Assembly: GCA_903825445.1 (NCBI GenBank)
Contig: CAIKAS010000364.1
Span: 26,298-90,297, forward strand
Source of the DNA: an uncultured Acidobacteriia bacterium
GTDB lineage: Bacteria; Acidobacteriota; Terriglobia; Bryobacterales; Bryobacteraceae
Direction of reading: 5' to 3'
Length of the DNA stretch: 64,000 nucleotides
Shown here piece after piece: positions 1 to 64,000 of the stretch (position 1 is its first letter; every line of letters starts with the position of its first letter). The notes under the pieces were generated by a model. The model worked only from the letters and a program-made list of their open reading frames with translations, did not search any database and had not been told where the DNA came from. The position numbers were made by a program, and so were the translations under genes.

Positions 1-680
1 ACCTCCGCCAGTGCGGCACTGAAGCTGTGCGTGCTGCCAGTGTCGTTGCCATCGGAGAGAATCAACAGCGCTTTGTTGGCAGCGGGCCCGCTTAGTTTGA
101 GGTGAGCGGAGGCATAGACGGCATTCCACAATGCGGTGCCGCCACAGGCAGGGCGTCTCCGCCCGTGCTCACCCGGGAGTGTCCCACAGGGCACACCCAG
201 CGGTTCTCCGCCCGGCGTGGCCAGCAACCTGTAACTGAGTCCATAGGGGCCGTCACTGACGTCCGATTTGAGAATGACATTGTCATTTACCGCCACCACA
301 AAAGCCCGATTGTGCCCGTGGACGACCCGCTGCAGCAATTGCGTGACGACGCGATCCTTTTCAGAAGCTCGATCCCGCTGGCTGTCGCTTACGTCATTGA
401 TCACTCCGAGGAGCAGGGGAAGATCCACCTCCGACCAGAGGTTGTCGATTCGGGTGGGCATTCCGTTGACATACAGCTTAAAGTCATCCGCCTTAAGGTC
501 GTTAATCGTGCGACCGCGTTCATCCGTGACCACGCAGGGAACGGTCACGAGTGTGGTCGTTTCACGAAACACGGGCACATCCTGCGGCAGCATTGCAGGC
601 GTCACCAGCAAGGCAGATATCACGAGGAAGGCCCAGTCGCGCCAGGAGCGCCCTAAGGGAGCGAGCTCACGCGTTTCCAC
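1..680 (-). CDS. VWA domain-containing protein, acidobacterial TIGR03436-like (partial; C-terminal part lies outside the window)
   Basis: Absent from the ORF track because it leaves the window. My minus-strand translation from GTG 680 (alternatives GTG 710, ATG 593) has no stops. It reads METRELAPLGRSWRDWAFLVISALLVTPAMLPQDVPVFRETTTLVTVPCVVTDERGR...NKALLILSDGNDTGSTHSF. It shows an N-terminal anchor, the FRxxxxLVxVPxVVTD module and an LILSDGxDxxS vWA motif. The listed + ORFs 102..656 and 268..720 are antisense artefacts. Confidence 0.6.
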   Translation of the reverse strand, partial: METRELAPLGRSWRDWAFLVISALLVTPAMLPQDVPVFRETTTLVTVPCVVTDERGRTINDLKADDFKLYVNGMPTRIDNLWSEVDLPLLLGVINDVSDSQRDRASEKDRVVTQLLQRVVHGHNRAFVVAVNDNVILKSDVSDGPYGLSYRLLATPGGEPLGVPCGTLPGEHGRRRPACGGTALWNAVYASAHLKLSGPAANKALLILSDGNDTGSTHSFSAALAE

Positions 681-797
681 AGCGGGAAATCCTCCCCGCG
701 CTGGGCACACTAATCGGTAAGCCGGCAATCAGCAGGCTTGAGCGCATGAAAACAGCATAACGCGAATTGTTTCCAGCTATCCGGCCAGGGTGACGAT

Positions 798-1778
798 TCA
801 GTTATTGCGGTAAGCCGCCGATTTGCCGTCCCAGGGTCCCACATAAACCACAGCACCGGGTTTCACTGCACGAAATTTCGCCGCGCCCTGCTCCGTGACG
901 CCCGTTCCCTGCAGATCCACTTCATGGAGCGCTGGCATCGTAATCAGCGTCTTCACCGTTTCATCGTCGATACGATTGCACCCCTGCGCTTTCAGTCGCT
1001 CGAGCTTCGTCAGCCCCTTCAGCTCTTCGATCCACTTCGGCGTTACGATCAACGGACTCATCTCGCCCAGCTTCGTGCCTTCGATTCCCACGCCAATCGA
1101 CACGCAGGAGAACCGCAGTTCGCGCAAATCCTTCAGTGTTAAAACCGCGGCAAGACCTGTTTCGGACATCGCGATCGTCCACACATTTTTATCCGTACCC
1201 TGCCGTCCGCTCAAATCCAGGTACGTAAGACCTGGCATTTGACGTAGCGCCTGCAGACCCGCATCGCCCAGTTCATTGCCGCCCATAGTTAGCTCCTTCA
1301 AATTGACCAGCGTAGTCAGGCGCTCCAGACCGACATCCGTCATCAGCGTGTTCCCTACGTTGAGCGACTCCAAAGTCGTGATCCCCGCGATATGCTCCAG
1401 ACCGTTATCGCTCACCTTGGTGCCGTGCAGATTCAGCCGCTTCAGCTTCTTCCAATCTTTAATGGCCGCAATCCCTTCGTCCGTCACGTACTCGGCAAAA
1501 TAGAGATTCAGATCGACAATACCCGGCAGCCCCTTGATTTCCGTCATCCCCTGATCGGTGATGTGGGTCAGAGAAAGATCGAGAGAATTCAGATTCGGCA
1601 GTTCCGTAAGATGCCGGAGATCGGCGTCACCGACCCACGTACCGCGAAGACTAACGCCCGTGACACGTCCCTGTGTGTCGCGAGTCACGTGTCCGCCGAT
1701 ATCGTCAATCCATTGAGTATTGGCCGCAAGCGCCGCCGCGGCGAATATTGTCAGAAACAAAAAACTGATCCGCATCAT
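798..1778 (-). CDS. secreted leucine-rich repeat (LRR) protein
   Basis: 326-aa ORF with signal peptide [18 protein letters not shown]. About 24-residue LxxLxxLxLxxTxVTDxGL repeats run throughout ([35 protein letters not shown], etc.). Confidence 0.8.
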
Positions 1779-3754
1779 TTCGCCCTCCGGTTCGGCAGCG
1801 CAGAGTCGCGGTCAAATACGAACTCACATCCGGGCAGCGCCGCTTTCAGCGCCTGCAGGCCGCGCTCCGTGACCAGCGTGTGATACAGGTTGAGCGACTT
1901 CAGGCTGGTCATCGTCTGCAATATCGCAGCTCCTTTGTCAGACACATTCGTCGCATCCAGACTCAGTTCGCGAAGCTGCAAGAGCGCCTTCAGAGATTCG
2001 ATTCCCTTGTCGTCAATCGATGTGTAGTCCAGCTTCACGATTTTGAGATTCTTCAAATCGGCCAGCGCCACAAGTCCCGCGTTGGTAGTCCGGCTGCGCA
2101 CCAGTTCGATTCGCTCCAGCTTTTGAAGGGGCTGCAACGACACGAGTCCGGCGTCCGTAAACCGTCCATGGCTCAGATATAGTTCGCGCAAACCCGTGAG
2201 CGCGGCTATTTGCTTCAGACCTTTATCGGTCACATCCGTGCTTGTCAGATCGAGCTTTTCGAGACCAGTCAGCGTCGTAAGGTTCGCGAGGCCCGTGTCG
2301 CTGATGTCGTCATAATCGAGGCGCAGACTTGTGAGACCGGTGAGTGACGCCACACTGACCAAACCTGCGTCATCCAAGTGCGAACCCGCAAGGTCCAGTT
2401 CGCGGAGATTCGCCAGTCCCTTCAAACTCGCGAGCCCCGTACCCTGCACAAATGTCCCGGCGAGGCGAAGCGTGCGCAATTGAGTGAGGGCCGCCAGCTT
2501 GATCAGACCTGAGTCGGACACCGTAGTGTTGCTCAGCGTTAGCTCCTTCAGGTTGGTCATTCGTTGCACGGATGACAGGCCCAGATCCGAAATCTGGGTA
2601 ACGCCGAGGTCCAGACTGTCGAGGGCAGACAGCTTTTCCAGGCTTGCCAGTTGCGCGTCGCTCACCTGCGTGGAAACCAGGCTGATCGCAACGATGCGCC
2701 CTCCCGCCAGTTCCGATTTCCCGCCCAGCGCCTTCACCCACGCTGAGACGCCTGCGTCACCAGGGGCCTCGGGCTGTGCGGCAACCGGCGACTTTGCGGC
2801 AGGCGCCGAAGATCCCACGAATCGCACCCGCACAGATGGCAGCGCCGCTTTCAGCGCATCAATCCCGTTGGGCGTTACTCGCGTGTAGCGCACATCCACG
2901 TCGGTGAGGCTCTTCAGCGATTGTAGTTTCGCCAAACCCGAATTCGTGATACGTGTGCGGTAGAGGTTCAGCACTTCCAGATGCTGCATCCCCGCCAACA
3001 CATCCATCGATTCGTCCGTCACCTGCGCGCCCAGCAGATTCAATCTCCGCATGGATTTCAGATTGGTCAGATACTCGGCGCCTTTATCTGTAATTCGCGC
3101 ACCAGAAAGATCGAGTTCTTCCAGCTTCGTCAGGTCTCGCAGCGATTTAAGTCCCTCATCAGTCACCAGCGTGTCACGCAGCATCAGCCGCCGCAGGTTC
3201 TTCATTCCGGCGAGTCCGGTCATGCCTTCGTCCGTGAACGGATTGAAGGTCAGATCCAGATTTTGCAATTCCGGAAAAATCGACAGGCTGAGTTTGGAAA
3301 GGCTGCATTGCGTACAACGCAGTTCTTTCAGACCTTTCCACGCCGTCAGCGCCCCAATCTCTCTATCGCCCACTTCGATGTTGGAGTTGTACTGCCAGCC
3401 AAACGCCAGACGCTCCACATTCGTCAGCGTATTCAACGCCTGAAAAACCCCGGTTCTGTCCTCGTTTCCGCCACCGGGATTCCACACCGGACCTGGCAGA
3501 TAGAGTTCGCGGACATGCGTCAGACCTTCCAGCTTCTTCAGTTCGAGCGGATGCATCACACCACCGGTCAACTCCGCGGCGGCGATATGAAATTCCCCGG
3601 TCGGCAGTTCGGAGACATTACGCAGGGGGATACTTGAACCGTCAAGCAGCACCGTGCCTTCCCAGCGCAGCACCCACTCGGCGATCTCGCGTTCGCTCGC
3701 AGCGTGCGCTGCCATCGATATCAGAAAAAAACCCGCCAGGACCCGACGCATCAT
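1775..3754 (-). CDS. secreted leucine-rich repeat (LRR) protein, large paralogue
   Basis: 659-aa ORF with a signal peptide and two blocks of the same LRR type separated by a Pro/Ala linker. Its stop overlaps the start of the downstream LRR gene by 4 nt (ATGA). Confidence 0.8.
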
Positions 3755-3781
3755 GCGTTATTCTACAGCGTAGTCCGCAAA

Positions 3782-5755
3782 ATGCGCACAGCACTTACCA
3801 TCGCCACCACCATCGCGCTTACAGCCGGCGCGATTTCCGCCCAATCCCCCAGTTTCCAGACCGGCCTCTATCCGGTGATGGAGCGCGCGAACTGCCGCTC
3901 CTGCCACAATCCCGAAGGAGTCGCTTCTGCCACGCGCATCCACTTCCCCGCGCCGGACGCGCCCGCGGACAAGATCGAAGCTTTCGGAAATTCACTGGTC
4001 GCCGTCATCAACCGCGACAACCCTAATCAATCTCTGCTGTTGCAAAAGCCGACCGCCCGCATCGCACACACAGGTGGCGAGCGGATAAAGCCCGGCAGCC
4101 CCGAAGAAGCCCTGCTGAAAGCCTGGATCGACCACCTCACCAAACTTTCCGATATCGAACTCAACGTTGCGATGCGTTACAGAGAGTTTGAAGACGAAGG
4201 CTCCGGCGAAAAAGCGCAAGACGCCGAACTTCGCCGCCTGACCCACAGCCAGTACAACCACACAGTCCGCGATCTTCTGGGCGACCAGACCGACCCCGCC
4301 AGCCAGTTCCCTCCCGAAGATTTCGTCAACGGTTTTCGTAATCAGTCGCGTGGTCAGAGTCTTTCGCCGTTGCTGATCGAAGGCTACAGCGCCGCTGCCG
4401 AGCGACTCGCAAAGTCTGCCTTCCGCGGCGGCGATACGCACGGACTTATTCCCTGCAAGCCTTCTGTCGCCTGCCGCGCACGCTTCATTAAAGAATTCGG
4501 ACTCAAGACGTTCCGCCGCCCGCTCGATCCCGCAGAGCAGGCCCGCTATGAAAAGCTCATGGCAACTGATGCGAATAACGCGAACGCCGCAGATTTCCTG
4601 AAAGGCGCTCAACTCGTAGTCGAGGCTATGCTGCAGTCGCCGAATTTCCTGTTTCGCCTCGACGCCACGTCAGACCCAAAGCTGAAACCTTTCGCCACCG
4701 CCAATCGCCTCGCCTATTCGCTTTGGGACACCATGCCCGACGCTGAACTATTTGCTGCCGCCCAGCGTGGCGAACTTTCCACGCGCGCAGGCGTTGAAAA
4801 ACAGACACGCCGACTTCTCGCCGATCCGAAAGCGCACGAAGCGCTGGACGAGTTCGTCAGCCAGTGGCTGCGGTTCGACCGCCTGACTACTTCTAGCAAA
4901 GACCGCCGTAAGTTTCCGCTTTACACGCGCGAGACCGCCAACTCCATGACACAGGAAGCGACCACCTTCGTCTCCGATCTGGTCTGGAACAATGGCAACT
5001 TCATGACCCTGTTCACTGCCGATTACGGCCACGTGAACAGCGAGCTTGCCCGCATTTACGGCGTCACCGCACCGGCCAAAGATTTCGACCGCGTGCCGTT
5101 TCCCTCCGGTTCCGAGCGCGCCGGACTCTTGGGCGAAGGCCTGTTCCTGGCGATGACGTCGAAGCCGGAGGAGTCGTCGCCTACCGCGCGCGGCCTGTTC
5201 GTGCGCGAACAATTTCTCTGCCAACACGTGCCTGACCCTCCTCCCGGTGTCAACACCAACCTGCCGGCCGTGACCGAAGCGAAGCCCCAGACCAATCGTG
5301 ACCGCATGGTGGAACACGCCACGAACCCCACCTGCGCCACCTGCCACAAGCTAATGGATTCGGTCGGCTTCGGTCTGGAGAAGTTTGACGCCGTCGGCGC
5401 GCGCCGCGACCAGCTGACTCTGGAGTTCGGCAGCGGCAAGAATAAACACACTGTCAATCTCAACCTGGATACGTCCGGTGTTGTGGCCGGCATTCCTGAA
5501 TCGCAGTTCTCTTCGCCCGCCGAATTAGGCAAGGTGCTTGCGAACAGCACACAATGCCAGGAGTGCATGGTGAAGCAGTATTTCCGTTACACAGCAGGTC
5601 GCATGGATACCTTGGCGGATCGATCACTGATCCACCAGGTGTCCGAAGACTTCCGGAAATCGCAGTTCCGTTTCCAGGAGATGATAGTTTCGCTTACACT
5701 AATGAGAGAGTTCCCTGAAGCTAAAGGACTGTCCAATGTCGCAGGTAATCACTAA
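3782..5755 (+). CDS. DUF1592/DUF1588/DUF1585-type protein with CxxCH motifs (partner of DUF1552)
   Basis: ORF 3704..5755. I moved the start to ATG 3782, which gives a signal peptide [21 protein letters not shown]. It has two CxxCH motifs (CRSCH, CATCH). The family call comes from the overall architecture and the obligatory DUF1552 neighbour. Confidence 0.65.
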
Positions 5756-7085
5756 CCGCCTCCGCACTTCGCGCCGCTCTCTGCTGAAAGGCATGACGGC
5801 TGCTGGCGCGAGAATCGCTGTCGGCCTGCCGCCACTGGTATCGATGTTCAACTCGATTGGCACCGCTTACGCCGCGACACCCGACGCGGCCACTGGTAAG
5901 CCTGGTGCGGAAAAGGCCATCGAGACCCGCTTCGTCCTTTGGTTCAATGGCAACGGTATTCCGGAACGCTACTGGATTCCCGCCGAGGGAGGCCCGGATT
6001 ACGAACTCACCCCTTGTCTGGCGCCCCTCGCGGCCTGGCGCAAAGACGTTCACGTACTGAGCGGCGTCGATAACGCGGCCGCATCCGGCAAAGGCAACGG
6101 CCACACAAATTCCATGAGCGGCCTGATGACCGGCACCGATTTCACCGGTCGCGGCCCCAGCGGTCCCTCCATCGACCAAATCATTGCGGCCAAAATCGGC
6201 GGCGATTCCCGTTTTCGTTCATTGCAGATCGGCGTCGCGCAGGAATCCTTCGGCGAAAGCATGCAGCGCAACATGAGCTGGGCCGGTTATGAACGCGCGC
6301 TGCCGCCCGAAATGATTCCGCACCGCCTTTTCGACCGTCTGTTCGGCGCGCAGGAAGAAGGTTGGGTCAACCGCAAGCGCAGCATCCTCGATACGGTGCT
6401 GGCAGACGCCAGCGAACTGCAAAAGAAACTGCCCACTGAGGACAAAGCGCGGGTCGATGAGCATCTCTCCGGTATCCGCGATTTGGAACGCTCCATCGCC
6501 GGCCTGCCCCCCGGATATGAAAAGGTGGCGCCACCGGATTTCGATGGCGACATGAAAGACTGGCCGCGCATCGCCAAGTTGCAGAGCGATCTTCTCGTCC
6601 AGGCGTTCGCCACAGGTCAGACCCGTGTTGCATCGTACATGCTGACCAAGTGTCAGAGCATCACGCGATTCCCGTGGCTTGGCTACACCTCCGCCCGGCA
6701 TCACGATTACACCCACGCCGAAGGCAAGATCTCCGGCGCCGATGGTACGGAAGGGCAGCGCGTGATGCGCGACATCTGCCGCTGGCATGTGGAAGAGTTC
6801 GCCTATCTGGTTTCGAAGCTGGAATCAGTGAAGGAGGGCGACGGCAATCTTTTCGACCACACCAGCCTGATCTTCGCTCACGAGCACGCGGAAGCCAATC
6901 CGCACAAAAACTACGGTCTCGCGATGATCGTCGCAGGCGGCAGTCCGAAACTGGCCCGTGGCAGTCACACGAAAGTGACCGGCACGGTGGGCGATGTTTA
7001 CGTCACAGTCGCCGACGAAGTAGTTGGCGCGGGAATCGGCAAATTCCCTACTGCTACGAAGAAACTCGGCGCGATACTGACGTAA
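5736..7085 (+). CDS. DUF1552 domain-containing protein (Tat signal)
   Basis: 449-aa ORF overlapping the upstream gene by 20 nt. Twin-arginine signal [14 protein letters not shown]. The motifs [28 protein letters not shown] and AHEHAE fit the DUF1552 family as I remember it. Confidence 0.65.
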
Positions 7086-7118
7086 ATTTCCCAGAGAATT
7101 AATCGGCGAATTCGCACT

Positions 7119-7156
7119 CCGCTGTAGGACAAGCTTCAGTGCATGTCCTACAGCGG
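7119..7156. terminator. 12-bp perfect hairpin between convergent genes (possible bidirectional terminator)
   Basis: CCGCTGTAGGAC (7119..7130), a 14-nt loop, then GTCCTACAGCGG (7145..7156). The right arm overlaps the last codons and stop (7148..7150) of the minus-strand gene. There is no clear U-tract. Confidence 0.4.
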
Positions 7157-8266
7157 TCCCTCATGCCCCCGCGCTGTCACACGCTCCACACTACCCACCT
7201 CTCCGCCAACAACGAACGCCGCCGCATCGAAGTTATTCACAGTTGGGCAAACATGCCTCGGAATCAAATAGAGCTGACTCCCAATGGCTGGCGCCTGCCC
7301 CCCGGCTTCCACCTCAATAGGCAAATGCTCCTCACTCGGTTTCATCGGCCGGAACTCAGGATGCCCCACCACTCTGCACGTCGGCACACCTGCATCCGCC
7401 GAAACGCTCTTATGCCCCGCATCGCACGTAAACACGTTCGGCGCCGGATGACTGATCACCGTCGTCAGCACAACCACGGCGGCAGCATATCCGCGCCCGG
7501 GCAACTGCCCCAAACTCGACATATCGTTATAAACCACCGTCCCCGGCGAGATCCGATGCTTGAATGGACCCGCACTTAACCCCGCATGATTGATTGCGTA
7601 CGGCGCCGCTGGCGTACCGGACGTAATCACTTCACCCGGTGCGCAGCCTGCAACAGAAAGCTCCCGCACAATTTCCATCAATCTGTCATATCCAGCATGA
7701 GCGGCCCGTTCGCGCTCGCCTGCATCGGGCGCCGATACATGTCCATCGTAGTAATGCAACCCCCGAAACGCGTCGCCGATCCGACGCGCCAACGCGAGAA
7801 TATCCGCCCCCCGCTCCTGGCTGATTCCCGTTCGGTTCATGCCGGTGTTTACATCGATAAATACCCCGACGCTGCTCCCCCGCCACACTTCCGCCTGCTC
7901 CGCCGATTCCACCAGCGCAGAAACCCGCACCACTGGAAACTGGCGTGCAATTTCCGCTGTGCGGCGTGCATTGGCGCCCGTCACGGGAAATGCCAGGAGC
8001 ACGTCGTCGGCCCCCGCCTCGCACGCGGTTAACAATTCCAGCGTAGTAGCGCATTTAAGATTCCGAACTCCATGCCCGATCATCTGCCGCACTACCGCGC
8101 CGATTTTCGCCGTTTTGATGTGCGGCCGCCAGCGGTTCGGGTCGTTCCCTGCCAGCCGGATGGTCGCCCGGATGTTCGCGTCCACCAATTCGGGATAAAC
8201 CAGCAGCGCTGGAGTCAGTATTTTGCCAGCGTCGCGAAGAGCGTACGCGCGTATTTCGTCGTCCAT
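7148..8266 (-). CDS. D-threonine aldolase / D-serine dehydratase-like PLP enzyme (alanine racemase N-terminal fold)
   Basis: 372-aa ORF. It has a PLP-lysine context RPHIKTAKIG, a TIM-barrel-like N-terminal domain and a C-terminal HVCPTVN motif typical of the DSD1/D-TA family. Confidence 0.6.
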   Translation of the reverse strand: MDDEIRAYALRDAGKILTPALLVYPELVDANIRATIRLAGNDPNRWRPHIKTAKIGAVVRQMIGHGVRNLKCATTLELLTACEAGADDVLLAFPVTGANARRTAEIARQFPVVRVSALVESAEQAEVWRGSSVGVFIDVNTGMNRTGISQERGADILALARRIGDAFRGLHYYDGHVSAPDAGERERAAHAGYDRLMEIVRELSVAGCAPGEVITSGTPAAPYAINHAGLSAGPFKHRISPGTVVYNDMSSLGQLPGRGYAAAVVVLTTVISHPAPNVFTCDAGHKSVSADAGVPTCRVVGHPEFRPMKPSEEHLPIEVEAGGQAPAIGSQLYLIPRHVCPTVNNFDAAAFVVGGEVGSVERVTARGHEGPL

Positions 8267-8307
8267 GGGTTTCCTTTCAAGATATCCCGCGCTGCATAAT
8301 GTAATCC

Positions 8308-8847
8308 ATGGCCTCGGCGGACACCAGATCGGCGGAACAGGATCACTTCGACCTGCTGCCGTTTATCGCCATCATGATGTGTCTGCTGGGAACGCTGCTC
8401 CTGGTCACCATGAGCATGGCCGCTATCAATGTAGGTGCGGGAGCGGGTGAAGGTTGGGTGCCCGCCCAGGACGCTGGCGCCAAAACCCCCGTGCTGATCG
8501 AATGGGACGGCCGCTACGCTCTCTGGCACAGCGACCGCGGCACTCAGAGCATAGAAGAGGACTTCACCCAGTACGTCAACACCGCCAGCGGCTGGATTCG
8601 CATCTTGCCCATCGGGACCGCCATGAAAGTCTCCGGCCCGCGCCCCAGTCCCTTCGATCCGCTAATCGATTACCTGGACGCACACCGGAAAACTCACTAC
8701 GCCCTGATCGCCGTGCGACCTTCCGGCTTCCATAACTTTCGCCGTTTTGCCTCGCGTTTTGAGAATCGGCAGATCGACCTTGGCTCGGAACCTGTCGATC
8801 AGGGAAAGCCGGTACATCTGATGCTGCCGCCAGGAACGCCCCAATGA
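8308..8847 (+). CDS. ExbD/TolR-like single-pass membrane protein (TM Asp replaced by Ala)
   Basis: 179-aa ORF. The N-terminal FDLLPFIAIMMCLLGTLLLV resembles the ExbD motif (N/L)xTPFIDVMLVLLIIF, but has Ala at the Asp position. A ~130-aa extracytoplasmic domain follows. Confidence 0.5.
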   Translation: MASADTRSAEQDHFDLLPFIAIMMCLLGTLLLVTMSMAAINVGAGAGEGWVPAQDAGAKTPVLIEWDGRYALWHSDRGTQSIEEDFTQYVNTASGWIRILPIGTAMKVSGPRPSPFDPLIDYLDAHRKTHYALIAVRPSGFHNFRRFASRFENRQIDLGSEPVDQGKPVHLMLPPGTPQ

Positions 8848-8854
8848 AATCACA

Positions 8855-9499
8855 ATGAAACGCCGCCGCACTGAACAGTTCGAACAGCCGTCGCTCGTCC
8901 CCATGGCGGACATGGTCACCAACACCGTTGGCATCATGCTGTTCATCCTGATCTTCGTTTCGCTGTCTGCAGGCGGCGTTGTTGTGGCGCGGCACGTCCC
9001 GCGGGAAAAACACACCGAAGCCCGCGCCGTCTGGATCTACTGCTCCGGTGGACGCATCGCGTATTTCGACGCCGAGGGCCTGGGAAAGCAAATGGCAGAC
9101 CGTAGTGGCGATCCTTCCGCGACGAATGCCGGCCTGTGGGCAATGCGCTACTCCAATCAAAGGATTCAGACTGACGTCGTGGAAGCCGCGGGCGACGCAT
9201 TCCTGGAGTCTGGCGGTCACCTGTCGAAATCGGTGCTGATTCGCCGCAGATCCAATCGCGGAGAAGACGAGGCAGCCATAAAGAATCCGGACTCTGCATT
9301 TCAAAAACTGCTCGCCGAAAAGAGCAGGTCCGCAAACTTCTTTTACTTTTTCGTTGACCCCAACAGCATCCACGTTTTCTTAGCCGCCAGAGAGCAGGCA
9401 ACGCAGGCCGGGTTCAACGCGGGCTGGACGCCGCTCGACGTCGACGCGCCAGCCCGCATTTCGCTTTCCGGCGGCGGCCGCGAGGCCAATATCCAGTAG
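8855..9499 (+). CDS. ExbD/TolR-like single-pass membrane protein (TM Asp retained)
   Basis: 214-aa ORF starting 7 nt after the previous gene. SLVPMADMVTNTVGIMLFILIFV matches the ExbD N-terminal motif and keeps the acidic residue. The ~165-aa periplasmic domain has no motif I recognise. Confidence 0.5.
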   Translation: MKRRRTEQFEQPSLVPMADMVTNTVGIMLFILIFVSLSAGGVVVARHVPREKHTEARAVWIYCSGGRIAYFDAEGLGKQMADRSGDPSATNAGLWAMRYSNQRIQTDVVEAAGDAFLESGGHLSKSVLIRRRSNRGEDEAAIKNPDSAFQKLLAEKSRSANFFYFFVDPNSIHVFLAAREQATQAGFNAGWTPLDVDAPARISLSGGGREANIQ

Positions 9500-9510
9500 C
9501 GCAGCGGGGC

Positions 9511-9570
9511 ATTGATCAGCGCAACAATCGGTTGCGCGACATTGAGCAGCGCAACAATCGGTTGCGCGAC
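9511..9570 (+). repeat. two tandem 30-bp repeats, each containing a 7-bp-stem hairpin
   Basis: ATTGA(T/G)CAGCGCAACAATCGGTTGCGCGAC occurs twice (9511..9540, 9541..9570) with one mismatch. Each unit has GCGCAAC-AATCG-GTTGCGC (9519..9537, 9549..9567). The repeats lie between stop 9499 and the RBS/ATG at 9581. Confidence 0.85.
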
Positions 9571-9580
9571 AGAGGAAACC

Positions 9581-11134
9581 ATGACGCAGATCGACGTAGT
9601 CTACACACCAACCGGCGACATACCCAGCGCACCCGGCGTCGCACTCCTCTCCCACCTCCGCGCCATTGTGAGCGAAGAACTCGCTGTGGGCTGGGCCATT
9701 GTTTCCTCCGAACCGATTCCCGACACCGTCGGCTCCTGGCTCGTCACCCTCCAGAGCCAGACCGCCGATTCCGCCCTGGACATCAAGGAAAGCCTCCTCG
9801 CCGCCGCCGACCCGCAGCTCCGCCTCTTCCTCGACATCCCGAATCTCTCAGCGAACGCCGGCACCTCAATTCCAGCCGACCCCGAGGCGCCGTCCATTCG
9901 CCCCTTCACGCTGCCACTACCGCCCACAATTCCAGCTGTCCTGCTTGGTTCTGAAGCTAAACAACGCAGCCGCGCGGCCCTGCAGGGCGTTCTCACAGGT
10001 TTCCTCTTGTCCCTGGCTCTCGGCCTGTTCACACCACCTGCCAGCACCGTCCGCCGCATGTTTGACCCCCGTACGCCATCCGCCGCTGTGCCAATCGCGA
10101 TTCTCTGCCTGTTCTTCTGGGGCATTCTTTACGGCCTGAATCGACGCCGTCGTCTCCTGGCAACAGAAACCCTAAATGGCGCCGATCTCCTTCCCGCAGT
10201 CATTAACGGTCTTCACACTCACGGCGTCGAACTCCTGGAGCAGGCTCTGCGGGGGCAGGATGACGATTACAAAGTCGTCCAGTACAGTCCCCTGCTCCGC
10301 CGCGTCTGGGTAACACTCGAACAATGGCTGATCCGCCCCAGCTTGCAGAACGCCCACCTGGTAATCGAGCAGCAAGTCATTTCCGACCGCGAATCCACCC
10401 AGCGCGCTTACAACCTGCTGCGCATCTTCGTTTGGGCCACACCAGTTCTCGGCCTGATTGGCACCGTGGTCGGCATCTCGATTGCCGTCGGCGGCTTCGC
10501 CAGTTTCCTCTCCACTAATGTCGACGACGTTTCAAAGATCAAAGCGGGACTGGTCGGCGTCACTGGCGGTCTGTCTTTCGCGTTCCTCATTACCCTGGAA
10601 GGCTTGCTATCGTCGCTGATCCTTATGCTCTTCACTTCAAACATCCAGACGCAGGAAGAGCGGCTTTACGCGGAGATCGAGCGCAGCGTCACGGAGAAAT
10701 TCCTGCCCGAACTGCAGCGTGCATCCCCCGAGCGCGAGCCGGGTGCCATCCACCACGCGCCGGCAGCCTGGGCGCACGCCATGTCAGACGCCTCACGCAA
10801 GGTCATCAGGGCCGTGGAAATCGCAGGCAAGCGCATCCTCACCCGCTGGGAGGAAAGCCATGACACTTACATCGCGGATCTCACCGAGACGCGCGATTCC
10901 GCCGACCGCTCTTCGCAGCTTTTCGCCGCCGCACTCGAAAAGGCAGCAACAAATATCGCTGCCCTCGGTCAGGTTTCCGCGCAGGTTCTTGAATCCCATG
11001 CCGCTCTCAGAACGGCTATGACGCAAACACCCGATGCGGGCCTCACCCAGGTGCTCGCGAACCTCGACACATCCCTACAGGATCTGAAACCGCTGCTGGA
11101 CGAATTGCGCCATCAGCGTGGAACTCCCAAATAG
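9581..11134 (+). CDS. MotA/TolQ/ExbB proton-channel family protein with long N- and C-terminal extensions
   Basis: ORF 9512..11134. I moved the start to ATG 9581 (RBS AGAGGAA) because the upstream codons merely translate the tandem repeat. Channel motifs are LRIFVWATPVLGLIGTVVGI and GLVGVTGGLSFAFLITLEGLLSSLIL. I predict four TM segments, a ~150-aa N-terminal domain and a ~150-aa helical C-terminal tail. Confidence 0.7.
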   Translation: MTQIDVVYTPTGDIPSAPGVALLSHLRAIVSEELAVGWAIVSSEPIPDTVGSWLVTLQSQTADSALDIKESLLAAADPQLRLFLDIPNLSANAGTSIPADPEAPSIRPFTLPLPPTIPAVLLGSEAKQRSRAALQGVLTGFLLSLALGLFTPPASTVRRMFDPRTPSAAVPIAILCLFFWGILYGLNRRRRLLATETLNGADLLPAVINGLHTHGVELLEQALRGQDDDYKVVQYSPLLRRVWVTLEQWLIRPSLQNAHLVIEQQVISDRESTQRAYNLLRIFVWATPVLGLIGTVVGISIAVGGFASFLSTNVDDVSKIKAGLVGVTGGLSFAFLITLEGLLSSLILMLFTSNIQTQEERLYAEIERSVTEKFLPELQRASPEREPGAIHHAPAAWAHAMSDASRKVIRAVEIAGKRILTRWEESHDTYIADLTETRDSADRSSQLFAAALEKAATNIAALGQVSAQVLESHAALRTAMTQTPDAGLTQVLANLDTSLQDLKPLLDELRHQRGTPK

Positions 11135-11250
11135 CCCACTGACGGTTTACAAATTCTTACACACCCCTTGCTTTCCGGTGGATTTGGGAGTAATGTAAAC
11201 AACTGTAAAGGAACTCTCCGCTGATGCACCAGCGAAGAATGGGGTGACTA

Positions 11251-12072
11251 ATGAGATTTTTCACAGGTGTAGTTCTTTCTTTGTCATTGACGACATTGGC
11301 TTTAGCGGCCACCCAGCCATCCACCTCGGATCAGGCTGGTATGAACGCCTTCCGAACCAAGGACTACGCAACGGCCTTCAGACTCTGGAACCAGCAAGCT
11401 TCCAAGGGCGATGCCAACGCTGAAGTCAATCTCGGCATGATGTATCTCCGGGGTTTGGGAGTCACCCGAAATCCTGAAGAGGCCATGAAGCTCTTCCAGG
11501 CATCCGCCCTCCAGGGCAACGGCCAGGCGGAATTCCAGTTGGGCCTGATGTATGCCAAAGGCGTGGGAGTCCAGCAGAACTACGGGGAGGCGATGCACTA
11601 CTACGAACTGGCGGCCGAACAGGGAGACGCCGATGCCAATTACGGAATTGGCCGGCTGTTCGAAGAGGGGTTCGGCGTCACGCAGAACGACAAGGCTGCG
11701 GCGACCTGGTATCGAAAGGCTGCGGAGCACGGCGTGGCCCCGGCTCAGTACAATCTGTCCCTTATGATCCTCAAGGGCAAAGGTGGCGAGAAGAGAGATG
11801 AAACTGCCGCATTCGCCCTGTGCAAGAAAGCGGCAGAGCAGGGCTTCGGCCCCGCGGAGGCTCAACTCGCGACTATGTTTGAACATGGCCAGGGCGTGAC
11901 AGCCAACACGGAACAAGCGCTTTTCTGGTCTACACTGGCGGCGAAGCAGCAGGAGAAATTTGCGGAAAGGCAGCGCGCCGCACTCGCTGCCCGTCTGTCT
12001 CCTGAGGCCGTCACACGCGCTCAGCAATCGGCGAGCGAATGGAAACCCGTTCTGACAACATCATCCAGATAG
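11251..12072 (+). CDS. Sel1-like repeat (SLR/TPR-family) protein, secreted
   Basis: 273-aa ORF with a signal peptide. Repeated ~36-aa units contain GDAxAxxxLGxMYxxGxGVxxNxxEAxxWYxKAAEQG. Confidence 0.85.
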   Translation: MRFFTGVVLSLSLTTLALAATQPSTSDQAGMNAFRTKDYATAFRLWNQQASKGDANAEVNLGMMYLRGLGVTRNPEEAMKLFQASALQGNGQAEFQLGLMYAKGVGVQQNYGEAMHYYELAAEQGDADANYGIGRLFEEGFGVTQNDKAAATWYRKAAEHGVAPAQYNLSLMILKGKGGEKRDETAAFALCKKAAEQGFGPAEAQLATMFEHGQGVTANTEQALFWSTLAAKQQEKFAERQRAALAARLSPEAVTRAQQSASEWKPVLTTSSR

Positions 12073-12091
12073 GCTTTCGTGCAGACCAATT

Positions 12092-12136
12092 CGACCGGCG
12101 GATCACCTGGAGGGGAGGATCCGCCGGTCGCGTTTT
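12092..12136 (+). terminator. rho-independent terminator after the Sel1-repeat gene
   Basis: 13-bp perfect stem CGACCGGCGGATC (12092..12104) / GATCCGCCGGTCG (12118..12130) with a 13-nt loop, followed by CGTTTTG. It sits between convergent genes. Confidence 0.7.
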
Positions 12137-12152
12137 GTGCAGGCAGGGAATT

Positions 12153-13259
12153 CTACTTCGCGCTGAACCGAAACTCGGTTGTAGTGTCGAACTTCTGCCC
12201 AGGCCGCAACAGAGCCGACGGAAACGTCGGGTGATTCGGAGAATCCGGATAATGCTGGGTCTCAAAGCAGAATGCCCCGCGCAGGTTGTAAACCTTGCCT
12301 CCCTTGCCCTTTTCGGTGCCATCGAGAAAATTCCCCGTGTAAAACTGCACGCCGGGCTGATTCGTATAAACCTCCATCACGCGACCGCTGGAGGGTTCCT
12401 CGACGCGCGCCGCCAGGCTTAAGGCACCCGCTGCGACACCGGTCCGGTTCAAAACCCAGTTGTGATCGTAGCCCTTACCCAGCTTCAATTGTTCGTCGGT
12501 CTGTCCGATCCTTTCACCCGGCGTGCGCGGCTTCCGGAAGTCAAACGGCGTACCCTGCACGTCCCGAAGTTCGCCGGTCGGGATCAGGCCCGCATCCACC
12601 GGCGTATAGCGATCCGCATTCAGCGTGACCAGATGGCCGAGAATATCGCCATCGCCCTTCAGGTTGAAATAGGAGTGGTTGGTCAGATTCAACACCGTCG
12701 GCTTATCGGTCGTAGCGGCATAGTGGATGCGCAGACGGTTATCGTCGGTGAGCGTATACGTTACAGTCGCCATCAGCGTTCCAGGGTAACCCTCTTCGCC
12801 GTCCTTGCTGATATACGTGAGCTCCAGCGCGCCGCCAGGCAGCTGTCGCGCGCTCCACACGTGCTTATCGAAACCACGAATGCCTCCATGCAGGGCGTTC
12901 ACCCCATCGTTGACCGGTACCTGAAAGGTCTTGTCGTCAATCGTAAACTGGCCCTTCGCCAAACGATTTGCGTAGCGTCCCACAAGGGCACCGAAAAACG
13001 CCTTGCCGCCCATATAGCCGGCAAGATTGTCGTAGCCCAGCACAACGTCACCCATCGCGCCCTTGCGATCCGGCGTCTTCAGCGACACGATAGCGCCGCC
13101 GTACGTTATGATTCTGGCCTCCATTCCCTTGCTGTTGGTGAGCGTATAGAGGGAGACGGCCGTCCCGTCCGGTGTCTTTCCGAAATCGGATTTCTGAATT
13201 GTCGCTGCATGCATGGCGAAGGTCATTAAAGAGAGTATCGGCAAAAATCTGAGCTTCAT
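12153..13259 (-). CDS. galM: aldose 1-epimerase (galactose mutarotase), secreted
   Basis: ORF 12153..13556. I moved the start to ATG 13259, giving signal peptide MKLRFLPILSLMTFAMHA. Motifs: LHGGIRGFDKHVW, TNHSYFNL, LIPTGE, GYDHNWVL, QFYTGNF, FCFETQHYPDSPN. Confidence 0.85.
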   Translation of the reverse strand: MKLRFLPILSLMTFAMHAATIQKSDFGKTPDGTAVSLYTLTNSKGMEARIITYGGAIVSLKTPDRKGAMGDVVLGYDNLAGYMGGKAFFGALVGRYANRLAKGQFTIDDKTFQVPVNDGVNALHGGIRGFDKHVWSARQLPGGALELTYISKDGEEGYPGTLMATVTYTLTDDNRLRIHYAATTDKPTVLNLTNHSYFNLKGDGDILGHLVTLNADRYTPVDAGLIPTGELRDVQGTPFDFRKPRTPGERIGQTDEQLKLGKGYDHNWVLNRTGVAAGALSLAARVEEPSSGRVMEVYTNQPGVQFYTGNFLDGTEKGKGGKVYNLRGAFCFETQHYPDSPNHPTFPSALLRPGQKFDTTTEFRFSAK

Positions 13260-13326
13260 AGTTTGTCCTGGCTGATTCTGGTTTGCGCGGCACGGCGCGG
13301 TTCGCGATAAGCTCAACATAACAGGT

Positions 13327-13803
13327 ATGCAACCTATTTCGCTGGACTGGCATTTCCTCTGGCTCTGTTTCGAGAAGATCGGCGTCGCGTGGCTTCTCGT
13401 CGTGCCCACGGGCTGGTTGAGCGAGAAACAGGGGAACTCGGTTGGTGTCCGCACCTTCCCTCTGGTCGCAATGGCCAGTTGTGGCTTTCTGATGATTCTG
13501 CCCGGCCTCGATAACGGCGATAGCTCCCGCGTATTGCAGGGGCTTGTCACCGGCATCGGCTTCGTCGGCGGAGGCGCAATTGTCCGCGATGGCGTCAGCG
13601 TTCATGGGACAGCAACAGCGGCCAGCATATGGGCTGCAGGCGCGATCGGTGCCGCAGTGGCCCTGGGCCACATCGAAATCGCCATCGTGCTTGCCGTCAT
13701 GGACGTATTCACTCTCCGGGCTCTGATCCCGATCAAGCAGTATCTCGAGAACCAGCGGGGGGACTCAGGTGAACGTTCGAATCGCTCTGCCAACACCGAG
13801 TGA
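13327..13803 (+). CDS. MgtC/SapB family membrane protein
   Basis: 158-aa ORF with GVRTFPLVAMASCGF, GIGFVGGGAIV and TATAASIWAAGAIGAAVALG, typical of the MgtC family. Confidence 0.8.
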   Translation: MQPISLDWHFLWLCFEKIGVAWLLVVPTGWLSEKQGNSVGVRTFPLVAMASCGFLMILPGLDNGDSSRVLQGLVTGIGFVGGGAIVRDGVSVHGTATAASIWAAGAIGAAVALGHIEIAIVLAVMDVFTLRALIPIKQYLENQRGDSGERSNRSANTE

Positions 13804-14422
13804 CACCAGAGCCGAGCCGTACCGAAAGGCGCTGGAACAAGCTGGTCTTGAACCGATCGCATTCGGGCCGGATTCCGGCAAGTCTCTCGATACCGTCGCC
13901 GGTCTCGTCCTGATCGGCGGTACGGATGTGGACCCCGCCCTTTACCGCGCGGCACCGCTCCCGGAGACGGACGTGCCCGATCGCCAACGCGACGATTACG
14001 AGTCCGCTCTGCTGCGCGCCGCGCTTGCCCGTAATCTGCCTGTTCTGGCCATCTGCCGCGGACAACAGTTGTTCAACGTCGTTTGCGGCGGCACGCTGAT
14101 TCAACACCTGCCCAACACTCACAAACACAGGCTGCCCACGGGTGGTGGGCGAGTACACGACGTCATTCCCGAAGACAAGCTGGCGGAGATCTTCGGCAAG
14201 ACGAACCTGCCTGTCAACTCAAGGCATCACCAGGCGGTGGACCGCGTAGGCGAAGGCCTCACCGTCGCCGCCCGCGATCCGGAAGACGGGGTTATCGAGG
14301 CGCTTGTGTTCCCCGCCGCGCGATACGCCGTCTGCGTCCAGTGGCATCCTGAGGACATGGTGGACGACGAACGGCAAGCCCGGCTGTTCAGGTCCTTTGC
14401 CGCCGCTGTCAGCTTGAGATGA
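13769..14422 (+). CDS. gamma-glutamyl-GABA hydrolase-like class I glutamine amidotransferase (peptidase C26)
   Basis: 217-aa ORF with a GTG start, overlapping the mgtC-like gene by 35 nt. It has the catalytic Cys context LAICRGQQL, SRHHQAV and a C-terminal VQWHPE. Confidence 0.75.
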   Translation: MNVRIALPTPSDTRAEPYRKALEQAGLEPIAFGPDSGKSLDTVAGLVLIGGTDVDPALYRAAPLPETDVPDRQRDDYESALLRAALARNLPVLAICRGQQLFNVVCGGTLIQHLPNTHKHRLPTGGGRVHDVIPEDKLAEIFGKTNLPVNSRHHQAVDRVGEGLTVAARDPEDGVIEALVFPAARYAVCVQWHPEDMVDDERQARLFRSFAAAVSLR

Positions 14423-14430
14423 TGTAAATC

Positions 14431-15219
14431 GTGGCCATTGATCGCTCCGCCATCCTCGCGCACACCGCGCGAGTCCACCCTGATGCAGTCATCGGTCCGC
14501 GCACGCGAATCGGCGAATTCTGCATCGTAGAACAGGATGTCACCATCGGCGCCGATTGCGCGTTTGAGCCGTATTGCTTCGTCAAACGCTGGACCACTCT
14601 GGGTGATGGCAACGAAATCTCCGCCGGCACCGTCCTGGGCACAGACCCGCTCGACAAGAACTTCACCGGCGAACGCAGTTACCTTCGCATCGGGCACCGG
14701 AACAAGATCCGCGAACACTACACGGTGTCGAGAGGTACGAAGCCGGAATCGATCACGACGATCGGTGACGACAACTACATCATGACAAGCGGGCATATCG
14801 CTCACAACTGCACGGTCGGCAGCAATGTCGTGATTGCCAGTACTTCGCTCGTCGCCGGCTACGTCGAAGTAGAGGACCAGGTTTTCATCTCAGGCGGCGT
14901 GGTCATCCACCAGTTTTCAAAGATCGGCCGTCTGGCGATGGTGGCGGGAAATACCCGGGTCAACCTGGATCTTCCGCCGTTTTTCATGTACGCCGGGTAC
15001 TCCGCCGAAGCTAAAGGCCTGAACATCGTGGGCATGAAGCGCGCCGGATTCACCGTGGCACAAGTGGCAAAGATCAAGCAGGCGTATAAGATTCTCTACC
15101 GCTCCGGTCTCAAGCTGGAAGAAGCTCTCACGAAGATAGAGAGTGAACTCGCCGACGAGAACACGCTCCATCTGGTGCGCTTCGCGCGCGCGAGCCAACG
15201 CGGCATCTGCCGCGAATAA
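14431..15219 (+). CDS. lpxA: acyl-ACP--UDP-N-acetylglucosamine O-acyltransferase
   Basis: 262-aa ORF with a GTG start. Hexapeptide repeats make up the N-terminal two thirds. The C-terminal helical domain has GLNIVGMKRAGF and IKQAYKILYRSGL, characteristic of LpxA. Confidence 0.85.
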   Translation: MAIDRSAILAHTARVHPDAVIGPRTRIGEFCIVEQDVTIGADCAFEPYCFVKRWTTLGDGNEISAGTVLGTDPLDKNFTGERSYLRIGHRNKIREHYTVSRGTKPESITTIGDDNYIMTSGHIAHNCTVGSNVVIASTSLVAGYVEVEDQVFISGGVVIHQFSKIGRLAMVAGNTRVNLDLPPFFMYAGYSAEAKGLNIVGMKRAGFTVAQVAKIKQAYKILYRSGLKLEEALTKIESELADENTLHLVRFARASQRGICRE

Positions 15220-15234
15220 GCCCGAATTTGTTAA

Positions 15235-15801
15235 TTAGAACTGAACCTTAGGCGCTGTACGTGCCGCCGGATCGGTCTTGAAGTAAACGTCTTCCCGCTG
15301 GAATCCCGCCATCGACGCGATAATATTGGCCGGGAAGACTACCAAGTCCGTGTTGTACTGCTGGACGGCCTCGTTATAGACGCGGCGCGATTGCGAGATT
15401 CTGTTCTCTGTGCCCGCAATCTCATACATCAGCTGCTTGAAATTCTCGTTTGCCTTCAGGTTCGGATAATTCTCCACCACTAACATCAGGCGGCTCAGAG
15501 CGCTCGTAACCTGGTTGTTGGCGGCATCCTTCTCCGCCGGGCCCTTCGCGCCCATCATCGCAGCACGCGCATTGGCCAGCGATTCCATGACGCCCGTCTC
15601 CTCTTTGGCATAGCCCTTAACGGTTTCCACCAGGTTCGGGATCAGGTCGGCGCGGCGTTGCAGGTCGGTATCCAACTGGCCGAACTGCGCGGAGATCGCT
15701 TCTTTCTCGGTGGCAAGCTTATTGCGCGTCTGCACGAACTGGCATCCGCCTAACACTACGGCGAAGCCGACCGCCAGCAGAACAATCATTCCGGTTTTCA
15801 T
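15235..15801 (-). CDS. lemA: LemA family protein
   Basis: 188-aa ORF with an N-terminal anchor/lipobox (LGGC). It also has DLQRRADLIPNLVETVKGYA, ENYPNLKANENF and RVYNEAVQQYN, typical of LemA. Confidence 0.85.
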   Translation of the reverse strand: MKTGMIVLLAVGFAVVLGGCQFVQTRNKLATEKEAISAQFGQLDTDLQRRADLIPNLVETVKGYAKEETGVMESLANARAAMMGAKGPAEKDAANNQVTSALSRLMLVVENYPNLKANENFKQLMYEIAGTENRISQSRRVYNEAVQQYNTDLVVFPANIIASMAGFQREDVYFKTDPAARTAPKVQF

Positions 15802-15813
15802 GAGAAGTTTCTC

Positions 15814-16524
15814 CTATTTGGCGAGGACGTCAACGGCGTCGATCACCTTTTCAATCTGAATAATATAACGGGCAAACAAGGGTTCCGGTTCAACGTCCTT
15901 CGGCTTCACCTTCTGCTCACGCTGATCCAGCAGGCTGAGGAAGGGCGCGGCTTCAATGCCGAAATGACGCCCGGCACTTTCGATAATCTCGCGCTTGCGG
16001 ACAGGCCCGGCCACTCCATCGAGAAGAAGCGCATGTCGAAACAGAACGCAAAACGTGGAAACGGAATCGGCCAGCAATCGGCTGAGGGCGTCTCGATCCG
16101 AAAGAATGCCCCCTGCTTTCTGGCGCAGGTGCAACAACTTCGTACGCAGCTGGTATTCCACCTGCGCGCGATAGAACGAGCGGTCGATCTCGAGCGAATC
16201 CACCAGATTGGGACCGTAGAGAATCCGGTGATGTTCCCGGATATCGTGAAACTCGATGGCGAAACAGTCGGTGGAAGTCTTGAGTTCATGTTCCGTCAGC
16301 AACAGCGGCGACGGATTGCCCTGCTCGCGCCACCAGCGGAATACCGGCTCAGCCGCGCGCAACTCCGCGGGCGTAATCTGCGTGAGCAGGCAGAGAACAT
16401 TGTAATCGGAAAACTTTTCGTTATGGTCGCCCGTAGCGGCAGAGCCATAGAGCACGACCGAGACCAGGCGCGTGTCGAGCGCCTTGCGAAGTCTGTCCAC
16501 GATCTGGTCGAGATTATTTGCCAT
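15814..16524 (-). CDS. nucleotidyltransferase domain-containing protein
   Basis: 236-aa ORF with the N-terminal minimal NTase motif VVLYGSAATGDHNEKFSDYNVLCL and a helical C-terminal half. Confidence 0.65.
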   Translation of the reverse strand: MANNLDQIVDRLRKALDTRLVSVVLYGSAATGDHNEKFSDYNVLCLLTQITPAELRAAEPVFRWWREQGNPSPLLLTEHELKTSTDCFAIEFHDIREHHRILYGPNLVDSLEIDRSFYRAQVEYQLRTKLLHLRQKAGGILSDRDALSRLLADSVSTFCVLFRHALLLDGVAGPVRKREIIESAGRHFGIEAAPFLSLLDQREQKVKPKDVEPEPLFARYIIQIEKVIDAVDVLAK

Positions 16525-16560
16525 TCGCTTCCCTCATTATCGTAATCGCAGACCAACAAG

Positions 16561-17361
16561 CTACCATCCCGACGACGCCCCGCCGCCGCCCGAACCGCCA
16601 CCGCCAAAGCCGCCGAATCCGCCGCCACCACCACCGCCGCCGAATCCGCCAAAGCCGCCGTCTCGTCCCCTGCCTCCGCCACCACCGCCCAGCAACTGGC
16701 CAAGTATCATGCCGGTCAGGAAACCACCACCACCGCCGCCACCATACCCACCACCGCCCCGACGCAGCAACGAAAGCAAAATAAAGATGCCAAAGATAAT
16801 GAGCGGCCACGGAATGGAGTCGGACGTGACCCGGCGCGGACGGCGATAGGATTGTGGCGGCGGTATCTGCACGCCCTGATCCTTTGCAATGGCATCCCCG
16901 AGCCGTACCGCCGCCTGGATCATTGCCGCGCCGTACTGTTGGGCCTGCAGCGCCGGACGCATATCATCGAGCAGCAGCCCTGACATGCCGTCCGTAATCG
17001 CGCCGCCGATCCCGTGCCCTGTTTCGAGCTTGTCTTTGCGATCCGCAATAGACAGCAGCAGCATCACGCCGTTGTCTTTCTTCTTCTGGCCAACTCCCCA
17101 CGCATTGAAGAGATCGTGTGTAACATCTTCAATCGACTGACCTTCAAGAGAGTTGACAGTAACAAAGGCGAGTTGCGCCGTGGTCGCCTCTTCCACCCGC
17201 GCGGCATAGTCTTCCAGTTCCGCGCGGCTCTGGGCATCAATCACCCCGGCGAAGTCGGAAACGTATCCGCCCTGCGGCTTTAGAGACCTGAAGTCCGTCG
17301 CCGCCATTACCGGCGCGAGACAAAGCAGAAGGCTCGCAGCGAGACGGGGCAGACGTGACAT
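16561..17361 (-). CDS. TPM domain-containing protein (YgcG-like) with Gly-rich C-terminal tail
   Basis: ORF 16561..17493. I moved the start to ATG 17361, giving signal peptide MSRLPRLAASLLLCLAPVMA. It has the TPM motif YVSDFAGVIDA...LAFVTV, a TM segment, then a GGGGYGGGGGGG...GGFGGFGGGG tail. The + poly-Pro ORFs 16472..16849 and 16518..16784 are its antisense. Confidence 0.8.
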   Translation of the reverse strand: MSRLPRLAASLLLCLAPVMAATDFRSLKPQGGYVSDFAGVIDAQSRAELEDYAARVEEATTAQLAFVTVNSLEGQSIEDVTHDLFNAWGVGQKKKDNGVMLLLSIADRKDKLETGHGIGGAITDGMSGLLLDDMRPALQAQQYGAAMIQAAVRLGDAIAKDQGVQIPPPQSYRRPRRVTSDSIPWPLIIFGIFILLSLLRRGGGGYGGGGGGGFLTGMILGQLLGGGGGGRGRDGGFGGFGGGGGGGGFGGFGGGGSGGGGASSGW

Positions 17362-17477
17362 GGACACTACATAGTGTAACGGGCGCGAACGTCTGTTTGT
17401 TCGATTTCCGAAAAAAATGAACCCATTTCCCGGCGGATGCGCAACTGCCTTGTCGCTCCCGACGTTATTCTCAGAAC

Positions 17478-19046
17478 ATGGGCGCATCAACAAGGCCTAA
17501 CCGCCGGTGGCTCCGAATTGCCCTTTATAGCGCAGCCGGACTCCTTCTCGCCTTAGCAGCGATCGGCTTGGCGCTCGCACTCCGTTTCCAGCCAGTCGCG
17601 CGCGAATACTTCATCTCCACACTTCAAAAGCGCTACAAGAGCGACGTGGAACTGGGCGACCTCCATATCTCCCTGTTCCCCACCGTGCATGCGACAGGCG
17701 ATAACCTGGTGCTTTGGTTCAACGGCAGGCACGATGCACCGCCGATGGTACAGATACGCCAATTCACCTTTGACTCATCATTCATCAGCTTCTTCCGCAC
17801 TCCGAAACACATCGGGCGCCTTCGCCTGGAAGGTTTGCAGATCCATTTGCCCCCGCGCACCGCGAACACAGGCTCCGCGTCGATCCCCAGGGCGCCCGCC
17901 TCTTCCACGTCGACCGCCCCTTTCATCCTCGACGAAGTGATCGCCGATGGAACTAGTGTCGAAATCACGCCCAAAGATCCTGCGAAACAGCCACTGGTGT
18001 TTGACGTCCGGCAACTCACCCTGCGCACCGTCGGCGCGGGTCTGCCAATGGCATTTCAGGCCCAACTGACCAATCCGAGGCCACCCGGTCTCATACAATG
18101 CGAGGGAACGTTCGGCCCCTGGGATGCCAGTCATCCCGTCGACACGCCGATTTCAGGCAAGTATGTCTTCCATGACGCCGATCTCTCAGTGTTTAAAGGG
18201 ATAGCCGGTATGCTTGATTCAACCGGAACTTTCACAGGCCAGCTCGACACTATGGAAGTGCACGGAACAACCGACACTCCAAACTTTTCCCTGCACCTGG
18301 CTGATCACCCCGTCGCGCTGCATACGGAATTTCAGGCTACGGTGGACGGCACTAACGGCAATACCATTCTTCACCCGGTGCATGCTCGCCTGGGGCACTC
18401 GAAGTTCGACATCACCGGTGCCATCGAGCGCGGAGCGCTGGAGACGCGCAAGACGATTCTGCTGGATGCGAAGACGCCGAAAGCGCAGCTGGAAGATTTC
18501 CTGCGGCTCGCAGTCAAGGGGGCCCAACCGCCAATGACCGGCGGTATCCGTTTCGACACAAAGATCAAGGTGCCCCCCGGCGATACACCCGTGATCGACC
18601 GCCTGCAACTGGATGGCACGTTTGGATTGAGCGCTATAACGTTCACCAACAACGATGTCCAGCAGAAGATTGCCAGCCTCAGCCACCATGCGCAAGGCAA
18701 TCCAACCGATCACGATTCCCCCGTGACCGCCGACTTTCAGGGCGGGTTTCACCTGCTGGCAGGCAAGCTGAGCCTGCCCGATCTCACCTTCAAGGTCCCC
18801 GGCGCGAATGTCAGCATGCAGGGCAGTTACGGACTGCGAACCGGCGCGCTCGATTTCCGCGGCAACGCGAAACTGGATGCCACCGTTTCGCAAATGACGA
18901 CCGGGTTCAAGAGCAAGCTGCTGAGACCATTAGATCCCTTCTTCCGGCGCGACGGCGCAGTCACTGTTATACCGATCGTCATTAGCGGCACGCGCGGCGA
19001 CCCGTCGTTCAAACTGGATATGGGTCAAATACTGAAACGCAACTGA
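17478..19046 (+). CDS. AsmA-like / DUF748-like envelope protein
   Basis: 522-aa ORF with an N-terminal anchor RIALYSAAGLLLALAAIGLALAL followed by a long beta-rich extracytoplasmic region. The family assignment is by general resemblance only. Confidence 0.45.
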   Translation: MGASTRPNRRWLRIALYSAAGLLLALAAIGLALALRFQPVAREYFISTLQKRYKSDVELGDLHISLFPTVHATGDNLVLWFNGRHDAPPMVQIRQFTFDSSFISFFRTPKHIGRLRLEGLQIHLPPRTANTGSASIPRAPASSTSTAPFILDEVIADGTSVEITPKDPAKQPLVFDVRQLTLRTVGAGLPMAFQAQLTNPRPPGLIQCEGTFGPWDASHPVDTPISGKYVFHDADLSVFKGIAGMLDSTGTFTGQLDTMEVHGTTDTPNFSLHLADHPVALHTEFQATVDGTNGNTILHPVHARLGHSKFDITGAIERGALETRKTILLDAKTPKAQLEDFLRLAVKGAQPPMTGGIRFDTKIKVPPGDTPVIDRLQLDGTFGLSAITFTNNDVQQKIASLSHHAQGNPTDHDSPVTADFQGGFHLLAGKLSLPDLTFKVPGANVSMQGSYGLRTGALDFRGNAKLDATVSQMTTGFKSKLLRPLDPFFRRDGAVTVIPIVISGTRGDPSFKLDMGQILKRN

Positions 19047-19222
19047 CAGCAATCGCTAACGGCTTCATTTTACGCAGTTAGTGCGTGCTGTAGCGTAGGA
19101 AACGCACCCAATAGTTATTCGCATCACATATCCCCACTCTGATTACAGACCCTTACGCTCCGCACAGTAACGGCCCACGATTTGCAGCGTCCCGTTAACT
19201 GTAAGGAGTTCTCTGCAAAATT

Positions 19223-19549
19223 ATGAATAAAAAGAATGTTCTCATTTTTGGCGCATTAGTTCTTGCCTCTGTGGGCGTTGCGAGTGCGAAGTCGTATTCG
19301 ATTACGCTGACTGCCCCCACGAAAGTTGGTGCGACGACATTAAAGGCCGGAACCTATGAGGTCGAAGTGAAGGGGGCCGATGCAGTTTTCACGAACGCGG
19401 ACGGTAAGTCCGTCAAGGCCGCTGTCAAAGTTGAGCAGAGCGACAAGAAGTTCGGTAATACTGTGGTCGACACGGGCACGAATGCTGGTGCCGATTCCAT
19501 AAAGGAGATCGATCTGGGCGGTTCGACTACTAAGCTGGAATTTCAGTAG
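19223..19549 (+). CDS. small secreted hypothetical protein
   Basis: 108-aa ORF with RBS AAGGAG upstream, signal peptide MNKKNVLIFGALVLASVGVASA and a beta-strand-like alternating sequence. The local region looks AT-richer than its surroundings. Confidence 0.6.
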   Translation: MNKKNVLIFGALVLASVGVASAKSYSITLTAPTKVGATTLKAGTYEVEVKGADAVFTNADGKSVKAAVKVEQSDKKFGNTVVDTGTNAGADSIKEIDLGGSTTKLEFQ

Positions 19550-19560
19550 GAGAACTCTTC

Positions 19561-19602
19561 TTGGGCGGGTAAAGACGTCAAAGTTCGCGCTTACCCGCCC
19601 AA
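19561..19602. terminator. 12-bp perfect hairpin between convergent genes
   Basis: TTGGGCGGGTAA (19561..19572), an 18-nt loop, then TTACCCGCCCAA (19591..19602). The right arm and loop overlap the last codons and stop (19578..19580) of the minus-strand gene. Confidence 0.45.
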
Positions 19603-20387
19603 ACCATATCGTCAAGGAAGAACGATTGGTCCAGTTCCAGCCGACCCATCTTCGCGTTGAACTCCACGCGGTGATCGTCCTTCGTGATCTCATTCGAAGT
19701 CGAGAATTCGTAGACCACGACAGGGCCTTCGGGTTTGTCGATCACCCGTACGCTCGAAGGCTTGATATCCTTCTTGCCGTCGCGTCGCAGGGTGGCTTCC
19801 TTCTTTAATTCAGATTCCAGCTTTTTCTCTTCGCCGATCAGATACCGCCCGGACACGCCGTAAACAGCAATCGCGTAATGCTTGTCGTCGATGACCGGAG
19901 AGTTGTTATCGTGAGCGATCAGCTCCGCCGTGCGAATCGGCATGGCGCTTTCCCAGCGAAGAGTCACCCTGGGTAAATCGTTCGACGAGTCGCCGCCGGG
20001 GTAGCCGCCCTGAGGATAGCCGCCACCCTGCGGGTAGCCTCCGCCCATGCGACGGCCTCCCATGCCCGGCATGCCGATCCCAATCCCGCCAATCCCGATT
20101 CCACCCATGCCCACGCGCGGACGTCCGGAGGATTGACTCCCGCTCGCCGCTCCGAGCGTCGGAGTGAAAGTCTTCACCCACGGAGAATCCGCGATGAACT
20201 GTTTAGCATCCTCCTCTTTCCACTCGGAGATCTGTTTCGATTTCCACGTCGGCTCGGCAGGCGGCGGAGGCGTGGCCAGCGTGGGCCGGTTGGCAGGCGA
20301 GGAACTCTGCGCCAGCACTGCCAGCGCGCATAACGCCACGCCCCAGATTCCGTACATGATTCGTTTCGTCCCGGTCCGGATGATCAT
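19578..20387 (-). CDS. secreted hypothetical protein with Gly/Pro-rich central segment
   Basis: 269-aa ORF (alternative start ATG 20357). It has a signal peptide and a central GMGGIGIGGIGIGMPGMGGRRMGGGYPQGGGYPQGGYPGG segment. I recognise no catalytic motif. Confidence 0.55.
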   Translation of the reverse strand: MIIRTGTKRIMYGIWGVALCALAVLAQSSSPANRPTLATPPPPAEPTWKSKQISEWKEEDAKQFIADSPWVKTFTPTLGAASGSQSSGRPRVGMGGIGIGGIGIGMPGMGGRRMGGGYPQGGGYPQGGYPGGDSSNDLPRVTLRWESAMPIRTAELIAHDNNSPVIDDKHYAIAVYGVSGRYLIGEEKKLESELKKEATLRRDGKKDIKPSSVRVIDKPEGPVVVYEFSTSNEITKDDHRVEFNAKMGRLELDQSFFLDDMVWAGKREL

Positions 20388-20520
20388 TCGTTCCCTCTAC
20401 TCGCCATGTTACTGGACGCCGGGAGCGAAAATTCAGTTTCCGGAAAGGATGCAAGACGCCGCCACCGCCGCCAGCGTACCCGGTCTGGCACGCTGGAAAC
20501 ACTGAAAGGCCCGAGGGCGA

Positions 20521-21897
20521 TTACCCCAGGAAGCCCAAATTGGCATTCGGGAAGTTGCCGATGTACGGAACAACCGTGGACAGACTCGAGGCTGGCACGC
20601 CAAACCACGTCGCCAGCGTTGCCGCATACTGTTCCACCGACGTTGTCGGAATCAGTATTCCCCGATAGTTCGCGTCGTTCGCACCGCCCAGGGTGAGCGA
20701 CGGAAACTGGCCGCAGAACTGGCCACCCAGCAGCGATCCGCCCGAACTCTTCCCCGTCCCGACGACGATGTGATGATTCCCCCAGGCATGGTCTGTGCCT
20801 GCGTTGCCGTTCGGCTGCAGTGTGCGCCCGAATTCGGAAGCCGTGAACGTCACCACGTCTTTATCCGCCCCCAGTTCCTGCGAAAGGCACGTGTACAATG
20901 CCCCGACTGACTGGCTCAGGTCCCCCAGCAACGGATCCTGATTCCCGATCTGCATGCCATGGGTATCAAACCCACCCAGCTGACAGAAGAAAACCTGGCG
21001 ATTAATCCCGAGCGCGGATTGAATGCTGATGATCTTCGCCACCGTCAGGAGCTGCTGTCCGAGCACGGAGACCGGAAAGGCCGTATTGATGTGCGCGGCG
21101 GCGATGGCCGCATTCAGCGCCTTCGAGAATCCGACGCCCCGGCCAGTGATGGTATTCGCGGCCTGCACCAGCTTCAATCCGTTATCGAATGCCAGCATAT
21201 TCTGGAATGCGTTAATGCGGTTGCTGTCCGTAGCGCCAATCAGATTCGACGCCCCGCCCACCGGCACCGTCGATGCATACGTGTTCTGCCCCGTGCAAAA
21301 TAAGCCGCAGCCGGAGGTGGAGGTAATGGGCGAGAACGCCGCGCCCGCATTCTGCGCCGCAAGCGCGTCTTCGGCCAAACCGCCCCAGCCCGTGTACGCC
21401 CCACCGTTCGGAACCGTCGTCTGCCACTGGTTGACCTGATCGGCGTGGGAATACAGCGCAGAGGGAAAGTCGGCCGGATTGTTCGCCTGCAATGTGGTCT
21501 TGTCGATCGGCTTCACCAGCGTGCCGACGTTGGGAATGATCGCTGCATTGCCGGCGTTGTAGAGCGCCGCAATTTCAGGCATCAGCGGGTGCAGCCCGTA
21601 TGTATCGCCGCCGTTCTGAATCACCTGCAAACCCGCCTGCGGCAGCGCCAGCGTCTGGCGTGCCTGAAAGTAATCGCTGTAACCCTCCTGCAGGGACGGC
21701 ACGGAGATCGGGATCACCGTGTTGTGGCCATCGTTGCCACCGGCGAGGAAGATGCAAATCAGCGCCTGGTAGCCGGCACTCACGCCGGAAGCCAGCGCGT
21801 TCATCTCGCCGAATTTCGCAAGGCCGCCGTAGGCGCCCAGTGCCGCCACCGAACGCAGCGTCGTTTTCATGAAGTCTCGTCTGGATCGAATAAGCAT
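20521..21897 (-). CDS. DUF1501 domain-containing protein (sulfatase-like fold, Tat signal)
   Basis: 458-aa ORF with the twin-arginine signal SRRDFMKTTLRSVAALGA. The motifs GGNDGHNTVIP, GGFDTH and GTDHAWGNHH are typical of DUF1501. It lies 40 nt downstream of a DUF1800 gene. Confidence 0.75.
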   Translation of the reverse strand: MLIRSRRDFMKTTLRSVAALGAYGGLAKFGEMNALASGVSAGYQALICIFLAGGNDGHNTVIPISVPSLQEGYSDYFQARQTLALPQAGLQVIQNGGDTYGLHPLMPEIAALYNAGNAAIIPNVGTLVKPIDKTTLQANNPADFPSALYSHADQVNQWQTTVPNGGAYTGWGGLAEDALAAQNAGAAFSPITSTSGCGLFCTGQNTYASTVPVGGASNLIGATDSNRINAFQNMLAFDNGLKLVQAANTITGRGVGFSKALNAAIAAAHINTAFPVSVLGQQLLTVAKIISIQSALGINRQVFFCQLGGFDTHGMQIGNQDPLLGDLSQSVGALYTCLSQELGADKDVVTFTASEFGRTLQPNGNAGTDHAWGNHHIVVGTGKSSGGSLLGGQFCGQFPSLTLGGANDANYRGILIPTTSVEQYAATLATWFGVPASSLSTVVPYIGNFPNANLGFLG

Positions 21898-21937
21898 TTC
21901 GTTTTCTCCTCTTTTTGATCGATTTTTGGGCTGCGGT

Positions 21938-24900
21938 TTAATGCCAGACGTTGTAATAGTTCGAAACGAGCGTCAGGTAGACGGCTGTCTCCACCCGATG
22001 CAGCGCTCCGTTCTGGTCTCCGTTCACTGCGTTGGTGATAATTGTCTGAAGCCCCTGCGGCATTGTGCCTTCAGTCAGCGTCATATTCACCGCGCTCACC
22101 AGCGTTGCCGGAGTACCGGCCAGAGCGAGGAACGGCGTCAGATCCACCGTCGTCCCCTGCCCGTTCGAAAGCATCGGATTGGAGTACGAATTGGTCAGAT
22201 TCGCGACGAAGTTCTCGCGCAGAATCGATGCGTTCGGGTTATCCAGCTGGAACTCCGGTCCCAGCAGCCCGCCGGTGCCACCCACCACAAAACTCGGCGA
22301 GTCGTAGTTAAATACGCTGGCCGGATTGAAGATGTCCTGTCCCATGCTGGCCATCACGGAGCTGTACCAGTTCTGGTCCGTCATCTGTCCCCCGAACGCA
22401 CGGACCACACCGGCTATCAAAAGTGCCGGTTCCTGCAGGTGACCGTCCGTCGGCAGATCGTTGCCGCCTTCATCGTTGGCGCGCGCTTCGGGATCGAGTA
22501 GGATTGCCGTAATCACCGTCGGCATGTCGCCCTTGCTTTGGGTGAACGCCGCCGCCACCCGCTGCACATATTGAGGCGTAGGGTTGCTCTTCACCATACG
22601 CTCGATGAGTTGCTTTGAAATGAAAGGCGCCGTGTTCGGATGGGCCGCCAGATAACCCAGAACACCGTTCAGATCATCCTGCGGGGAGAGACCTGCCGGC
22701 GCGCTATAACTCATCACTGTCTTGGCTCCCGTGTCGTGTTCGGATCCGAACGGCACCATCGGCGCACTCGGATTGATATATGCGCCGAAGATCGGTGGCT
22801 GGCTCGCGCTGCCTGCCGCGTACGTCCAGCCAGTGAAAATACGCGCCATGTTTTGGATGTCCGGCTCGCCGTACAAAGCGATGGGCAGGCCATTCACGTC
22901 GAGCGGCCACGTTCCATCCTGGTTTAGGACCTTCGTGCCGATGCTCATGAGTTGCATGACTTCGCGCGCGTAGTTCTCGTTCGCGGACGTACCAAGCACG
23001 GGATCGGCCTTCTCGTTGTTGGCCATGTCGAGGTAGTAACCCATGCAAGGGCTGAGCGTGACGTCGGTCAGGATCTGCGTGTAATTCGTGAACGCGTCGT
23101 TCAGCAGCATTTCCTGATACGGAATCATCACGTCGTTCCAGAGGACCTTTGTAAGCGAAGTCACAAAAATCTGACTCAGCGCAAACGCCACCTTTTGCCG
23201 CAACTGATCGGGGTTCGTCACCGCGTTGGCAAGGAACGACGCTGGCATTCCACCCTGGGATTGCCCTGCCACATCCTGGTAGTTGGAAACCGGTGTCATG
23301 GCAAACTGCTCGTTGAGCCACGCCTGAAAGCCGATCGCCTGTACGTGCGCGGCATCCGCGGGTGTCGGTCCAAAGCCGGCTTGCTGCAGGAATCGCCGGG
23401 CCGCCGCGACAGAGACCAGCGCATTGGGAACACCCACCTGCACCGTGAACGGCTGCGACGATATCGAAGCATTTGTGACCACCAGATTGGCCTGCCCGGA
23501 TTGACCGTAGAAGCCCGTGATGTTGATCGATCCGCCGGCAAACGTTGCTGTGAGCGGCGTCCCGCCCAGAGTGACGGTCGATTGTGCCGTGAAGCCCGTG
23601 CCCGCTACAGTGGCGGCGAAAACGCCGAGCGGCAACTGATTATTCGTTCCCACTGCCGAAACCACTGGTGTCGGCGGCGTAATCGTGATCGCCGCGGTCG
23701 CGGTGCCGTTTGGTCCCGTAACCGTGACCGTGTCGGTACCCGATGCCGGCCAAACCGCAGGCGCGGTATAGAAACCGGCCGATGTGATCGTCCCGTTCAG
23801 CGCTGTCCAGTTGGTCGCGCCGGCCGATAAGAACTGCTGCGTCCCACCTACATTCAGCGTCAGTGCAGCCGGCGCAATCAGTTGCGGATTCGGATTGATG
23901 AGCGTTACGGTGGCTGTCGCATTGCCGCCCGGCCCCGTAGCCGTGATCGTGACCGTGGCCGAGGCAGGCATCACAGCGGGCGCGGTATAAAAGCCGCCGG
24001 ATGTGATAGTGCCTGCCGTGGCCGTGAATGCAGTGGCGCCCGCGGAGTTGAACTGCTGCGTCGCCCCAAGGTTCAGCGACGCCGTCGTCGGCGCGATAGC
24101 CTGCGGCGGCGGTGGTCCTGTGTTGACGTTCACCGTGATGGAATTACTGCACGCCGACCCGGGGTTCTTCACGCAAAATGTACTCGTGGGAGCCGATCCC
24201 TGATAGATCGTCGCCAGCACCGTGCCCGCCGTGACTGAATCGGCGGGGTACTGAATCATGCTCTGGTTGCCGAAGCTGTCATAGACCAGCGCGCCACTGA
24301 GGAATCCGGAACCGAGAATGGTGACTTGTACTGTACCCACAGAGAGCGGACTCGGCCCCACCGACGTCAGCACTGGTGCGGCACCCGAGCCACCGGAACT
24401 CGGCATGGACGAAGAAGAACCCACCGAAACCGTGATCGAGTTACTGCACGCTGTGCCTGGATTCTTCACGCAGAAGGTCGCGGTGGTTGCCGTGCCCTGA
24501 TAAATCGTCGCCAGCACTGCGCCCGCGGAGACTTGGTCCGCGGCGTATTGAATCATGCTCTGGCTGCCGTAACTCTGGTAAACCAGAGCGCCCGCTTGAA
24601 ACCCGGAGCCGGAGAGCGTGATCTGTTCCGTGCCAACCGGAAGCGGACTGGGTCCGACCATGGTGAGCACAGGAACGCCCGATGAACCACTCCCGCCGGA
24701 TGAGCCGTTGCCCGAAGAACTGCCACTCCCGCCCGAAGAGCTTCCACCCGATGAACCACCCGCACTTCCAACTGCCACCGTGATTGAGTTGCTGCACGCT
24801 GTCCCCGCGTTCTTTACGCAGAACGTGCTGCTGGTCGCGGCCCCCTGATAAATGCTGACTGTGATGCTTCCCGGCGAAACCGAGATCGGGGCATACTGGA

Positions 24901-25381
24901 TCATGCTCTGGCCCCCAAAGCTGTCGTACACCATCGCGTTAGCCTGAAACCCCGAGCCAAGGATCGTGACAGTATCGGTACCGACCGGAAGGGGACCGGG
25001 TGATACCGACGTAATGACGGGAGGCGGAGGCATAACCGTGACGCTGCCGCTCGCCGAATATTTGTTCCCGTTCGTATCTGTCACAACAAGCAGAATCGGT
25101 TCTGAATTCTGCGGTACGCTCGCGGGAGCTGTATACAAGCCCCCTGTTAGCCCGGTCGTAATGGTTCCCGTGGAGGCGCTTCCACCCTGCACATTCGCCA
25201 CTTCCCACTTCATGGCCGCGATCGTAAAGCCACTGGCTGTCGCGGTGAATTGAACCGTTCCGCCGACCCCCACCGTGACATATCCGGTTGGCGCGAGCGT
25301 CAGGCTCTGCGCCTCAACGCCCCCCGCGAAAAGTAAAGCGAAGCCCGCCAGCATGGCGGCCCTGCATGATGTAGCAAACAT
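21938..25381 (-). CDS. DUF1800 domain-containing protein with ~650-aa N-terminal Ig-like repeat extension
   Basis: 1147-aa ORF with a signal peptide. The C-terminal ~490 aa resembles DUF1800 (RRFLQQAGFGPTP..., ENYAREVMQLMSIG). The N-terminus holds Big_2-like (TQQFxSAGAT...GxYTAPA) and IPT/TIG-like modules. Confidence 0.7.
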   Translation of the reverse strand: MFATSCRAAMLAGFALLFAGGVEAQSLTLAPTGYVTVGVGGTVQFTATASGFTIAAMKWEVANVQGGSASTGTITTGLTGGLYTAPASVPQNSEPILLVVTDTNGNKYSASGSVTVMPPPPVITSVSPGPLPVGTDTVTILGSGFQANAMVYDSFGGQSMIQYAPISVSPGSITVSIYQGAATSSTFCVKNAGTACSNSITVAVGSAGGSSGGSSSGGSGSSSGNGSSGGSGSSGVPVLTMVGPSPLPVGTEQITLSGSGFQAGALVYQSYGSQSMIQYAADQVSAGAVLATIYQGTATTATFCVKNPGTACSNSITVSVGSSSSMPSSGGSGAAPVLTSVGPSPLSVGTVQVTILGSGFLSGALVYDSFGNQSMIQYPADSVTAGTVLATIYQGSAPTSTFCVKNPGSACSNSITVNVNTGPPPPQAIAPTTASLNLGATQQFNSAGATAFTATAGTITSGGFYTAPAVMPASATVTITATGPGGNATATVTLINPNPQLIAPAALTLNVGGTQQFLSAGATNWTALNGTITSAGFYTAPAVWPASGTDTVTVTGPNGTATAAITITPPTPVVSAVGTNNQLPLGVFAATVAGTGFTAQSTVTLGGTPLTATFAGGSINITGFYGQSGQANLVVTNASISSQPFTVQVGVPNALVSVAAARRFLQQAGFGPTPADAAHVQAIGFQAWLNEQFAMTPVSNYQDVAGQSQGGMPASFLANAVTNPDQLRQKVAFALSQIFVTSLTKVLWNDVMIPYQEMLLNDAFTNYTQILTDVTLSPCMGYYLDMANNEKADPVLGTSANENYAREVMQLMSIGTKVLNQDGTWPLDVNGLPIALYGEPDIQNMARIFTGWTYAAGSASQPPIFGAYINPSAPMVPFGSEHDTGAKTVMSYSAPAGLSPQDDLNGVLGYLAAHPNTAPFISKQLIERMVKSNPTPQYVQRVAAAFTQSKGDMPTVITAILLDPEARANDEGGNDLPTDGHLQEPALLIAGVVRAFGGQMTDQNWYSSVMASMGQDIFNPASVFNYDSPSFVVGGTGGLLGPEFQLDNPNASILRENFVANLTNSYSNPMLSNGQGTTVDLTPFLALAGTPATLVSAVNMTLTEGTMPQGLQTIITNAVNGDQNGALHRVETAVYLTLVSNYYNVWH
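24122..25030 (-). repeat. three tandem ~90-100-codon IPT/TIG-like repeats separated by Ser/Gly linkers (inside the DUF1800 gene)
   Basis: Protein aa ~118-206, 236-322 and 335-420 share P(V/I)(L/I)TSVxPxPLxVGTxxxTILGSGFxxxAxVYDSFGxQSMIQY...TFCVKNxGxACSNSITV. The DNA shows a recurring CTGCACGC...TTCTTCACGCA block at ~24150, ~24450 and ~24800. Confidence 0.85.
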
Positions 25382-26074
25382 TTATTTGGACCCTCCTGTG
25401 ATTGCATTTGTACTTTTGACCCGTTTGAAAAAGAGCACTGCCAGTGGCAGCGAAAAAAGAAGAAACGTACCCGGCTCCGGTGTCATCGTGTACGCATTCC
25501 CAAACGCAAAGCTGTTGTCGTTGTCGGTGGAAAGTGTTACTGATGCGATATCGATACTGTCGTCCAGAATTCCGACGAATTGCGTCGGCGAATCAATAGT
25601 GACGGAGCCGATCAGGACGTCCGCCGCGTTGTATGCGGCGAGCGTAGCCGAACCGATCGGAGTGAAGCCGTAAAGGTTAATACCGAAGCCGTCGACGTTC
25701 CCTTGCGTAAAGGTGAACGTAATTGGATTCTGCGGTAGCTCTTCAAACAGGACATAGTCGTAATCCACGTCGCCGGTGAGGCCAAGCGTGAAAGTGTCCG
25801 AAGAGTAGAACTCGCCACCGAGAGGATCGGTCGCGGTCATCGAAAACGGGGTCACCGGGTAGTCGAGACCAGTTGCCTGCAGGACTCCCGTGGCATCGGC
25901 GGTAACAACATTGCTGAGCGCAAAGTCGCCCCATGCCCCCGGAAATTCGTCCGCAAACCAGGTGGCCCAGCTCACACTTTCACCGCTTGTGAACGCCGCC
26001 TGGTCGGTCGTGCTCGTAAGTGTGTCGGCGTGAGTGGCGGCCGCCACCGCGCCCAGAAAAGCGATGTACAGCAT
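25382..26074 (-). CDS. PEP-CTERM sorting domain-containing protein
   Basis: ORF 25382..26275. I moved the start to ATG 26074, giving signal peptide MLYIAFLGAVAAATHA. The C-terminus PEPGTFLLFSLPLAVLFFKRVK matches PEP-CTERM (PEP motif, TM segment, basic tail). Its stop abuts the start codon of the DUF1800 gene with no gap. Confidence 0.75.
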   Translation of the reverse strand: MLYIAFLGAVAAATHADTLTSTTDQAAFTSGESVSWATWFADEFPGAWGDFALSNVVTADATGVLQATGLDYPVTPFSMTATDPLGGEFYSSDTFTLGLTGDVDYDYVLFEELPQNPITFTFTQGNVDGFGINLYGFTPIGSATLAAYNAADVLIGSVTIDSPTQFVGILDDSIDIASVTLSTDNDNSFAFGNAYTMTPEPGTFLLFSLPLAVLFFKRVKSTNAITGGSK

Positions 26075-26367
26075 CGTTCTCCCACAGGCGTTCAAATATT
26101 TCCTCGCGATCCTGACAGCCCCGGTGAGACTTGATGGGGCGCCACGGGGGTGCAACGTTAGGCAGCTGGTGATTGGGACAAACGGAGGTGGGGATACCAA
26201 TCCGTCGTGAGACAGTCGCATGTTCGATTCCTCCTGTTGGCAAGGAAGGTCGGGCGACCAGTGGTCCGCATCCACCTCCGCTTTTGCCTGCCACCAGCGC
26301 GATCATCTGCCAGTGGCTTACACCCCTGTAATGGGTGAGGAAAAAACGATATTGGAAATGGCCGAAA

Positions 26368-29064
26368 TTATTTTAGGCTGGCAGCGTCGCCAATTGCGAT
26401 GAACCCCGCCCAGTAGAACGGATGCAGGCGTCCTGGTGTCCGCATAATGTCGAGCGAAGCCTGCCGCAGGGCCTCATCCACGTTTCCGCTCGTCTTGCGC
26501 GCTGCCGCACTCGCCCCCGTCAATCGACGATGGAAATCAATCATGAGATCACCCGTAGCAGCGGAATCAACCTTCCACTGGCTCATCACGGAAACGCGGG
26601 CGCCGGCAGCCAGCACCGCCCAGCCCAGACCCATGACGCCATCACCCTGGCCAATCTTGCCCCGCGCGGTTTCACACGCGGAAAGCACTACCAGATTCGC
26701 CCGTAGCCGCATCCCCAGCAAATCTCGCGCCGTGAGCGCGCCATCGCTTGCTACTGACTTACCCGACGCTTTCGGTTTATTTTGCGAGAAAACCAAAAAA
26801 GACTCGAGTGGATGGTTGGTCTCTGTCTCCGCATGAGAAGTGATATGGATGACATCCGCACCTGCTGCGTTCTCACGAAACAACCCGACATTCGCCTGAT
26901 CGCCCGTCAGCAGCATTGATGCCGTGGATCCGTACAGCGTGGCCAGTGCCTTCGCTTCGCGATCCGCATCGGGGATAGGCGCCATTCCCTCCACCACCGG
27001 GTTTGCCACGGCCAGCAGCTTGGTCCGCGGCGGTTCCTTCACCGCCGGACGTTCCTGCAGTTGTCTCAGTACCGAGAACGACGGCGCATAACTGAGAGAG
27101 CGCGTTTCCAAAACATGTTTGCCCTGCGGGTCCATCAATGCCTGGAAAGGAACGTCCCATAGCGCCCCGTCCGGCGAAATCACCCAGCGAGTCGTGCCGC
27201 GCAAAGCAACCGAGGCCGGCGCAATCAGGGCATCGTACAACGCTCTCGCCGAAACGCGATAGTCCAGATCGCGGGCCCCGATCTGCGCGCGGAAGGAGCG
27301 AATCAAGGCGTCCAGTTTGCCGATCTCGGCCATGCGGAACATCCGAACTTCGGGCGTGCCTGTCCGGTCGTTCCCCCCCCTGCGCACCACGAAAAGCTCC
27401 ACCGAGTCCGGCAGCACGAAATAGCTGAGCAGTGCAGTCTGGTCGCCCGGCGCCAGTGCCGTCAGATCTTCCGCGCGAATCTCGCGCGGCGATGCGCGCT
27501 GCAATACGAGTTCCGGATGCCTCGAGAACAGGCGGACGTGGACGTCCTCTTCCGTTCGAAGCGCGTTTTCGAGCGCCGCCTTCGTGCCGGCGCTCGGCTT
27601 CGTAATGGCCGCCAGACGAGCGCGCGCAACCCCTTCGCGGACTTGCTGTTCTTCGGCCCGCTCACCCGGATCGGCCAGAGTGTCAAGCCCGGGCTGGCCA
27701 CCGTCAAGCATGTCGAGCAGAACACGCCCCTTCGCCCGGTCCGCCAGCTGCAACGCGGCCATTGCTTTTCCGGCATGAATCGCGTGGCTGACGGCGTATT
27801 GGTACGCGGGCATCCACTCATCCAGTTCCCCCTGCAATCCCGCAGCCGAGGCCGGCGCATCTTCCCGCCGGTTCTCGATGATCGAAAGCGCTTCGCCATA
27901 CGTCCGTTCGGCGTCTCCATCGCGCCCCGCTGCCTCGAACGCGCGCGCCTCCGCTGTCAGGCCATTGACGATCAGGTCGGGGCTTTCCGATTCCCTTGCC
28001 ATCCGCAGCGATTCCGCGCCCTCTTTCATAGCTTCAGCGCTGTCGCCTTCGTCCGCCGCAATCTCCGAAATTTGCGCCAGTGCGGAACTTGCTTCGCCAA
28101 GATCGTGCTGCGTAAGCGATACGCTCAGCGCCTGCTCCGCGGAGGTCCGTGCCTCGGGAAGTTTTCCCATACGGTGCTGAAGAACGGCAAGATTGACAAA
28201 TATTCCAGCGCGAATTCGCCAGAGATTTGGAGCGGTGGATGCCGCAATGCCGGCAAGATAGGCAGTCTCCGCATCGGCATAGTGACGCAGGCGCTCCTCG
28301 CAAATACCGATAGAATTCATCTCGTACGCGGTGGGAGATTTCAGCGTGCGCAGCATCCGCAGCGCAGTCTCGTAATCGCCAAGCTCCCCGTATACCGCAG
28401 CCAGATTTCCAAGGGCGCGGGTATAATCGTCACCAACTCCCGATACACGGCTGATCTCATAGGCTCTCTCGTTGAGAGGCAACTCCTCTCGGAGTCGCCC
28501 GAGTTCACCCAGGATCTGCGCCTGAGTCGTCAACGCATGAAGCACCGGGAGGGGCTTGCCTGACTTCTCAGCCAGGTCGAGTTCCCTCGCGCTGATGGGC
28601 AGCGCCTCCTGAAATCGGCCAATGCGCTGAAGACTATTAGCCACTCCGTGAAGGTTTTCCACCAGGAACTCGGCGTCCCCCGTTTTTTCGGCGGCTACCA
28701 CGCCCTCGCGATAAGAAGACAGTGCGGCATCGCTTTGTCCCAGATACGAGTGGCACAACCCGATCCGCCTGAAATACATCGGCATCGGCGCATCGTTGCC
28801 GATTTCCCGCGCAAGAACGCTCGCCGTCTCATAAGCGTTCAGCGCGGCCGCATAATCTTTCGCATCGAAGCCGGTGGCCGCAACTGTTTCAATCTGTCCA
28901 AGTGCAGCTCCAAGGTCGGTTCGGGCCTGTCCGTGCAAGAGCTGTCCTCGCTCTTCTGCTGTTTTGGCCGCGAGCAGGCGAGACACCAGATCCGTGTCCG
29001 CGGCGGGACTCAGGGCGGCGCACAACCCGAATACAGCGATGAGAAGAAGCACCCGGACCCGCAT
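26368..29064 (-). CDS. secreted TPR-repeat + CHAT domain protein (caspase-like protease fold)
   Basis: 898-aa ORF with signal peptide MRVRVLLLIAVFGLCAALSPA. The N-terminal ~450 aa consists of TPR-like repeats. The C-terminal CHAT region has HITSHAE (His) and NLVVLSACETARG (Cys). Confidence 0.8.
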   Translation of the reverse strand: MRVRVLLLIAVFGLCAALSPAADTDLVSRLLAAKTAEERGQLLHGQARTDLGAALGQIETVAATGFDAKDYAAALNAYETASVLAREIGNDAPMPMYFRRIGLCHSYLGQSDAALSSYREGVVAAEKTGDAEFLVENLHGVANSLQRIGRFQEALPISARELDLAEKSGKPLPVLHALTTQAQILGELGRLREELPLNERAYEISRVSGVGDDYTRALGNLAAVYGELGDYETALRMLRTLKSPTAYEMNSIGICEERLRHYADAETAYLAGIAASTAPNLWRIRAGIFVNLAVLQHRMGKLPEARTSAEQALSVSLTQHDLGEASSALAQISEIAADEGDSAEAMKEGAESLRMARESESPDLIVNGLTAEARAFEAAGRDGDAERTYGEALSIIENRREDAPASAAGLQGELDEWMPAYQYAVSHAIHAGKAMAALQLADRAKGRVLLDMLDGGQPGLDTLADPGERAEEQQVREGVARARLAAITKPSAGTKAALENALRTEEDVHVRLFSRHPELVLQRASPREIRAEDLTALAPGDQTALLSYFVLPDSVELFVVRRGGNDRTGTPEVRMFRMAEIGKLDALIRSFRAQIGARDLDYRVSARALYDALIAPASVALRGTTRWVISPDGALWDVPFQALMDPQGKHVLETRSLSYAPSFSVLRQLQERPAVKEPPRTKLLAVANPVVEGMAPIPDADREAKALATLYGSTASMLLTGDQANVGLFRENAAGADVIHITSHAETETNHPLESFLVFSQNKPKASGKSVASDGALTARDLLGMRLRANLVVLSACETARGKIGQGDGVMGLGWAVLAAGARVSVMSQWKVDSAATGDLMIDFHRRLTGASAAARKTSGNVDEALRQASLDIMRTPGRLHPFYWAGFIAIGDAASLK

Positions 29065-29103
29065 GGGTTTTATTATAATGATCCTTCGAACTTAAGAAAT
29101 ATT

Positions 29104-30132
29104 GTGTCGAGCCAGATACTTTTCGAGCGTTATCTCGCCGCCACGATCCCCGACGAAGATCCGGAAACGATCCTCGAAACCCTCCTCATCGACTATGCCC
29201 CGCCGATATTGAGCCGCGTCGTGCGCAACCGGCTTGGTTTCCTTTACACCCCTGCTGACGCCGCCGAACTCTCTGGTGAGGCCATGCTGGAGCTGTTGCG
29301 GAGGCTCCGTTCCCTTCGCGAAAGGCACGAGCCCACTGAACTTCCGTTCGATGGTCTGGTGGGCGGCGTCGCTGCTAACACGGTTCACCGTTTCTTCGCT
29401 CGCCGTTACCCGGAGCGCAATCGTTTGCGCAAACGCCTGCGGTATATCGTTGAATCCAGCGACCGCTTTCAACTGTGGCGCGGCCCTGAAGGGACCAACA
29501 TCTGCGGCCTCGCCGGGAATCACAGGATTACGGAGGAGCCGCCGGCTCAGACTTCCGAGATCGAGCGTTGTCTCGAAAGCATGCGGAAACGGCCGGTGCA
29601 GACTCATCCCCTCGCCGCCCTGGTCTACGAAATTCTGCGTGGCCTCGGTCGTCCAATCGACCTTTCGCGACTCACTGCCATGGCTGCGGAGCTTTTGGGG
29701 ATTCGCGAGCCATCCTTCTCTTCCTCCGAGCATGCCGACGGAGAAACCCGCGTCTTCCCCACCGATCCGGCAATGTCCGCGCCATTGCGAATCGAGTTGC
29801 GGCAAAGACTGGAGAGCCTCTGGCGTGAAGTGTTGCTGCTCCCTCCGCAACACCGCACCGCCCTGCTGCTCAACGCCCGGGCCTCGACTGGGGCGGCGGT
29901 TTGCCTGATAGTGGATCTGGGCGTGGCCACCTTCAGGGAGGTCGCCACCTCACTCGCGATGACCGTTGACGAACTTGCAGAATTGTGGAACAGATTGCCG
30001 GTAGATGATAACGAAATTGGGGCCCGTCTGGGATTGCAACGACAGCAGGTTATTAATCTTCGATGCACCGCGCGGACCCGTCTCGCGCGCCGGGAGAGCG
30101 ACTCGATATTCCCGGGCAAAGGTAATAAGTGA
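29104..30132 (+). CDS. sigma-70 family (ECF-like) RNA polymerase sigma factor with extended sigma2-sigma4 linker
   Basis: ORF 28648..30132 overlaps the CHAT gene on the other strand. I chose the first in-frame start beyond it, GTG 29104. The sigma2-like part is LIDYAPPILSRVVRNRL...NTVHRFFARRYPERNRL. The sigma4 HTH is LPPQHRTALLL...IGARLGLQRQQVINLRCTARTRLAR. The start is uncertain. Confidence 0.6.
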   Translation: MSSQILFERYLAATIPDEDPETILETLLIDYAPPILSRVVRNRLGFLYTPADAAELSGEAMLELLRRLRSLRERHEPTELPFDGLVGGVAANTVHRFFARRYPERNRLRKRLRYIVESSDRFQLWRGPEGTNICGLAGNHRITEEPPAQTSEIERCLESMRKRPVQTHPLAALVYEILRGLGRPIDLSRLTAMAAELLGIREPSFSSSEHADGETRVFPTDPAMSAPLRIELRQRLESLWREVLLLPPQHRTALLLNARASTGAAVCLIVDLGVATFREVATSLAMTVDELAELWNRLPVDDNEIGARLGLQRQQVINLRCTARTRLARRESDSIFPGKGNK

Positions 30133-30164
30133 GGAAATCGGATCATGATAGACAGTAGAGGACA

Positions 30165-31310
30165 ATGGCGCATCTAACCTCCGCCCAGATGGCCCAATAC
30201 CTCGCCCGCACTTTGTCGCCCGCGGACGTTGCGGCCTTGCACTGTCATCTGGAAACATGCCTGGATTGCCGCCTCGCCCTCGAGGATGCCACTTTCGCGG
30301 GGATGCAGCCGGTCACGGCGCCCTTGCTCGTGCCCGGGGAGCTGAATGAAGTAACGGAGTCGCCACATCTTACAGAGGACGAGATGGTCGCGTATGTCTT
30401 GGGGAGCATGCAGGAATCCAGACGCGCCGATTCCTCGCGGCACGTCGCGAAATGTGAAATTTGCGGCGAGTCAGTTCGGGCTATGGAATCGCAACGGGAC
30501 TTCGTATCTGTTACGATGCCGAGAAAGAAAACATCCCGCTGGTTTCCGGTTGCCGCCTTGATCGCCGCAGCGTTGCTGATAGCCGCGGCGATCCGGTTTT
30601 CCTCCCCGCCCTCGGCCACCGCTCCGTCGCAGGCCGTGCTGGCGTCTCTGCGTGACGGAGGACAATCGATCGAACTGGATTCAGCCGGGAACCTGCGCGG
30701 ATTGGCCGATGCGTCTCCTGCGCAGAGAGATCTGGTCCGCGATATTCTGCGACAGAAGTCCCTTCCATCCGGCCCAAAGATGCAGCCTGAAGCACCGGGC
30801 GTCTTGCTCGCACCCGGCCCCGCGGCCAAAGCGGCTTTCTTACTGATCGGGCCGATCAATACACGCGTCCTCTCGGATCATCCCCTCTTCTCGTGGAGTT
30901 CGGCTCCGGGTGCCATCGGCTATCAGGTGATCGTCACCAGCGAGGCGCTGGATCCTCTGGCCCGCAGCGCCCGCATAACCAGCACGATGTGGCAATCCGA
31001 CGTGCAACTGCCGCGTGGCGCGCCTCTTCTCTGGCAGGTTCGCGCCTGGCTCGACGCCAAACATGGTGGCGAGATGATTAGCGTGCCCGCGCCTCCCGCC
31101 CCCGCAGCCAGATTTGAGATTGTAAACGCAGACGTAGCGGCCCAATTGGAGCAACTGCGCAGCGCGCCGAATGGCTCCCATCTGCTGGCTGCCGCCCTCT
31201 GCGCCCGGCAAGGCCTGCGCGACGAAGCTTCACGAGAACTTCAGCTTCTGGCCAACGAAAACCCCGGGTCACCTTTGGTCGGAAGCCTCCTGTCCACTCT
31301 GCCGCGCTAA
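30165..31310 (+). CDS. anti-sigma factor (zf-HC2 N-terminus, single TM, periplasmic C-terminal domain)
   Basis: 381-aa ORF 32 nt after the sigma gene. It has the HxxxCxxC motif LHCHLETCLDC, a TM segment WFPVAALIAAALLIAAAI and a ~240-aa extracytoplasmic domain. Confidence 0.7.
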   Translation: MAHLTSAQMAQYLARTLSPADVAALHCHLETCLDCRLALEDATFAGMQPVTAPLLVPGELNEVTESPHLTEDEMVAYVLGSMQESRRADSSRHVAKCEICGESVRAMESQRDFVSVTMPRKKTSRWFPVAALIAAALLIAAAIRFSSPPSATAPSQAVLASLRDGGQSIELDSAGNLRGLADASPAQRDLVRDILRQKSLPSGPKMQPEAPGVLLAPGPAAKAAFLLIGPINTRVLSDHPLFSWSSAPGAIGYQVIVTSEALDPLARSARITSTMWQSDVQLPRGAPLLWQVRAWLDAKHGGEMISVPAPPAPAARFEIVNADVAAQLEQLRSAPNGSHLLAAALCARQGLRDEASRELQLLANENPGSPLVGSLLSTLPR

Positions 31311-31341
31311 CCCGCAACGCCACGAATTCTCTCCGTGAGGG

Positions 31342-31370
31342 TTGACATCGCCTCCAATATACCCTATACT
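31342..31370 (+). promoter_or_regulatory. sigma70-type promoter candidate (TTGACA-17-TATACT)
   Basis: TTGACA at 31342..31347, a 17-bp spacer, then TATACT at 31365..31370. It would drive a ~245-nt leader before the ORF at 31622. Confidence 0.5.
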
Positions 31371-31621
31371 CGATCATGTTAGTAGACTTTAAGGCCAGTG
31401 TCACTTTGGGCACCTTGCGTTTGCCCGCTGGCCAGACCTCACGGGTTGCGGTCGAAATCAGTCTTGGGAGCCGTTATGTTCAAAGATGGAATTCACAACC
31501 CGCTCAGCAAAACCCCTTCCCCTCTGCACCGTTGTTGTCGCTAAACCCGCGTTGATGTTCGGCTTAGCGCGTCCGGCGAAAGCCAGTCGTCGTTTTTCGT
31601 TCTAAAAAAAGGGAAATAGTT

Positions 31622-32053
31622 ATGGCATGGGGAATGGAAAGAGATCTTATACCTGTAATTACGCGCCTCTCAAATCAGGCGAAGAGCATTGATGAGGCCG
31701 TGGAACTGCTCCAGGCGGTTCTTGCCGGAGAAATAGGCGGTGCCTTGGTTCTGCTCGAGCCTTTCGACGCAGGGTCGCCCCGGGTGGCAAAGGCCACTTC
31801 GGACTTCATGGAGTCGCGCCGGTTTCCGTTTCGCGGACTCTACACGGCGCCACTGGTAGTAGGCAAAGTCCAGGTCGGTAAGCTGATCGCATGCTTCGGA
31901 TCGTTCGGCGTGCCCGGAAAAGAACTCCCCACACTGACCACACACGTGGCAGAACAGCTGAGCGCCGTTCTCGCCCGGACGTGCCGTAATCGCTATACAG
32001 CTGCCGTCTCCTTCGCCACCCCACTGGCGGTGTTGCAACCGGAGGCAGCGTGA
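31622..32053 (+). CDS. small GAF-like domain protein (hypothetical)
   Basis: 143-aa ORF with an A-rich RBS region upstream. Its pattern (ALVLLEP...LYTAPLVVGKVQVGKLIACF...HVAEQLSAVLAR) resembles a GAF fold. Its stop overlaps the next start (GTGATG). Confidence 0.45.
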   Translation: MAWGMERDLIPVITRLSNQAKSIDEAVELLQAVLAGEIGGALVLLEPFDAGSPRVAKATSDFMESRRFPFRGLYTAPLVVGKVQVGKLIACFGSFGVPGKELPTLTTHVAEQLSAVLARTCRNRYTAAVSFATPLAVLQPEAA

Positions 32054-33066
32054 TGAGTGTCCAGGCCAAAAAAGGAATTTCTGTTTTCCCGCGCCTTCGG
32101 CACCGGCACGGCGGAGAGCGCGACCGCACAGTTCGGACTATTGCTGCGAATGCCGCGCTGTGGCCCGACGCCACCGCATTCGCTCTGCCTGACGACTCTC
32201 CGTCGCCCCATGATTCGAAACCGGCTGAGAATTCGCCCATCAAAGTTCTGCTTGTCAATGCACACCCGGACGACGAATCCGAGAGCGCCGGTGTTGTCTA
32301 CCGCATCTCGCACGAATTGGGAGGCACCGTCGATCAGGTCGTCATCACCAACGGCGAAGGCGGCTACCAGTACTCCGCGCCCGCCGAAGCATTTTACCGG
32401 CTCCCCTTGACCAATCCAACCGACGGCCGCCAGCTTCTCAGCCAGATTCGGCGCGAGGAGCTCATGCGCTCCAGCCGCATCCTTGGCATTCGCGATAACT
32501 ATTTTCTTGACCAGACCGATACAGGCGCCACTCTGCGTGCGGAAGACGCGTTCGACGTCTGGGATGTCGCACGGATCCGTCAGGAACTCCGCACTCTGCT
32601 GGAGTTCGGCGGCTACAACGTCATACTGCTGCTGCTTCCCACTGCGAAGACCCACGGGCACCATCAGACCGTGGCCGCAATTACCCTCGACGTCCTGAAT
32701 GACATGGCCCCGGAAGATCGCCCCGCTGCGGTCGGCGTGCAAACGACTTCTCCCGCCGAAGGTTTTTCTGAACTGGGCGGCTACGCTCTGACGCGCACCA
32801 CCAGCTCAACTCCCGCATGGCAGTTCGATCGCCGGACGCCTCTTGCCTGCCATCCAACTCTGGACTACAGCATCGTCGTGAACTGGGCCATCGCCGAGCA
32901 CAAAACGCAGGGGCTGTTCCAGTTGGAGAATGCTCGGCGAACTCACGAGCATTTCTGGCTGTTCAGTGCTTCCGGCGAAACAGGCGCCGCGAAGTGGAGC
33001 GAGTTCCTGAAGCTCCTGGAGCTCGGCACATCGGAAGTGCGCCTCGCGCAGGAATCCGTGGCCTAA
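32050..33066 (+). CDS. PIG-L family deacetylase (LmbE/MshB/BshB-like)
   Basis: 338-aa ORF with VLLVNAHPDDESESAG and VVITNGEGG, the PIG-L zinc-deacetylase signature, and a later HGHHQ. Confidence 0.8.
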   Translation: MMSVQAKKGISVFPRLRHRHGGERDRTVRTIAANAALWPDATAFALPDDSPSPHDSKPAENSPIKVLLVNAHPDDESESAGVVYRISHELGGTVDQVVITNGEGGYQYSAPAEAFYRLPLTNPTDGRQLLSQIRREELMRSSRILGIRDNYFLDQTDTGATLRAEDAFDVWDVARIRQELRTLLEFGGYNVILLLLPTAKTHGHHQTVAAITLDVLNDMAPEDRPAAVGVQTTSPAEGFSELGGYALTRTTSSTPAWQFDRRTPLACHPTLDYSIVVNWAIAEHKTQGLFQLENARRTHEHFWLFSASGETGAAKWSEFLKLLELGTSEVRLAQESVA

Positions 33067-33077
33067 CGGAAAATAAT

Positions 33078-33797
33078 ATGGAAGACCGAAAGATAAAACC
33101 GAAGCCGTTTCGGAACAGTTTGTCGACACTCGCGCAACTCGCATTGCAGGAAGCGGGCGCTATTGGCTATGCAATTTTCAAAAGGCTTCCGAATTCAACT
33201 GACATTCTCCGCCAGGATGCGTCTGGTGTGGCTATAGACGAGGCAGCTGTCCGGCAAGGTGCTGCAGGAGTGCTTCTGTGGCCGCTGGGGGCCGATGGAA
33301 TTCTGGCGTTCGTTTTTTCGGACGAGAGTAATGCCAGGCGCGCCCAACCGCAACTGGACCGCATTGCCAAAGCCATCGATTCAGTGTGGTCTGCCGCCCA
33401 CGCTGCAGCCCGTTATTCTGACCTCGCCAATCAGGTTGCCGACCTCGAAGCGAGCCTGATGGATTCCAGAATCGCCGATCGCGCACGCGGCTTCATCGGA
33501 AATCGCGAACATGCCGACGCACTCGATGCCATCGCCCGACATGTGGAAACCGTTCTGCGCCCCGCCTCAACAGCTCAGGTGCTGGAACAACGGTCGCGGG
33601 ATCTGGAAGAAGAAGTCGAAGAACGCCGCCTAACCAAACGGGCGAAAACCATTCTTCAGAATGTCCATGGAATGTCCGAAGAACAAGCGCACGCTCATCT
33701 GCGCCAAATCAGCCGTAAGACAAGACGAAAACTGAAAGACGTCGCTGTTGATCTTATTGCAGGAAATAAAACAAATTCATTGACTCACGCAGATTAA
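33078..33797 (+). CDS. GAF-like + ANTAR domain RNA-binding regulator
   Basis: ORF 32817..33797. I moved the start to ATG 33078, 11 nt after the PIG-L stop. The C-terminus RLTKRAKTILQNVHGMSEEQAHAHLRQISRKTRRKLKDVAVDLI is an ANTAR domain. The N-terminal half is GAF-like. Confidence 0.75.
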   Translation: MEDRKIKPKPFRNSLSTLAQLALQEAGAIGYAIFKRLPNSTDILRQDASGVAIDEAAVRQGAAGVLLWPLGADGILAFVFSDESNARRAQPQLDRIAKAIDSVWSAAHAAARYSDLANQVADLEASLMDSRIADRARGFIGNREHADALDAIARHVETVLRPASTAQVLEQRSRDLEEEVEERRLTKRAKTILQNVHGMSEEQAHAHLRQISRKTRRKLKDVAVDLIAGNKTNSLTHAD

Positions 33798-33982
33798 TCA
33801 TAGTAATCTAGATCAAAATACTAGAGTACGCCTCAACGGCATCTCTGTATATTTTCTAACTAGCCTCTCCTGTCCGCAGCCTGCGTTGACCCGAGAGGTT
33901 CCCATGACCGGAAGGCTCTCAGCGCAGCCTTAGTTTCGCCGCGACGCACCGAATCGAAATTCAGTGACATCGAGGGAAACCC

Positions 33983-36900
33983 ATGAAGTTTTTCATTACG
34001 GCAGTTCTATTCGCAAGCCTGGCTTTCGGACAAACATTCCAGGGAAGTCTGCGCGGCAGAATTCTCGACCAAAGCGGCAGTACCGAGCCATCCGCCAAAG
34101 TCACCATCACCGACGAAGCCACCCAGGTGAGCCGTTCCACTGTGACGAACGAGCAGGGAGAGTACGTGTTCAACTCCGTCATCCCTGCCACCTACTCGCT
34201 TGCCGTGGAAGCCCCTGGCTTCAAGAAATCCGAGCGAAAAGGGGTCGAGGTCGGCACCCATGAAGCTGTCGGTGTGGACGTCACCCTTCAACTCGGCCAG
34301 GTCACGGAATCCGTCAACGTGGTAGACGACGCTCCGCCACTCGAAACCGAGTCCGCTTCCACCGGTCAACAAATCACAACCCAGCAAATCGAAGATCTCC
34401 CCTCACTCGGGCGGAATTCGTTCTTCTTCGCCAAGCTCGCACAGTCGGTCGTCTTCGCCAACAATCCGGTGATGGGTCGCATGCAGGATCAAAACGCCAA
34501 CTCTCAGGTTTCGATCGCTGGCGGGCCCATCCGCACGAACAACGCGCTGGTCGATGGCATCTCCATCACCGATTCGAACAATCGCGCTGTATTCATTCCC
34601 TCGCCTGAAGCCGTGCAGGAAGTGAAACTGCAAGCCAACACCTACGATGCCGATGCGGGCCGCACCGGCGGCGGCACCTTCAACTCAACACTGAAATCCG
34701 GCACCAACGATCTGCATGGCAGCGCCGTAGGCCACATTCGCTTCACGGATCTGCTGGCCAACAATTATTTCTCCAACGCATCTGGCCAGGCAAGACCGAA
34801 CCAGCCCTTCAAAGACTGGGCCGCATCACTCGGCGGCCCTGTCGTCATCCCCAAAGTCTTCAACGGCCGTAACAAGCTCTTCTTCTTTGTTGCCACGGAG
34901 GCCTACCGCGAACTCGATCCCTCCAACACTTACAACCAGGTGCCCACTCTCGCCGAGCGCAACGGGGACTTCTCCCAGAGCCTTTATAGCAAGGGTGGCC
35001 AGCAGGTCATCTACGATCCGTTCAACACCAATGCCGCGGGAGCGCGCATCCCCTTCGCCGGAAACATCATTCCCTCCAGCCGTCTCAGTCCCATCGGTCT
35101 TGCACTCGCTTCCTACTACCCGAAGCCGAACACAGCCGTCCCGTACTATGGCTCGAACGACTATATCTACACAGGCGCATATCCGAACCGCGGCGATCAA
35201 TACACGAATAAGGCTGACGATCAGCTGACAAACTGGCTGCGCCTCTCCGGCTCCTACATTCACCAGAAGACCGGCGAAACTGACAACCCGTCTACGTTCG
35301 GCAACATCGCCTCACCCGGCCAGACGCTGCTCTTCCGCCGCATTGATGCCACTGCGGCCAATGCGACCGCAACCCTGAATCCCACCACCGTCCTCACGGT
35401 TCGCTGGGGCTTCAATCGCTTCTATTCCGCGACCTTCCCGACTGCCAGCGCGGGTTTCGATCTCACGACTCTGGGCTTCCCCTCGTCGCTTCAGGCGATC
35501 ACACCCGATACCGCTTTCCCCGCCATCACTACAAGCGACCTGACCAGCTACGGAGGCGGCTCCACAAACAGCGACATCTATTATTCCCGCACCTCCAGCG
35601 TGACTCTCGCCAAGTTCCTCGGCAAGCATAGTCTCAAAGCCGGCTTCGACTTCCGAACACTGCACGATTACGGCATCCCTGCCACCGGTCCCACGAGCCT
35701 GAGCTTCTCCCCAGTCTTCACACAGGCCAACGGAACCACCGCCACTCCCGGAACCGGCGCCAGCCTCGCCACCATGCTGCTGGGTTATCCCACTGGCGGC
35801 AGCATGACCGTAATCTCGCCCTTCGACGATTACCTTCGCTACTACGGCGGCTATGTTCAGGACGACTATCGCGTCACCTCGAAGCTCACCGTGAACTTCG
35901 GCCTTCGCCTCGAACACGAGTCCGGCATTCAGGAAGAGAACAACCACCTGATCAGTTCCTTCAGCCCCACCGCCGTGAATCCAGCCACAGCACTGGCAGG
36001 CATCGCCGTGAACGGAGCAGTTCAGTATGCGGGCGTCAATGGCAATCCAACACAAACCGGCAGTCCCTTGGCAGTCAAGTTCTCTCCGCGCGCTGGCTTT
36101 GCTTATTCGCTCGACAACAAGACGGTGGTCCGGGGCGGCTACGGCATCTACTGGGCGCCTTCGTTCTTCAGTTTTCAGAACACCGTCGGCTACTCACAGA
36201 CCACGTCCATCATCACCTCCACCAATGGCAACGTAACGCCCGCAGGGTCGCTCTCAAATCCCTACCCCAACGGGCTGCTCCAGCCGACGGGCAATACTCT
36301 CGGAGCCCTCTCCGGCATCGGTCAGGCCCTCACCGTATTCTCGCCAACTTCTGGTTCCGCCGGTTACGTGCAGGAATATTCCGTTGAACTGCAAAGACAA
36401 GCTCCCGCCGGAGTCGTACTCACCACGGGCTTCATCGGCTCTCATTCGCTGCATCTCAACGACAGCGGCCAGAATATCGATCAGCTCAACCCGTCGAACT
36501 TCTCACTCGGCAGCGCGGCATTGACGAAGGCCGTCACCAATCCGTTCTACGGAATTCCCAATGTGGGCGTCGGCTCTCTGGCCAACAAAACCGTCAGCGC
36601 GGAACAGCTGTTGCTGCCCTTCCCGCAATACACCTCGGTCGCGCTGAATAACAACGACGCGGGCCGCGCCATCTACTACTCCGTCTACATTCGCGGCCAG
36701 CGCAAGCTCGCCAAAGGCCTCACCCTGCTTGCCTCATACACCTGGTCACGCAATGAGACAGATGTCCTCGGCGTCAGCACCGCCGGCGCCTCCGGCATAA
36801 CGGGAATTTCCGGCGCGCAGAATGCCTACAACCTCGCCGCCGAGTGGAGCCTCGCAACGCAGGATGTACCCAACCGGTTTACATCGGCCATCACTTACCA

Positions 36901-37432
36901 GCTGCCGTTCGGACACGGCCAGCAATTCCTCGCCAATAGCCGCGCACTGGACGAAGTCGTCGGCGGCTGGCAGCTCAACGTCACCAGCATCATCCAGTCT
37001 GGCTTTCCGCTCGATGTCACACAAACCAACGCCAACAGCGTGATTGGCGCCAGCTACCAGCTCCCCAACGCCACCGGCATTGCGCCCGCCACCAGCGGTT
37101 CGACTGATTCCCGTCTTGGCGGCGCCAACGGCAGCACCGGCTGGCTCAATCCGGCGGCATTCTCGCAAGCTCCCGTACTGACGTTCGGCGATATCAGCCG
37201 CTTCCTCAACGTGCGCGGACCAGGGTTGTACAACTGGGACGCCTCGCTGTTCAAAACGTTCTCCGTCAAGGAAAAAGTGAAGGCCCAGTTCCGCGCCGAA
37301 GCGCTGAACTTGACCAACACTCCGCAGTTCGGCAATCCGAGTACTTCGATCAACAGCGCAACGTTTGGACAGATCACCACCGAAATCAATCACCCGAGAA
37401 TTGTGCAACTCGGCGTTCGAATCACTTTCTAA
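33983..37432 (+). CDS. TonB-dependent receptor with N-terminal carboxypeptidase-regulatory-like domain
   Basis: 1149-aa ORF with a signal peptide. The CarboxypepD_reg part is GSLRGRILDQSGSTEPSAKVTITDEATQVSRSTVTNEQGEYVFNSVIPATYSL. It also has a plug region and a long beta-barrel ending in the aromatic residue ...GVRITF. Confidence 0.85.
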   Translation: MKFFITAVLFASLAFGQTFQGSLRGRILDQSGSTEPSAKVTITDEATQVSRSTVTNEQGEYVFNSVIPATYSLAVEAPGFKKSERKGVEVGTHEAVGVDVTLQLGQVTESVNVVDDAPPLETESASTGQQITTQQIEDLPSLGRNSFFFAKLAQSVVFANNPVMGRMQDQNANSQVSIAGGPIRTNNALVDGISITDSNNRAVFIPSPEAVQEVKLQANTYDADAGRTGGGTFNSTLKSGTNDLHGSAVGHIRFTDLLANNYFSNASGQARPNQPFKDWAASLGGPVVIPKVFNGRNKLFFFVATEAYRELDPSNTYNQVPTLAERNGDFSQSLYSKGGQQVIYDPFNTNAAGARIPFAGNIIPSSRLSPIGLALASYYPKPNTAVPYYGSNDYIYTGAYPNRGDQYTNKADDQLTNWLRLSGSYIHQKTGETDNPSTFGNIASPGQTLLFRRIDATAANATATLNPTTVLTVRWGFNRFYSATFPTASAGFDLTTLGFPSSLQAITPDTAFPAITTSDLTSYGGGSTNSDIYYSRTSSVTLAKFLGKHSLKAGFDFRTLHDYGIPATGPTSLSFSPVFTQANGTTATPGTGASLATMLLGYPTGGSMTVISPFDDYLRYYGGYVQDDYRVTSKLTVNFGLRLEHESGIQEENNHLISSFSPTAVNPATALAGIAVNGAVQYAGVNGNPTQTGSPLAVKFSPRAGFAYSLDNKTVVRGGYGIYWAPSFFSFQNTVGYSQTTSIITSTNGNVTPAGSLSNPYPNGLLQPTGNTLGALSGIGQALTVFSPTSGSAGYVQEYSVELQRQAPAGVVLTTGFIGSHSLHLNDSGQNIDQLNPSNFSLGSAALTKAVTNPFYGIPNVGVGSLANKTVSAEQLLLPFPQYTSVALNNNDAGRAIYYSVYIRGQRKLAKGLTLLASYTWSRNETDVLGVSTAGASGITGISGAQNAYNLAAEWSLATQDVPNRFTSAITYQLPFGHGQQFLANSRALDEVVGGWQLNVTSIIQSGFPLDVTQTNANSVIGASYQLPNATGIAPATSGSTDSRLGGANGSTGWLNPAAFSQAPVLTFGDISRFLNVRGPGLYNWDASLFKTFSVKEKVKAQFRAEALNLTNTPQFGNPSTSINSATFGQITTEINHPRIVQLGVRITF

Positions 37433-37437
37433 GGACG

Positions 37438-38829
37438 GTGCAGACCGATATGAGAAATCACTCGTTGTTCTCGCTGAAAATCACGATCGCCGCCGGCATG
37501 GCCGCCCTGCTCTGGTCAGTCTTGCCCGCGCACGGCCAGATCGCCGTGCAGAAGCAGGGCTACATCCCGTTCACCGACGAGCCCATTAACTATCGCTCGA
37601 ACGACCTGAACGATCCCGTCGCCAAACTCGAGAAGCACCTCGAAAAAGGCGAGGTCGCCCTGCAGTACGAACCGAAGAACGGCTACCTGCGTTCCGTCCT
37701 GCAGTTGCTCGACATTCCCGTCAGTTCCCAAACGTTGGTCTTCTCAAAAACCAGCTTTCAATACAAGAAAATCACTCCTGAAACCCCGCGAGCTCTCTTC
37801 TTCAACGACGACGTTTACGTTGGCCAGGTGCACGACGGCAAAGCCCTGGAATTCGTATCCTTCGACCCGATGCAGGGCGCCATCTTCTACCTGCTGGACG
37901 AGCAGAAGTCCGAGCATCCGGTGCTTCAACGCGCCGAGCTCGATTGCACGCAATGCCACATCGCCGCCTCCACGCATAACGTCCCCGGCGTCTTCCTGCG
38001 CTCGGTCTTCACACAGCCCGGCGGGACGCTCGTAGCCAAAACCCCGCAGTACATCACCGGCCAGCAGAGTCCGCTCAGCGAGCGGTGGGGCGGCTGGTAC
38101 GTCACTGGCACTTCCGAGCCGCACATCGGAAATGTCACAGTGCCAGACACGGATCATGCCAACCAACTCGACAAGACGACCGGAAGCAACGTCACCGATC
38201 TGTCGAAGTTCTTCGATACGTCCGCCTATCTCTCCGTCCACAGCGACATCGTCGCGCACTTAGTGCTGGCCCACCAGACCCAGATGCACAACCTGATCAC
38301 GCAGACGAACTACCAGGCGCGCATCGCCGCATACAACGAAGCCGCGAAAAACAAACTTGCAGGCCTTCCAGAGAACTCTCCGCTCTCCGACGCGGCTCGC
38401 AGAAAATATGAAGCTCCCGCCGAAGAACTCGTTCGCTATCTGCTCTTCGCCAACGAGGCTCCTCTCAAGGCGCCTGTCAAAGGCGATTCCGGTTTCACCG
38501 AAGAATTCGCCGCACGTGGTATTCGCGATCCCCAGGGACGCTCCCTCCGCGACTTCGATTTACAGACCCGGATTTTCAGATATCCCTGCAGCTATCTGAT
38601 TTACTCCGAGGCTTTCGATTCTTTGCCCAGGCCCGCCAAAGACTACGTGTACCGCCGGTTACTGGACGTTCTCACCGGCGCCGACCAGAGTCCGGACTTT
38701 GCCCGCTTGACGGCAAAGGACCGGAAGGCTGTGCTCGAAATCCTCCTCGCCACGAAGCCTGCGATGCACGACGCATGGAAGGAATTCAACGCCCAGCAGG
38801 ATAAGCAATACAGAACCCAGAACAACTGA
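37438..38829 (+). CDS. secreted hypothetical protein with one CxxCH haem-c motif
   Basis: 463-aa ORF 5 nt after the receptor gene (alternative start ATG 37450). It has a signal peptide and a single CTQCH motif. I recognise no other family. Confidence 0.55.
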   Translation: MQTDMRNHSLFSLKITIAAGMAALLWSVLPAHGQIAVQKQGYIPFTDEPINYRSNDLNDPVAKLEKHLEKGEVALQYEPKNGYLRSVLQLLDIPVSSQTLVFSKTSFQYKKITPETPRALFFNDDVYVGQVHDGKALEFVSFDPMQGAIFYLLDEQKSEHPVLQRAELDCTQCHIAASTHNVPGVFLRSVFTQPGGTLVAKTPQYITGQQSPLSERWGGWYVTGTSEPHIGNVTVPDTDHANQLDKTTGSNVTDLSKFFDTSAYLSVHSDIVAHLVLAHQTQMHNLITQTNYQARIAAYNEAAKNKLAGLPENSPLSDAARRKYEAPAEELVRYLLFANEAPLKAPVKGDSGFTEEFAARGIRDPQGRSLRDFDLQTRIFRYPCSYLIYSEAFDSLPRPAKDYVYRRLLDVLTGADQSPDFARLTAKDRKAVLEILLATKPAMHDAWKEFNAQQDKQYRTQNN

Positions 38830-38866
38830 AGCAAAAACGCACCCGTTTGAAAGGAACCAAAACCGC

Positions 38867-40168
38867 ATGAACACCTTTACCAAAACCAGCGCCGCCCTCG
38901 CGGTCGGCATTCTGTCCACCTTCGCAACCGCTGCCAGCGCCCAGAGTCTCGAAGGCCGCTGGGACGCCAGCCTCGTCCAGCGCAATACCGTAATCCCCTT
39001 CCGGCTCGATATCTCCGGCTCGGGACCAACCCTCAAAGCCACCTTCTACGACGGCTGGAAGGCAAACGAAACCACCACGGCGGCAAAGTTTGAGAACGGC
39101 GTCTTGACGCTCGAACTCGGCCACTATCTCACCACCATTACCGCGAATTACAAAGACGGGCAACTTACCGGTTCACTCGGCTCCACCTCGCGCCAGGGTA
39201 GCGCCAGCTACGGTTTTCAGGCGAAGCCGTACGTCGCTCCCACCAACCTCGCGACAGACTATCCCAACATCGCCGGCACATGGGAGATCCCGCTCGAGAA
39301 GCCGACCGCCAAGGGTGAAAAGACTCAGCGCTTCGTCGTCCAGCAGGATGGCCCGAACATCGCCGCCACCACCTTACGCGTGGATGGTGACAGTGGCTCG
39401 CATGTCGGAACTTACAAAGACGGCAACTGGGTGATCAGCCATTTCGATGGCTCACGCCCCGGCTTGCTCGAAGTAAAACTGAACGCCGATGGAACGCTGG
39501 AAATTAGCCAGGGCGGCGGTCGACGCCCAGCCGCCGCAACTGACGAAGCCGCACCCGGCAAGTTGATCGCATATCGCCCCGAAGTAGCCCGCGCCAAAGG
39601 TTTCCCGGAGCCGGAGAACTATCTCACTCACACCACCGTCCGCGATCCCAATGAGAAGTTCGCGTTCAGCTTCCCCGATGCCAACGGCAAGCTGCGCTCA
39701 AACACCGATCCCGAATTCACCGGCAAAGTCGTCCTCGCCGTCGTGACCGGCACCTGGTGCCCCAACTGCCACGATGAAGCGCAGTATCTGGTCCAGCTCT
39801 ACAAGAAGTATCACGCACAAGGCCTGGAAATAGTAGCGTTGGATTTTGAAGAAGCCGAGCAGCAGGGTTCCCTCGAACGTGTCCACGCCTTCGTGAAACA
39901 GTACCAGGTGCCGTACCCGTATCTCATCGCGGGCGCGCCGGTGGAGATGTGGGAAAAAGTCCCACAGGCGGTGAATCTGAACACCTGGCCGGCGACAATC
40001 TTCGTCGGTCGCGACGGTCTCGTGAAAAGCGTTCATTCGGGCTTCGCGTCTCCCGCAGCCGGAGTGTTCAACGACCAGCTGAAGGCCGAGTTCACCTCGA
40101 CTGTCGAAAAACTGCTCTCGGACAAGCCGGTGAGCAGTTCGCCGGTGGCGTCGAAGGCCGGTTTCTAA
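38867..40168 (+). CDS. TlpA/ResA-like thiol-disulfide oxidoreductase with ~270-aa unknown N-terminal domain
   Basis: 433-aa ORF with a signal peptide. The thioredoxin fold carries the WCPNC active site (VVLAVVTGTWCPNCHDEAQYL) and GLEIVALDFEEAEQ. It is a full-length paralogue of 46179..47411. Confidence 0.8.
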   Translation: MNTFTKTSAALAVGILSTFATAASAQSLEGRWDASLVQRNTVIPFRLDISGSGPTLKATFYDGWKANETTTAAKFENGVLTLELGHYLTTITANYKDGQLTGSLGSTSRQGSASYGFQAKPYVAPTNLATDYPNIAGTWEIPLEKPTAKGEKTQRFVVQQDGPNIAATTLRVDGDSGSHVGTYKDGNWVISHFDGSRPGLLEVKLNADGTLEISQGGGRRPAAATDEAAPGKLIAYRPEVARAKGFPEPENYLTHTTVRDPNEKFAFSFPDANGKLRSNTDPEFTGKVVLAVVTGTWCPNCHDEAQYLVQLYKKYHAQGLEIVALDFEEAEQQGSLERVHAFVKQYQVPYPYLIAGAPVEMWEKVPQAVNLNTWPATIFVGRDGLVKSVHSGFASPAAGVFNDQLKAEFTSTVEKLLSDKPVSSSPVASKAGF

Positions 40169-40183
40169 ACAGATCGGAGGAGA

Positions 40184-40219
40184 TTCCCCGCCAGTCGTAT
40201 CAACACGGCTGGCGGGGAA
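40184..40219 (+). other. intercistronic 11-bp perfect hairpin
   Basis: TTCCCCGCCAG (40184..40194), a 14-nt loop, then CTGGCGGGGAA (40209..40219). No U-tract follows. It lies between the tlpA-like and dsbD-alpha-like genes. Confidence 0.5.
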
Positions 40220-40235
40220 CAAAACTGTAAACCCT

Positions 40236-40709
40236 ATGAAAATGACCGCAGGAAAATGCCCGCTCGTTCTCGTCGTCGCCGCACTTGCCTTTGCGCAAGG
40301 CAGCCCGATTGTTTTGACGTTCGCCCCACCTGCCAGCCTCACCGCGAAGCCTGGCTCAACCGCGAATACTACTCTCTCCGTCACCGTCGCCCCCGGCTAT
40401 CACGCCAACAGCAATAAGCCTGTGGACCCATACCTAATTCCGCTCCAGCTAAGTTGGAATCCGGGCCCGCTGACAGCAGCCGGTGTCATTTTCCCGAAGC
40501 CCGAAACACAGAAACTCGGATTCTCCGCGAAGCCAGTATCCGTATTCACCGGCAATTTCAATATTGAAACGAAATTCAAAGTAGCCAGCAACGCAACTCC
40601 GGGCACAACGACTGTGACCGGAAAGCTGCACTACCAGGCCTGCGACGACCGTTCCTGCCTTCCCCCAAGAACGATTGAAGTGACGCTGCCCGTAACGATT
40701 GCGAAGTAG
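40236..40709 (+). CDS. DsbD N-terminal (alpha) domain-like protein (DsbC-corrector family)
   Basis: 157-aa ORF with a signal peptide. GKLHYQACDDRSCLPPRTIEV carries the Cys pair and CLPP context typical of the DsbD-alpha/ScsB N-terminal domain. Confidence 0.65.
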   Translation: MKMTAGKCPLVLVVAALAFAQGSPIVLTFAPPASLTAKPGSTANTTLSVTVAPGYHANSNKPVDPYLIPLQLSWNPGPLTAAGVIFPKPETQKLGFSAKPVSVFTGNFNIETKFKVASNATPGTTTVTGKLHYQACDDRSCLPPRTIEVTLPVTIAK

Positions 40710-40723
40710 AGGAGATCTCTGAA

Positions 40724-41686
40724 ATGAAGATTCTTGAGCTTAATAGAAACGCTTACAAAACGCTGCTGGCCGCCGCCGCATCCGGCCTCATCCTTACCCT
40801 CGCCGCAGTGCAAGTCTGCGCGCAATCGTTGGGCGGATCGCCTGCAACAGGTTCGCCTTCCCCCAACGCTGCGCCTGGAGCCGTCGCTGCCAGCGGCGCC
40901 CGTTCCGGCAGAGGCGGTCGTGGCGGCCCCATCCCCACCGGCCCCACTCCGCGCACCGCCGATGGACATCCCGATCTCACAGGCTCCTGGAGAGACGATG
41001 GCAACGCGAAGCCGCACGGTAACCTGGGCAAGGATCTGCCCGGCTTCAAGCTTCCCTTTACCCCGGCCGGCGTCGCGGCCCACGAGTATAACGTCAATCG
41101 CACCATCGATCCCGAAAGCCTCTGCCTTCCCGGCGGACTTCCCAGAGAAGACATCGGCGACGGCGGTTTCCAGCTGCTACAATCCGGCCCCGACGCGGTC
41201 TTCCTCTACATGTATGGAACCTTCCGCGACGTTCCCATCGATGGCCGCAAACATACGGAAGATCCGGACCCAACATTCTTCGGTGAAGACGTCGGCAGCT
41301 GGGATGGCGATACGCTCGTCATCGACTCCATCGCGTTCAAAGACCAAAAGACGTGGGCCGACGAAAACGCCGATCCCCACAGCGATCAGCTTCACACCAT
41401 CGAACGCTGGACCCGTTCCGATGCCGGTCACCTGCACCTCGACCTCATCGTCGACGATCCGAAGTTCTACTCACAGCCCATTCACTACCAGCGCAACTGG
41501 ATAGCTTCGGTCGGCCAGCACACCAGAGAACAGGCCTGCTCAGAGAACAATTTCGATGTGGCTGGCGGACACCTCGGCTTCGGCCCCGGTCCCATCCGCG
41601 CCGACGGAACTCGTGGCTACGACAATCCCGCGCCGTTGCCACCGCCTCCTTCAAAGACGAATCCGCCGAAGACAACCTTGCAGTAA
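40724..41686 (+). CDS. secreted hypothetical protein
   Basis: 320-aa ORF 14 nt after the previous gene. It has a signal peptide, a Gly/Pro/Ala-rich linker, then a globular region (ADGHPDLTGSWRDD...WDGDTLVIDSIAF...LHTIERWTR). I recognise no family. Confidence 0.55.
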   Translation: MKILELNRNAYKTLLAAAASGLILTLAAVQVCAQSLGGSPATGSPSPNAAPGAVAASGARSGRGGRGGPIPTGPTPRTADGHPDLTGSWRDDGNAKPHGNLGKDLPGFKLPFTPAGVAAHEYNVNRTIDPESLCLPGGLPREDIGDGGFQLLQSGPDAVFLYMYGTFRDVPIDGRKHTEDPDPTFFGEDVGSWDGDTLVIDSIAFKDQKTWADENADPHSDQLHTIERWTRSDAGHLHLDLIVDDPKFYSQPIHYQRNWIASVGQHTREQACSENNFDVAGGHLGFGPGPIRADGTRGYDNPAPLPPPPSKTNPPKTTLQ

Positions 41687-41711
41687 CCACGCTAACTAAG
41701 GAGCAAAGAAC

Positions 41712-42128
41712 ATGAGACACATTCTGGGATTACTTACCGTCATGGCCATCGGGCTGGCCACATTTGTCGCACCCGTCAGCGCCCACCATTCGTTTGCCGC
41801 CGAGTTTGATGGCAGCAAGGCCATCCGCCTCGTTGGGAAACTGACGAAGGTCGACTGGTCGAACCCCCACACCTACTTCTTTCTGGATATCCAGGACGAT
41901 AAAGGCAAGGTCACGAATTGGGCCTGTGAAGGCGGCGGCCCGGGCGCGCTGTCTCGACGCGGCCTCAACAAGGGTGATCTAAAACTCGGCGACACCATCG
42001 TCGTTGACGGTTATCGCGCCAAAGATGGATCCAACCTGATCGACGCGCGGCGCGTCACGCTGCCGGACGGTCGCAGCATTTACGGTGGCACCCCGGGTGA
42101 CGGTGGCCCAGGCGACAACGGCCAGTAG
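41712..42128 (+). CDS. small periplasmic protein, DUF6152-like; predicted mature N-terminus HHSF
   Basis: 138-aa ORF with RBS AAGGAG upstream. The signal peptide ends ...APVSA followed by HHSFAAEFD. The motif KVDWSNPHTYFFLD is present. The DUF6152 assignment is from memory. Confidence 0.55.
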   Translation: MRHILGLLTVMAIGLATFVAPVSAHHSFAAEFDGSKAIRLVGKLTKVDWSNPHTYFFLDIQDDKGKVTNWACEGGGPGALSRRGLNKGDLKLGDTIVVDGYRAKDGSNLIDARRVTLPDGRSIYGGTPGDGGPGDNGQ

Positions 42129-42626
42129 ATGTCCGCTTCCCTGCTGCAATTCTGTCAATGGCTGAACGATACCGGCCCTGCCACCGCGCTGCGTGAATCG
42201 AAGTATATGTTTCCGATCGTCGAATCGGTTCACACGCTCGCCATCACGCTGGTGGTGGGGACCGTGGCCATATTGGATCTTCGCCTTCTTGGTCTGATCC
42301 TCAAAAAAGAACCCGTGTCCAAAGTGGCCAACCAGATTTTACCGGTCACATGGAAAGGCTTCGTTGTGATGGCAATCAGCGGCCTGGCGCTTTTCGCGGC
42401 GGAAGCTGCGAAGTCGTATCACAATCCCGCGTTTCGGTTCAAATTAATCCTGCTCGCGCTGGTCGGTCTCAATCCTCTGATCTTTCATTTCACGATTTAC
42501 AAAACGGTCGACCAGTGGGGCGGAGCACCCCGCGCTCCCGGTCGCGCTCGCCTCGCTGCCGTTCTGTCCCTAAGTCTCTGGAGTGCGATTGTCATCGCCG
42601 GCCGCGCTATCGCCTATTTCAACTAA
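42129..42626 (+). CDS. polytopic membrane protein, paralogue 1 of 4 (DUF6644-like)
   Basis: 165-aa ORF starting directly after the previous stop. Shared motifs are ESVHTLA, DLRLLG, YHNPAFRFK, AAVLSLSLW and GRAIAYF. Confidence 0.6.
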   Translation: MSASLLQFCQWLNDTGPATALRESKYMFPIVESVHTLAITLVVGTVAILDLRLLGLILKKEPVSKVANQILPVTWKGFVVMAISGLALFAAEAAKSYHNPAFRFKLILLALVGLNPLIFHFTIYKTVDQWGGAPRAPGRARLAAVLSLSLWSAIVIAGRAIAYFN

Positions 42627-42633
42627 AACTGAT

Positions 42634-43110
42634 ATGTCCATTCTCTCTCTGTTTCAGTGGTATGACCACACGGGCCTCGCCGACTGGATGCATCGCTCCG
42701 CATGGGGATTCGCCGTAGTCGAAATGTTCCACCTGATCGCGCTCGCATTGTTCGGCGGCGCGGTTCTGATGCTGAACCTCCGGCTGCTTGGCATCTTCCT
42801 TCCTGGACGGCCCGCCGGTCAAATCGCGCGCGATCTTGCCCCGTTGATCTTCGGCACGCTCGTCGTCCTGGCGATCACAGGCGTCCTGATGATTTCGGAA
42901 GAAGCGATGAAGTGTTATCACAACACCGCATTCCGCTGGAAGATGCTGCTATTTCTACCTGCGTTGCTTCTCAGCGTGGGAATGCATCGCAGGCTCGCAA
43001 CTTCGCCGGGGTCATTCGCCTCTGAGAGTACCGCCAGATTCGCCGCGGTGCTCTCTCTGACGCTTTGGTTCAGCGTGGGCGTGGCAGGCAGAGCAGTCGG
43101 CTATCTCTAA
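42634..43110 (+). CDS. polytopic membrane protein, paralogue 2 of 4 (DUF6644-like)
   Basis: ORF 42583..43110, start moved to ATG 42634 by alignment with the paralogues. Motifs: EMFHLIA, NLRLLG, YHNTAFRWK, AAVLSLTLW, GRAVGYL. Confidence 0.6.
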   Translation: MSILSLFQWYDHTGLADWMHRSAWGFAVVEMFHLIALALFGGAVLMLNLRLLGIFLPGRPAGQIARDLAPLIFGTLVVLAITGVLMISEEAMKCYHNTAFRWKMLLFLPALLLSVGMHRRLATSPGSFASESTARFAAVLSLTLWFSVGVAGRAVGYL

Positions 43111-43130
43111 ACGCTAACCCACAAGCAACC

Positions 43131-43574
43131 ATGCTCATCTACGATCTCGCCGCCAATCCGCTCAACAGTAACGAGTGGTCCTTCCCTCTCACGGAATGCT
43201 TCCACGTCGCGTCCATGGCGCTTTGCATCGGCACCATTGCGGTCGTCGACCTGCGACTCCTCGGTGCAGGCATCACGAACCGAACCGCAGGGCAACTCGT
43301 TCGCCTCACCGACCCCTGGAGCATCGCCGGATTCAGCATCGTCATCACCTCCGGCCTGCTGATCTTCTCGTCCGATCCGCTCAAGTATCTCCACAGCGCA
43401 CCGTTCCAGCTCAAGATGGGACTTCTCCTGCTCGGCATTCTCTACAACTACACGCTCCATCGCAAAGCCGCGCGGTCCGATCCGCCGCCTGGCATTCGAT
43501 TCCTCGCCGCCGCCTTCTCCCTCGCACTGTGGACGACGCTCGTGTTCTCGTCAATTTTTGTGGCCTTTTGGTAA
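43131..43574 (+). CDS. polytopic membrane protein, paralogue 3 of 4 (DUF6644-like)
   Basis: ORF 43065..43574, start moved to ATG 43131. Motifs: ECFHVAS, DLRLLG, YLHSAPFQLK, AAAFSLALW. Confidence 0.6.
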   Translation: MLIYDLAANPLNSNEWSFPLTECFHVASMALCIGTIAVVDLRLLGAGITNRTAGQLVRLTDPWSIAGFSIVITSGLLIFSSDPLKYLHSAPFQLKMGLLLLGILYNYTLHRKAARSDPPPGIRFLAAAFSLALWTTLVFSSIFVAFW

Positions 43575-43589
43575 AGGAATCCAACAATC

Positions 43590-44141
43590 ATGTCTATCGC
43601 GCAGATTTTCCATTGGACGCAGAACACCGCCTGGGCCACAGCTCTCCGCGAGTCGGACGTGGTCTACCCCGTCGTTCTCTCGCTTCATCTGTCCGCCATC
43701 GCGCTTTTCGGCGGCACCATCCTGCTCACCAATCTGCGTTTGCTCGGCCTCGCGCTTCGTCAAATTCCTGTCGCTGAGGTCGTCAAACAACTCCGTCCGT
43801 ATAAGTGGGCTGGCTTGGTCCTGATCCTCACGTGCGGCGTGCTGCTGGCCTCCGCCAAGGCGGACACCTATTACCCCAATCCGTATTTCCGAATCAAAAT
43901 CCTGCTGATCTCACTCGTGGGTGTCCACGCACTCATCTTCCGGCGAGGCGTTTACAACAAGGATGCGGGCGTCGCGCCTCCCAAAGCCAAACTTGCCGCC
44001 TGCCTGTCTCTGGCTCTGTGGCTGGGCATCCTGTCGATGGGCCGCTGGATCGCCTATTATGAAAAACCGAAGTCTGTACGGGCGTCTCCGAGCGCCTCAA
44101 ATTCTTCCACTGCGCTGATCGCGGCGGAGATTGCCCGATAA
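43590..44141 (+). CDS. polytopic membrane protein, paralogue 4 of 4 (DUF6644-like) with C-terminal tail
   Basis: 183-aa ORF. Motifs: LSLHLSA, NLRLLG, YYPNPYFRIK, AACLSLALW, GRWIAYY. It carries an extra ~25-aa Ser/Ala-rich tail. Confidence 0.6.
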   Translation: MSIAQIFHWTQNTAWATALRESDVVYPVVLSLHLSAIALFGGTILLTNLRLLGLALRQIPVAEVVKQLRPYKWAGLVLILTCGVLLASAKADTYYPNPYFRIKILLISLVGVHALIFRRGVYNKDAGVAPPKAKLAACLSLALWLGILSMGRWIAYYEKPKSVRASPSASNSSTALIAAEIAR

Positions 44142-44165
44142 GTGACAGCGGCCTGTAAAGCCTCG

Positions 44166-44786
44166 CTAACCTTCGTCAGGTGCTTCGCCTCGCCGCGGAA
44201 TTCCCTTCCCCGCAGCCTCGGCTCCCGGTGGTTCACGGAACGGTTCCACCTCGATGCGCCCGTAGCGCACTTCGAGCACGGTCAGATAGTCTGTACCGCC
44301 CGGCGCCTGGAGAACCACGTTGTCGCCCTCTGCCGACTTCATCAACGCCCGCCCAAGCGGCGACACCCAACTGACGTGGTTGCGGTTGAGATCCACCTCG
44401 TCGGCGCCCACAATGCTCACCACCCGCTCCGCTCCCGCGGCATTGGCATAGCGCACAGTTGCTCCGAAGAATGCCCTCGCCGCCGCCGGTCCGCGTCTCG
44501 GAGTTTCCGGGTCAACCACCTCCGCGGCCTCGATTCGTTTCGTGAGAAACCGAATCCGCCCATCGATCTGCCGCAGCCGCCGCTTGCCGTACTGATAGTC
44601 GGCGTTTTCACTGCGATCGCCATTGCTCGCCGCCCACGACACCACCGCCGTCACCGCCGGGCGTTCCCTCGTGAGTAAGAACCGGTGCTCGTCTTTGAGG
44701 CGCTCCAGCCCGCCTGGCGTGATGTAATTCTTGCCAGGTGTCGCGGGCTCGTCCCGCTTCGGTTCTCTCGTAAACCCTTTCCGCAT
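44166..44786 (-). CDS. greB: transcription elongation factor GreB
   Basis: 206-aa ORF. ITPGGLERLKDE...WAASNGDRSENADYQYGKRRLRQIDGRIRFL closely matches the GreB coiled-coil signature (WAASxGDRSENADYQY). The C-terminal FKBP-like domain has SWVSPLGRALM. Confidence 0.85.
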   Translation of the reverse strand: MRKGFTREPKRDEPATPGKNYITPGGLERLKDEHRFLLTRERPAVTAVVSWAASNGDRSENADYQYGKRRLRQIDGRIRFLTKRIEAAEVVDPETPRRGPAAARAFFGATVRYANAAGAERVVSIVGADEVDLNRNHVSWVSPLGRALMKSAEGDNVVLQAPGGTDYLTVLEVRYGRIEVEPFREPPGAEAAGKGIPRRGEAPDEG

Positions 44787-44955
44787 GACTAGTCCTTACA
44801 GCGCGAATCCCGTGACTGCCACAGAGCTCTTACTGATCCTATCCATCATCTCGAACAAGTGCCGGCGAAAGTCATAACGAGTGCGGAATCCTCGCGCAAG
44901 TCGCCAGGAAGCGGTCAACCAGGTTGTGCTGCACCAGTCGATCGCCACTTCGCCG

Positions 44956-45957
44956 TCAGGCCTTGGCTATGGGCAGTTCAACGTCGACGCAGCCGAGTGT
45001 AAAAGCGAACGGAAATGGTCCAGGATCGGTTGTGCGGTACGACCCGTCAAAGAAGACCAGCGCGCGGCCACCCATATTCTCGTCGAATTGAAAGGTGGGC
45101 TTCCACGGCCCGGAGTGCCATCCTTTATCCTCAGCGGTCATAATCTGCACGGGCTGACTCCAGGCGGACAAATGACTCCAGGGCTTGCTGCCTCGGCACC
45201 ACCATAAGCCTGTCTCGGGGGGAGGAGTGTCGGCCCCGACCCAGACCCGCGCGAATATCGCATCAAATCCAGCACCGCGCGGACGAACGCAGAAGTCGAA
45301 CATCCTTAGTTCTGGCCCCGCAAAGACGTGTCGCTGACTCCAATCGCCAATGCCGCTTTCGCTTTCCGCATAGCAATGGACAAGATAGTTCTCCTGATTG
45401 GAACCAGCGACATACCACATTTTCCATTTGCCATCGTGATAGATAAGGTTCGGTTCGTAAACGCTCCCGTTTTCCCACTCCTCATTTGCCCTGAAGGCAG
45501 GTTGTTGGCAATCTTCCCAAGCGCTCCCGTTCCATTCCAGAAAGCCGATTGAGTAAGGGCCCCAGAGATTTTCGACGGAGCCGGCATAGTAAATGCGTTC
45601 CACCCACGCACCTTTGGCTGGGTCCCATCCCTTCACATAAGATGGGCAGTGCCGTCCGCCGCCGCTATCCCATCCCCGGCTCAGTTCAGATCCTGCCAGC
45701 GGGGATGGCGCGCCCGTTTCATCGCGATCCACTTTCCAGCCGGTAGCTGTCAGGGGCGCTCCCGTGGGCAGTGAGGCGCTATAGAGATTCGTTGCTCCGT
45801 GCCCGCCCACTTGACCTGCAAGGCACATCCACCAGTGGTCACCGCGCCACACTACGCTTGCATCAACAAGCTCAGAGCCACCCGTTCCGGTAGCGGGATC
45901 GCGAGGATCGAAAACCTTGACTTCAGTTCCTGTTTGGGGCCTCGTGGACTGGAACAC
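44956..45957 (-). CDS. hypothetical protein, beta-propeller glycoside-hydrolase-like (GH43/GH130-type resemblance)
   Basis: 333-aa ORF with a Trp/Gly-rich repeated blade-like pattern (WWMCLAG, ERIYYAGS, GKWKMWYVAGS, ALVFFDGS). The function is uncertain. Confidence 0.35.
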   Translation of the reverse strand: MFQSTRPQTGTEVKVFDPRDPATGTGGSELVDASVVWRGDHWWMCLAGQVGGHGATNLYSASLPTGAPLTATGWKVDRDETGAPSPLAGSELSRGWDSGGGRHCPSYVKGWDPAKGAWVERIYYAGSVENLWGPYSIGFLEWNGSAWEDCQQPAFRANEEWENGSVYEPNLIYHDGKWKMWYVAGSNQENYLVHCYAESESGIGDWSQRHVFAGPELRMFDFCVRPRGAGFDAIFARVWVGADTPPPETGLWWCRGSKPWSHLSAWSQPVQIMTAEDKGWHSGPWKPTFQFDENMGGRALVFFDGSYRTTDPGPFPFAFTLGCVDVELPIAKA

Positions 45958-46113
45958 GATTTCTATTATCGTAGAGAATCCTGTGGAAAGCGGGATAGAC
46001 CGCGCATACTACGGTCAGCCATGAGAAGGCAACGTGGTTTGCGCTTCATGATCACTGTGAGTTGAGCCGGCAAACAACCGCTGCCGCGCCTTCAGCGAAG
46101 TCCTCACTAACCC

Positions 46114-46156
46114 AAAAGAGGCGAACACCGGCCTCCGCACCGATGTCCGCCTCTTT
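46114..46156 (-). terminator. candidate terminator of the minus-strand tlpA-like gene
   Basis: On the minus strand: AAAGAGGCG, a 24-nt loop, CGCCTCTTT, then TGGG. The plus-strand arms are at 46115..46123 and 46148..46156. It lies 23 nt downstream of stop 46179. Confidence 0.4.
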
Positions 46157-46178
46157 CCCCCCGCAGAATGCGTCCGTC

Positions 46179-47411
46179 TTACTTCCTCGCAGTCTGTGAA
46201 TTCTCCGCCAGCAGTTTCTCCACTCGCTCCACGAATTCCTTCTTCTCCTTCTCGTAGAGAACTCCGCTCCCTGAACTTGGGAAGCCCGCATGCACGCCCT
46301 TCACCAGCCCGTCGCGACCCACAAAGAACGTCGTCGGCCACGCATTCCAGTTCTGCGCCTGCGTCAGTTTTTCCTTCGCGCTGCCCGTTTCGCCGGCTAA
46401 CAGCACCGTGTACTTAATGCCGTTCTGCTTGATAAACGCCCGCAGGCGCGTCGGGTTCGCCACCTGCTCCGCCTCTTCAAACGACAGCGCGATAATCTCC
46501 AGTCCCTTGCTGTGGTACTTGTTGTAAACCTCTGCCAGGAACGGCGCTTCGTCATGGCAATTCGGGCACCAGCTGCCCGTGATGTTAATCAGCACCACCT
46601 TGCCCTGAAATCGGGCATCGGTGTTCGATACGGTCTTCCCGTCCAGATCCGGAAAACTGAATGGAAACGGCTGCGTCGCGTCCTTCACCGTCGTGAAGGA
46701 ATTAGCGTCAGTCGGCTCCGCCAGGCCCTTCGCCTTGACCTCTTCCGGCCGGATCGCGACGACCGTTCCGCCCCCGCGCCCGCTCCCCTGATCTACCGAC
46801 AACGTACCGTTTTCCTGCGGCGTGATCGTCCAAATTGCCGGACGTGACCCATCGAAGTGGCTGACCACAAACTTGCCGTCCTGCCAGCCGCCCGTCAGTG
46901 CGCCAGTGTCGCCATCTACCCGAAGAATCGACGCCGTGACGTCGTTGCCTTTCTGTGTCACCACCAGATTCCACGCCTTCTCGCCCTTGCTGCTCTTAAC
47001 GTCTTCAATCACCCACACACCCGCCACATTCGGTGCCGGCGTCTTCGGAGCCGCCTGCGGGCGGTTGGGGACCGCGTGGATCGGTGAGGGCGCACCCGAC
47101 CTTCCACCCCGCGAAGTCGACCAATCGCCGTCCAGGGAGCCGTCTTTAAGGGTCAGCTTCAGAACCCCCAGATAACTATCGAAATTCAGAACCAGCGAGC
47201 CATTCTCATATGTGCCGCCGCTGGATATCAGCTTGCCGTCCCCGTTAAAGAACCAACCCTTTACGTCGGAGCCCGATCCCGAAAAGCCAATCTTGAACGG
47301 AATCTCCGTTGTGCCTTGCTTTAAAGTCGCGTCCCAGAGTCCGTCAATGGTCTGTGCCTGCATTCCGGCTACAACAGACAAGAACAGGATGCTAATTCGT
47401 CTGATCTTCAT
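46179..47411 (-). CDS. TlpA/ResA-like thiol-disulfide oxidoreductase, second paralogue
   Basis: 410-aa ORF with a signal peptide. It has the WCPNC active site (VVLINITGSWCPNCHDEAPFL) and GLEIIALSFEEAEQ. It is collinear over its full length with 38867..40168, including the unknown N-terminal domain (GxWDAxLxQ..TxIPF, LRVDGDxG, SHFDGSRP). Confidence 0.8.
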   Translation of the reverse strand: MKIRRISILFLSVVAGMQAQTIDGLWDATLKQGTTEIPFKIGFSGSGSDVKGWFFNGDGKLISSGGTYENGSLVLNFDSYLGVLKLTLKDGSLDGDWSTSRGGRSGAPSPIHAVPNRPQAAPKTPAPNVAGVWVIEDVKSSKGEKAWNLVVTQKGNDVTASILRVDGDTGALTGGWQDGKFVVSHFDGSRPAIWTITPQENGTLSVDQGSGRGGGTVVAIRPEEVKAKGLAEPTDANSFTTVKDATQPFPFSFPDLDGKTVSNTDARFQGKVVLINITGSWCPNCHDEAPFLAEVYNKYHSKGLEIIALSFEEAEQVANPTRLRAFIKQNGIKYTVLLAGETGSAKEKLTQAQNWNAWPTTFFVGRDGLVKGVHAGFPSSGSGVLYEKEKKEFVERVEKLLAENSQTARK

Positions 47412-47560
47412 AAATACTCCTTACTCGATAGACTATAGGGTGTTTTGTCTCCTGTCAATAGGCATCGCGGATTATTGTGCTAGACATGCCCTTGGTAATA
47501 ATATTATTTATCAATCAGTTACATAACTCTTACTACATACTGCCGATACTACATCGAAAT

Positions 47561-47569
47561 TGGTATGAT
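47561..47569 (+). promoter_or_regulatory. extended -10-like element (TGgTATGAT) in the divergent encapsulin/tlpA control region
   Basis: TG at 47561..47562 and TATGAT at 47564..47569. It lies ~200 nt upstream of the encapsulin ATG and there is no good -35. This is a pattern match only. Confidence 0.25.
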
Positions 47570-47769
47570 TGCAGCCGAAGTGGGTGTGCCGTGCCTCTCT
47601 GCAGCCAGTTTCGCCGCCAGCACCATGCTCGCTCAGGTCCGGTCACAAATAAATCCGCCCTACATCTACCCATTGTCGATGGACTTTAGTATGATGTGGA
47701 GTATGCGCTGGCGGCTCCCAGGCGTGAGTTGCTGGCATATTTACCATTAACTATTGGAGATTCAATTAG

Positions 47770-48693
47770 ATGGCCATCGAACCAGAACGGCAAACGGCAC
47801 TCGGCGACGTAGCGGCCCGCCAACTTGCCAACGCGACCAAGACCGCTCCCCAAATGTCGCGCATCACCCCGAGGTGGCTCACGCACTTGCTGCAGTGGAC
47901 CCCGGTGGAAGCGGGTATTTACCGGCTAAACCGGGTGAAAGATGAGGCTAAGGTCACCGTCGATTGCTCCGACCGCGACGAACGCGACCTGCCTCAGACC
48001 TACGTTGACTATGAAGAGAATGCACGCGAGTACATGTTGAGCGCCGTCAACACGGTGGTAGACGTTCACACCCGGGTTTCGGATCTCTACAGCGTCCCGT
48101 ACAACCAGATCACCGAGCAATTGCGCCTCACCATCGAGATTGTCAAGGAACGCCAGGAAAGCGAACTGATCAACAATCACGAGTACGGTTTGCTGCATAG
48201 CGTTGCTCCGAAACAGAGGATCAAGACGCATTCAGGTGTTCCAACACCCGACGATCTGGACGATCTGATCGCAAAAGTCTGGAAAGAGCCCGGCTTCTTC
48301 CTCGCCCATCCGCTGGCCATCGCCGCATTCGGGCGTGAATGCACCCGCCGTGGCGTACCACCGCCTACAGTTTCTCTCTTCGGCTCGCAGTTCCTCACAT
48401 GGCGCGGCATCCCGCTGATTCCTTCTGACAAGATCGGCGTCGAGAAACATAAGACAAGCATCCTCCTGGTCCGTACCGGCGAGCGCAGACAGGGCGTCGT
48501 CGGACTCTACCAACCCAATCTTCCGGGTCAGCAAAGCCCCGGTCTCTCGGTCCGTTTCATGGGCATCAACCGCAAGGCGATCGCGTCGTACCTGGTCTCC
48601 CTCTATTGCTCGCTCGCGGTTCTGACCGAAGACGCTCTCGGCGTCCTCGAAGGCGTGGAAACGGATAAATATCATGAGTACAAACGCGTTTGA
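47770..48693 (+). CDS. family 2A encapsulin nanocompartment shell protein
   Basis: 307-aa ORF with GGAG 11 nt upstream. The motifs are collinear with SrpI/Rv1762c-type shell proteins as I remember them: ARQLANATKT, ITPRWLTHLLQWTPVEAGIYRLNRV, LPQTYVDYEE, HTRVSDLYS, QLRLTIEIVKERQESELIN, PTPDDLDDLIAKVWKEPGFFLAHPLAIAAFGRECTRRGVPPP, TWRGIPLIPSDK, GLSVRFMGIN. There is no cNMP-binding insertion. Confidence 0.85.
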   Translation: MAIEPERQTALGDVAARQLANATKTAPQMSRITPRWLTHLLQWTPVEAGIYRLNRVKDEAKVTVDCSDRDERDLPQTYVDYEENAREYMLSAVNTVVDVHTRVSDLYSVPYNQITEQLRLTIEIVKERQESELINNHEYGLLHSVAPKQRIKTHSGVPTPDDLDDLIAKVWKEPGFFLAHPLAIAAFGRECTRRGVPPPTVSLFGSQFLTWRGIPLIPSDKIGVEKHKTSILLVRTGERRQGVVGLYQPNLPGQQSPGLSVRFMGINRKAIASYLVSLYCSLAVLTEDALGVLEGVETDKYHEYKRV

Positions 48694-50317
48694 TCCCGGC
48701 CTTCCGGATGAACTGCCTGAAGGTTGGCCCGAAATAGAAACACTCGCACGCCTCGCAAATGAGTTCTTCTCTGCGAAGCCCGGAGAAACTGTGCCGGATG
48801 CTCACACGCCCGCGTCGCCGGAACCCGCGAATTTCGATTTGAACGGCGACGTTCCACTCGGCCGCTCAGCGCCGTCGCCTGTCGCGCTTCCCGGCGCGTC
48901 AGAATTGCAGGCGCTCATCGACGCGATTCCGTTCTCTCCCTTCGCGCCACCAGCGGCGGCGCCAGGTACCCCGGCGTCAACTGGCCCCAGTTTCTACTTT
49001 ATGGAGCAAGCTGGTCCAGGCCCGGTGACTCCGCCGCCCGGAGCCGCCACGCCACAAGCCTCTTTGCACGGCTTCAGCGGACCCTTCGACGTAGCCTCAA
49101 TCCGGCGCGACTTTCCCATCCTCGAAGAGCGCGTCAACGGCCGTCAGCTCGTTTGGCTCGATAACGCGGCCACCACCCAGAAACCGCGTCTCGTCATCGA
49201 TCGCCTGAAGTATTTCTACGAGCACGAAAACTCCAACATTCATCGAGCCGCGCATGAACTGGCGGCACGGGCTACCGACGCCTACGAATCGGCGCGCGAC
49301 AAAGTACGCGGCTTCCTGAACGCCGGTTCTTCGAAAGAAATCGTCTTCGTCCGCGGCGCCACCGAAGCCATTAACCTGGTCGCCCAAAGCTGGGGGCGTC
49401 AGCACGTCGGTAAAGATGACGAGATTATTGTCTCCACGCTGGAACATCACGCCAACATCGTGCCCTGGCAGCAATTGGCAACGGAGAAGGGCGCTAAACT
49501 GCGCGTCATCCCGGTCGACGATAGCGGCCAGCTCCTTCTGGACGAGTACGGCAAGCTTCTTAACTCAAAAACGAAGCTCGTAGCCTTCACCCAGGTTTCG
49601 AACGCCCTCGGCACCATCACGCCAGCGAAGCAGATCATCGAAGCGGCGCATTCCGCCGGCGCGAAGGTTCTCCTCGATGGCGCGCAATCCGTATCCCATA
49701 TGGCCGTCAACGTTCAGGATCTGAATCCGGATTGGTTCGTCTTCTCCGGCCACAAGGTCTTTGGGCCTACCGGCATCGGCGTGCTCTACGGCAAGGAAGC
49801 GCTGCTCAGCGAAACGCAGCCGTGGCAGGGCGGCGGCAACATGATTCAGGACGTCACCTTCGAGCGCACCATCTATCAACCGGCGCCAAATAAGTTCGAA
49901 GCCGGCACCGGCAATATCGCGGATGCCGTCGGCCTTGGTGCCGCCATCGACTACGTTCAGTCCATCGGGCTGGACCGTATTTCGGAATACGAGCACCAGC
50001 TCCTGCTCTACGCCACCCGCTTCCTGCAGGAGATTCCCGGCCTGCGGCTGATCGGCACGGCGAAAGAGAAAGCGGGCGTCCTTTCCTTCGTTGTGGATGG
50101 CTACCGAACCGAGGATATCGGTTCTGCCCTCAATCGCGAAGGCATCGCCGTCCGCTCCGGACACCACTGCGCCCAGCCCATTCTGCGGCGCTTCGGAGTG
50201 GAAAGCAGCGTCCGCCCGTCGCTGGCGCTCTACAACACCTGCGCCGATATCGACGCCCTGATCTCAGCTCTGCTGCGAATCACAAGTCAACGAGCTTTTG
50301 CCACTCAGCGTACCTAA
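48674..50317 (+). CDS. cysteine desulfurase (SufS/CsdA-like, class V aminotransferase) with N-terminal encapsulin cargo-loading domain
   Basis: 547-aa ORF overlapping the shell gene by 20 nt. The catalytic core begins near IRRDFPILEERVNGRQLVWLDNAATTQKP. It has the PLP lysine in FSGHKVFGPTGIGVLYG and the active-site Cys in RSGHHCAQP. Aa 1-140 are Pro/Ala-rich and contain LARLANEFFS. Confidence 0.9.
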   Translation: MSTNAFDPGLPDELPEGWPEIETLARLANEFFSAKPGETVPDAHTPASPEPANFDLNGDVPLGRSAPSPVALPGASELQALIDAIPFSPFAPPAAAPGTPASTGPSFYFMEQAGPGPVTPPPGAATPQASLHGFSGPFDVASIRRDFPILEERVNGRQLVWLDNAATTQKPRLVIDRLKYFYEHENSNIHRAAHELAARATDAYESARDKVRGFLNAGSSKEIVFVRGATEAINLVAQSWGRQHVGKDDEIIVSTLEHHANIVPWQQLATEKGAKLRVIPVDDSGQLLLDEYGKLLNSKTKLVAFTQVSNALGTITPAKQIIEAAHSAGAKVLLDGAQSVSHMAVNVQDLNPDWFVFSGHKVFGPTGIGVLYGKEALLSETQPWQGGGNMIQDVTFERTIYQPAPNKFEAGTGNIADAVGLGAAIDYVQSIGLDRISEYEHQLLLYATRFLQEIPGLRLIGTAKEKAGVLSFVVDGYRTEDIGSALNREGIAVRSGHHCAQPILRRFGVESSVRPSLALYNTCADIDALISALLRITSQRAFATQRT

Positions 50318-50903
50318 GCCGCGCGAGCTCAAATCGATCCGTCGTGCGGCAGTAGACCGAAGGTGAGCCAAGCCGTCCGATCGGCGCGAAATCTTTGATG
50401 TGCATGCGCGGGCCCACCAGTTGGTCCGCCACGTGAAACATAACCACTTCGCCGATGATCAGCGTGTTCGCGCCGAGCGCCTGCGAACTGAAAAGCCTGC
50501 ATTCCAGGCTGACCTGCGCCTCGGCAACTCTTGGTGTCCTTACCTGGACGGAAGGCGCGGTGTGCAGGTGAGCGGCTTCCAGTTCGCTTTGATCCGGCGG
50601 AAAATCTGCTGCGGAAATATTCATAGCCGCAAGCAATTCCTCCGTCACAAAGTTCACCACGAACTCGCCGCTGGTTTGAATATTGCGTGCCGTGTCCTTA
50701 GGTGCCCCACTGTCACGGTTTCCAATGCCAACCACCACATACGGCGGAGCGCTGCCGACTGCATTGAAGAAGCTAAACGGAGCCAGGTTGACAACACCGC
50801 TGTCACCTGCGCTGGTGATCCACGCAATCGGCCGGGGAACCACTAAATCTGTCAGCAACTTGTAGTTTTCCGCGTTCGCGTGAAGAGAGGGATCGATTTG
50901 CAT
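50280..50903 (-). CDS. flavin reductase family protein (FMN-binding split barrel)
   Basis: 207-aa ORF with VPRPIAWITSAGDSGVVNLAPFSFFNAV, typical of the flavin reductase-like domain. Its 3' end overlaps the desulfurase 3' end by 38 nt (convergent). Confidence 0.75.
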   Translation of the reverse strand: MQIDPSLHANAENYKLLTDLVVPRPIAWITSAGDSGVVNLAPFSFFNAVGSAPPYVVVGIGNRDSGAPKDTARNIQTSGEFVVNFVTEELLAAMNISAADFPPDQSELEAAHLHTAPSVQVRTPRVAEAQVSLECRLFSSQALGANTLIIGEVVMFHVADQLVGPRMHIKDFAPIGRLGSPSVYCRTTDRFELARLRYAEWQKLVDL

Positions 50904-51154
50904 ACTGGGCGCTTGCCGCTCATTGACTACCGCTCAACTACCGCATTTTTACCGTGCGCTACTGGCTGCATGGAGGCAGCGGTTCGCAGGAGCCGAAACA
51001 ACACTAGCAGCCCGTGGTAATAACCGCTGCTTGACCGTCTCCGCTCTGCAACGCGTTGAATTTACTGAGCCGCGCACGCCAGTAAGCGGTGCTCTGAGAC
51101 TTCTGCCAAGGGCTGCTGGCCCAATTATAGAAGGCGCCCCGGCAGGAGTCCCAG

Positions 51155-52405
51155 CTACCTTCCGTGCACTTCCATTGGGACCGTAAACGTGAATCGTGTC
51201 CCCTGCCCAGGCTCGCTTTCGAGAGAAATCGACCCGCCGTGTTGCTCCACCAGGGCTTTCGTGATCGCCAGACCAAGGCCGGTTCCCTCACGAGTCCCGT
51301 TCGTCGTGGTGCCTATCTGGTGAAACCTGTCGAAGACTGCGTCGTGCGCCTCTTTGGCTATACCAATACCCGTATCTGAAACGGAAAATGTCAAATACTC
51401 GGGATGTGTCGTTGCTTCGATTCTCACTTTGCCCCCTTCGGGAGTAAATTTCAACGCGTTGCTGAGCAGATTCAGAAAAATCTGCCTCAGGTGCAAACGG
51501 TCTGCTGTCAAAACCGGGAGGGCGTCGAAGTGTTTTTCAACCCGAATCGACTTGGCTTCAGCACTCAGCCGCATCGACGATACAACCTCTTCGATCACAA
51601 TGGCGGGCTCGAAGCTCTCAGGCCGAATCTCCAGCCGTCCCGATTCGACTTTGCTGAAGTCGAGTAATTTGTTGATCAGTCCCAATAAGTGCTGGGCGTC
51701 GGTATGGATGTAGCGAACAAACCGTTCCTGTTCTTCGTTCAGCGGTCCCTGAGCCTCATTGCGAAGCAGTTCTGAGAAACCAAGAATGGTTTGCAGGGGC
51801 GAACGCATCTCGTGGCTGATGTGTGAAAGAAACTCGTCTTTGCGTTGGTTGGCTTCGTTGAGCTCAATATTCTTCTGCAGCAAGTCCCTCGCACGGAGGA
51901 AAAGTTCGGCCTCCATCCGCACGGCATGGCCGCGAAGTTCCTGTGCGATTTCTTCTTGCATCTCGCCTTGCCGCCGGAGGCGGACAAATGCCGTCACGTC
52001 CTCCACGCGGTGGATGATGTAACGGACATTCTTCCGTGAATCGAAGACCGGAGAGTTAATCGGACTCCAGTATCGCTCCTCAAACCCTCCACCCTCCGCG
52101 GCTGGTCGGCGAATGTCGTACTTCTGCACTGGCATCGTATCAACAGTGCCGTTTTGGAGTACTCGTCCCAGGGACGCCCGCAGATTATGTACGCCGGTAG
52201 CCGTCGCATCCCCCGGATCGTCGGGAAAGACGTCAAAAATACCGCGTCCCAGAATTTCCTCGCGCTTGGTCATCGTGGCTCGGAGGTACGCCTCGTTCAC
52301 GGCGACGATCGCGAGGTCCGGTTTCAGAACCAGATAGAGCCCAGGCGCAGATTCAAATAGGGCCTGATAATCGAGGTCGGGGTGCCTGCTGCCGGAAGAT
52401 CGCAT
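51155..52405 (-). CDS. PAS-domain sensor histidine kinase (cytoplasmic, orphan)
   Basis: 416-aa ORF with an N-terminal PAS domain. It has the H-box [17 protein letters not shown]-box [13 protein letters not shown] and G-boxes SDTGIGI and GTGLGLAI. There is no TM segment and no adjacent response regulator. Confidence 0.85.
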
Positions 52406-53073
52406 CGTATCTACACGTCAATCTCGTCCTGGAATAAGTGCAATTTCTGACTGCTTTACCCCTCATTCAATGAGATTTATCGGACAATATATCGTCATTG
52501 AACAGAAAATGAAGTTACTTTGATTTTACCGCAGGTCGGACTCCTCGTGGCTACCACAGTCGCTGGTTACGAGTCTATCTGGTCCTCTTTCGAACAGTTG
52601 CAGGCCCGCCGTTGCCCATGGCCAGTCACAGGGACCCGTAATACTCGTATCCGGCACATAAGAAATCACTTCCCATCGTTCCCCCTTCTCTGCAAGGCTG
52701 ATTTCCCGCCTCTCTGCCATATAGTCAGATTGGACTATGCTTTCACAAGTCAATCTCGCGAACTTTTGCCAACAGGACTTAGTGCGCGTGCCGCCGACCC
52801 GCGTTACAGAAACGCCGGGACAACTAAAAAAACAAGATGTTCCAGCAAATCCGGCCTATCTATCAGAAAACAATAGCAACCCGCCGCACGGGAAACCCAT
52901 TTATAAGCCATTCTCAAGCCATTTCCGGTGTGTTTTAGCCCATTTTCCGGCCGGGAAAAGCCAACTCAACCCATCCAGGGACACCAAGACCCATTCCCGG
53001 ATAGACTCGCGGAAGACTTTGGTCCGGCCCCTGACATTTCAGCGGAAGCCTGCCTTCTGCCGCTGTCTTATGT

Positions 53074-53102
53074 TTGACATTCGTGTCCAGTCTCGCTATT
53101 GT
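53074..53102 (+). promoter_or_regulatory. sigma70-type promoter candidate for the ACIII-like operon (TTGACA-17-TATTGT)
   Basis: TTGACA at 53074..53079, a 17-bp spacer, then TATTGT at 53097..53102. It lies ~130 nt upstream of the actA ATG at 53232. Confidence 0.45.
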
Positions 53103-53231
53103 CATGAGTTGCCCTCTGTCCCGGGTTTTGGTCCGAAACGGGGTTCAGCGTGGGCTTCGCCGTACTCAATTTTCGTGTCCGATCCAGGTTTGTACAGCCG
53201 CTTCTCCGGTCCCCATTTGCGGCCTGCCGCC

Positions 53232-53717
53232 ATGATTGCGTCAGTGCTGCGCGGGCTTGCGCTTGCCGCCCTCTGCGCGGTCGGAATAACTGCGCTCCAG
53301 GCCCAGCAGCAGCCCATCGCCTATTCCCATAAAAAGCACATTGCATTAGGTTTAGCGTGCCTCGATTGCCACAGCATGGCGGATATTGGTCCAGCCGCTA
53401 CCATCCCTTCGGTGAGGAAGTGCATGCTGTGCCACTCAACCCTTGCGACCGACAAGCCTGAAGTCAAGAAGATAGCCGACTACGCCGCCAAAGGCCGCGA
53501 AATCCCCTGGCAACGGGTCTATGGATTTGAAACTCAGGCGCTGGTGAAGTTCAATCACGCGCCGCATATCCGGGCCAAAGTGGAGTGCGCCACCTGCCAC
53601 GGTGACATGACTCAGGCCGATACCGCGCAAAAACTGGTGAACCACAACATGGGCACCTGCATCACCTGCCACCGGCAGAAGGGGGCCTCGCAGGATTGCG
53701 CAACATGTCATTACTAG
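53232..53717 (+). CDS. actA: pentahaem c-type cytochrome (ACIII ActA-like)
   Basis: ORF 52737..53717. I moved the start to ATG 53232, giving signal/anchor MIASVLRGLALAALCAVGITALQA. It has five CxxCH motifs (CLDCH, CMLCH, CATCH, CITCH, CATCH) in 161 aa. Confidence 0.8.
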   Translation: MIASVLRGLALAALCAVGITALQAQQQPIAYSHKKHIALGLACLDCHSMADIGPAATIPSVRKCMLCHSTLATDKPEVKKIADYAAKGREIPWQRVYGFETQALVKFNHAPHIRAKVECATCHGDMTQADTAQKLVNHNMGTCITCHRQKGASQDCATCHY

Positions 53718-53731
53718 GCCCTAAACCTAAT

Positions 53732-55867
53732 ATGGAGCGCCGTGACTTCTTCAAGATCCTGGGAGCCGGCACCGCAGGCGCGGCTGCGACCAGTTGCGGC
53801 AGCAAGACCGATGCCCTGATTCCCCTTCTGGTCCCCGAACACGACATTCCGATCGGTGAAGAGCGCTGGCACCCCGCTGTCTGCACGGAATGCGCGGCCG
53901 GTTGTGGAACTCTGGTGCGCGTGATGGGCGCCGAACGGGTCATAGAAATAAAGGGTGAGCAGGTTCGCCAGCGCGTTGCCGCCGTGAAGAAGATCGAAGG
54001 CAACCCGCTTGATCCGATCAGCGGTGGCCGTCTTTGTGCCCGCGGTCAGGCAGTAGTCCAGGCGCTCTATCATCCCGACCGTCTGCGTGGCGCGATGAAG
54101 CGCACGGGTGATCGTGGCAAAGCATCATTCGCGGCTGTTTCCTGGGATGATGCCGTCGCCGGTGTCGCGCAGAAGATTCACGCAGCCGACCCCTCGCGCA
54201 TCGTGTTCCTGACCGGACCGAATGCGGGCAGCCGCTCCGCCGCAATTCAGGGATTCCTGAAGGCCATCAAGGCCCCGTCCGCCACTGTGTGCTCGCTGGC
54301 GGATTTCGCGATCGAGCGTAAGGCAGCTGAAGAAGCGCTGGGCTGGAAAGGCCTGCCGGTTTACGATGTCGCGAACGCCACACACGTCCTCGGCGTAGGC
54401 GCGGACTTTTTGGGCGGATGGGAATCACCGGTTTACTACGCGCGCCAGTTCGGACATTTCCGACAAGGCAGAGTGGGCATCCGCGGCACATTGTTCCAGG
54501 CGGAATCGCGCTTCTCCACAAGCGCGACGGCGGCTGATCGCTGGCTTCCCATCGCGCCTGGCTCGGAGCCTCAGTTCATCGCGGCAGTGGCCAGAATTCT
54601 GATCGACGCAAAGCTCGCCCCAAATGTAGCTGCCTTGCCGGCATCGGTGGCGCAGGCATTCCGTTCAGCCGATGTGGCTGCCCTGCTGAAGGCTTGCGGA
54701 CTCGAAGAGAAACGCACGCTGCCGATCATCCTCGAATTCGGCGCGTCGCGAGCGCCGCTGGTGTTAGCCGGCGCTTCGGCGGTTCACACGAATTCGCTGG
54801 ACGCCGTGATCGCATCGCATTATCTGAATCTGATGCTGGGCAACGTAGGCAAGCCCGGTGGCATGACGGCCCCGGCGACAAGCGCGATTGGCGTGGAAAC
54901 CAGCGAGTTGGCCAGCAGGCTCGCGAATGCCCAAGTCATTCTGATCGACGGCGCCAATCCGGCGTACCTGTTGCCGAAGTCATCCGGCATTCTGGATGCA
55001 CTGGGCCATGCGGATACCGTCGTCAGCTTCGCACCGCTGGTAGACGATTCCGCCGCCTACGCCGATTTCATTTTGCCGGATCATCATGCGCTCGAATCGA
55101 CCGTCGTGGTGGCGCCGGCGATGTCGGACCGTACCGCCATGGCGCTCGCCGAGCCCTTTGTCGAGCCGCTCTATGAAACGCAGGCGGTAGAGAAGACGCT
55201 GGGCGATATTGCAGGCAAGCTCAACGCCACCTACACGGCGATAACTCCCGCCGATCTGGTGAAACCGCTTTTGAAAGGCGACGCCACTTACGCCGAAACT
55301 GCCCGTGAAGGTGGCGTGTGGCTGGCACCCGATGCGAAACCGACGCCAGCGAAACCTGGCAAGGACGTAACATTGAGCGCGGCAACATTCGCCGGCGATG
55401 CCGCGCAGTTCCCGCTCTTCTTTCAGCCGTATCTTTCGCTGCAGTTCCACGATGGCAGCAGTTCACACCTGCCGTGGATGCAGGAACTTCCCGACCCCGC
55501 ATCGAGCGCCATTTGGGGGTTGCCCGTCGAGATCGATGGTAAAACCGCCCAGGGCCTGGGAATTGCGGAGGGCGATCTGGTCCGCATCGAATCGCCACAC
55601 GGCGCGATTCAGGCAGCGGCGTTTGTCCATCCGGCTGCGATCCCCGGCGTCATCAGCATGGGGATCGGTGGCGGCCACACTCACTTTGGCCGCTATGGTT
55701 CGGATCGCGGTGCGAATCCGCTTTCGATACTGGCCCCGTCAACCGAGAAGACAACGGGCGCCATTGCCACCGGGGCAACCCGCGTAAAGCTCAGCCGCGT
55801 GAGCGAAGAAGGCAGACTCATTCAGTTCTCCACGCAGAAGAGTGAGAACAGGGGCGCGCACAGGTAA
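53732..55867 (+). CDS. actB1: molybdopterin-oxidoreductase-family subunit (ACIII ActB1-like), Tat signal
   Basis: ORF 53696..55867. Possible starts are 53696, 53705 and 53732; I chose 53732 for the compact Tat signal MERRDFFKILGAGTAGAAATSCG. It has the MopB N-terminal Cys motif CTECAAGCG...GGRLCARGQ. Total length is ~710 aa. Confidence 0.75.
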   Translation: MERRDFFKILGAGTAGAAATSCGSKTDALIPLLVPEHDIPIGEERWHPAVCTECAAGCGTLVRVMGAERVIEIKGEQVRQRVAAVKKIEGNPLDPISGGRLCARGQAVVQALYHPDRLRGAMKRTGDRGKASFAAVSWDDAVAGVAQKIHAADPSRIVFLTGPNAGSRSAAIQGFLKAIKAPSATVCSLADFAIERKAAEEALGWKGLPVYDVANATHVLGVGADFLGGWESPVYYARQFGHFRQGRVGIRGTLFQAESRFSTSATAADRWLPIAPGSEPQFIAAVARILIDAKLAPNVAALPASVAQAFRSADVAALLKACGLEEKRTLPIILEFGASRAPLVLAGASAVHTNSLDAVIASHYLNLMLGNVGKPGGMTAPATSAIGVETSELASRLANAQVILIDGANPAYLLPKSSGILDALGHADTVVSFAPLVDDSAAYADFILPDHHALESTVVVAPAMSDRTAMALAEPFVEPLYETQAVEKTLGDIAGKLNATYTAITPADLVKPLLKGDATYAETAREGGVWLAPDAKPTPAKPGKDVTLSAATFAGDAAQFPLFFQPYLSLQFHDGSSSHLPWMQELPDPASSAIWGLPVEIDGKTAQGLGIAEGDLVRIESPHGAIQAAAFVHPAAIPGVISMGIGGGHTHFGRYGSDRGANPLSILAPSTEKTTGAIATGATRVKLSRVSEEGRLIQFSTQKSENRGAHR

Positions 55868-55872
55868 ACGCT

Positions 55873-56559
55873 ATGGCACACCGCTGGGGAATGGCTATCG
55901 ATCTCGACCGTTGCACAGGCTGCGAAGCCTGTGTTGCGGCCTGCCATGCCGAAAACAATATTCCGATTTCCACGCCAGAGCAAGCCGCATCCGGCCGCAC
56001 CACGCACTGGATCCGCGTCGACCGTTATTACGAAGGCGCCTTCCCCGACGTGAAGGTGAAGTACATGCCGGTGCTGTGCCAGCAGTGCGATGAAGCGCCC
56101 TGCGAGCCGGTTTGCCCGACGTACGCGACGTATCACAATCCCGAAGGCCTCAACGTTCAGGTTTACAACCGCTGCGTCGGGACTTTCTACTGCGCAAACA
56201 ACTGCCCGTACACGGTTCGCTATTTCAACTGGTTCGATCCCGTCTGGCCGGAGCCAATGCAACTGCAGCACAACCCCGACGTGGCGGTCCGCATGGCCGG
56301 CGTGATGGAGAAGTGCACGTTCTGCATTCAGCGGATCAAGCGCGGCAAGGATGAAGCGGAAACCGCGGGACAACCCGTGGCCGATGGCGATATTCAGCCA
56401 GCATGTGTACAAGGCTGCCCGTCGGAAGCAATGGTGTTCGGCGATCTTAACGATCCCGAGAGCAAGGTTTCGCGCATGGCTGAAAGCAGCCGCGCGACTC
56501 GTTTGCTCGAAGAACTCGGGACGAAACCGAAAGTGTTCTATCTGGAGCGTGGCCGCTGA
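55873..56559 (+). CDS. actB2: 4Fe-4S ferredoxin-type subunit (ACIII ActB2 / PsrB/NrfC-like)
   Basis: 228-aa ORF with WGMAIDLDRCTGCEACVAACHAEN, CQQCDEAPCEPVCP, CVGTFYCANNCPY and CTFC...ACVQGCP. These are the four Cys clusters typical of this family. Confidence 0.85.
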   Translation: MAHRWGMAIDLDRCTGCEACVAACHAENNIPISTPEQAASGRTTHWIRVDRYYEGAFPDVKVKYMPVLCQQCDEAPCEPVCPTYATYHNPEGLNVQVYNRCVGTFYCANNCPYTVRYFNWFDPVWPEPMQLQHNPDVAVRMAGVMEKCTFCIQRIKRGKDEAETAGQPVADGDIQPACVQGCPSEAMVFGDLNDPESKVSRMAESSRATRLLEELGTKPKVFYLERGR

Positions 56560-57890
56560 TGTATAGCCACATCAAACAGCCGGAGCTTCTGCCATATGGC
56601 AAGATTCGCGAGGATTTGTTCCGCCCGCTTTCCGGACTGACGAAGAAATACTTCCTCGCGATTCTGATTCCGCTGCTGGTGATTCTGTTTGGTGCATACG
56701 CATGGTCCGTGCAGCTTCGTTACGGCATGGGCGTCACTGGCCTGCAGCGACCGGTCTTCTGGGGCTTCTACATTGTCGATTTCGTTTTCTGGATTGGTAT
56801 CTCACACGCCGGCACTCTAATCTCCGCGATCCTTCGCCTCACCGACGCTGGCTGGCGTAAGCCCATCACACGAGCCGCGGAAGCGATTACGGTGTTCGCT
56901 CTGATGATCGGCGGTCTGTTCCCGATCATCCACCTTGGCCGTGCGTGGCGTTTCTACTGGCTGATGCCGTATCCGAATTCTCGCCTGTTGTGGCCGAATT
57001 TCCGGTCGCCGCTGCTTTGGGATCTGACAGCCATCTGCGCTTATGTCACGGGCAGCGTAATCTTCCTTTACCTGCCGCTCATTCCCGATATGGCGCAGCT
57101 GGCGGAGCACAACACGCCGTGGCGGCGAAAGCTCTATAGCGCACTTTCACTCGGATGGACCGGCAGCGATAAGGAATGGCACGCGCTCGAACGCGCCATG
57201 AAACTGATGGCCGGGATCATTTTGGCCGTGGCGGTTTCGGTGCACACCATCGTCGCGTGGGATTTCGCGATGGCAATTGCGCCCATGTGGCACAGCACGA
57301 TTTTTGGCCCTTACTTTGTGGTGGGCGCAATCTTCAGCGGTCTCGCCGGACTGATGATCGTGATGGCGCTGATTCGCAAGCTGATGGGCCTGGAGTTGTA
57401 CCTGACCCGCCATCACTTCGATAATCTCGCCAAGCTCTTGCTCATGATGAGCGTCCTCTGGCTCTACTTCACGCTGGCCGAACATATCACCGCGTGGTAC
57501 GGGAACGACCCGAGCGAGATGGTGGTCTTCGGCGCGCGCACGCGAACTCGTTTCGCCTACCTGTTCTGGCTGATGGTGTTCGTGAACTTCGTGGTGCCGT
57601 TCATACTACTGGGAATCCGCAAGCTGCGCAGTATCACAACCGGGGTTATCGCATCGTTCGGGATCTTGCTGGGCATGTTCCTGGAGCGGTACATCATCGT
57701 AGTGCCAACGCTAAGCAACACTAGGCTGCCGGCGGCGACTTCGGGTTTCTACGCGCCCAGTTGGGTAGAACTTGCCATCACGGCTGCTACGTTCGCTGGG
57801 ATGATCGTTCTGTATCTGATCTTCTCGAAACTGTTCCCAATCATTGCAGTTTGGGAATTCAAGCCGCACGCGCAGGAGGATGAGGGCTAG
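56559..57890 (+). CDS. actC: NrfD/PsrC-like polytopic quinone-interacting membrane subunit (ACIII ActC-like)
   Basis: 443-aa ORF whose start overlaps the previous stop. I predict about 10 TM helices. The motifs FWGFYIVDFVFWIGISHAGTLISA and WHSTIFGPYFVVGAIFSG are typical of NrfD-family proteins. Confidence 0.8.
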   Translation: MYSHIKQPELLPYGKIREDLFRPLSGLTKKYFLAILIPLLVILFGAYAWSVQLRYGMGVTGLQRPVFWGFYIVDFVFWIGISHAGTLISAILRLTDAGWRKPITRAAEAITVFALMIGGLFPIIHLGRAWRFYWLMPYPNSRLLWPNFRSPLLWDLTAICAYVTGSVIFLYLPLIPDMAQLAEHNTPWRRKLYSALSLGWTGSDKEWHALERAMKLMAGIILAVAVSVHTIVAWDFAMAIAPMWHSTIFGPYFVVGAIFSGLAGLMIVMALIRKLMGLELYLTRHHFDNLAKLLLMMSVLWLYFTLAEHITAWYGNDPSEMVVFGARTRTRFAYLFWLMVFVNFVVPFILLGIRKLRSITTGVIASFGILLGMFLERYIIVVPTLSNTRLPAATSGFYAPSWVELAITAATFAGMIVLYLIFSKLFPIIAVWEFKPHAQEDEG

Positions 57891-57891
57891 T

Positions 57892-58407
57892 ATGGCATCC
57901 ATCACCTATCTCCTGAGCGAATTCCGGGACAAGGACGCGGTAGCCACGGCTATTCTGTCTTTGCGCGGCGCCGGTGTAAGCACGAACGATATCGATCTGT
58001 TTTCGGAAGAGCCCGTGGAACTGAAGCGCGGCGTGCTGGATCGGCCGAGTCATAGTTCGCTGGTGGCTGTTTGCGGTGCGATCGTCATGGGCGTTGTGGC
58101 GACGGCGTTTGTCTGGTGGGCGCAGTATAACTATGAGCTCATCACGGGCGGCATGCCGACCTTCTCGTTCTGGGGCACCGGCGTCATCACGTATGAGATG
58201 ACGATGCTGGGCGCGGTACTCGCGACGTTCGCATATTTCCTGTGGGAGAGCGGCCTGCTCCGCAAGCGCGACAGGACAGCGCCTGTGCCCGTGGTTCCGG
58301 CGGAATGCATCTGCATCCGCGTGCGCGTGGCAGGAGAAACCGCCAAGCCAATGACGTTGCTGCAACAGGCGGGCGCGATCTCCGTGGAAAAGAAGGCTCC
58401 GCTATGA
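57892..58407 (+). CDS. actD: DUF3341 membrane protein (ACIII ActD-like)
   Basis: ORF 57844..58407. I moved the start to ATG 57892, directly after the actC stop. It has an N-terminal soluble domain (LLSEFRDKDAVATAILSLRGAGV) followed by two TM helices, as in ActD. Confidence 0.65.
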   Translation: MASITYLLSEFRDKDAVATAILSLRGAGVSTNDIDLFSEEPVELKRGVLDRPSHSSLVAVCGAIVMGVVATAFVWWAQYNYELITGGMPTFSFWGTGVITYEMTMLGAVLATFAYFLWESGLLRKRDRTAPVPVVPAECICIRVRVAGETAKPMTLLQQAGAISVEKKAPL

Positions 58408-58748
58408 GACGACTTTCCATCTCATTGTTGATGGCGGCGTCGCTTTTCGCTGCCGATCAGAAGCCATTGCCCTGGGAAAAGAACCGTTTGCAGAGCGGCC
58501 AGGCACTGTTCCGTGCCAACTGCGTGGTCTGCCACGATGTCGACAAGACACAGGCGGAGACGAAGAAGTTCGGCCCGAGTTTTTATCAGCTTTTCCGTGG
58601 GGACAAGCTGCCGATGTCCGGCGACAAGCTGACGCGTGCTGCCGTAAAAGACAAAATCAAGTCCGGAAGCATCATCATGCCGGCCTTCGACAAAGTACTG
58701 AACGATTCCGAAATCGATTTGTTAATCGACTACCTTCAGTCGAAATAG
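58404..58748 (+). CDS. actE: monohaem cytochrome c (ACIII ActE-like)
   Basis: ORF 58242..58748. I moved the start to ATG 58404, an ATGA overlap with actD. It has a signal peptide, a single CVVCH motif and a downstream Met (IIMPAF). Confidence 0.7.
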   Translation: MRRLSISLLMAASLFAADQKPLPWEKNRLQSGQALFRANCVVCHDVDKTQAETKKFGPSFYQLFRGDKLPMSGDKLTRAAVKDKIKSGSIIMPAFDKVLNDSEIDLLIDYLQSK

Positions 58749-58763
58749 GGAGGGTCTAAGTCC

Positions 58764-59594
58764 GTGCGCCGAGCTGTTGTTCTTGCGTGCCTGGTTGGTC
58801 TGAGCCTTAGCGCACAGTCACCCCCGAAAATCGAATTCGATGTTGTCTCCGTGAAACTGGTCGACCCGGGTACCGGCGGGGTCGGCGACAGGTTTCCGCA
58901 GCGCGGCACGTGGAACTGGACTGGAATACGGCTGTCCGGTTTGATTACCTATGCCTACGGCGTATCGCAGGTTGAGATCGCCAACATTCCAGCCAAGTTC
59001 CAGAGCCGCGACGTGGCGTTCGGGATCACGGCAAAGATGCCGGTGGACGTCACTCACGACCAGTTCCGGGCGATGCTCGAATCGATGCTGGCCGACCGGT
59101 TCGCGTTCGCGATGCACCGCGAAATGCGCGAGGTTCCCGTGGTGACAATTGACGTGGCGAAGGGCGGCTCTAAGCTGAAGCCCGCCAGCGGCGACTGCGT
59201 GCACCTGCCGCCGTCGGCGGCATTGCCAGCGGGCCAACGTCGGTGTGGCGAAGTCACCCGCAGCCTCCAGATACAGGACGGTATCCTACGCTGGCAATAT
59301 TCAGGGCGATCGATTTCGATGGCTGATCTGGCCACGTTTCTTTCGGACGACGGGCCGGTGGTTGACAACACCGGAATTAAAGGCTTGTACGATCTGGATG
59401 TGACGGTTGAAGCGCCGACCGCCGCTCCACCGACTACCTCAGATGAGGCGGCCAACAACCAGTTCGAGTTTAACCACACGTTCAACGCGGCGTTTGAGAA
59501 GCAGGCCGGGTTGAGCATCGATAAGAACAAGCTCAGCAAGCGTCCCATATCGGTGATTGTCGTCGATCACGTGGACCTGCCAACTCCGAACTAG
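58764..59594 (+). CDS. TIGR03435 family protein (soil/Acidobacteria-associated, unknown function)
   Basis: 276-aa ORF with a GTG start and a signal peptide. EFDVVSVKLVDPG near the N-terminus and the overall length match the TIGR03435 family as I remember it. Confidence 0.6.
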   Translation: MRRAVVLACLVGLSLSAQSPPKIEFDVVSVKLVDPGTGGVGDRFPQRGTWNWTGIRLSGLITYAYGVSQVEIANIPAKFQSRDVAFGITAKMPVDVTHDQFRAMLESMLADRFAFAMHREMREVPVVTIDVAKGGSKLKPASGDCVHLPPSAALPAGQRRCGEVTRSLQIQDGILRWQYSGRSISMADLATFLSDDGPVVDNTGIKGLYDLDVTVEAPTAAPPTTSDEAANNQFEFNHTFNAAFEKQAGLSIDKNKLSKRPISVIVVDHVDLPTPN

Positions 59595-60949
59595 GGCTTC
59601 GCGATACCGCCCCACGAGGGGCCGAGGCGTAGCCAGCGCTGGCGATCGGACCAGATCGCCGGCCATTCCGGAACGTAGAGCAGGCCGTGTCCACGGTCGC
59701 ACATGAACTCCGTACCGTGCCACTCCAGCAGGATCCGCGACGATTCTCCGATGCGGACAGGATGGGCCAGCAGTCGCAAGCAGACAGGGCAGCGATCGCG
59801 CTGATCGACAAGTGTCCAGCGCGCAGCGAGAAAGATTCCGAGCATAGTCAGATTTAGAATCAATGGTGTCATCGAGCCGGAGAGTGCCGTCAGATCGAGC
59901 GGGCCGAAGGCAACAATCGGAAGGAGCAACACTGCCTTCGCCAACAGGAAGAGACTCCGCCGCAATCCGGGTGTTCCCGCTGAACCGGCCAACATCATTC
60001 CCCAGAGAAGGAATGAAAACACGAACACCGGCAGCATGCCGAGACACAATTCTAACCAACGGTCGGCGATCCGGATGTAGTGGAACCGGCTGTTCTGTAG
60101 CGTTCCATACCGCAAACTACCTACGGCAAGCCCCTCGGTCGTCGCGGGCAGAGTGGCAAGGGTGGAATCGTCTGCGACTAACCATCCGTCCACGTGTCCG
60201 GGAAGGTTCCACGCCAGGTCGGGAAGAATAGTGACTCGCGGATCGTCGTTGAAGTATTGGCGCCGGGCGTCGCTCGTCAGTATCAGGGTTGGCGTGCCGC
60301 CGTGTACCTGGCCGATGGGAATGTTGAGAATCCGAAAGAGGCTCGCGGTGGTTTTCGCGACGTAGAGCGTCCGGTTTCCGCGCGGCGTCTCAACGTCGAG
60401 TTTCGTGAGCGAATAAAATGCGAGGTCCGTGAACTGCCCGCCATCCAGCGCTTTGAGCGATTCAAACTGGCCGCGCGAAACCGAGGGATACGGGCGGGAA
60501 AAGTTCGCCGCAAATACGTCGTCTATTGGTCGGGGAGTGAGCAGAACCAGATTCCGGGGATAGAGTGCAGAGAGCAACACACTTCGCACATCAGGCAGGA
60601 GGAGCCCGACGACGAGGCACAGCGCGCCCAGCGTCGCCAGCCAGCCCAGGCACCGAACCGGGGATGACAGCGCGGCCACACCCTGGTCCGGGAAGCTCTC
60701 TATGCCTTCCGGTGTAGGTGGAGCATCCAGTTGAAGAAGACTGCCGGACCCGATTGGCACGTTGCGACGCAGCCAGTATGCATCGCGGAAAGCTCCCATG
60801 CAAAAGGCGCCTACATTGGTTCCGTGAGAGTCGCGCCGAATATGCCAGAGTTCGGATCGCCACTCGGCGAGCCAATCGGTGCGCTGTTCCGCCGGCACAA
60901 GCGCGGCGGCACAACGGAGGATGGCGAAGTGGAAAGTGGCCGGACTCAT
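59591..60949 (-). CDS. PadR-linked polytopic membrane protein with C-terminal Cys/His zinc-ribbon-like motif
   Basis: 452-aa ORF with a 4-nt overlap with padR. The N-terminus LVPAEQRTDWLAEWRSELWHI resembles the leader of acidobacterial PadR-associated (ADOP-type) permeases. There are several TM helices. The C-terminus has CPVC...(24 aa)...CDRGH. Confidence 0.6.
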   Translation of the reverse strand: MSPATFHFAILRCAAALVPAEQRTDWLAEWRSELWHIRRDSHGTNVGAFCMGAFRDAYWLRRNVPIGSGSLLQLDAPPTPEGIESFPDQGVAALSSPVRCLGWLATLGALCLVVGLLLPDVRSVLLSALYPRNLVLLTPRPIDDVFAANFSRPYPSVSRGQFESLKALDGGQFTDLAFYSLTKLDVETPRGNRTLYVAKTTASLFRILNIPIGQVHGGTPTLILTSDARRQYFNDDPRVTILPDLAWNLPGHVDGWLVADDSTLATLPATTEGLAVGSLRYGTLQNSRFHYIRIADRWLELCLGMLPVFVFSFLLWGMMLAGSAGTPGLRRSLFLLAKAVLLLPIVAFGPLDLTALSGSMTPLILNLTMLGIFLAARWTLVDQRDRCPVCLRLLAHPVRIGESSRILLEWHGTEFMCDRGHGLLYVPEWPAIWSDRQRWLRLGPSWGGIAKP

Positions 60950-61263
60950 GCGCCTTCTCCCATTGCCGCGGGAATCAGATTTGCGAGCAGCGGATAACGC
61001 TTTTCCGATGCCTCCAGCGTGGCCCTCCCCGATGGCGTCAGCGTGTAGTATTTTCGGGGCGGGCGCTGCTCAGCGTCGGCAATCGATTGCCTTTCCCAGC
61101 GCGAGCGGATGAGGCCGTCGCGTTCGAGCCTGCGCATCGCGGGATAGACGGTACCGCTGGGCAGGCCGGTCACTTCCATCACGCCGAAGCCGTAAACATG
61201 GCCGGCATCAATGGCCTTGAGGATCATCGCCGCCGTGTGGGATAGTTTCAGTTCCGTCGCCAT
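60946..61263 (-). CDS. padR: PadR family transcriptional regulator
   Basis: ORF 60946..61299 (TTG). I prefer ATG 61263 because the longer form would run into the 18-bp palindrome. The winged HTH reads ILKAIDAGHVYGFGVMEVTGLPSGTVYPAMRRLERDGLIRSRWE...RKYYTLTPSG. Confidence 0.85.
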   Translation of the reverse strand: MATELKLSHTAAMILKAIDAGHVYGFGVMEVTGLPSGTVYPAMRRLERDGLIRSRWERQSIADAEQRPPRKYYTLTPSGRATLEASEKRYPLLANLIPAAMGEGA

Positions 61264-61275
61264 TCCCGGATTATA

Positions 61276-61323
61276 CCTATGTAGCATTCTACTTGACAAG
61301 GAGAAAGTAGAATGCTACATAGG
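61276..61323. promoter_or_regulatory. 18-bp perfect inverted repeat: candidate double PadR operator overlapping a TTGACA-17-TACATA promoter
   Basis: CCTATGTAGCATTCTACT (61276..61293), spacer TGACAAGGAGAA, then AGTAGAATGCTACATAGG (61306..61323). Each arm is itself ATGT-N8-AC(T)T, close to the PadR consensus ATGT-N8-ACAT. TTGACA lies at 61293..61298 and TACATA at 61316..61321. Confidence 0.65.
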
Positions 61324-61345
61324 GTACGGAGGTTTCTCGTCCCAC

Positions 61346-61699
61346 ATGAAAAACGTCACCGGCTGGATCGTCGCAGTTCTTCTCGCTGTCCTCTTCGCGC
61401 TTGTCGGCGGTCTCAAACTGATTGGCGTACCCGCCGCTGTGAAGGAGTTCGAACAGATCGGATTCGGGCAGTGGTTTCGCTACATCACTGGAGTATTGGA
61501 AGTCACGGGCGCCGTGGGGATGCTGATTCCGAAATACCGATTTTGGGCGGCACTACAGATCGCTACTATTATGCTCGGGGCTACGATGATCAACCTTTGG
61601 GTGTTGCATCTACCGCCGCTTGCCCGGGTGACCGCCGTTCTCATGGCGCTGGCACTGGTGCTTGCATGGCTTCGTCGTCCGCAAAAGGAGAAGGTTTAG
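61346..61699 (+). CDS. DoxX family membrane protein
   Basis: ORF 61211..61699. I moved the start to ATG 61346 (RBS GGAGG at 61327..61331). It has four TM helices and FALVGGLKLIG...FRYITGVLEVTGAVGMLIP, typical of DoxX. Confidence 0.7.
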   Translation: MKNVTGWIVAVLLAVLFALVGGLKLIGVPAAVKEFEQIGFGQWFRYITGVLEVTGAVGMLIPKYRFWAALQIATIMLGATMINLWVLHLPPLARVTAVLMALALVLAWLRRPQKEKV

Positions 61700-61700
61700 G

Positions 61701-62465
61701 ATGCTGGAACTTCGGGAAGTTTCAAAGAGATTCGTTGGAACTCTAGCGGTAGATCGGGTGTCTTTCTGCGCCCGCGCGGGGGAGGTGACCGGCTATCTTG
61801 GCCCCAACGGGTCCGGCAAATCGACCACGATGAAGATGATCACGGGCCTGCTGGAGCCGACTTCGGGGCAGATTCTTTTTGGCGGAGTTCCCATCCAGCA
61901 GGACCTGATCGCGTGGAAGCAGCGCATGGGCTACGTGCCCGAGGAGCCGCATTTATACGGTCATCTTACGGGCCTGGAATATCTGGTGATGGTGGGGCAA
62001 CTGCGAGGACTGCCAGACAAGCCGACTGCCGAGAAGATCGATGGCCTGTTGAAATTGTTCGCATTGCACGGTGACAGGCACGTGCCCGTTTCGTCGTATT
62101 CGAAAGGAATGCGGCAGAAGGTGTTGCTTTCGGCTGCGCTGCTGCATAATCCCGAACTGATCCTGCTGGATGAACCGTTTTCAGGGCTTGACGTAGGGAC
62201 CGGGCTCGTCCTGCGGAGCCTGATCCAGGAACTGGCGTCGCGCGGGAAGGTGATTCTATTCAGTTCACATGAGCTGGAAACCGTGGAACGGGTGTCGTCG
62301 CGGGTCGTGATTCTGCATCGCGGCAAGCTGGTAGCGGACGACTCGATTGAGAACCTGCGAAGCCTGATGGCGCTGCCAACACTCGAGAAGATTTTTTCGC
62401 AGTTGGCCGTGGAGCAGGATACGGGCGCGCTGTCGCGCGAGATTGCCGATCTGATTCAGGGATAG
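61701..62465 (+). CDS. ABC transporter ATP-binding protein
   Basis: ORF 61662..62465. I moved the start to ATG 61701, one nt after the doxX stop. It has Walker A GPNGSGKST, signature YSKGMRQKV, Walker B LILLDEPFSGLD and the H-loop SSHEL. Confidence 0.9.
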   Translation: MLELREVSKRFVGTLAVDRVSFCARAGEVTGYLGPNGSGKSTTMKMITGLLEPTSGQILFGGVPIQQDLIAWKQRMGYVPEEPHLYGHLTGLEYLVMVGQLRGLPDKPTAEKIDGLLKLFALHGDRHVPVSSYSKGMRQKVLLSAALLHNPELILLDEPFSGLDVGTGLVLRSLIQELASRGKVILFSSHELETVERVSSRVVILHRGKLVADDSIENLRSLMALPTLEKIFSQLAVEQDTGALSREIADLIQG

Positions 62466-62471
62466 GTCGCC

Positions 62472-64000
62472 ATGAAAGAAACTCAGTTTCGAGTCTTGTA
62501 TCGGCAATTCTTTTTCCGCATGGTAGATCTCGATATCCTCTCCGCCGACGCGAAAGGCGACATGGGGAAGTTGTTCGGCCAGATTGCGGCGTTATTGATC
62601 TTTCTGAGCATCTTCCTCGCCGTGATTGGAGCAGGCGTCGGGGGAGCGGGTCTGATTGCCGAATGGAGTGGCGTGCACTTCATGATTGCCACCACGATGC
62701 TGGTGGTCGAATTGGTCGCGATTCTCAGTTGGGACTCGACATTTCCGGACCGTCGCGACGTGATGGTGCTGGCGCCGCTGCCTATTCGGACACGAACGAT
62801 CTTCTTCGCCAAAGTGGCTGCGGTAGCGACGGCGCTGGGGATGACGGTTGGTATCCTGCACGTACTGGCTGGCATCGTCTGGCCTTTCTCGCTGAACCAC
62901 TACCACCGGGCCGAACCAGCCCCCGCCATTACGTTCGATTCGACAATGGCTCCGTTGGATGCTGTCAGTCTCCAGAACGTGCTCAACCATGATCTTGAAC
63001 AGGCAGTAAAGACAGGGCCGTTCGCACCAGGCACTGGCGGCGGTGCAGTAATCGGCGTTTCAAAACACGGTGTGCAGCGCGTTTTCGCTTACGGCGCGGC
63101 GAAGCCGGATTCCATCTTCGAAGTCGGATCTATCAGCAAGACGTTTACCGGCCTCATCCTGGCGCAAATGGCGGCACAGGCGAAGGTCACGCTCGACGAG
63201 CCGCTGCGCGAACTGCTGCCGCCGGATACAGTGGTCCCGCCGACGGGAGTGGAGATCACGCTGCGCGACATGGTCACGCACAAATCCGGATTGCCACGCC
63301 TGCCGAACAATGTTCATCCGGCGGGCGCGATGAATCCTAACGCTGGATACACGACGGATGATGCCTACGCTTTCATGAAGTATTGGGGAGTTACGAAGGC
63401 GCCAATCGCGCCTTTTGGATACAGCCACTATGGCATGGGCCTTTTAGGTCAGGCGCTGGCGAACCGCGCCGGCCGGAGTTACGCGGAGCTGGTGCGTGAG
63501 CAGATCACGGAACCGCTGGGAATGCGGGATACAGTTCTGCATCTCTCCGAGAGGCAGGAGGGCAGAGTGATCCTGGGATATGCCGCGCCTGGGCGGATCG
63601 CCGATGCAATAGACGCCGATGGCATGCCGGGAGCGATGGGGATTCGCTCGACAGCCGGGGATCTTCTCCGATACCTGGTGGCGAATTTGCATCCGGAGAC
63701 AATCAGGGACGCAGGCACTCTGCCGACCGCGTTGACGGCTTCGCACAAGTTGCAGACGGACGTGATGCCCGGCTGGCGCATGGCTATGGCCTGGTTCTAC
63801 GATTCCGATACAGAGACGTATTTTCATGGCGGCGCGACGGCTGGCTTTACGAGCTACAGCTTCTTCCGGCCCAAGGACGACAGTGCCGCCGTCATTCTGA
63901 TCAATGGGAGCCCGGACACGTTCGCGCTTTACAACGTGCTGGCCGAACATGTGCGGGCGCGACTGGCGGGCGAACCGGCGATTTCGCTGGACGTGGTCAT
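62472..64000 (+). CDS. membrane-anchored serine hydrolase (class C beta-lactamase/esterase family), partial at window end
   Basis: Absent from the ORF track because there is no stop inside the window. My translation from ATG 62472 is open to 64000. The N-terminal ~140 aa has 3-4 TM segments. It then has SxxK (GSISKTF), YSHYG and HGGATAGF motifs of the beta-lactamase-fold serine hydrolases. Confidence 0.7.
   Translation, partial: MKETQFRVLYRQFFFRMVDLDILSADAKGDMGKLFGQIAALLIFLSIFLAVIGAGVGGAGLIAEWSGVHFMIATTMLVVELVAILSWDSTFPDRRDVMVLAPLPIRTRTIFFAKVAAVATALGMTVGILHVLAGIVWPFSLNHYHRAEPAPAITFDSTMAPLDAVSLQNVLNHDLEQAVKTGPFAPGTGGGAVIGVSKHGVQRVFAYGAAKPDSIFEVGSISKTFTGLILAQMAAQAKVTLDEPLRELLPPDTVVPPTGVEITLRDMVTHKSGLPRLPNNVHPAGAMNPNAGYTTDDAYAFMKYWGVTKAPIAPFGYSHYGMGLLGQALANRAGRSYAELVREQITEPLGMRDTVLHLSERQEGRVILGYAAPGRIADAIDADGMPGAMGIRSTAGDLLRYLVANLHPETIRDAGTLPTALTASHKLQTDVMPGWRMAMAWFYDSDTETYFHGGATAGFTSYSFFRPKDDSAAVILINGSPDTFALYNVLAEHVRARLAGEPAISLDVV

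Follow-up and report, generated by a model that had tools for sequence, protein, structure and literature searches.

A conserved, sulfur-poor envelope gene cluster of soil Acidobacteria that adjoins an encapsulin and cysteine desulfurase

We sought to explain a run of ten closely spaced genes in a 64,000-nucleotide stretch of DNA from an uncultured Acidobacteriia bacterium (the window). A preliminary description of this DNA had read the genes as one co-directional unit that fits no described system, and had offered two possibilities for its function: copper or metal handling of the Scs/CopCD kind, or uptake and reduction of an oxidised substrate. What would such a set of envelope proteins do for the cell? 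The ORF coordinates reproduced the ten genes and their spacing exactly (33983-44141, all + strand, intergenic gaps of 5, 37, 67, 14, 25, 0, 7, 20 and 15 nt), and profile searches and motif checks recovered all of the motifs and domains assigned to them.

33983-37432, + strand: TonB-dependent outer-membrane receptor, 1149 aa (PF25183, E=4.6e-201; CarboxypepD_reg, 3.3e-18)
37438-38829, + strand: C463, exported 463-aa protein with a haem-c motif (CTQCH, residues 170-174, DNA 37945-37959)
38867-40168, + strand: Tlp433, exported, 433 aa, C-terminal Redoxin/AhpC-TSA domain (WCPNC, residues 297-301, DNA 39755-39769)
40236-40709, + strand: stand-alone DsbD-alpha protein (DsbD_N, PF11412, 42.9 bits against a cut-off of 25)
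40724-41686, + strand: U320, 320 aa, exported, no family match
41712-42128, + strand: DUF6152, small exported protein (PF19649, 97.9 bits)
42129-42626, + strand: DUF6644 membrane protein, A type, four hydrophobic segments
42634-43110, + strand: DUF6644 membrane protein, B type
43131-43574, + strand: divergent DUF6644 paralogue with the B-type deletion (24.9 bits against the Pfam cut-off of 27)
43590-44141, + strand: DUF6644 membrane protein, nearer the A type

The shared orientation of the ten ORFs supports a single unit, and a consensus scan found no convincing + strand terminator within 33983-44141. The same families, whose co-occurrence and synteny outside this genome had been suggested as a check, were found together in dozens of loci from several phyla. 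They recur in Acidobacteriota and in Gamma- and Alphaproteobacteria with order and orientation shuffled; the complete ten-gene order was found again in locus L062, and a shuffled set in L084, L083 (Granulicella sp. 5B5) and the gammaproteobacterial MAG L019. Besides Granulicella sp. 5B5, cultured carriers include Terriglobus roseus, Bryocella elongata and Occallatibacter savannae. The conserved core is C463 followed by the TlpA-like thioredoxin. Tlp433 adjoins C463 in 50 of 82 C463-anchored loci, nearly always directly downstream, while the same 82 loci hold the TonB receptor in 18 cases, U320, DUF6152 and DsbD_N in 16 each, a cysteine desulfurase in 13, the DUF6644 pair in 9 and the encapsulin SrpI in 7. 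In Planctomycetota, C463 occurs without the thioredoxin, beside an Rrf2 regulator that could not be assigned to CymR, IscR, NsrR or RirA. These ten envelope genes of soil Acidobacteria are a genuine cluster, conserved and as yet uncharacterised. Searches for its four core families found no paper and no solved structure: DUF6152 and DUF6644 returned no papers, the named homologues were all 'hypothetical' or 'DUF6152 family', and no PDB relatives were found. These negatives bear out the view that no described system fits.

The first four genes encode the receptor, with a CarboxypepD_reg plus OMP_b-brl_4 architecture, and three exported redox-motif proteins. C463 gave no match in Pfam, NCBIfam or PDB searches, and its predicted structure was poor (pLDDT 60) and returned no match in a fold search. 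The family is large, with 3789 representative clusters matching at E<=1e-3, and among 43 diverse members C173 and H174 of the haem motif are invariant and C170 is kept in at least 90%. Because the identical database protein has 459 aa, the C463 start codon probably lies 4 codons downstream of the ORF start. Tlp433 consists of a beta-rich N-terminal region of about 260 aa with no assigned family, followed by a TlpA/ResA-like thioredoxin domain. The DsbD-alpha protein carries a C-x4-C pair (CDDRSC, DNA 40641-40658) that is kept in 13 of 13 orthologues. The exported CxxC thioredoxin fold and the immunoglobulin-like DsbD-alpha domain with its Cys pair resemble the DsbD-CcmG/ResA, TlpA and ScsB-ScsC relays. 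In contrast to those relays, the alpha domain stands as a protein of its own, Tlp433 combines a large extra region with an obligatory haem-protein neighbour, scores stay below the NCBIfam equivalog cut-offs, and the cluster lacks a DsbD-beta/CcdA membrane domain. A crude hydropathy scan of the window found no six-TM ORF of about 240 aa that would represent DsbD-beta/CcdA, and a membrane protein donating electrons to the thiol relay is not among the products of the cluster.

The remaining six genes would form a membrane module, in which U320 is predicted to fold as a beta-barrel plus helix. Its invariant residues are C134, C272 and several His, Asp and Glu, and Foldseek searches with the model gave weak calycin-type matches only (E about 1e-2). 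DUF6152 has a mature N-terminus of His-His-Ser-Phe (DNA 41784-41795) and a W-x-N-P-H motif; HHSF and NPH are kept in 19 of 19 aligned sequences and the lone Cys is not conserved, and the protein probably holds a metal site, as judged from sequence. Three of the four DUF6644 paralogues pass the Pfam cut-off and the third in order falls short. In the A and B types alike a single His, a single Arg and a single Lys are invariant, the His in the first helix, and their similarity to DUF2214 is sub-threshold only (E 3e-5 to 2e-2).

If the cluster handled copper or another metal, DUF6152 would be a periplasmic metallochaperone delivering to a CopD-like DUF6644, the TlpA-like and DsbD-alpha proteins would keep metal-binding Cys reduced in the manner of Scs or CuA assembly, and the haem protein would be a metal reductase. 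The fully conserved His-His terminus and W-x-N-P-H motif, the first-helix His of DUF6644 and its faint DUF2214 similarity are consistent with this, as is locus L072, where C463 comes after nosD, nosF and nosL. TlpA and ScsB/C work in copper contexts, and CopC-CopD and YcnI-YcnJ are copper import pairs; as in these pairs, a small exported protein with His at its mature N-terminus is encoded beside small polytopic membrane proteins in which a His is conserved. However, the cluster has no Pfam matches to CopC, CopD or DUF1775, and the neighbours that were annotated include no copper ATPase, multicopper oxidase, CopC, CusF or PCuAC, most of the approximately 170 loci having been compared with window proteins only. 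The DUF6152/DUF6644 module is also separable from the C463/Tlp pair, and copper leaves unexplained both the Cys/Met depletion and the recurrent sulfur-assimilation neighbours described below. With no copper genes among the annotated neighbours and no ScsB/DsbD membrane domain, the copper/Scs/CopCD proposal did not hold as the main reading; it is weakly supported for the DUF6152/DUF6644 module only, and we regard it as unlikely for the cluster.

The region upstream of the receptor gene contains a regulator, which had already been placed there, and a leader RNA.

31342-31370, + strand: sigma-70-like promoter TTGACA-17-TATACT (11 of 12 consensus positions, a consensus match only)
31622-32053, + strand: 143-aa protein with no Pfam match, which travels with PIG-L and ANTAR
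32050-33066, + strand: PIG-L/LmbE-type deacetylase or amidase (PF02585, E=1.2e-14)
33078-33797, + strand: ANTAR-domain RNA-binding regulator (PF03861, 54 bits), N-terminal ~170 aa with no assigned domain
33856-33982, + strand: conserved, structured 5' leader RNA with three hairpin regions, directly 5' of the receptor gene

The promoter-like site lies 5' of the 143-aa, PIG-L and ANTAR genes, and the transcription unit may start there. The PIG-L and ANTAR pair adjoins the cluster in L002, L062 and L171, with an orthologue of the 143-aa protein in the equivalent position in L002 and L062; cluster-adjacent ANTAR genes occur in L002, L003, L008, L009, L062, L084 and L171. The PIG-L-type protein shows no visible signal peptide and is probably cytoplasmic; its nearest named family is BshB2, at 38.5 bits far below the cut-off of 195. 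For the ANTAR ORF, 33078 is a more probable start than 32817. A covariance model of the leader found matches confined to the 5' end of receptor genes, at six loci. In the leader alignment, 95.8% of cells are paired and 12 two-sided pair changes were counted, against 1-4 in slid controls; Rfam gave no match at E<=1. The third hairpin region is predicted to pair with the GAGGG ribosome-binding site. An ANTAR gene beside the structured leader of a controlled operon recalls EutV, NasT and AmiR. In contrast to these systems, the usual two-hexaloop-hairpin target was not recognised in the leader, the sensor domain has no family assignment, and the last hairpin masks a ribosome-binding site, with no obvious terminator.

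The preliminary description ended at 44141 and therefore missed an encapsulin and a desulfurase that begin 3.6 kb downstream of the ten genes. The Cys/Met depletion of the cluster was likewise absent from it. The second TlpA-like paralogue that it had placed downstream was found, its gene diverging from that of the encapsulin.

46179-47411, - strand: Tlp410, TlpA-like, full-length paralogue of Tlp433 (45% identity; 2 Cys, 1 Met)
47770-48693, + strand: type 2A encapsulin shell protein, SrpI-like (PF19307, E=2.8e-107)
48674-50317, + strand: cysteine desulfurase, 547 aa (PF00266, E=1.5e-144, residues 160-529)

The desulfurase has 2 Cys, 3 Met and a Pro/Ala-rich N-terminal extension of about 150 aa, a sequence feature that fits encapsulin cargo. 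Family 2A operons, such as those of SrpI in Synechococcus elongatus and of Acinetobacter baumannii, share this arrangement of an SrpI-like shell gene followed by a desulfurase with a disordered N-terminal extension. Published desulfurase encapsulins of this family are reported to be induced when cells are starved of sulfur, and that of A. baumannii stores elemental sulfur (PMC8049743, PMC10836720). As accessory genes, rhodanese and serine O-acetyltransferase have been described (PMC8346489, PMC10836720), whereas the neighbours in the window are ten envelope genes, mostly of unnamed families, and a rhodanese appears only in the relative L013. The encapsulin literature that we searched mentions neither TonB nor Acidobacteria, and its one mention of a thioredoxin concerns an unrelated system.

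SrpI and the desulfurase lie inside the cluster in L002 and adjoin it in L006, L008, L009, L010, L022, L047 and L084. Cluster genes were present in 13 of 14 SrpI loci that share at least 83% identity with the window SrpI and extend over 9 kb or more. They are missing from most SrpI loci at or below 82% identity, most C463 loci lack SrpI, and the encapsulin link is restricted to some lineages. Other sulfur-related genes recur. Beyond the cluster, L013 has a two-domain rhodanese, an Rrf2 regulator, an anion porin and a sulfate ABC transporter, whose ATPase scores 394 bits against TIGR00968 (cut-off 343). The order in Terriglobus roseus is DUF6152-Tlp-sulfatase-receptor-sulfatase, a Cys_Met_Meta_PP gene adjoins the cluster in Paludibaculum fermentans and Granulicella, and an M19 dipeptidase was found in 5 loci. 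Pseudomonas ats/sft-type loci are sulfate-starvation-induced organosulfur-scavenging systems with a TonB-dependent receptor. The cluster resembles them in its receptor, its sulfur-assimilation genes, its sulfur-poor proteins and, in T. roseus, the two sulfatases flanking the receptor. It differs in that neither a sulfatase nor a sulfonate monooxygenase is encoded in the window, and ats/sft loci are not known to carry a haem-c protein, a thioredoxin/DsbD-alpha relay, DUF6152 or DUF6644.

The composition of the proteins is also unusual. The receptor contains no Cys and 4 Met in its 1149 residues, and Tlp433 has only the two catalytic Cys and 1 Met. Cys plus Met amounts to 0.35% in the receptor, 0.69% in Tlp433, 0.73% in Tlp410 and 0.92% in the desulfurase, against mostly about 3% for genes outside the island; SrpI and the desulfurase share the bias, and the DUF6644 proteins show no depletion. 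Across loci, the medians were 0.57% (receptor), 1.19% (Tlp), 1.35% (DUF6152), 1.43% (U320) and 2.02% (C463), compared with 2.51% for other exported-like proteins (Mann-Whitney p 2e-14 to 5e-3). Outer-membrane receptors in general are Cys/Met-poor, and the window holds no second receptor as control, the 1147-aa neighbour being a DUF1800 protein.

Such depletion would also suit low-sulfur isoforms that scavenge nothing. The proteins would then be sulfur-sparing copies of housekeeping envelope proteins, with Tlp433 as a dedicated ResA/CcmG-type reductase readying the C463 CxxCH for haem attachment. ResA and CcmG are the closest solved and NCBIfam relatives of Tlp433, and the strict C463-Tlp adjacency suits an enzyme and its substrate. 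Yet Tlp433 falls far under the ResA cut-off (62 against 170 bits) and has its roughly 260 additional residues, C463, U320, DUF6152 and DUF6644 lack known housekeeping counterparts, and the TonB receptor, like the sulfatase, transporter and dipeptidase genes nearby, suggests uptake. This makes sparing alone very improbable.

Iron or Fe-S economy would assign the genes differently: the receptor would import an iron chelate, the haem protein would reduce Fe(III), and the desulfurase would serve Fe-S assembly under IscR-like Rrf2 control. An Rrf2 regulator does lie directly upstream of C463 in about 9-14 loci, the Paludibaculum cluster holds a PepSY_TM membrane protein together with a second receptor, of the Plug type, ferritin and DyP genes occur near L001 and L169, and in two planctomycete loci C463 is followed by binding proteins of the iron or phosphonate type. 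But the Rrf2 proteins score under every equivalog cut-off, IscR and RirA included, and siderophore genes were not seen. A haem protein, which itself contains iron, would be a strange centre for a response to iron starvation, iron limitation would not be expected to deplete sulfur amino acids, and published encapsulated desulfurases act in sulfur starvation or storage, not Fe-S assembly (PMC8049743, PMC10836720). We consider an iron role quite doubtful.

Across phyla the cluster is kept as a set of modules; it is physically linked to genes of sulfur assimilation, and its proteins are poor in sulfur. Because it adjoins a sulfur-storing compartment and encodes proteins almost without sulfur amino acids, we favour, at a probability of about 0.5, an uptake system that is induced by sulfur limitation and includes redox processing in the periplasm. 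The initial suggestion that an oxidised substrate is imported and reduced is compatible with this, and the context narrows it to sulfur acquisition. Composition and neighbourhood suggest that sulfur limitation may induce the genes. Sox-type periplasmic sulfur oxidation, in which SoxAX works with the accessory thioredoxins SoxW/SoxS/SoxV, likewise combines a periplasmic c-type haem protein and thioredoxins in a sulfur context. However, similarity to SoxA/SoxX was not found, SoxYZ, SoxB and SoxV/CcdA are missing, and the direction proposed for the cluster is assimilatory, in contrast to energy-yielding Sox.

The ten genes would be the envelope arm of an island that responds to sulfur limitation, at about 31.3-50.3 kb of the window, which would also comprise the PIG-L and ANTAR genes upstream and the second TlpA-like gene, SrpI and its putative desulfurase cargo downstream. 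The leader hairpin would sequester the ribosome-binding site of the receptor gene until the ANTAR regulator or a small ligand opened it under sulfur scarcity. The receptor, by its family, would take up a scarce or bulky sulfur-bearing compound. A relay of C463, Tlp433 and the DsbD-alpha protein may then release or reduce a sulfur group, for example of a disulfide, a polysulfane, a thiosulfate-type compound or a low-molecular-weight thiol disulfide. The separable membrane module, with U320 as candidate binder, the DUF6152 His-His site and the DUF6644 A/B pairs, could provide an electron or metal cofactor route linking periplasmic chemistry to the membrane, or inward transport of the product. 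In the cytoplasm, if the published encapsulins of this family are a guide, the sulfur would become cysteine, from which the encapsulated desulfurase could make a stored form.

The preliminary description placed ten envelope genes in a row on one strand, and ORF calls agreed: ten plus-strand reading frames occupy 33983-44141, separated by gaps of 5, 37, 67, 14, 25, 0, 7, 20 and 15 nt. The ANTAR gene that it reported upstream and the second TlpA-like gene at 46179-47411 (-) were both recovered by Pfam searches. Its cluster boundaries stand, but it missed a gene pair lying outside them at 47770-50317, which encodes SrpI, a type 2A encapsulin shell protein, and a cysteine desulfurase.

Features of the cluster and the encapsulin gene pair in the window
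33856-33982 (+): structured leader RNA of about 125 nt, immediately before the receptor start codon
33983-37432 (+): TonB-dependent receptor of the acidobacterial CarboxypepD_reg + OMP_b-brl_4 type (PF25183, E=4.6e-201)
37438-38829 (+): C463, a 463-aa CxxCH protein with CTQCH at residues 170-174
38867-40168 (+): Tlp433, a TlpA-like thioredoxin with a C-terminal Redoxin/AhpC-TSA domain and WCPNC
40236-40709 (+): DsbD_N, a stand-alone DsbD-alpha domain protein (Pfam)
40724-41686 (+): U320, a 320-aa exported protein
41712-42128 (+): DUF6152 protein (Pfam)
last four cluster genes (+): DUF6644 membrane paralogues (Pfam; one slightly below the cut-off)
47770-48693 (+): SrpI-like type 2A encapsulin shell protein (PF19307, E=2.8e-107)
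48674-50317 (+): cysteine desulfurase (PF00266 over residues 160-529 of 547)

The receptor matches PF25183 over its full length (670.8 bits, profile positions 1-838 of 838) and PF13620 at 66.2 bits, and on inspection a hydrophobic leader was present at the N-terminus of all six non-membrane cluster proteins. A consensus scan found no convincing plus-strand terminator within the ten-gene block. Since a good promoter-like site (consensus match, 31342-31370) also precedes the genes for a 143-aa protein, PIG-L and the ANTAR protein, the transcription unit may begin upstream of 33983. The PIG-L protein lacks a signal peptide and is nearest, at very low score, to BshB2. The longest ORF of the ANTAR protein (PF03861, 54 bits; cut-off 27.3) overlaps the PIG-L gene by 250 nt (32817-33066). 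Its true start is probably the ATG at 33078, which would give a protein of 239 aa, matching the 240-252 aa of homologues in L002, L084 and L171 (L numbers denote related loci in other genomes and metagenome contigs).

That these genes belong together was borne out beyond this genome. A genome scan anchored on C463 gave 80 loci, the window proteins were then searched against the ORFs of 82 loci, and neighbours were clustered from greedy gene calls, stop-to-stop ORFs being too noisy. The same families recur together in several phyla, often rearranged. C463 loci were found in Acidobacteriota (Bryobacterales, Terriglobia, Blastocatellia), Gammaproteobacteria (Steroidobacteraceae, Pseudoxanthomonas), Alphaproteobacteria (Caulobacter, Rhizobiales), Planctomycetota and one Acidimicrobiia MAG; cultured carriers are Granulicella sp. 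5B5, Terriglobus roseus, Paludibaculum fermentans, Bryocella elongata and Occallatibacter savannae. Tlp433 homologues adjoin C463 in 50 of the 82 loci, immediately downstream in nearly all, and this adjacency holds in essentially all loci above 54% identity with a long enough flank. The TonB receptor occurs in 18 of the 82, U320, DUF6152 and DsbD_N in 16 each, the DUF6644 pair in 9 and ANTAR in 7. The exact ten-gene order is repeated in a Bryobacterales MAG (L062) and a metagenome contig (L087). A gammaproteobacterial MAG (L019) has the order DUF6152, DUF6644, DUF6644, U320, DsbD_N, C463, Tlp; L084 has the desulfurase, SrpI and receptor genes on one strand and the genes for C463, Tlp and DsbD_N on the opposite one, next to which lie ANTAR, DUF6152 and U320; and the complete genome of Granulicella sp. 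5B5 (L083) holds the families in changed order and orientation. That the same families stay together while their order changes speaks well for their being functionally linked. The system is modular, with a core C463-Tlp pair, a unit of DUF6152 and U320 (with or without the DUF6644 A/B pair) that is also found on its own, DsbD_N, and the receptor. A CytoC_RC-like cytochrome of about 150 aa, absent from the window, lies near the cluster in seven loci (L015, L027, L035, L040, L048, L064, L083), mostly just upstream of DsbD_N or C463.

Neither C463 nor U320 matches a Pfam or NCBIfam family. The C463 family, which has no name, is very large and well conserved, with more than 8000 word-index matches, every one labelled 'hypothetical', and 3789 representative clusters matching at E<=1e-3. 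Its hydrophobic N-terminal leader and conserved CxxCH haem-attachment motif (C173 and H174 invariant, C170 in at least 90% of 43 members at 35-56% identity) mark it as a putative exported c-type haem protein, the CxxCH being conserved across the family. A Pfam scan of the 43 diverse members gave no known cytochrome family, only single chance-level matches, and no PDB relative was found by sequence or by the 43-member profile. AlphaFold2, given a 25-sequence alignment, produced a model of unusable quality (pLDDT 60, pTM 0.45; haem region below 50), and Foldseek comparison of it with the PDB returned nothing below E=0.5. Tlp433 scores 46.3 bits against AhpC-TSA (cut-off 26) and 42 bits against Redoxin (cut-off 26.6); its thioredoxin domain is nearest to ResA and CcmG, matching ResA structures in the PDB at E=6.5e-12. 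It falls far under the NCBIfam equivalog cut-offs for ResA (61.9 against 170 bits), DsbE (34.6 against 123) and TlpA (31 against 230), and about 260 N-terminal residues have no family match. The second TlpA-like protein, Tlp410, is its full-length paralogue at 45% identity. DsbD_N (PF11412, 42.9 bits) keeps a C-x4-C pair in 13 of 13 orthologues. Whereas full-length DsbD and ScsB also have a membrane beta domain and a gamma thioredoxin domain, here the alpha domain with its Cys pair is a separate 157-aa protein, and a crude hydropathy scan of the window found no six-TM ORF of about 240 aa that could be the CcdA-like membrane beta domain of DsbD.

U320 is predicted, in a model of moderate quality (pLDDT 68), to form a beta-barrel with a helix; Foldseek gave weak calycin-type matches (E ~1e-2), and 'beta-barrel binder' is therefore a description and not a family assignment. 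DUF6152 scores 97.9 bits, above the Pfam gathering cut-off. In 19 of 19 aligned sequences its mature N-terminus, directly after the signal-peptide cleavage site, is His-His-Ser-Phe and a W-x-N-P-H motif is kept; the single Cys is not conserved. The HHSF terminus and NPH motif look like a metal site and would be compatible with an N-terminal histidine copper site. Three DUF6644 paralogues score 47.4, 58.1 and 62.2 bits. The third paralogue, though below the cut-off (24.9 against 27), shares in the alignment the H, R, G, F, K and W that do not vary within the family. The family has four hydrophobic segments and invariant H35, R52, G55, G85, F102, K105 and W151. Gene 1 is of the A type and gene 2 of the B type, gene 3 is divergent with the B-type deletion, and gene 4 is nearer A; judged from sequence, the four genes represent a lineage-specific doubling. 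That an A/B pair might hold a shared cofactor, one His per subunit, is only an idea. A literature search found no mention of DUF6152 or DUF6644. These features of DUF6152 and DUF6644 favour a copper-handling role, as does a single locus in a Blastocatellia MAG (L072:497-4642) where C463 comes directly after nosD, a nosF-like ABC ATPase gene and nosL, which are accessory to the copper-sulfide centre in nitrous oxide reductase. The likeness to CopC-CopD does not extend to family membership: neither of those Pfam families was matched, only DUF6152 and DUF6644, and DUF2214 scored 15-24 bits against a cut-off of 34.1. We consider copper handling unlikely.

In Planctomycetota and some other lineages C463 occurs without its thioredoxin partner and with an Rrf2 regulator in front. 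An Rrf2 regulator clusters with C463 in L013, L028, L052, L059, L060, L061, L063, L066, L068, L076, L078 and L080-L082, from Planctomycetota, one Acidimicrobiia MAG and some Bryobacteraceae; in the loci inspected it was immediately upstream and the thioredoxin partner was usually missing. All equivalogs for the Rrf2 subtypes CymR, IscR, NsrR and RirA stayed under cut-off. Together with PepSY_TM, ferritin and DyP neighbours, these regulators would fit a role in iron or Fe-S economy, which we hold to be less likely still.

Sulfur genes are the other recurrent neighbours. Encapsulins loaded with desulfurase, with an SrpI shell gene next to a cysteine desulfurase gene, have been described (PMC8049743, PMC10836720), and their usual accessory genes encode rhodanese and serine acetyltransferase (PMC8346489, PMC10836720). 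The window has the same Family 2A pairing of a shell gene with a class-V aminotransferase bearing an N-terminal extension, here about 150 aa, Pro/Ala-rich and described as disordered; in contrast, rhodanese and serine O-acetyltransferase genes, common but not obligatory in such loci, are absent from 44-52 kb. SrpI and desulfurase genes adjoin the cluster in L006, L008, L009, L010, L022, L047 and L084, and in L002 they sit within it, between the U320 homologue and DUF6152. In the reciprocal metagenome scan, anchored on SrpI, 13 of the 14 loci in which SrpI was 83% identical or more and the sequence ran to 9 kb or longer had cluster genes, as did few of the more distant SrpI loci. The linkage is thus strong but confined to part of Acidobacteriota. 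Elsewhere, DsbD_N of L013 is followed by genes for a two-domain rhodanese, an Rrf2 regulator and an anion-selective porin, and then by those for two ABC permeases and an ATPase that scores above the NCBIfam sulfate-transporter cut-off; L003 has the same transporter beside the desulfurase. In Terriglobus roseus, DUF6152 and Tlp are followed by a receptor gene with a sulfatase gene on either side. In Paludibaculum fermentans a Cys_Met_Meta_PP gene and DoxX come before Tlp, two receptor genes and PepSY_TM, after which stand a U320-like gene, DUF6152 and a pair of DUF6644 genes. An M19 dipeptidase gene occurs in five loci, and L009 carries genes for a 1-Cys peroxiredoxin and a beta-carbonic-anhydrase-family protein between Tlp and SrpI. 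The first 31 kb of the window hold no sulfur-related genes. The encapsulin papers that we searched mention neither TonB nor Acidobacteria, their sole mention of thioredoxin concerning another system, and a literature search turned up no work that links Acidobacteria, sulfur starvation, TonB and encapsulins.

A low content of Cys and Met is classic for proteins that are produced when sulfur is short. Most window genes outside the island (about 31.3-50.3 kb, the PIG-L/ANTAR genes and the desulfurase included) encode about 3% Cys+Met, against the following values.

Cys and Met in window proteins
receptor (1149 aa): Cys 0, Met 4, Cys+Met 0.35%
Tlp433: Cys 2 (catalytic), Met 1, 0.69%
Tlp410: Cys 2, Met 1, 0.73%
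desulfurase (547 aa): Cys 2, Met 3, 0.92%
PIG-L: Cys 1, Met 3, 1.19%
U320: Cys 3, Met 1, 1.25%
DUF6152: Cys 1, Met 1, 1.46%

Median Cys+Met over all loci
proteobacterial receptors: 0.39%
M19 dipeptidase: 0.43%
receptor: 0.57%
Tlp: 1.19%
DUF6152: 1.35%
U320: 1.43%
desulfurase: 1.78%
SrpI: 1.95%
C463: 2.02%
other exported-like genes: 2.51%
all other genes: 2.88%

Against the exported-like set the Mann-Whitney p was 2e-11 for the receptor, 2e-14 for Tlp and 2e-3 for C463, the depletion being measured relative to neighbouring genes and exported-like controls and not to whole proteomes. Some cluster receptors (L014, L025, L047) hold one sulfur atom per ~1080 residues. Outer-membrane proteins are sulfur-poor in any case; less related receptor paralogues from the same loci have 1.7-2.6% Cys+Met. 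The DUF6644 proteins are not depleted. A 1147-aa protein (21941-25381), considered as an in-window receptor control for sulfur content, proved to be a DUF1800 protein and was ruled out. A further alternative is that these are sulfur-sparing paralogues of housekeeping proteins, Tlp433 serving C463 as its own haem-attachment reductase; of the three alternatives we find it the least probable. Neither copper handling, nor iron or Fe-S economy, nor housekeeping accounts for the biased composition together with the sulfur genes that recur nearby.

The leader RNA before the receptor gene is conserved in L002 (6372-6492), L003 (6433-6556) and L062 (6400-6526). A covariance model added leaders at L013:2181-2310 and L084:4656-4756(-), both at the 5' end of a receptor gene, and had no match elsewhere in 1.37 Mb. 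Of the alignment cells 95.8% are paired, and both partners differ in 12 pairs, against 1-4 in slid controls, figures somewhat inflated by fitting the alignment to the model. In the last helix the GAGGG ribosome-binding site is base-paired, and Rfam gave no match over 31-51 kb at E<=1. The leader is a candidate ANTAR target or riboswitch; it has three covarying hairpins, in which neither the two hexaloops of an ANTAR antitermination target nor the terminator that these overlap was recognised. The receptor and SrpI leaders of the window share an 11-mer, AGTTTCGCCGC, within GCAGCC..AGTTTCGCCGC..GCACC (33932-33949 (+) and 47607-47623 (+)). As a shared operator it was dropped: it is absent from six other SrpI leaders and so was not used as evidence of co-regulation. 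Seven SrpI loci (the window and L085-L090) have in common a 21-nt motif, ATTGTCRATRGASTTTAGTAT (47672-47692, +, in the window), which lies some 80-100 nt before the SrpI start codon and was found nowhere else in the sequences searched; it is probably a promoter or operator.

Other neighbours deserve mention. Right after the cluster, at 44166-44786 (-), lies a gene for a GreA/GreB-family transcript cleavage factor (206 aa; 0 Cys, 1 Met), sulfur-poor like the cluster proteins. Genes for a Flavin_Reduct-family protein (50280-50903, -) and a PAS histidine kinase (51155-52405, -) follow the desulfurase and are possible further members of the island. At 52737-57890 (+) a multihaem cytochrome c, a molybdopterin oxidoreductase, a 4Fe-4S protein and an NrfD-type membrane subunit make up a Qrc/Psr/ACIII-like quinone-linked complex; the L002 cluster also adjoins a DmsC/Fer4_11 gene and a molybdopterin oxidoreductase gene. 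Upstream, a DUF1501/DUF1800 gene pair (20524-25381, -) and a CHAT-TPR protein gene (26371-29064, -) are unrelated to the cluster.

The most economical reading overall, to which we give a probability of about one half, is that the cluster is an envelope system induced by sulfur limitation. A sulfur compound would be imported through the TonB-dependent receptor and processed by periplasmic redox chemistry involving the haem-c, thioredoxin and DsbD-alpha proteins; a separable metal-dependent membrane module would act beside them, and cytoplasmic conversion to cysteine would supply the encapsulated desulfurase. That the region is a sulfur-limitation island we hold more probable than this reading as a whole, and any particular chemistry much less so. 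More tentatively, the cluster may belong to an unrecognised periplasmic sulfur-scavenging pathway of several phyla built on C463, U320, DUF6152 and DUF6644, in which a haem/thiol couple frees sulfur from an imported oxidised compound, feeds the encapsulin store in Acidobacteria, and comes under the control of a new leader RNA that acts as an ANTAR target or as a riboswitch.

In kind, a nutrient-limitation scavenging locus with a TonB receptor is already known, as is the encapsulin system beside it. No member of its four core families, C463, U320, DUF6152 and DUF6644, has been characterised, the searchable literature has no mention of them in combination with the encapsulin, and there is a substantial chance that the chemistry itself is new. 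Acidobacteria are among the most abundant soil bacteria, and soil sulfur, mostly organic or oxidised, is acquired by them in ways that are poorly known. The desulfurase encapsulin has been tied to sulfur starvation and storage with the origin of the sulfur not stated (PMC8049743, PMC10836720). The covarying leader RNA is a candidate new regulatory element. If the sulfur-limitation reading is true, that encapsulin would gain an upstream supply route. Four large families without a function, C463 with its at least 3789 representative clusters included, would gain a testable physiological setting, and the cultured carrier strains make the hypothesis directly testable.

Follow-up and report, generated by a model that had tools for sequence, protein, structure and literature searches.

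Which function unites four small membrane protein genes of one family that follow each other at the end of a single operon? The genes, here called M1 to M4, lie in a 64 000-nucleotide stretch of DNA (the window) from an uncultured Acidobacteriia bacterium (contig CAIKAS010000364.1), where they close a 10-gene operon on the + strand beginning at position 33983. A convergent greA/greB-like gene lies downstream of M4. Rfam searches and simple promoter and terminator scans of the operon gave nothing useful.

Four DUF6644 paralogues in two A+B pairs

The four consecutive + strand genes are separated by gaps of 7–20 nt and encode proteins of 165 (M1, 42129–42626), 158 (M2, 42634–43110), 147 (M3, 43131–43574) and 183 residues (M4, 43590–44141). 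The start of M2 was set at the ATG at 42634 (the mechanical ORF begins with GTG at 42583), from which its N-terminus is in register with the other copies in the alignment; the start of M3 was set at the ATG at 43131 (mechanical ORF from TTG at 43065). The proteins align over their full length with 28–46% pairwise identity, and because each of them matches the Pfam family DUF6644 (PF20349, curated cut-off 27 bits), their similarity is far beyond chance. The scores are 47.4 bits for M1 (E = 2.9e-12), 58.1 bits for M2 (E = 1.5e-15) and 62.2 bits for M4 (E = 8.1e-17). M3, the most diverged copy, reaches 24.9 bits (E = 2.5e-5), just below the cut-off. It is a DUF6644 protein by its clustering and its conserved residues: despite the score it groups in the tree with M3-type orthologues recorded as PF20349, which have 147–164 residues at other loci. 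A preliminary description of this DNA had taken the ORFs for tandem paralogues of a DUF6644-like family without known function, and this is confirmed, with the slight reservation for the score of M3. Neither DUF6644 nor DUF6152, the family of a neighbouring secreted protein, is mentioned in the literature searched, and an NCBIfam search returned no match for M1–M4, the DUF6152 protein or two further operon products, U320 and U463.

The tree contains four orthologous clades in two superclades: A, with M1, M4 and the single genes, and B, with M2 and M3. By clade, the array reads A, B, B, A and consists of two A+B pairs, M1 with M2 and M3 with M4. Helix 3 of M1 contains an insertion of 4 residues that includes Asn115, and the protein has both Glu32 and His35; in M4 the helix-3 insertion contains a His and Glu32 is replaced by Leu. 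Helix 3 of M2, the partner of M1, lacks the insertion. Every gene pair sampled is of the A+B kind, and so are the natural single-chain fusions of two domains (P0121, P0122, P0123, P0126). The conservation of the four-copy array, proposed earlier as a check, was followed in the tree and at 29 related loci. Pairs are found at 17 of these and single genes at nine; four-gene sets occur at only three, in line at L001 and L007 and split at L015. Several cases of two-domain fusions are also known elsewhere.

The array had further been proposed to encode a hetero-oligomer of diverged chains and not to result from recent duplication. The age of the copies is upheld, as recent tandem amplification is ruled out by the identities given above and the four old clades. 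As to the oligomer, M1–M4 are better read as two A+B pairs of heterodimer type, whose chains would associate physically, than as one hetero-tetramer. An obligate assembly of all four chains would suit the adjacent, co-directional and closely spaced genes and the recurrence of the same four-gene order at L001 and L007. However, a single gene or a single pair is the usual content of a locus, M1M2-type pairs (next to DUF6152) and M3M4-type pairs (next to oxidase cassettes) are usually found apart, and the natural fusions unite two domains and not four. We regard such a tetramer as highly improbable.

Conserved residues and relation to the CopD group

Most of the sequence motifs listed in the preliminary description were found in the copies as read: (V/T)E(S/M/C)xH of helix 1 in M1–M3 (VLSLH in M4), and G-x5-(D/N)LRLLG and AAxxSLxLW in all four. 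The terminal GRxxxY, described as common to them, is present in M1, M2 and M4, but M3 ends in SSIFVAF instead. The mid-protein motif occurs as YHNPAFRFK, YHNTAFRWK, YLHSAPFQLK and YYPNPYFRIK; its 'YHN' His (H98), however, is kept in only 14 of 109 diverse relatives and is therefore no feature of the family. All four copies share H35, G85, K105, S147 and W151 in the alignment. Among the 109 relatives H35 and G85 are invariant (109/109), and W151 (108), K105 (107), S147 (106) and F102 (105) nearly so; R52 is found in 98 and E32 in 87. A functional intramembrane His and Glu, as suggested earlier, is supported by the comparison with CopD (see below), with H35 in helix 1 as the single conserved His per chain. 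No Met or Cys is conserved across these relatives. A redox-active Cys in the membrane proteins was considered and rejected; in the other types, Ser or Thr takes the place of the Cys of the M4-type proteins (TCG).

According to the hydropathy profile and an AlphaFold model of M4 (pLDDT 91), the proteins have four hydrophobic helices and two short N-terminal helices. The positive-inside count favours an N-out/C-out orientation, in which both termini of each chain would face the periplasm. C-terminal cytochrome c′-like domains with CxxCH are fused to the A-type proteins P0123, P0266 and P0269, and these fusions were counted as support for this topology. The conserved residues may form a pocket in the outer half of the membrane, contributed by Glu32 and His35 (helix 1), Gly85 (helix 2), Lys105 (start of helix 3) and Ser147 and Trp151 (helix 4). 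A profile search of the PDB sequences with the DUF6644 alignment found nothing and a Foldseek search of the PDB with the confident M4 model gave no match at E < 1; a cytochrome b561, MsrQ or DsbB-type fold can therefore not be claimed.

Pfam matches that are weak but recurrent place DUF6644 in the group of CopD, DUF2214 and HemJ. The nearest Pfam family is DUF2214 (PF09980, a predicted membrane protein), which is matched by 49 of the 109 diverse members (best E = 1e-7), in all cases below its cut-off of 34.1 bits, and by M3 (E = 3.3e-5) nearly as well as DUF6644. DUF2214 is itself uncharacterised, with passing mentions in only two papers of the literature searched. CopD (PF05425, cut-off 32.1 bits) is matched by nine members, all below the cut-off (best 27 bits, E = 5.9e-6), HemJ/UPF0093 (PF03653) weakly by seven (best E = 1.1e-3), and SirB, DUF2269 or DUF4149 by a few. 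M1–M4 themselves gave no match with the CopD model at E ≤ 0.1 and none with the HemJ/UPF0093 model. Of the relationships suggested in the preliminary description, the one to CopD is thus supported, also by the register of H35 with a functional His of YebZ (see below). Membership of the MsrQ/YedZ or cytochrome b561 families finds no support: these are not among the recurrent Pfam matches of the 109 members, no likeness was found in the PDB, and in place of the two His pairs on two helices of such di-haem proteins each chain has one conserved His.

Escherichia coli YebZ imports copper specifically, and the exchange H154A abolishes uptake (PMC11923076). The Pfam CopD model spans residues 185–284 of YebZ and residues 62–154 (helices 2–4) of one DUF6644 protein (E = 5.9e-6); the invariant His of DUF6644 lies 30 residues upstream of the matched region and His154 of YebZ 31 residues upstream. 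Two independent, non-significant alignments place H35 on His154, E32 on His151 and K105 on a Lys of YebZ. As the comparison of DUF6644 with YebZ yields an hhalign probability of 0.14 and negative hmmsearch scores, it was used for residue register only and not as evidence for homology. In this register, the invariant His of DUF6644 would correspond to His154. No counterpart of YebZ His135 is conserved among the 109 relatives.

Both CopD/YebZ and DUF6644 proteins have a conserved His close to where a helix reaches the periplasmic side and a Lys where a later helix begins, and both are encoded beside a secreted protein whose mature form begins with His (a prediction for DUF6152). Their surroundings are also alike: multicopper oxidases, thioredoxin-like proteins, cytochrome c domains and TonB-type outer-membrane proteins occur near both. 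Known neighbours of CopD include TonB-dependent transporters, and some CopDs carry cytochrome c and Sco1/thioredoxin-like fusions (PMC11923076). In contrast to CopD, a single chain of eight helices with an adjacent or fused CopC, DUF6644 has four helices per chain in A+B pairs, E-x-x-H where YebZ has H-x-x-H, and the OB-fold protein DUF6152 as adjacent partner. Four-helix 'truncated' CopDs do exist (PMC11923076). M1–M4 fall outside CopD proper by the model cut-off, by the eight helices with both His residues and by the CopC partner.

HemJ (PgdH2) is protoporphyrinogen IX dehydrogenase, in which a conserved His of the first helix is a haem ligand. Like DUF6644, it is small, helical and located in the membrane, and weak matches put the two in one Pfam neighbourhood. 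HemJ differs from DUF6644 in being a homodimer instead of a heterodimer-type pair; DUF6644 genes, in turn, have no haem-biosynthesis genes nearby and are linked to a secreted His-His protein, and their sequence signal to HemJ is far below that to DUF2214 or CopD.

The secreted DUF6152 protein and the rest of the operon

Most of the functional information lies with a gene outside the four-gene scope of the preliminary description. The gene for the DUF6152 protein (41712–42128, + strand; Pfam DUF6152, E = 3.7e-28) ends with a stop codon that directly abuts the start codon of M1. Its product is a secreted OB-fold protein with a predicted mature N-terminus of His-His, beginning at His25. In 29 homologues the signal-peptide junction 'A|HH' is invariant, and a following Asp and the His of a 'PH' are conserved as well. 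The AF2 model, a beta-barrel of moderate confidence (pLDDT 76), matches generic OB folds only (LysRS N-domain, SSB, PriB and CcmE, E about 1e-3), so that the fold is assigned and the function is not. PDB sequence searches with DUF6152, U320 and U463 returned noise only. At most loci the next gene downstream of DUF6152 is of M1 type or a single DUF6644 gene; DUF6152 adjoins M1M2-type pairs and eight of the nine single genes.

CopC binds Cu2+ via its N-terminal amine, two His and one Asp (PMC8689200), and its homologue YobA boosts copper uptake by YebZ (PMC11923076). The first residue of YobA after signal-peptide cleavage is His. DUF6152 is likewise small and secreted, with His as first mature residue; its predicted ligand set of amino terminus, His and Asp is that of CopC, as read from the sequence, and it has a CopC-like placement directly upstream of the gene for a CopD-like membrane protein. 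It differs from CopC in having an OB barrel and not the CopC beta-sandwich, in lacking sequence similarity and, from YobA as well, in having two adjacent N-terminal His residues. DUF6152 is thus no CopC by fold, while the predicted ligand-type residues are conserved. An N-terminal His site is also found in the periplasmic Cu2+ carrier YcnI (DUF1775), to which DUF6152 may be likened in this respect. We propose that DUF6152 carries a metal (copper) in the periplasm, in function analogous to CopC, and that it probably hands this metal, most likely copper, to the DUF6644 proteins.

The other operon genes also lie on the + strand. The first encodes an outer-membrane beta-barrel (33983–37432; OMP_b-brl_4, E = 4.6e-201; CarboxypepD_reg, E = 3.3e-18) of the TonB-dependent-receptor-like type common in Acidobacteria, and homologues of it are found near DUF6644/DUF6152 genes at about 10 related loci. 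Three accessory genes follow. U463 (37438–38829), a secreted protein of 463 residues and unknown family without match in Pfam, NCBIfam or PDB, contains one CxxCH (CTQCH) and is a possible c-type haem protein. A periplasmic TlpA/ResA-like thiol-disulfide oxidoreductase (38867–40168) with WCPNCH and a long N-terminal domain matches Pfam AhpC-TSA and Redoxin; its NCBIfam matches to ResA/DsbE/TlpA are all below threshold. A DsbD_N-like periplasmic domain protein (40236–40709; Pfam DsbD_N, E = 5.8e-11) has kept the Cys pair CDDRSC. Among the related loci, orthologues of U463 and of the DsbD_N-like protein are present at L001 only, and the TlpA/ResA-like gene at L001 and L003. The secreted U320 (40724–41686), with invariant Cys134, His177, His219 and His283, represents an unannotated family without match in Pfam or PDB, and all of its 2249 homologues are annotated as 'hypothetical'. 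It is a frequent neighbour of DUF6152 and is co-located with DUF6152 and DUF6644 at many loci. For high-GC loci, neighbourhood gene content was taken from six-frame searches, as greedy gene calling missed many genes.

Genes for siderophores, haem utilisation, Zn or Ni were not seen in the operon, and no copper enzyme is encoded beside it in the window. Copper enzymes were found in the neighbourhood of M4-type proteins elsewhere, as sampled by seven look-ups on long contigs. In three of them a multicopper-oxidase cassette adjoins the pair, in one the oxidase cassette directly follows another DUF6644 gene 7 kb away, and in one two pairs flank a COX2-COX1-COX3-CtaG (caa3 oxidase/CtaG) operon. These oxidase neighbourhoods are not fully independent, because they come mostly from related Acidobacteria. 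They would also be compatible with an electron-transfer role. Faint CtaA-like and cytochrome b561-like matches were seen in neighbours beside a multicopper oxidase. Single DUF6152–DUF6644 cassettes are found in diverse surroundings that lack copper genes.

A candidate copper-handling module and its alternatives

We give an about even chance to the reading that M1–M4 and DUF6152 constitute a split CopC/CopD-like copper-handling module. M1+M2 and M3+M4 would then be heterodimer-type pairs of half-size, four-helix CopD relatives, each of which would rebuild the eight-helix CopD architecture from two separate chains. Metal, most likely copper, would cross the outer membrane through the barrel protein of the operon; in the periplasm, the N-terminal His-His/Asp/His site of DUF6152 would bind it. 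DUF6152 would pass it to the helix-1 His of a membrane pair, from where it would enter or cross the inner membrane and become available to copper enzymes. The appropriate redox state of the metal or of partner thiols may be maintained by the thioredoxin-like, DsbD_N-like and CxxCH proteins. Homology and family assignment, conservation, the A/B pairs with their fusions and the gene neighbourhoods are observed in this scheme, whereas we infer which metal is moved and in which direction, that the chains pair physically and that DUF6152 hands the metal over.

Several observations stand against the copper module. M1–M4 do not match the CopD model at E ≤ 0.1, and the best relative remains at 27 bits, below the cut-off of 32.1. 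One conserved His per chain, with no Met or Cys, offers few ligands for a copper path; nothing conserved corresponds to YebZ His135, and the profile comparisons with YebZ are non-significant. DUF6152 does not have the CopC fold, and its metal binding is predicted from sequence, with a model of pLDDT 76. A copper enzyme next to the operon is absent from the window.

The pairs could instead be small transmembrane b-type cytochromes, in which the helix-1 His residues of both chains would ligate one haem b at the A/B interface, an arrangement proposed for the HemJ dimer. They would carry electrons between the quinone pool or the cytoplasm and periplasmic redox partners such as cytochrome c′ domains, CxxCH and TlpA/DsbD_N proteins, or multicopper or haem-copper oxidases. 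Haem b is a possible cofactor of DUF6644 by analogy with HemJ only. One invariant His per four-helix chain together with obligate pairing is consistent with it, as are the invariant Gly on the adjacent helix and the Lys, nearly invariant, where helix 3 meets the periplasmic side; in cytochromes b such a Gly would be expected to pack against the porphyrin and such a Lys to bind its propionates. The C-terminal cytochrome c′-like fusions, the faint CtaA-like and cytochrome b561-like neighbours beside a multicopper oxidase and the weak HemJ/UPF0093 matches (7 of 109 members) point in the same direction, HemJ being a b-type haem protein of the membrane that forms a stable dimer (PMC13564367). However, the HemJ matches are weaker and rarer than those to CopD and DUF2214, and since CopD proteins also have cytochrome c fusions (PMC11923076), such fusions do not discriminate between copper and haem. 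The YebZ His aligned with H35 acts in copper uptake (PMC11923076), and the Glu and His of E-x-x-H (H-x-x-H in YebZ), one helix turn apart, resemble a metal-ion ligand pair. No match to a solved cytochrome b fold was found, and the tightly linked DUF6152 with its N-terminal His-His would be left without a role. We consider the cytochrome reading unlikely.

Rather improbable is a cargo other than copper (Zn, Ni, Fe, Mn or haem), with DUF6152 as its binding protein and the DUF6644 pairs as inner-membrane permease. Copper is not the only metal to suit a His/His/Asp/His site with a free N-terminus, the haem chaperone CcmE, one of the fold matches of DUF6152, is itself a periplasmic OB-fold protein, and the operon opens with a TonB-dependent-receptor-like barrel, as do many metal or haem uptake loci; the single DUF6152–DUF6644 cassettes without nearby copper genes would also agree with it. 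Yet the sole characterised relatives indicate copper (PMC11923076), copper enzymes recur in the neighbourhoods, and genes for handling siderophores, haem, Zn or Ni are missing from the operon. Quite improbable, finally, is a combination of haem and copper, in which a haem b held between the helix-1 His residues of an A+B pair would make the pair a transmembrane cupric reductase for DUF6152-bound Cu2+. Electrons from the membrane or cytoplasm would reduce Cu2+ at the N-terminal His-His site of DUF6152, and Cu+ would be released into the same protein for import or insertion into oxidases. If this were true, HemJ-type haem binding and CopD-type copper handling would be two sides of a single mechanism common to the CopD-like superfamily.

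Both families are large and typical of soil Acidobacteria, Rokubacteria and Burkholderiales; DUF6152/U320 genes are present in the culturable genera Paludibaculum, Terriglobus and Granulicella. DUF6644 comprises 6854 clusters at 50% identity (E ≤ 0.001). DUF6152 has at least 4954 proteins at E ≤ 0.001 of 4983 candidates scored, and is probably larger because nearly all candidates reached this threshold. If the split CopC/CopD-like reading is true, many soil bacteria would acquire or distribute copper by a CopC/CopD-like route with other components, namely A+B pairs of a split, half-size membrane protein and a carrier with an OB fold and an N-terminal His-His site, and an eight-helix transporter would be seen to exist as separate halves. 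A function open to testing would be assigned to two domains of unknown function and to U320, a third family without annotation, and the route would point to a supply line for the multicopper and haem-copper oxidases of these soil bacteria.

The DUF6644 genes and their operon

The tandem genes M1 (42129–42626, 165 aa), M2 (42634–43110, 158 aa), M3 (43131–43574, 147 aa) and M4 (43590–44141, 183 aa) all lie on the plus strand. M2 and M3 are counted from ATG codons, which bring their N-termini into register with the other copies and the orthologues in the alignment; the mechanical open reading frames start at GTG 42583 and TTG 43065. The four products align end-to-end with pairwise identities of 28–46%, and all match Pfam DUF6644 (PF20349; E-values 2.5e-5 to 8e-17), the family suspected in the preliminary description, M3 scoring slightly below the curated cut-off. 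The four paralogues claimed there are thus real and beyond chance similarity. Its motifs were also found in the copies, except that the terminal GRxxxY is absent from M3. Hydropathy and the AlphaFold model of M4 (pLDDT 91.4) show four long hydrophobic helices preceded by two short ones at the N-terminus.

M1–M4 are the last genes of a ten-gene plus-strand operon with intergenic gaps of 0–67 nt. Preceding them are genes for an outer-membrane barrel (33983–37432; Pfam OMP_b-brl_4 with a CarboxypepD_reg domain), the secreted 463-residue protein U463 (37438–38829) with a single CxxCH (CTQCH), a TlpA/ResA-like thioredoxin (38867–40168; Pfam, NCBIfam), a protein with a DsbD_N-like domain (40236–40709; Pfam DsbD_N), the unannotated secreted protein U320 (40724–41686) and DUF6152 (41712–42128), whose stop codon abuts the M1 start. 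Searches of Pfam, NCBIfam and PDB gave no match for U463. U320 belongs to a large family (2249 matches, every one labelled ‘hypothetical’) with invariant Cys134, His177, His219 and His283 in the homologue alignment. In some loci (L022, L026 and L028 for U320), U320 and DUF6152 genes alternate in rows of several copies. The closest related locus, L001 from a Bryobacterales genome, has the identical ten genes in identical order, and is the only related locus in which a U463 orthologue was seen.

A convergent greA/greB-like gene directly follows M4. RNA-family and terminator scans of the 186-nt operon leader detected no RNA family and no clear terminator. Just upstream are genes for a zf-HC2 anti-sigma-type protein (30165–31310, plus strand) and an ANTAR-domain protein (32817–33797, plus strand), which may regulate the operon. 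A second TlpA-like thioredoxin gene lies 2 kb beyond the operon on the minus strand (46179–47411); it scores 361 bits against the operon-encoded one and shares its long N-terminal domain.

Elsewhere in the window, the region 47770–50317 (plus strand) carries a family 2A encapsulin shell gene (SrpI-like, E = 2.8e-107) overlapping the start of a gene for a 547-residue class-V aminotransferase/cysteine desulfurase with a long N-terminal extension, the usual shell-plus-cargo arrangement. Genes for a multihaem cytochrome c, molybdopterin-oxidoreductase-like, 4Fe−4S and NrfD-like membrane proteins stand in a row at 52737–57890 (plus strand), which looks like a quinol:cytochrome c oxidoreductase of the Alternative Complex III type. 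Two gene pairs typical of Planctomycete/Acidobacteria genomes, PSD/PSCyt-domain protein with DUF1552 (HXXSHH) protein and DUF1800 with DUF1501, are located at 3704–7085 (plus strand) and 20521–25381 (minus strand), and an 898-residue protein with TPR and CHAT (caspase-like protease) domains is encoded at 26368–29064 (minus strand). GC skew is negative from position 1 to about 56 kb and then positive, with its cumulative minimum near 55–57 kb (flagged region about 54000–58000); this may reflect a strand-bias switch or a mere change in gene orientation.

Pairs of A- and B-type genes

DUF6644 copy number was counted across 29 related genome loci. Single genes occur in nine (Rokubacteria, Burkholderiales and others), pairs in 17 and four-gene sets in three, in line in L001 and L007 and split in L015. 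Four-copy arrays thus recur, but pairs and single genes are the common forms. A neighbour-joining tree of 73 DUF6644 domains resolved four orthologous clades corresponding to M1, M2, M3 and M4, confirming the proposed old divergence rather than recent duplication. The clades form two superclades. Superclade A unites M1 and M4 with the single genes and the members fused to cytochrome domains, and B holds M2 and M3. In A-types, helix 3 is longer by four inserted residues, which include Asn in M1-types and His in M4-types; no B-type has this insertion. Glu32 (M1 numbering throughout) is replaced by Leu in M4-types, and Arg159 usually by Ile in M3-types.

Every gene pair consists of one A and one B, in the order A–B for M1–M2 and B–A for M3–M4. 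Single-chain two-domain fusions (P0121, P0122, P0126) also join A to B, and P0123 is an A–B fusion with an additional cytochrome c' domain. All pairs and two-domain fusions sampled are A+B, which we read as strong indirect evidence that DUF6644 proteins would act as A+B heterodimers and that the source organism would have two such dimers. Together with the tree, this fits better than the single hetero-tetramer first envisaged.

Conserved residues and relation to CopD

Searching 1.84 billion representative proteins with the DUF6644 profile yielded 6854 clusters at E ≤ 0.001, of which 3525 reach E ≤ 1e-10. Among 109 diverse representatives, His35 and Gly85 are kept in all, Trp151 in 108, Lys105 in 107, Ser147 in 106, Phe102 in 105, Arg52 in 98 and Glu32 in 87. 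His98, the histidine of the ‘YHN’ motif in the preliminary description, is kept in only 14, so that each chain has a single conserved His, His35, and not several. Lys+Arg counts in these proteins are 3.7 for loop 1 and 2.7 for loop 3, against 1.4 for the N-terminus and 1.3 for loop 2, a distribution that favours a periplasmic location of both termini and loop 2. The C-terminal cytochrome c'-like domains with CxxCH naturally fused in P0123, P0266 and P0269 agree with this, because such domains must be periplasmic. Given this topology and the helix limits of the AlphaFold M4 model, Glu32, His35, Gly85 and Lys105 would all be placed within the outer half of the bilayer.

Neither the M4 model compared with solved structures nor the DUF6644 profile compared with PDB sequences gave a match. 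When the 109 members were scanned singly against Pfam, sub-threshold matches to other families recurred: DUF2214 (49 members, best E 1e-7), CopD (nine, 5e-6), UPF0093/HemJ (seven, 1e-3), SirB (five), DUF2269 (three) and also DUF4149. We take these families to form one Pfam clan around CopD. The Pfam CopD model spans residues 185–284 of YebZ, the E. coli CopD, and residues 62–154 (helices 2–4) of a DUF6644 protein from L031; the distance from the invariant helix-1 His to the start of the match is 30 residues, and that from YebZ His154 to the start of the YebZ match is 31. Two alignments, both non-significant, equate His35 with YebZ His154, Glu32 with His151 and Lys105 with a YebZ Lys.

YebZ imports copper specifically; uptake is abolished by H154A, reduced by H135A and raised by the CopC homologue YobA (Palmer et al., 2025, PMC11923076). 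About one-third of the CopDs of proteobacteria are truncated to four helices, and some CopDs have cytochrome c and Sco1/thioredoxin-like domains attached; copC and the genes for TonB-dependent transporters and copper chaperones are found near copD genes (PMC11923076). The model match, the His spacing and register and these parallels suggest that DUF6644 behaves like a half-size, diverged CopD. It is not a CopD member by our tests, however: it scores below the CopD cut-off, its chain has four helices, YebZ His135 has no counterpart and a CopC partner is missing.

DUF6152, copper enzymes and possible function

DUF6152 directly adjoins M1M2-type pairs and eight of the nine single DUF6644 genes; it is usually absent beside M3M4-type pairs. 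The DUF6152–DUF6644 cassette also occurs by itself in a variety of surroundings and so represents the minimal unit. Across 29 diverse DUF6152 homologues, the last residue of the signal peptide is always Ala, with His-His next; the Asp some eight residues further on and the His of a ‘PH’ motif are likewise conserved (His25, His26, Asp33 and His53 in the close subfamily). The predicted model is a beta-barrel (pLDDT 76) matching OB folds. In CopC the Cu2+ ligands are the amino terminus, two His and one Asp (PMC8689200), and His27 is the first mature residue of YobA. With its conserved residues and OB-fold model, DUF6152 thus has the ligand set of CopC on another fold, and it may bind copper.

M4-type neighbourhoods were looked up in seven long contigs from related bacteria, which are non-independent samples although their flanking genes differ. 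In three, the pair stands tail-to-tail with a cassette that encodes a small membrane protein, a multicopper oxidase and a ~240-residue membrane protein; in one this cassette comes immediately after a further DUF6644 gene at a distance of 7 kb, in one a COX2–COX1–COX3–CtaG operon is flanked by two pairs on one strand, one keeps only the ~240-residue protein, and one has a PQQ dehydrogenase and a cytochrome c. The recurrent cassette (L035 10468–13006, L039 9531–12066, L044 8494–11039, L037 323–2821) encodes membrane proteins of about 100–114 and 236–246 residues around the oxidase. The larger has weak CtaA/COX15-like matches, and a homologue follows CtaG in the L041 caa3 operon. No copper enzyme is encoded among the window genes beside the operon.

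DUF6644 and DUF6152 are not mentioned in any paper of the collection searched, and DUF2214 only in passing. New here, on computational grounds, are the probable assignment of DUF6644 to the CopD neighbourhood, the A/B pair rule with its A+B fusions, the predicted N-terminal His-His site of DUF6152 and the oxidase neighbourhoods of DUF6644 pairs.

The best-supported reading of the operon, to which we give even chances, is a module that would handle copper in the manner of CopC/CopD but consists of other parts. Its components would be the outer-membrane barrel, a periplasmic carrier of OB fold whose N-terminus bears the His-His site, the two A+B pairs as split CopD-like membrane proteins, and accessory proteins of the thiol-redox and CxxCH kinds. 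In the main alternative, which we consider unlikely, the chains of a pair would each use their one conserved His to ligate a shared haem b, and the pairs would carry electrons. Its model is HemJ, a dimeric haem-b protein (PMC13564367) from the same sequence neighbourhood. Fusion to cytochrome c domains and proximity to oxidase genes fit this reading and the copper one alike; the case for copper over haem comes from DUF6152 as partner, from the E-x-x-H/H-x-x-H register and from the YebZ mutagenesis. That the cargo is another metal or haem seems improbable. A less likely possibility would combine the copper and haem readings in a haem-dependent cupric reductase/importer.

Follow-up and report, generated by a model that had tools for sequence, protein, structure and literature searches.

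A two-gene desulfurase-encapsulin operon of a Bryobacterales acidobacterium and its likely role as a sulfur store and cysteine buffer

The window, i.e., the whole stretch of 64,000 nucleotides analyzed here, comes from a Bryobacterales acidobacterium and contains a putative capsid-like shell gene that runs into a gene for a cysteine desulfurase. The question raised by this locus is whether both genes make up a genuine encapsulin with its cargo and, if so, what such a compartment would do for the cell. We consider it very probable that this is a two-gene desulfurase-encapsulin operon, with a sulfur store or cysteine buffer as its likely role. Its neighbors are genes for a redoxin, a GreA-like factor, a flavin reductase, a histidine kinase and respiratory complexes. 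The features of the locus are as follows:

47412..47769, no strand: divergent intergenic region of 358 nt, with the presumed promoter and the ribosome-binding site
47770..48693, + strand: family 2A encapsulin shell of the SrpI / MMP-I type, 307 aa (NF041162, PF19307, PDB alignments)
48674..48693, + strand: 20-nt overlap of the shell 3' end and the cargo 5' start, in which YHEYKRV* and MSTNAF share the same DNA
48674..50317, + strand: encapsulin cargo cysteine desulfurase, 547 aa, ATG start, with an N-terminal loading domain and a SufS-type (class II) PLP domain (NF041166, TIGR01979, PF00266)
48674..49084, + strand: cargo-loading domain, cargo residues 1-137 (composition; motif alignment with the cargo N-termini of other loci)

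The open reading frame at 47770..48693 is present on the + strand as the preliminary description had claimed, with an ATG start and 307 codons for amino acids, and all the shell peptide motifs listed there appear in the same order, at residues 16, 32, 74, 100, 117, 158 and 258. YHEYK, which had been given as the C-terminus, is found as well, but the protein actually ends in YHEYKRV. The proposed assignment to family 2A holds. A profile search with family 2 encapsulin models, one of the checks suggested beforehand, gave 535.4 bits to the curated NCBIfam equivalog NF041162 (encap_f2a, cutoff 380) over model positions 1-295 of 295, and the Pfam family PF19307 (SrpI-like) was matched with 357.9 bits (cutoff 22.8). 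The alignment with solved family 2A shells extends from end to end. Identity reaches 76.6% over 299 ungapped residues with the shell of A. baumannii 118362 (PDB 8T6R; PMC10836720) and 74.8% over 298 ungapped residues with SrpI of S. elongatus PCC 7942 (PDB 6X8M and 6X8T; PMC8049743). The shell of M. smegmatis (Mmp1; PDB 8WOL and 8WON; PMC11659603) is more distant, with E values in the PDB sequence comparison of ca. 1e-137 for the mycobacterial shells 8WOL and 9KSL versus 1e-153 for 8T6R and 6X8M. Judging by the profile E values (2.9e-161 for the shell against NF041162 and 2.2e-263 for the cargo against NF041166), the family matches of both proteins are far beyond chance.

The absence of the cNMP-binding insertion of family 2B, also noted beforehand, is confirmed by the length of the protein and by the lack of any such Pfam domain in it. 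Shells of family 2B (PDB 9BHU, 9BJE and 9BIX, with a terpene-cyclase cargo) share the HK97 core, and the window shell aligns with their C-terminal ca. 240 residues, but they are ca. 470 aa long and carry the inserted domain, whereas the protein described here is much shorter, lacks it and comes with a desulfurase cargo. Of the family 2B model, only the shell part is matched (model positions 208-448 of 450), and on the window protein the 2B model and structures cover only the shell core, at query residues ca. 56-298. The ungapped, full-length identity of 75-77% to the cryo-EM structures 8T6R and 6X8M argues strongly for an HK97 fold. An AlphaFold2 model of the shell had a mean pLDDT of 37.8 because the underlying alignment was shallow, comprising 28 homologues that were all at least 84% identical.

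The HK97 fold is common to encapsulins and tailed-phage capsids, and among the matches listed, some JGI records name homologues “Phage capsid-like protein.” The gene might thus be thought of as the remnant of a prophage, coding for a major capsid protein that came to lie beside a desulfurase by coincidence. However, no phage genes flank it, the protein passes the family 2A equivalog model, and the cargo bears dedicated loading motifs (see below). Moreover, in 77 of 81 loci, which belong to several phyla, the shell gene has the desulfurase gene as its immediate 3' neighbor. We regard the prophage origin as effectively refuted.

The second gene codes for the SufS-type desulfurase that had been announced, preceded by a non-catalytic extension of 137 aa where ca. 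140 disordered residues had been estimated. It scored 876 bits against the cargo model NF041166 (f2_encap_cargo1, cutoff 800), 561 bits against the SufS subfamily model TIGR01979 and 482 bits against PF00266. The catalytic residues are intact: H258, K361 (within SGHK), C499 (within RSGHHCA) and R514, which correspond to H276, K379, C517 and R532 of the M. smegmatis enzyme. The catalytic domain is 66% identical to that of the encapsulin-associated desulfurase (Enc-CD) of this species (PDB 8KG1), the H, K, C and R being kept.

A desulfurase with an ordinary class II fold that is well over the TIGR01979 cutoff could also be a housekeeping SufS, working free in the cytoplasm in iron-sulfur cluster assembly and never encapsulated. 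This we find very hard to reconcile with the data and highly improbable, since none of sufBCD, sufE or sufU is adjacent and the protein falls below the equivalog cutoffs of SufS (495 versus 661 bits) and CsdA (404 versus 607 bits) while exceeding that of the encapsulin cargo. Among solved structures, the encapsulated enzyme of mycobacteria comes closest to it, and the 137-aa extension with LARLANEFFS is missing from housekeeping SufS proteins.

This extension contains the motifs MSTN (residues 1-4), LARLANEFFS (24-33), DLNGDVPLG (55-63), LPGASELQALID (72-83) and PSFYFME (104-110). On composition alone (20% Pro; 53% P+G+S+A), residues 1-137 appear to be disordered, and no Pfam or PDB match was found over them. 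Two loading motifs have been published, LARLANEFFS and AASPYYFLDG (PMC8049743). The former is shared exactly with the CyD cargo of S. elongatus, and the latter is represented by the variant PSFYFME (within GPSFYFMEQ). Among the cargos of related loci, the pattern L-x-x-[LIMV]-[AV]-[NQS]-x-[FLYM]-[FY] recovers LARLANEFF in 63 of 78, and a stricter pattern in 4 of 78; most of the cargos outside the 63 show a recognizable variant by eye. The motifs SLPDPHF and SVAGSG, which a regular-expression search finds in ca. 40-50% of the other cargos, are absent from the window loading domain. In A. baumannii the N-terminus is likewise disordered and rich in Pro, Gly and Ser, but it is ca. 225 aa long, as in S. 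elongatus (225 aa), versus 137 aa here. The disordered region of M. smegmatis (155 aa) is similar in size to that of the window; the mycobacterial loading motifs have been defined on mycobacterial sequences only (PMC11659603). In length, the window loading domain lies near the lower limit for such domains.

The 20-nt overlap reported between both genes was found at 48674..48693, on the same strand. As the cargo start lies 20 nt ahead of the shell stop codon, shell and cargo are probably translationally coupled. Identical proteins are encoded on an ENA metagenome scaffold, where an independent gene call agrees on both genes, on their 20-nt overlap and on the convergent flavin-reductase gene. 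Among 78 related loci, the commonest overlaps are 14, 17 or 20 nt; seemingly longer ones are an artefact of an upstream ATG being picked. As in A. baumannii, the shell gene comes first and the desulfurase gene follows, but there they belong to an operon of four genes (rhodanese, serine O-acetyltransferase, shell and desulfurase) and here they stand by themselves: rhodanese and serine O-acetyltransferase are absent, and the flanking genes code for a redoxin (divergent) and a flavin reductase (convergent). Four operon types are listed in PMC10836720, and that of the window is thus the minimal one, consisting of shell and desulfurase. A tblastn search with acetyltransferase, CysK and sulfate-transporter sequences from related loci returned nothing in the 64-kb window except one generic ABC ATPase, and Pfam scans of the long open reading frames within 33983..57890 yielded no rhodanese. 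Other copies are connected with sulfur assimilation through accessory genes for serine acetyltransferase, rhodanese, CysK and a sulfate ABC transporter, of which this operon has none. SrpI of S. elongatus is plasmid-borne, amid sulfur-starvation genes, whereas the window context is chromosomal-looking and has no sulfur genes nearby.

The gene surroundings could be taken to mean that this is a genuine desulfurase encapsulin that serves mainly for cysteine detoxification or as a redox-stress device, tied to the neighboring thiol-redox genes, instead of being a starvation store. Serine acetyltransferase, CysK and sulfate transporter are absent from both the operon and the rest of the window, a flavin reductase lies convergently downstream, and a TlpA/AhpC-type redoxin of 410 aa is encoded on the opposite strand, divergently, 358 nt upstream of the shell gene. 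In 14 of the 81 loci, from two phyla, full-length homologues of this redoxin are encoded at most 6 kb away from the shell gene. Cysteine detoxification under redox stress has been raised as a possible role by Benisch et al. 2024 (PMC10836720), and shielding of the catalytic cysteine from oxidation was shown experimentally by Tang et al. 2024 (PMC11659603). However, the redoxin carries a predicted signal peptide and is thus expected outside the cytoplasm. It also has a paralogue with 45% identity at 38867..40168, 7.6 kb away, and the redoxins of Bryobacterales loci match either window paralogue equally well. Because the family is multi-copy, proximity to the operon may reflect chance or inherited gene order. 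For these reasons, the redoxin was downgraded as an added operon component; inherited gene order in a multi-copy family probably explains most of the proximity signal, and the link to the operon is weak. The flavin reductase was rejected as a partner, as it has no homologue in the 80 related loci and so accompanies the operon in no other of them. In the nearest relative (L001), sulfate-transporter-like genes flank the operon on both sides, which favors a link to sulfur supply. Altogether, a mainly detoxifying or redox function seems unlikely, although it is the most serious of the alternatives, and we prefer the sulfur store and cysteine buffer.

A further possibility would be that the Bryobacterales desulfurase encapsulins are a distinct functional variant, with two genes, a short loading domain devoid of SLPDPHF and SVAGSG, and lineage-specific partners, such as the recurrent 410-aa TlpA-like redoxin, replacing rhodanese and serine acetyltransferase in sulfur remobilization or redox coupling. 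In that case, the use made of the stored sulfur would differ from that in the characterized systems. We deem this improbable.

Upstream of the shell gene, a ribosome-binding site (GGAG) is located 8-11 nt 5' of the ATG. Consensus scans for promoters and terminators over 47300..50500 gave only chance-level matches, with no + strand sigma-70 match upstream of the shell gene. No riboswitch or any other RNA family turned up when the entire window was scanned against Rfam, and thus there is no evidence for upstream RNA-based sulfur sensing. A block of 26 nt (47670..47695) is common only to the window and its nearest relative, with 5 mismatches; it was rejected as a family-wide regulatory motif since it is absent from the other Bryobacterales and more distant loci. 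With no assignable promoter or regulator site, regulation of the operon by sulfur starvation would be pure extrapolation from the homologues.

Structures and biochemistry are available for three systems, those of A. baumannii, S. elongatus and M. smegmatis (PMC10836720, PMC8049743, PMC11659603), to which the demonstration of cargo loading and internal sulfur build-up is confined. By analogy with them, a working model can be proposed for the sulfur store and cysteine buffer preferred here. The 307-aa shell protein, with its predicted HK97 fold, would self-assemble into a T=1 icosahedron of 60 subunits, ca. 24 nm across. This architecture and the storage of sulfur, both established in A. baumannii, are expected for the window system too. 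The SufS-type, PLP-dependent desulfurase would be a dimer, and the short conserved motifs of its 137-aa disordered domain may dock separately on hydrophobic patches inside the shell. Such docking on the inner surface would enclose the enzyme during shell assembly. L-cysteine would pass in via the five-fold pores and be converted to L-alanine plus a persulfide on C499. As no sulfur-acceptor protein would be present within the shell, sulfur may accumulate there, either elemental or as polysulfide. In addition, the shell might guard the catalytic cysteine against over-oxidation. Under sulfur limitation or redox stress, the compartment would then likely provide the cell with a sulfur store of its own and with a buffer for cysteine.

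Two statements of the preliminary description have to be corrected. The family was said to have been recognized only recently, with few examples studied, but surveys list 1,281-1,462 desulfurase operons of family 2A, spread over 11-13 phyla (PMC8346489, PMC10836720, PMC8049743); a scan of species-representative genomes gave at least 548 stretches encoding relatives, and E <= 1e-30 is reached by at least 8,000 sequence clusters (90% identity). Its physiological role was called unresolved, but storage of elemental sulfur by a desulfurase encapsulin (PMC10836720, in 2024) and protection of the catalytic cysteine (PMC11659603) have both been shown experimentally. The locus is an ordinary further example of a common and well-studied system. 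As high-resolution structures and biochemistry exist for close homologues, this copy makes no open question newly testable. It matters little past correct annotation, as one more acidobacterial (Bryobacterales) desulfurase encapsulin that shows the minimal two-gene form in these soil and peat bacteria and adds a data point on sulfur management in Acidobacteriota. Being naturally compact, with a loading domain of 137 aa and without accessory genes, the system may be of modest use in comparisons that ask which loading motifs can be spared. Both proteins are already correctly named by standard pipelines. The claim that no acidobacterial example had been characterized stands insofar as we found none with experiments in the literature, but NCBI already calls acidobacterial homologues family 2A shells: among the matches listed, Bryobacteraceae and Acidobacteriota MAG proteins with 87-89% identity carry exactly this name.

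A family 2A encapsulin shell and its cysteine desulfurase cargo are encoded in the window, where the structure of the two genes, their family membership, the catalytic residues and the loading motifs were all directly observed. The pair and its surroundings are as follows, with a PAS histidine kinase as a further neighbor of the operon:

38867..40168, + strand: second redoxin paralogue, 45% identical, 7.6 kb away
46179..47411, - strand: TlpA/AhpC-type redoxin, 410 aa, signal peptide, divergent from the shell gene
47770..48693, + strand: shell gene, 307 aa, ATG start
48674..50317, + strand: cargo gene, 547 aa, ATG start
50280..50903, - strand: flavin-reductase-like gene, convergent, downstream of the cargo gene
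52737..57890, + strand: four-gene respiratory cluster (multihaem cytochrome c, molybdopterin-family, 4Fe-4S, NrfD-like)

The shell scored 535 bits (cutoff 380) with the equivalog NF041162 (“family 2A encapsulin nanocompartment shell protein”), covering the whole model, and passed the SrpI-like Pfam model PF19307 with 358 bits. In the PDB comparison, the solved family 2A shells of Acinetobacter baumannii (8T6R, 76.6% identity) and Synechococcus (SrpI, 6X8M, 74.8%) matched it end to end with zero gaps, and the mycobacterial MMP-I shells 8WOL, 9KSL and 8WON were more distant matches. For the family 2B shells 9BHU, 9BJE and 9BIX, the match was confined to a core of ca. 240 residues. No cNMP-binding insertion was found in the shell by Pfam, NCBIfam or PDB comparison, and the protein is therefore 2A and not 2B. 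The preliminary description had proposed this from seven peptide motifs, all of which occur in the order described, and from the lack of room for that insertion; the profile-HMM search with family 2 encapsulin models bears it out. The preliminary description did place YHEYK at the C terminus; the peptide is present, but the real end is ...YHEYKRV. An AlphaFold model built on a shallow alignment was unusable, with a pLDDT of 37.8; the predicted shell fold rests on homology.

Shell and cargo ORFs share 20 nt, as first described. Here the shell frame reads TAT CAT GAG TAC AAA CGC GTT TGA, and the cargo starts in the +2 frame (MSTN, ATG AGT ACA AAC). An ENA metagenome scaffold with identical proteins (L081) carries an independent gene call that matches in the gene pair, the overlap and the convergent downstream gene. 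The shared 20 nt suggest that the two genes are translationally coupled. The cargo gene and the flavin-reductase-like gene, which are convergent, overlap at their 3' ends by 38 nt (50280..50317; L081, 3013..3050), with no sign of a terminator-like hairpin between the two.

The cargo had been taken for a SufS-type desulfurase, correctly so: it scored 876 bits with NF041166 (cutoff 800) and did not reach the cutoff of either housekeeping equivalog model, SufS or CsdA. Among solved proteins it is closest to 8KG1 (66% identity across 400 residues), a form of the M. smegmatis encapsulin-associated desulfurase truncated at the N terminus. The active-site residues of that enzyme, H276, K379, C517 and R532 (PMC11659603), are all conserved as H258, K361, C499 and R514. 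The identification of a shell with a desulfurase cargo is correct. The N-terminal extension, estimated at ca. 140 aa, spans residues 1 to 137 (20% proline, 53% P+G+S+A), with no Pfam or PDB coverage. This loading domain is at the short end for related loci (median ca. 190 aa, range 69 to 427) and comparable to that of M. smegmatis, 155 aa, which was shown experimentally to load cargo (PMC11659603). Most SrpI-associated desulfurases carry the motifs LARLANEFFS and AASPYYFLDG (Nichols et al., PMC8049743); the first is exact at residues 24 to 33, and the counterpart of the second is GPSFYFMEQ (residues 103 to 111). Alignment of cargo N termini across related loci revealed a conserved M-S/N-T-N/S start, which supports the annotated start codon, together with LPD...L-x-x-LAN-x-F-F, D-L-x-G-D-V-P-L-G, L-P-G-E-x-E-L-x-A-L-L and Y/F-Y-F-L/M. 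The window cargo has all these elements; it lacks the SLPDPHF and SVAGSG blocks, which a regular-expression search detected in about 40 to 50% of the other cargos.

The system is a member of a known, well-populated family. The preliminary description called the family recently recognized, with few members studied. Surveys list 1,281 family 2A desulfurase operons in 12 phyla (PMC8346489) and 1,462 in 11 phyla (PMC10836720), and Nichols et al. give 13 phyla (PMC8049743). Our protein search returned at least 8,000 candidates, every one with E ≤ 1e-30, and NCBI already labels proteins of 87 to 89% identity as family 2A shells, including “[Acidobacteriota bacterium]” entries. No paper on encapsulin and desulfurase together in Acidobacteria came up in the literature search, in line with the statement that no acidobacterial example had been characterized. 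The physiological role, described as unresolved, has since been addressed in part by 2024 work on sulfur storage (PMC10836720) and protection from oxidation (PMC11659603). At ca. 75% shell identity to solved structures, nothing suggests that the window system would behave differently from those systems, and the preliminary description greatly over-rated the interest of the locus.

Scanning one genome per species gave at least 548 stretches encoding a relative. The best 80 of these have 78 to 93% shell identity and belong to Acidobacteriota (Bryobacterales), Betaproteobacteria, Bacteroidota, Myxococcota and Fibrobacteria; the nearest among the matches listed are Bryobacterales and Bryobacteraceae MAGs (83 to 93%), which makes Bryobacterales the most probable source of the window. 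Of 81 loci, 77 have the desulfurase gene directly 3' of the shell gene, most commonly with an overlap of 14, 17 or 20 nt. Clustering of all neighboring ORFs for recurrent accessory genes recovered a directly adjacent hexapeptide-repeat protein in 31 loci, which we read, from its sequence and published operon types, as a probable serine O-acetyltransferase, a nearby CysK-type cysteine synthase in 8, and sulfate or methionine ABC-transporter-like components in about 10. None of these lies beside the window operon or, by tblastn with representatives, in the 64 kb, so the locus is of the minimal shell-plus-desulfurase type, which Benisch et al. (PMC10836720) list among four operon types.

Assembly, cargo loading, sulfur storage and regulation in the window system we infer from its relatives. 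By homology to three characterized systems, 60 subunits would form a T=1 shell ca. 24 nm across, with five-fold pores wide enough for cysteine and alanine passage. Desulfurase dimers, up to 12 per shell, would be tethered inside by discontiguous contacts of short N-terminal motifs with hydrophobic patches on the inner surface. Sulfur would be stripped from L-cysteine onto C499 and, because the lumen would hold no acceptor protein, build up as polysulfide or crystalline elemental sulfur. The shell would raise desulfurase activity and guard the catalytic cysteine from over-oxidation.

The divergent redoxin has a WCPNC motif and an N-terminal domain of ca. 240 aa without a Pfam match. Of 81 loci, 14 (Acidobacteriota, Bacteroidota) have a full-length homologue no more than 6 kb from the shell gene, the redoxin-bearing relatives being L001, L002, L004, L006, L007, L008, L051, L059, L062, L070, L075, L078 and L080; in L059 and L062 the redoxin gene immediately follows the cargo gene, 108 to 167 nt away and on the same strand. 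As this is a multi-copy family, the association may reflect chance or inherited gene order, and it is weakened by the predicted export, the nearby paralogue and the probably inherited order within Bryobacterales.

L001, the closest relative (93% shell and 86% redoxin identity), has ca. 3.2 kb of extra genes between redoxin and shell (1531..4463), including an ORF clustering with sulfate-binding-protein-like proteins, and a convergent ABC-transporter-like cluster directly after the cargo gene (7225..10878). The window (47412..47769, 50280..50903) has neither, with the flavin-reductase gene instead; the operon flanks were therefore reshuffled recently. In the respiratory cluster, which resembles alternative complex III or a polysulfide/tetrathionate-reductase-like module, the 326-aa cytochrome ORF looks cytochrome-like in its C-terminal part only; the molybdopterin-family subunit has a Tat signal, the 4Fe-4S protein is of the dicluster type, and the NrfD-like protein is a membrane subunit. 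The region upstream of the shell gene yielded no match to an RNA family or a promoter consensus and no operator shared across the family. A 26-nt block, CCATTGTCGATGGACTTTAGTATGAT (47670..47695, + strand), lies 75 to 100 nt before the start codon. Within it are an imperfect palindrome (CCAT-N5-ATGG) and the -10-like hexamer TATGAT; the block is conserved at this position in L001 only, with 5 mismatches, and may be a promoter or operator. In L005 (JBEKVI010000141.1), a MAG labelled Burkholderiaceae with 86% shell identity, the shell and cargo N-terminal domain group with Bryobacterales rather than betaproteobacterial versions, which suggests a binning error or recent transfer.
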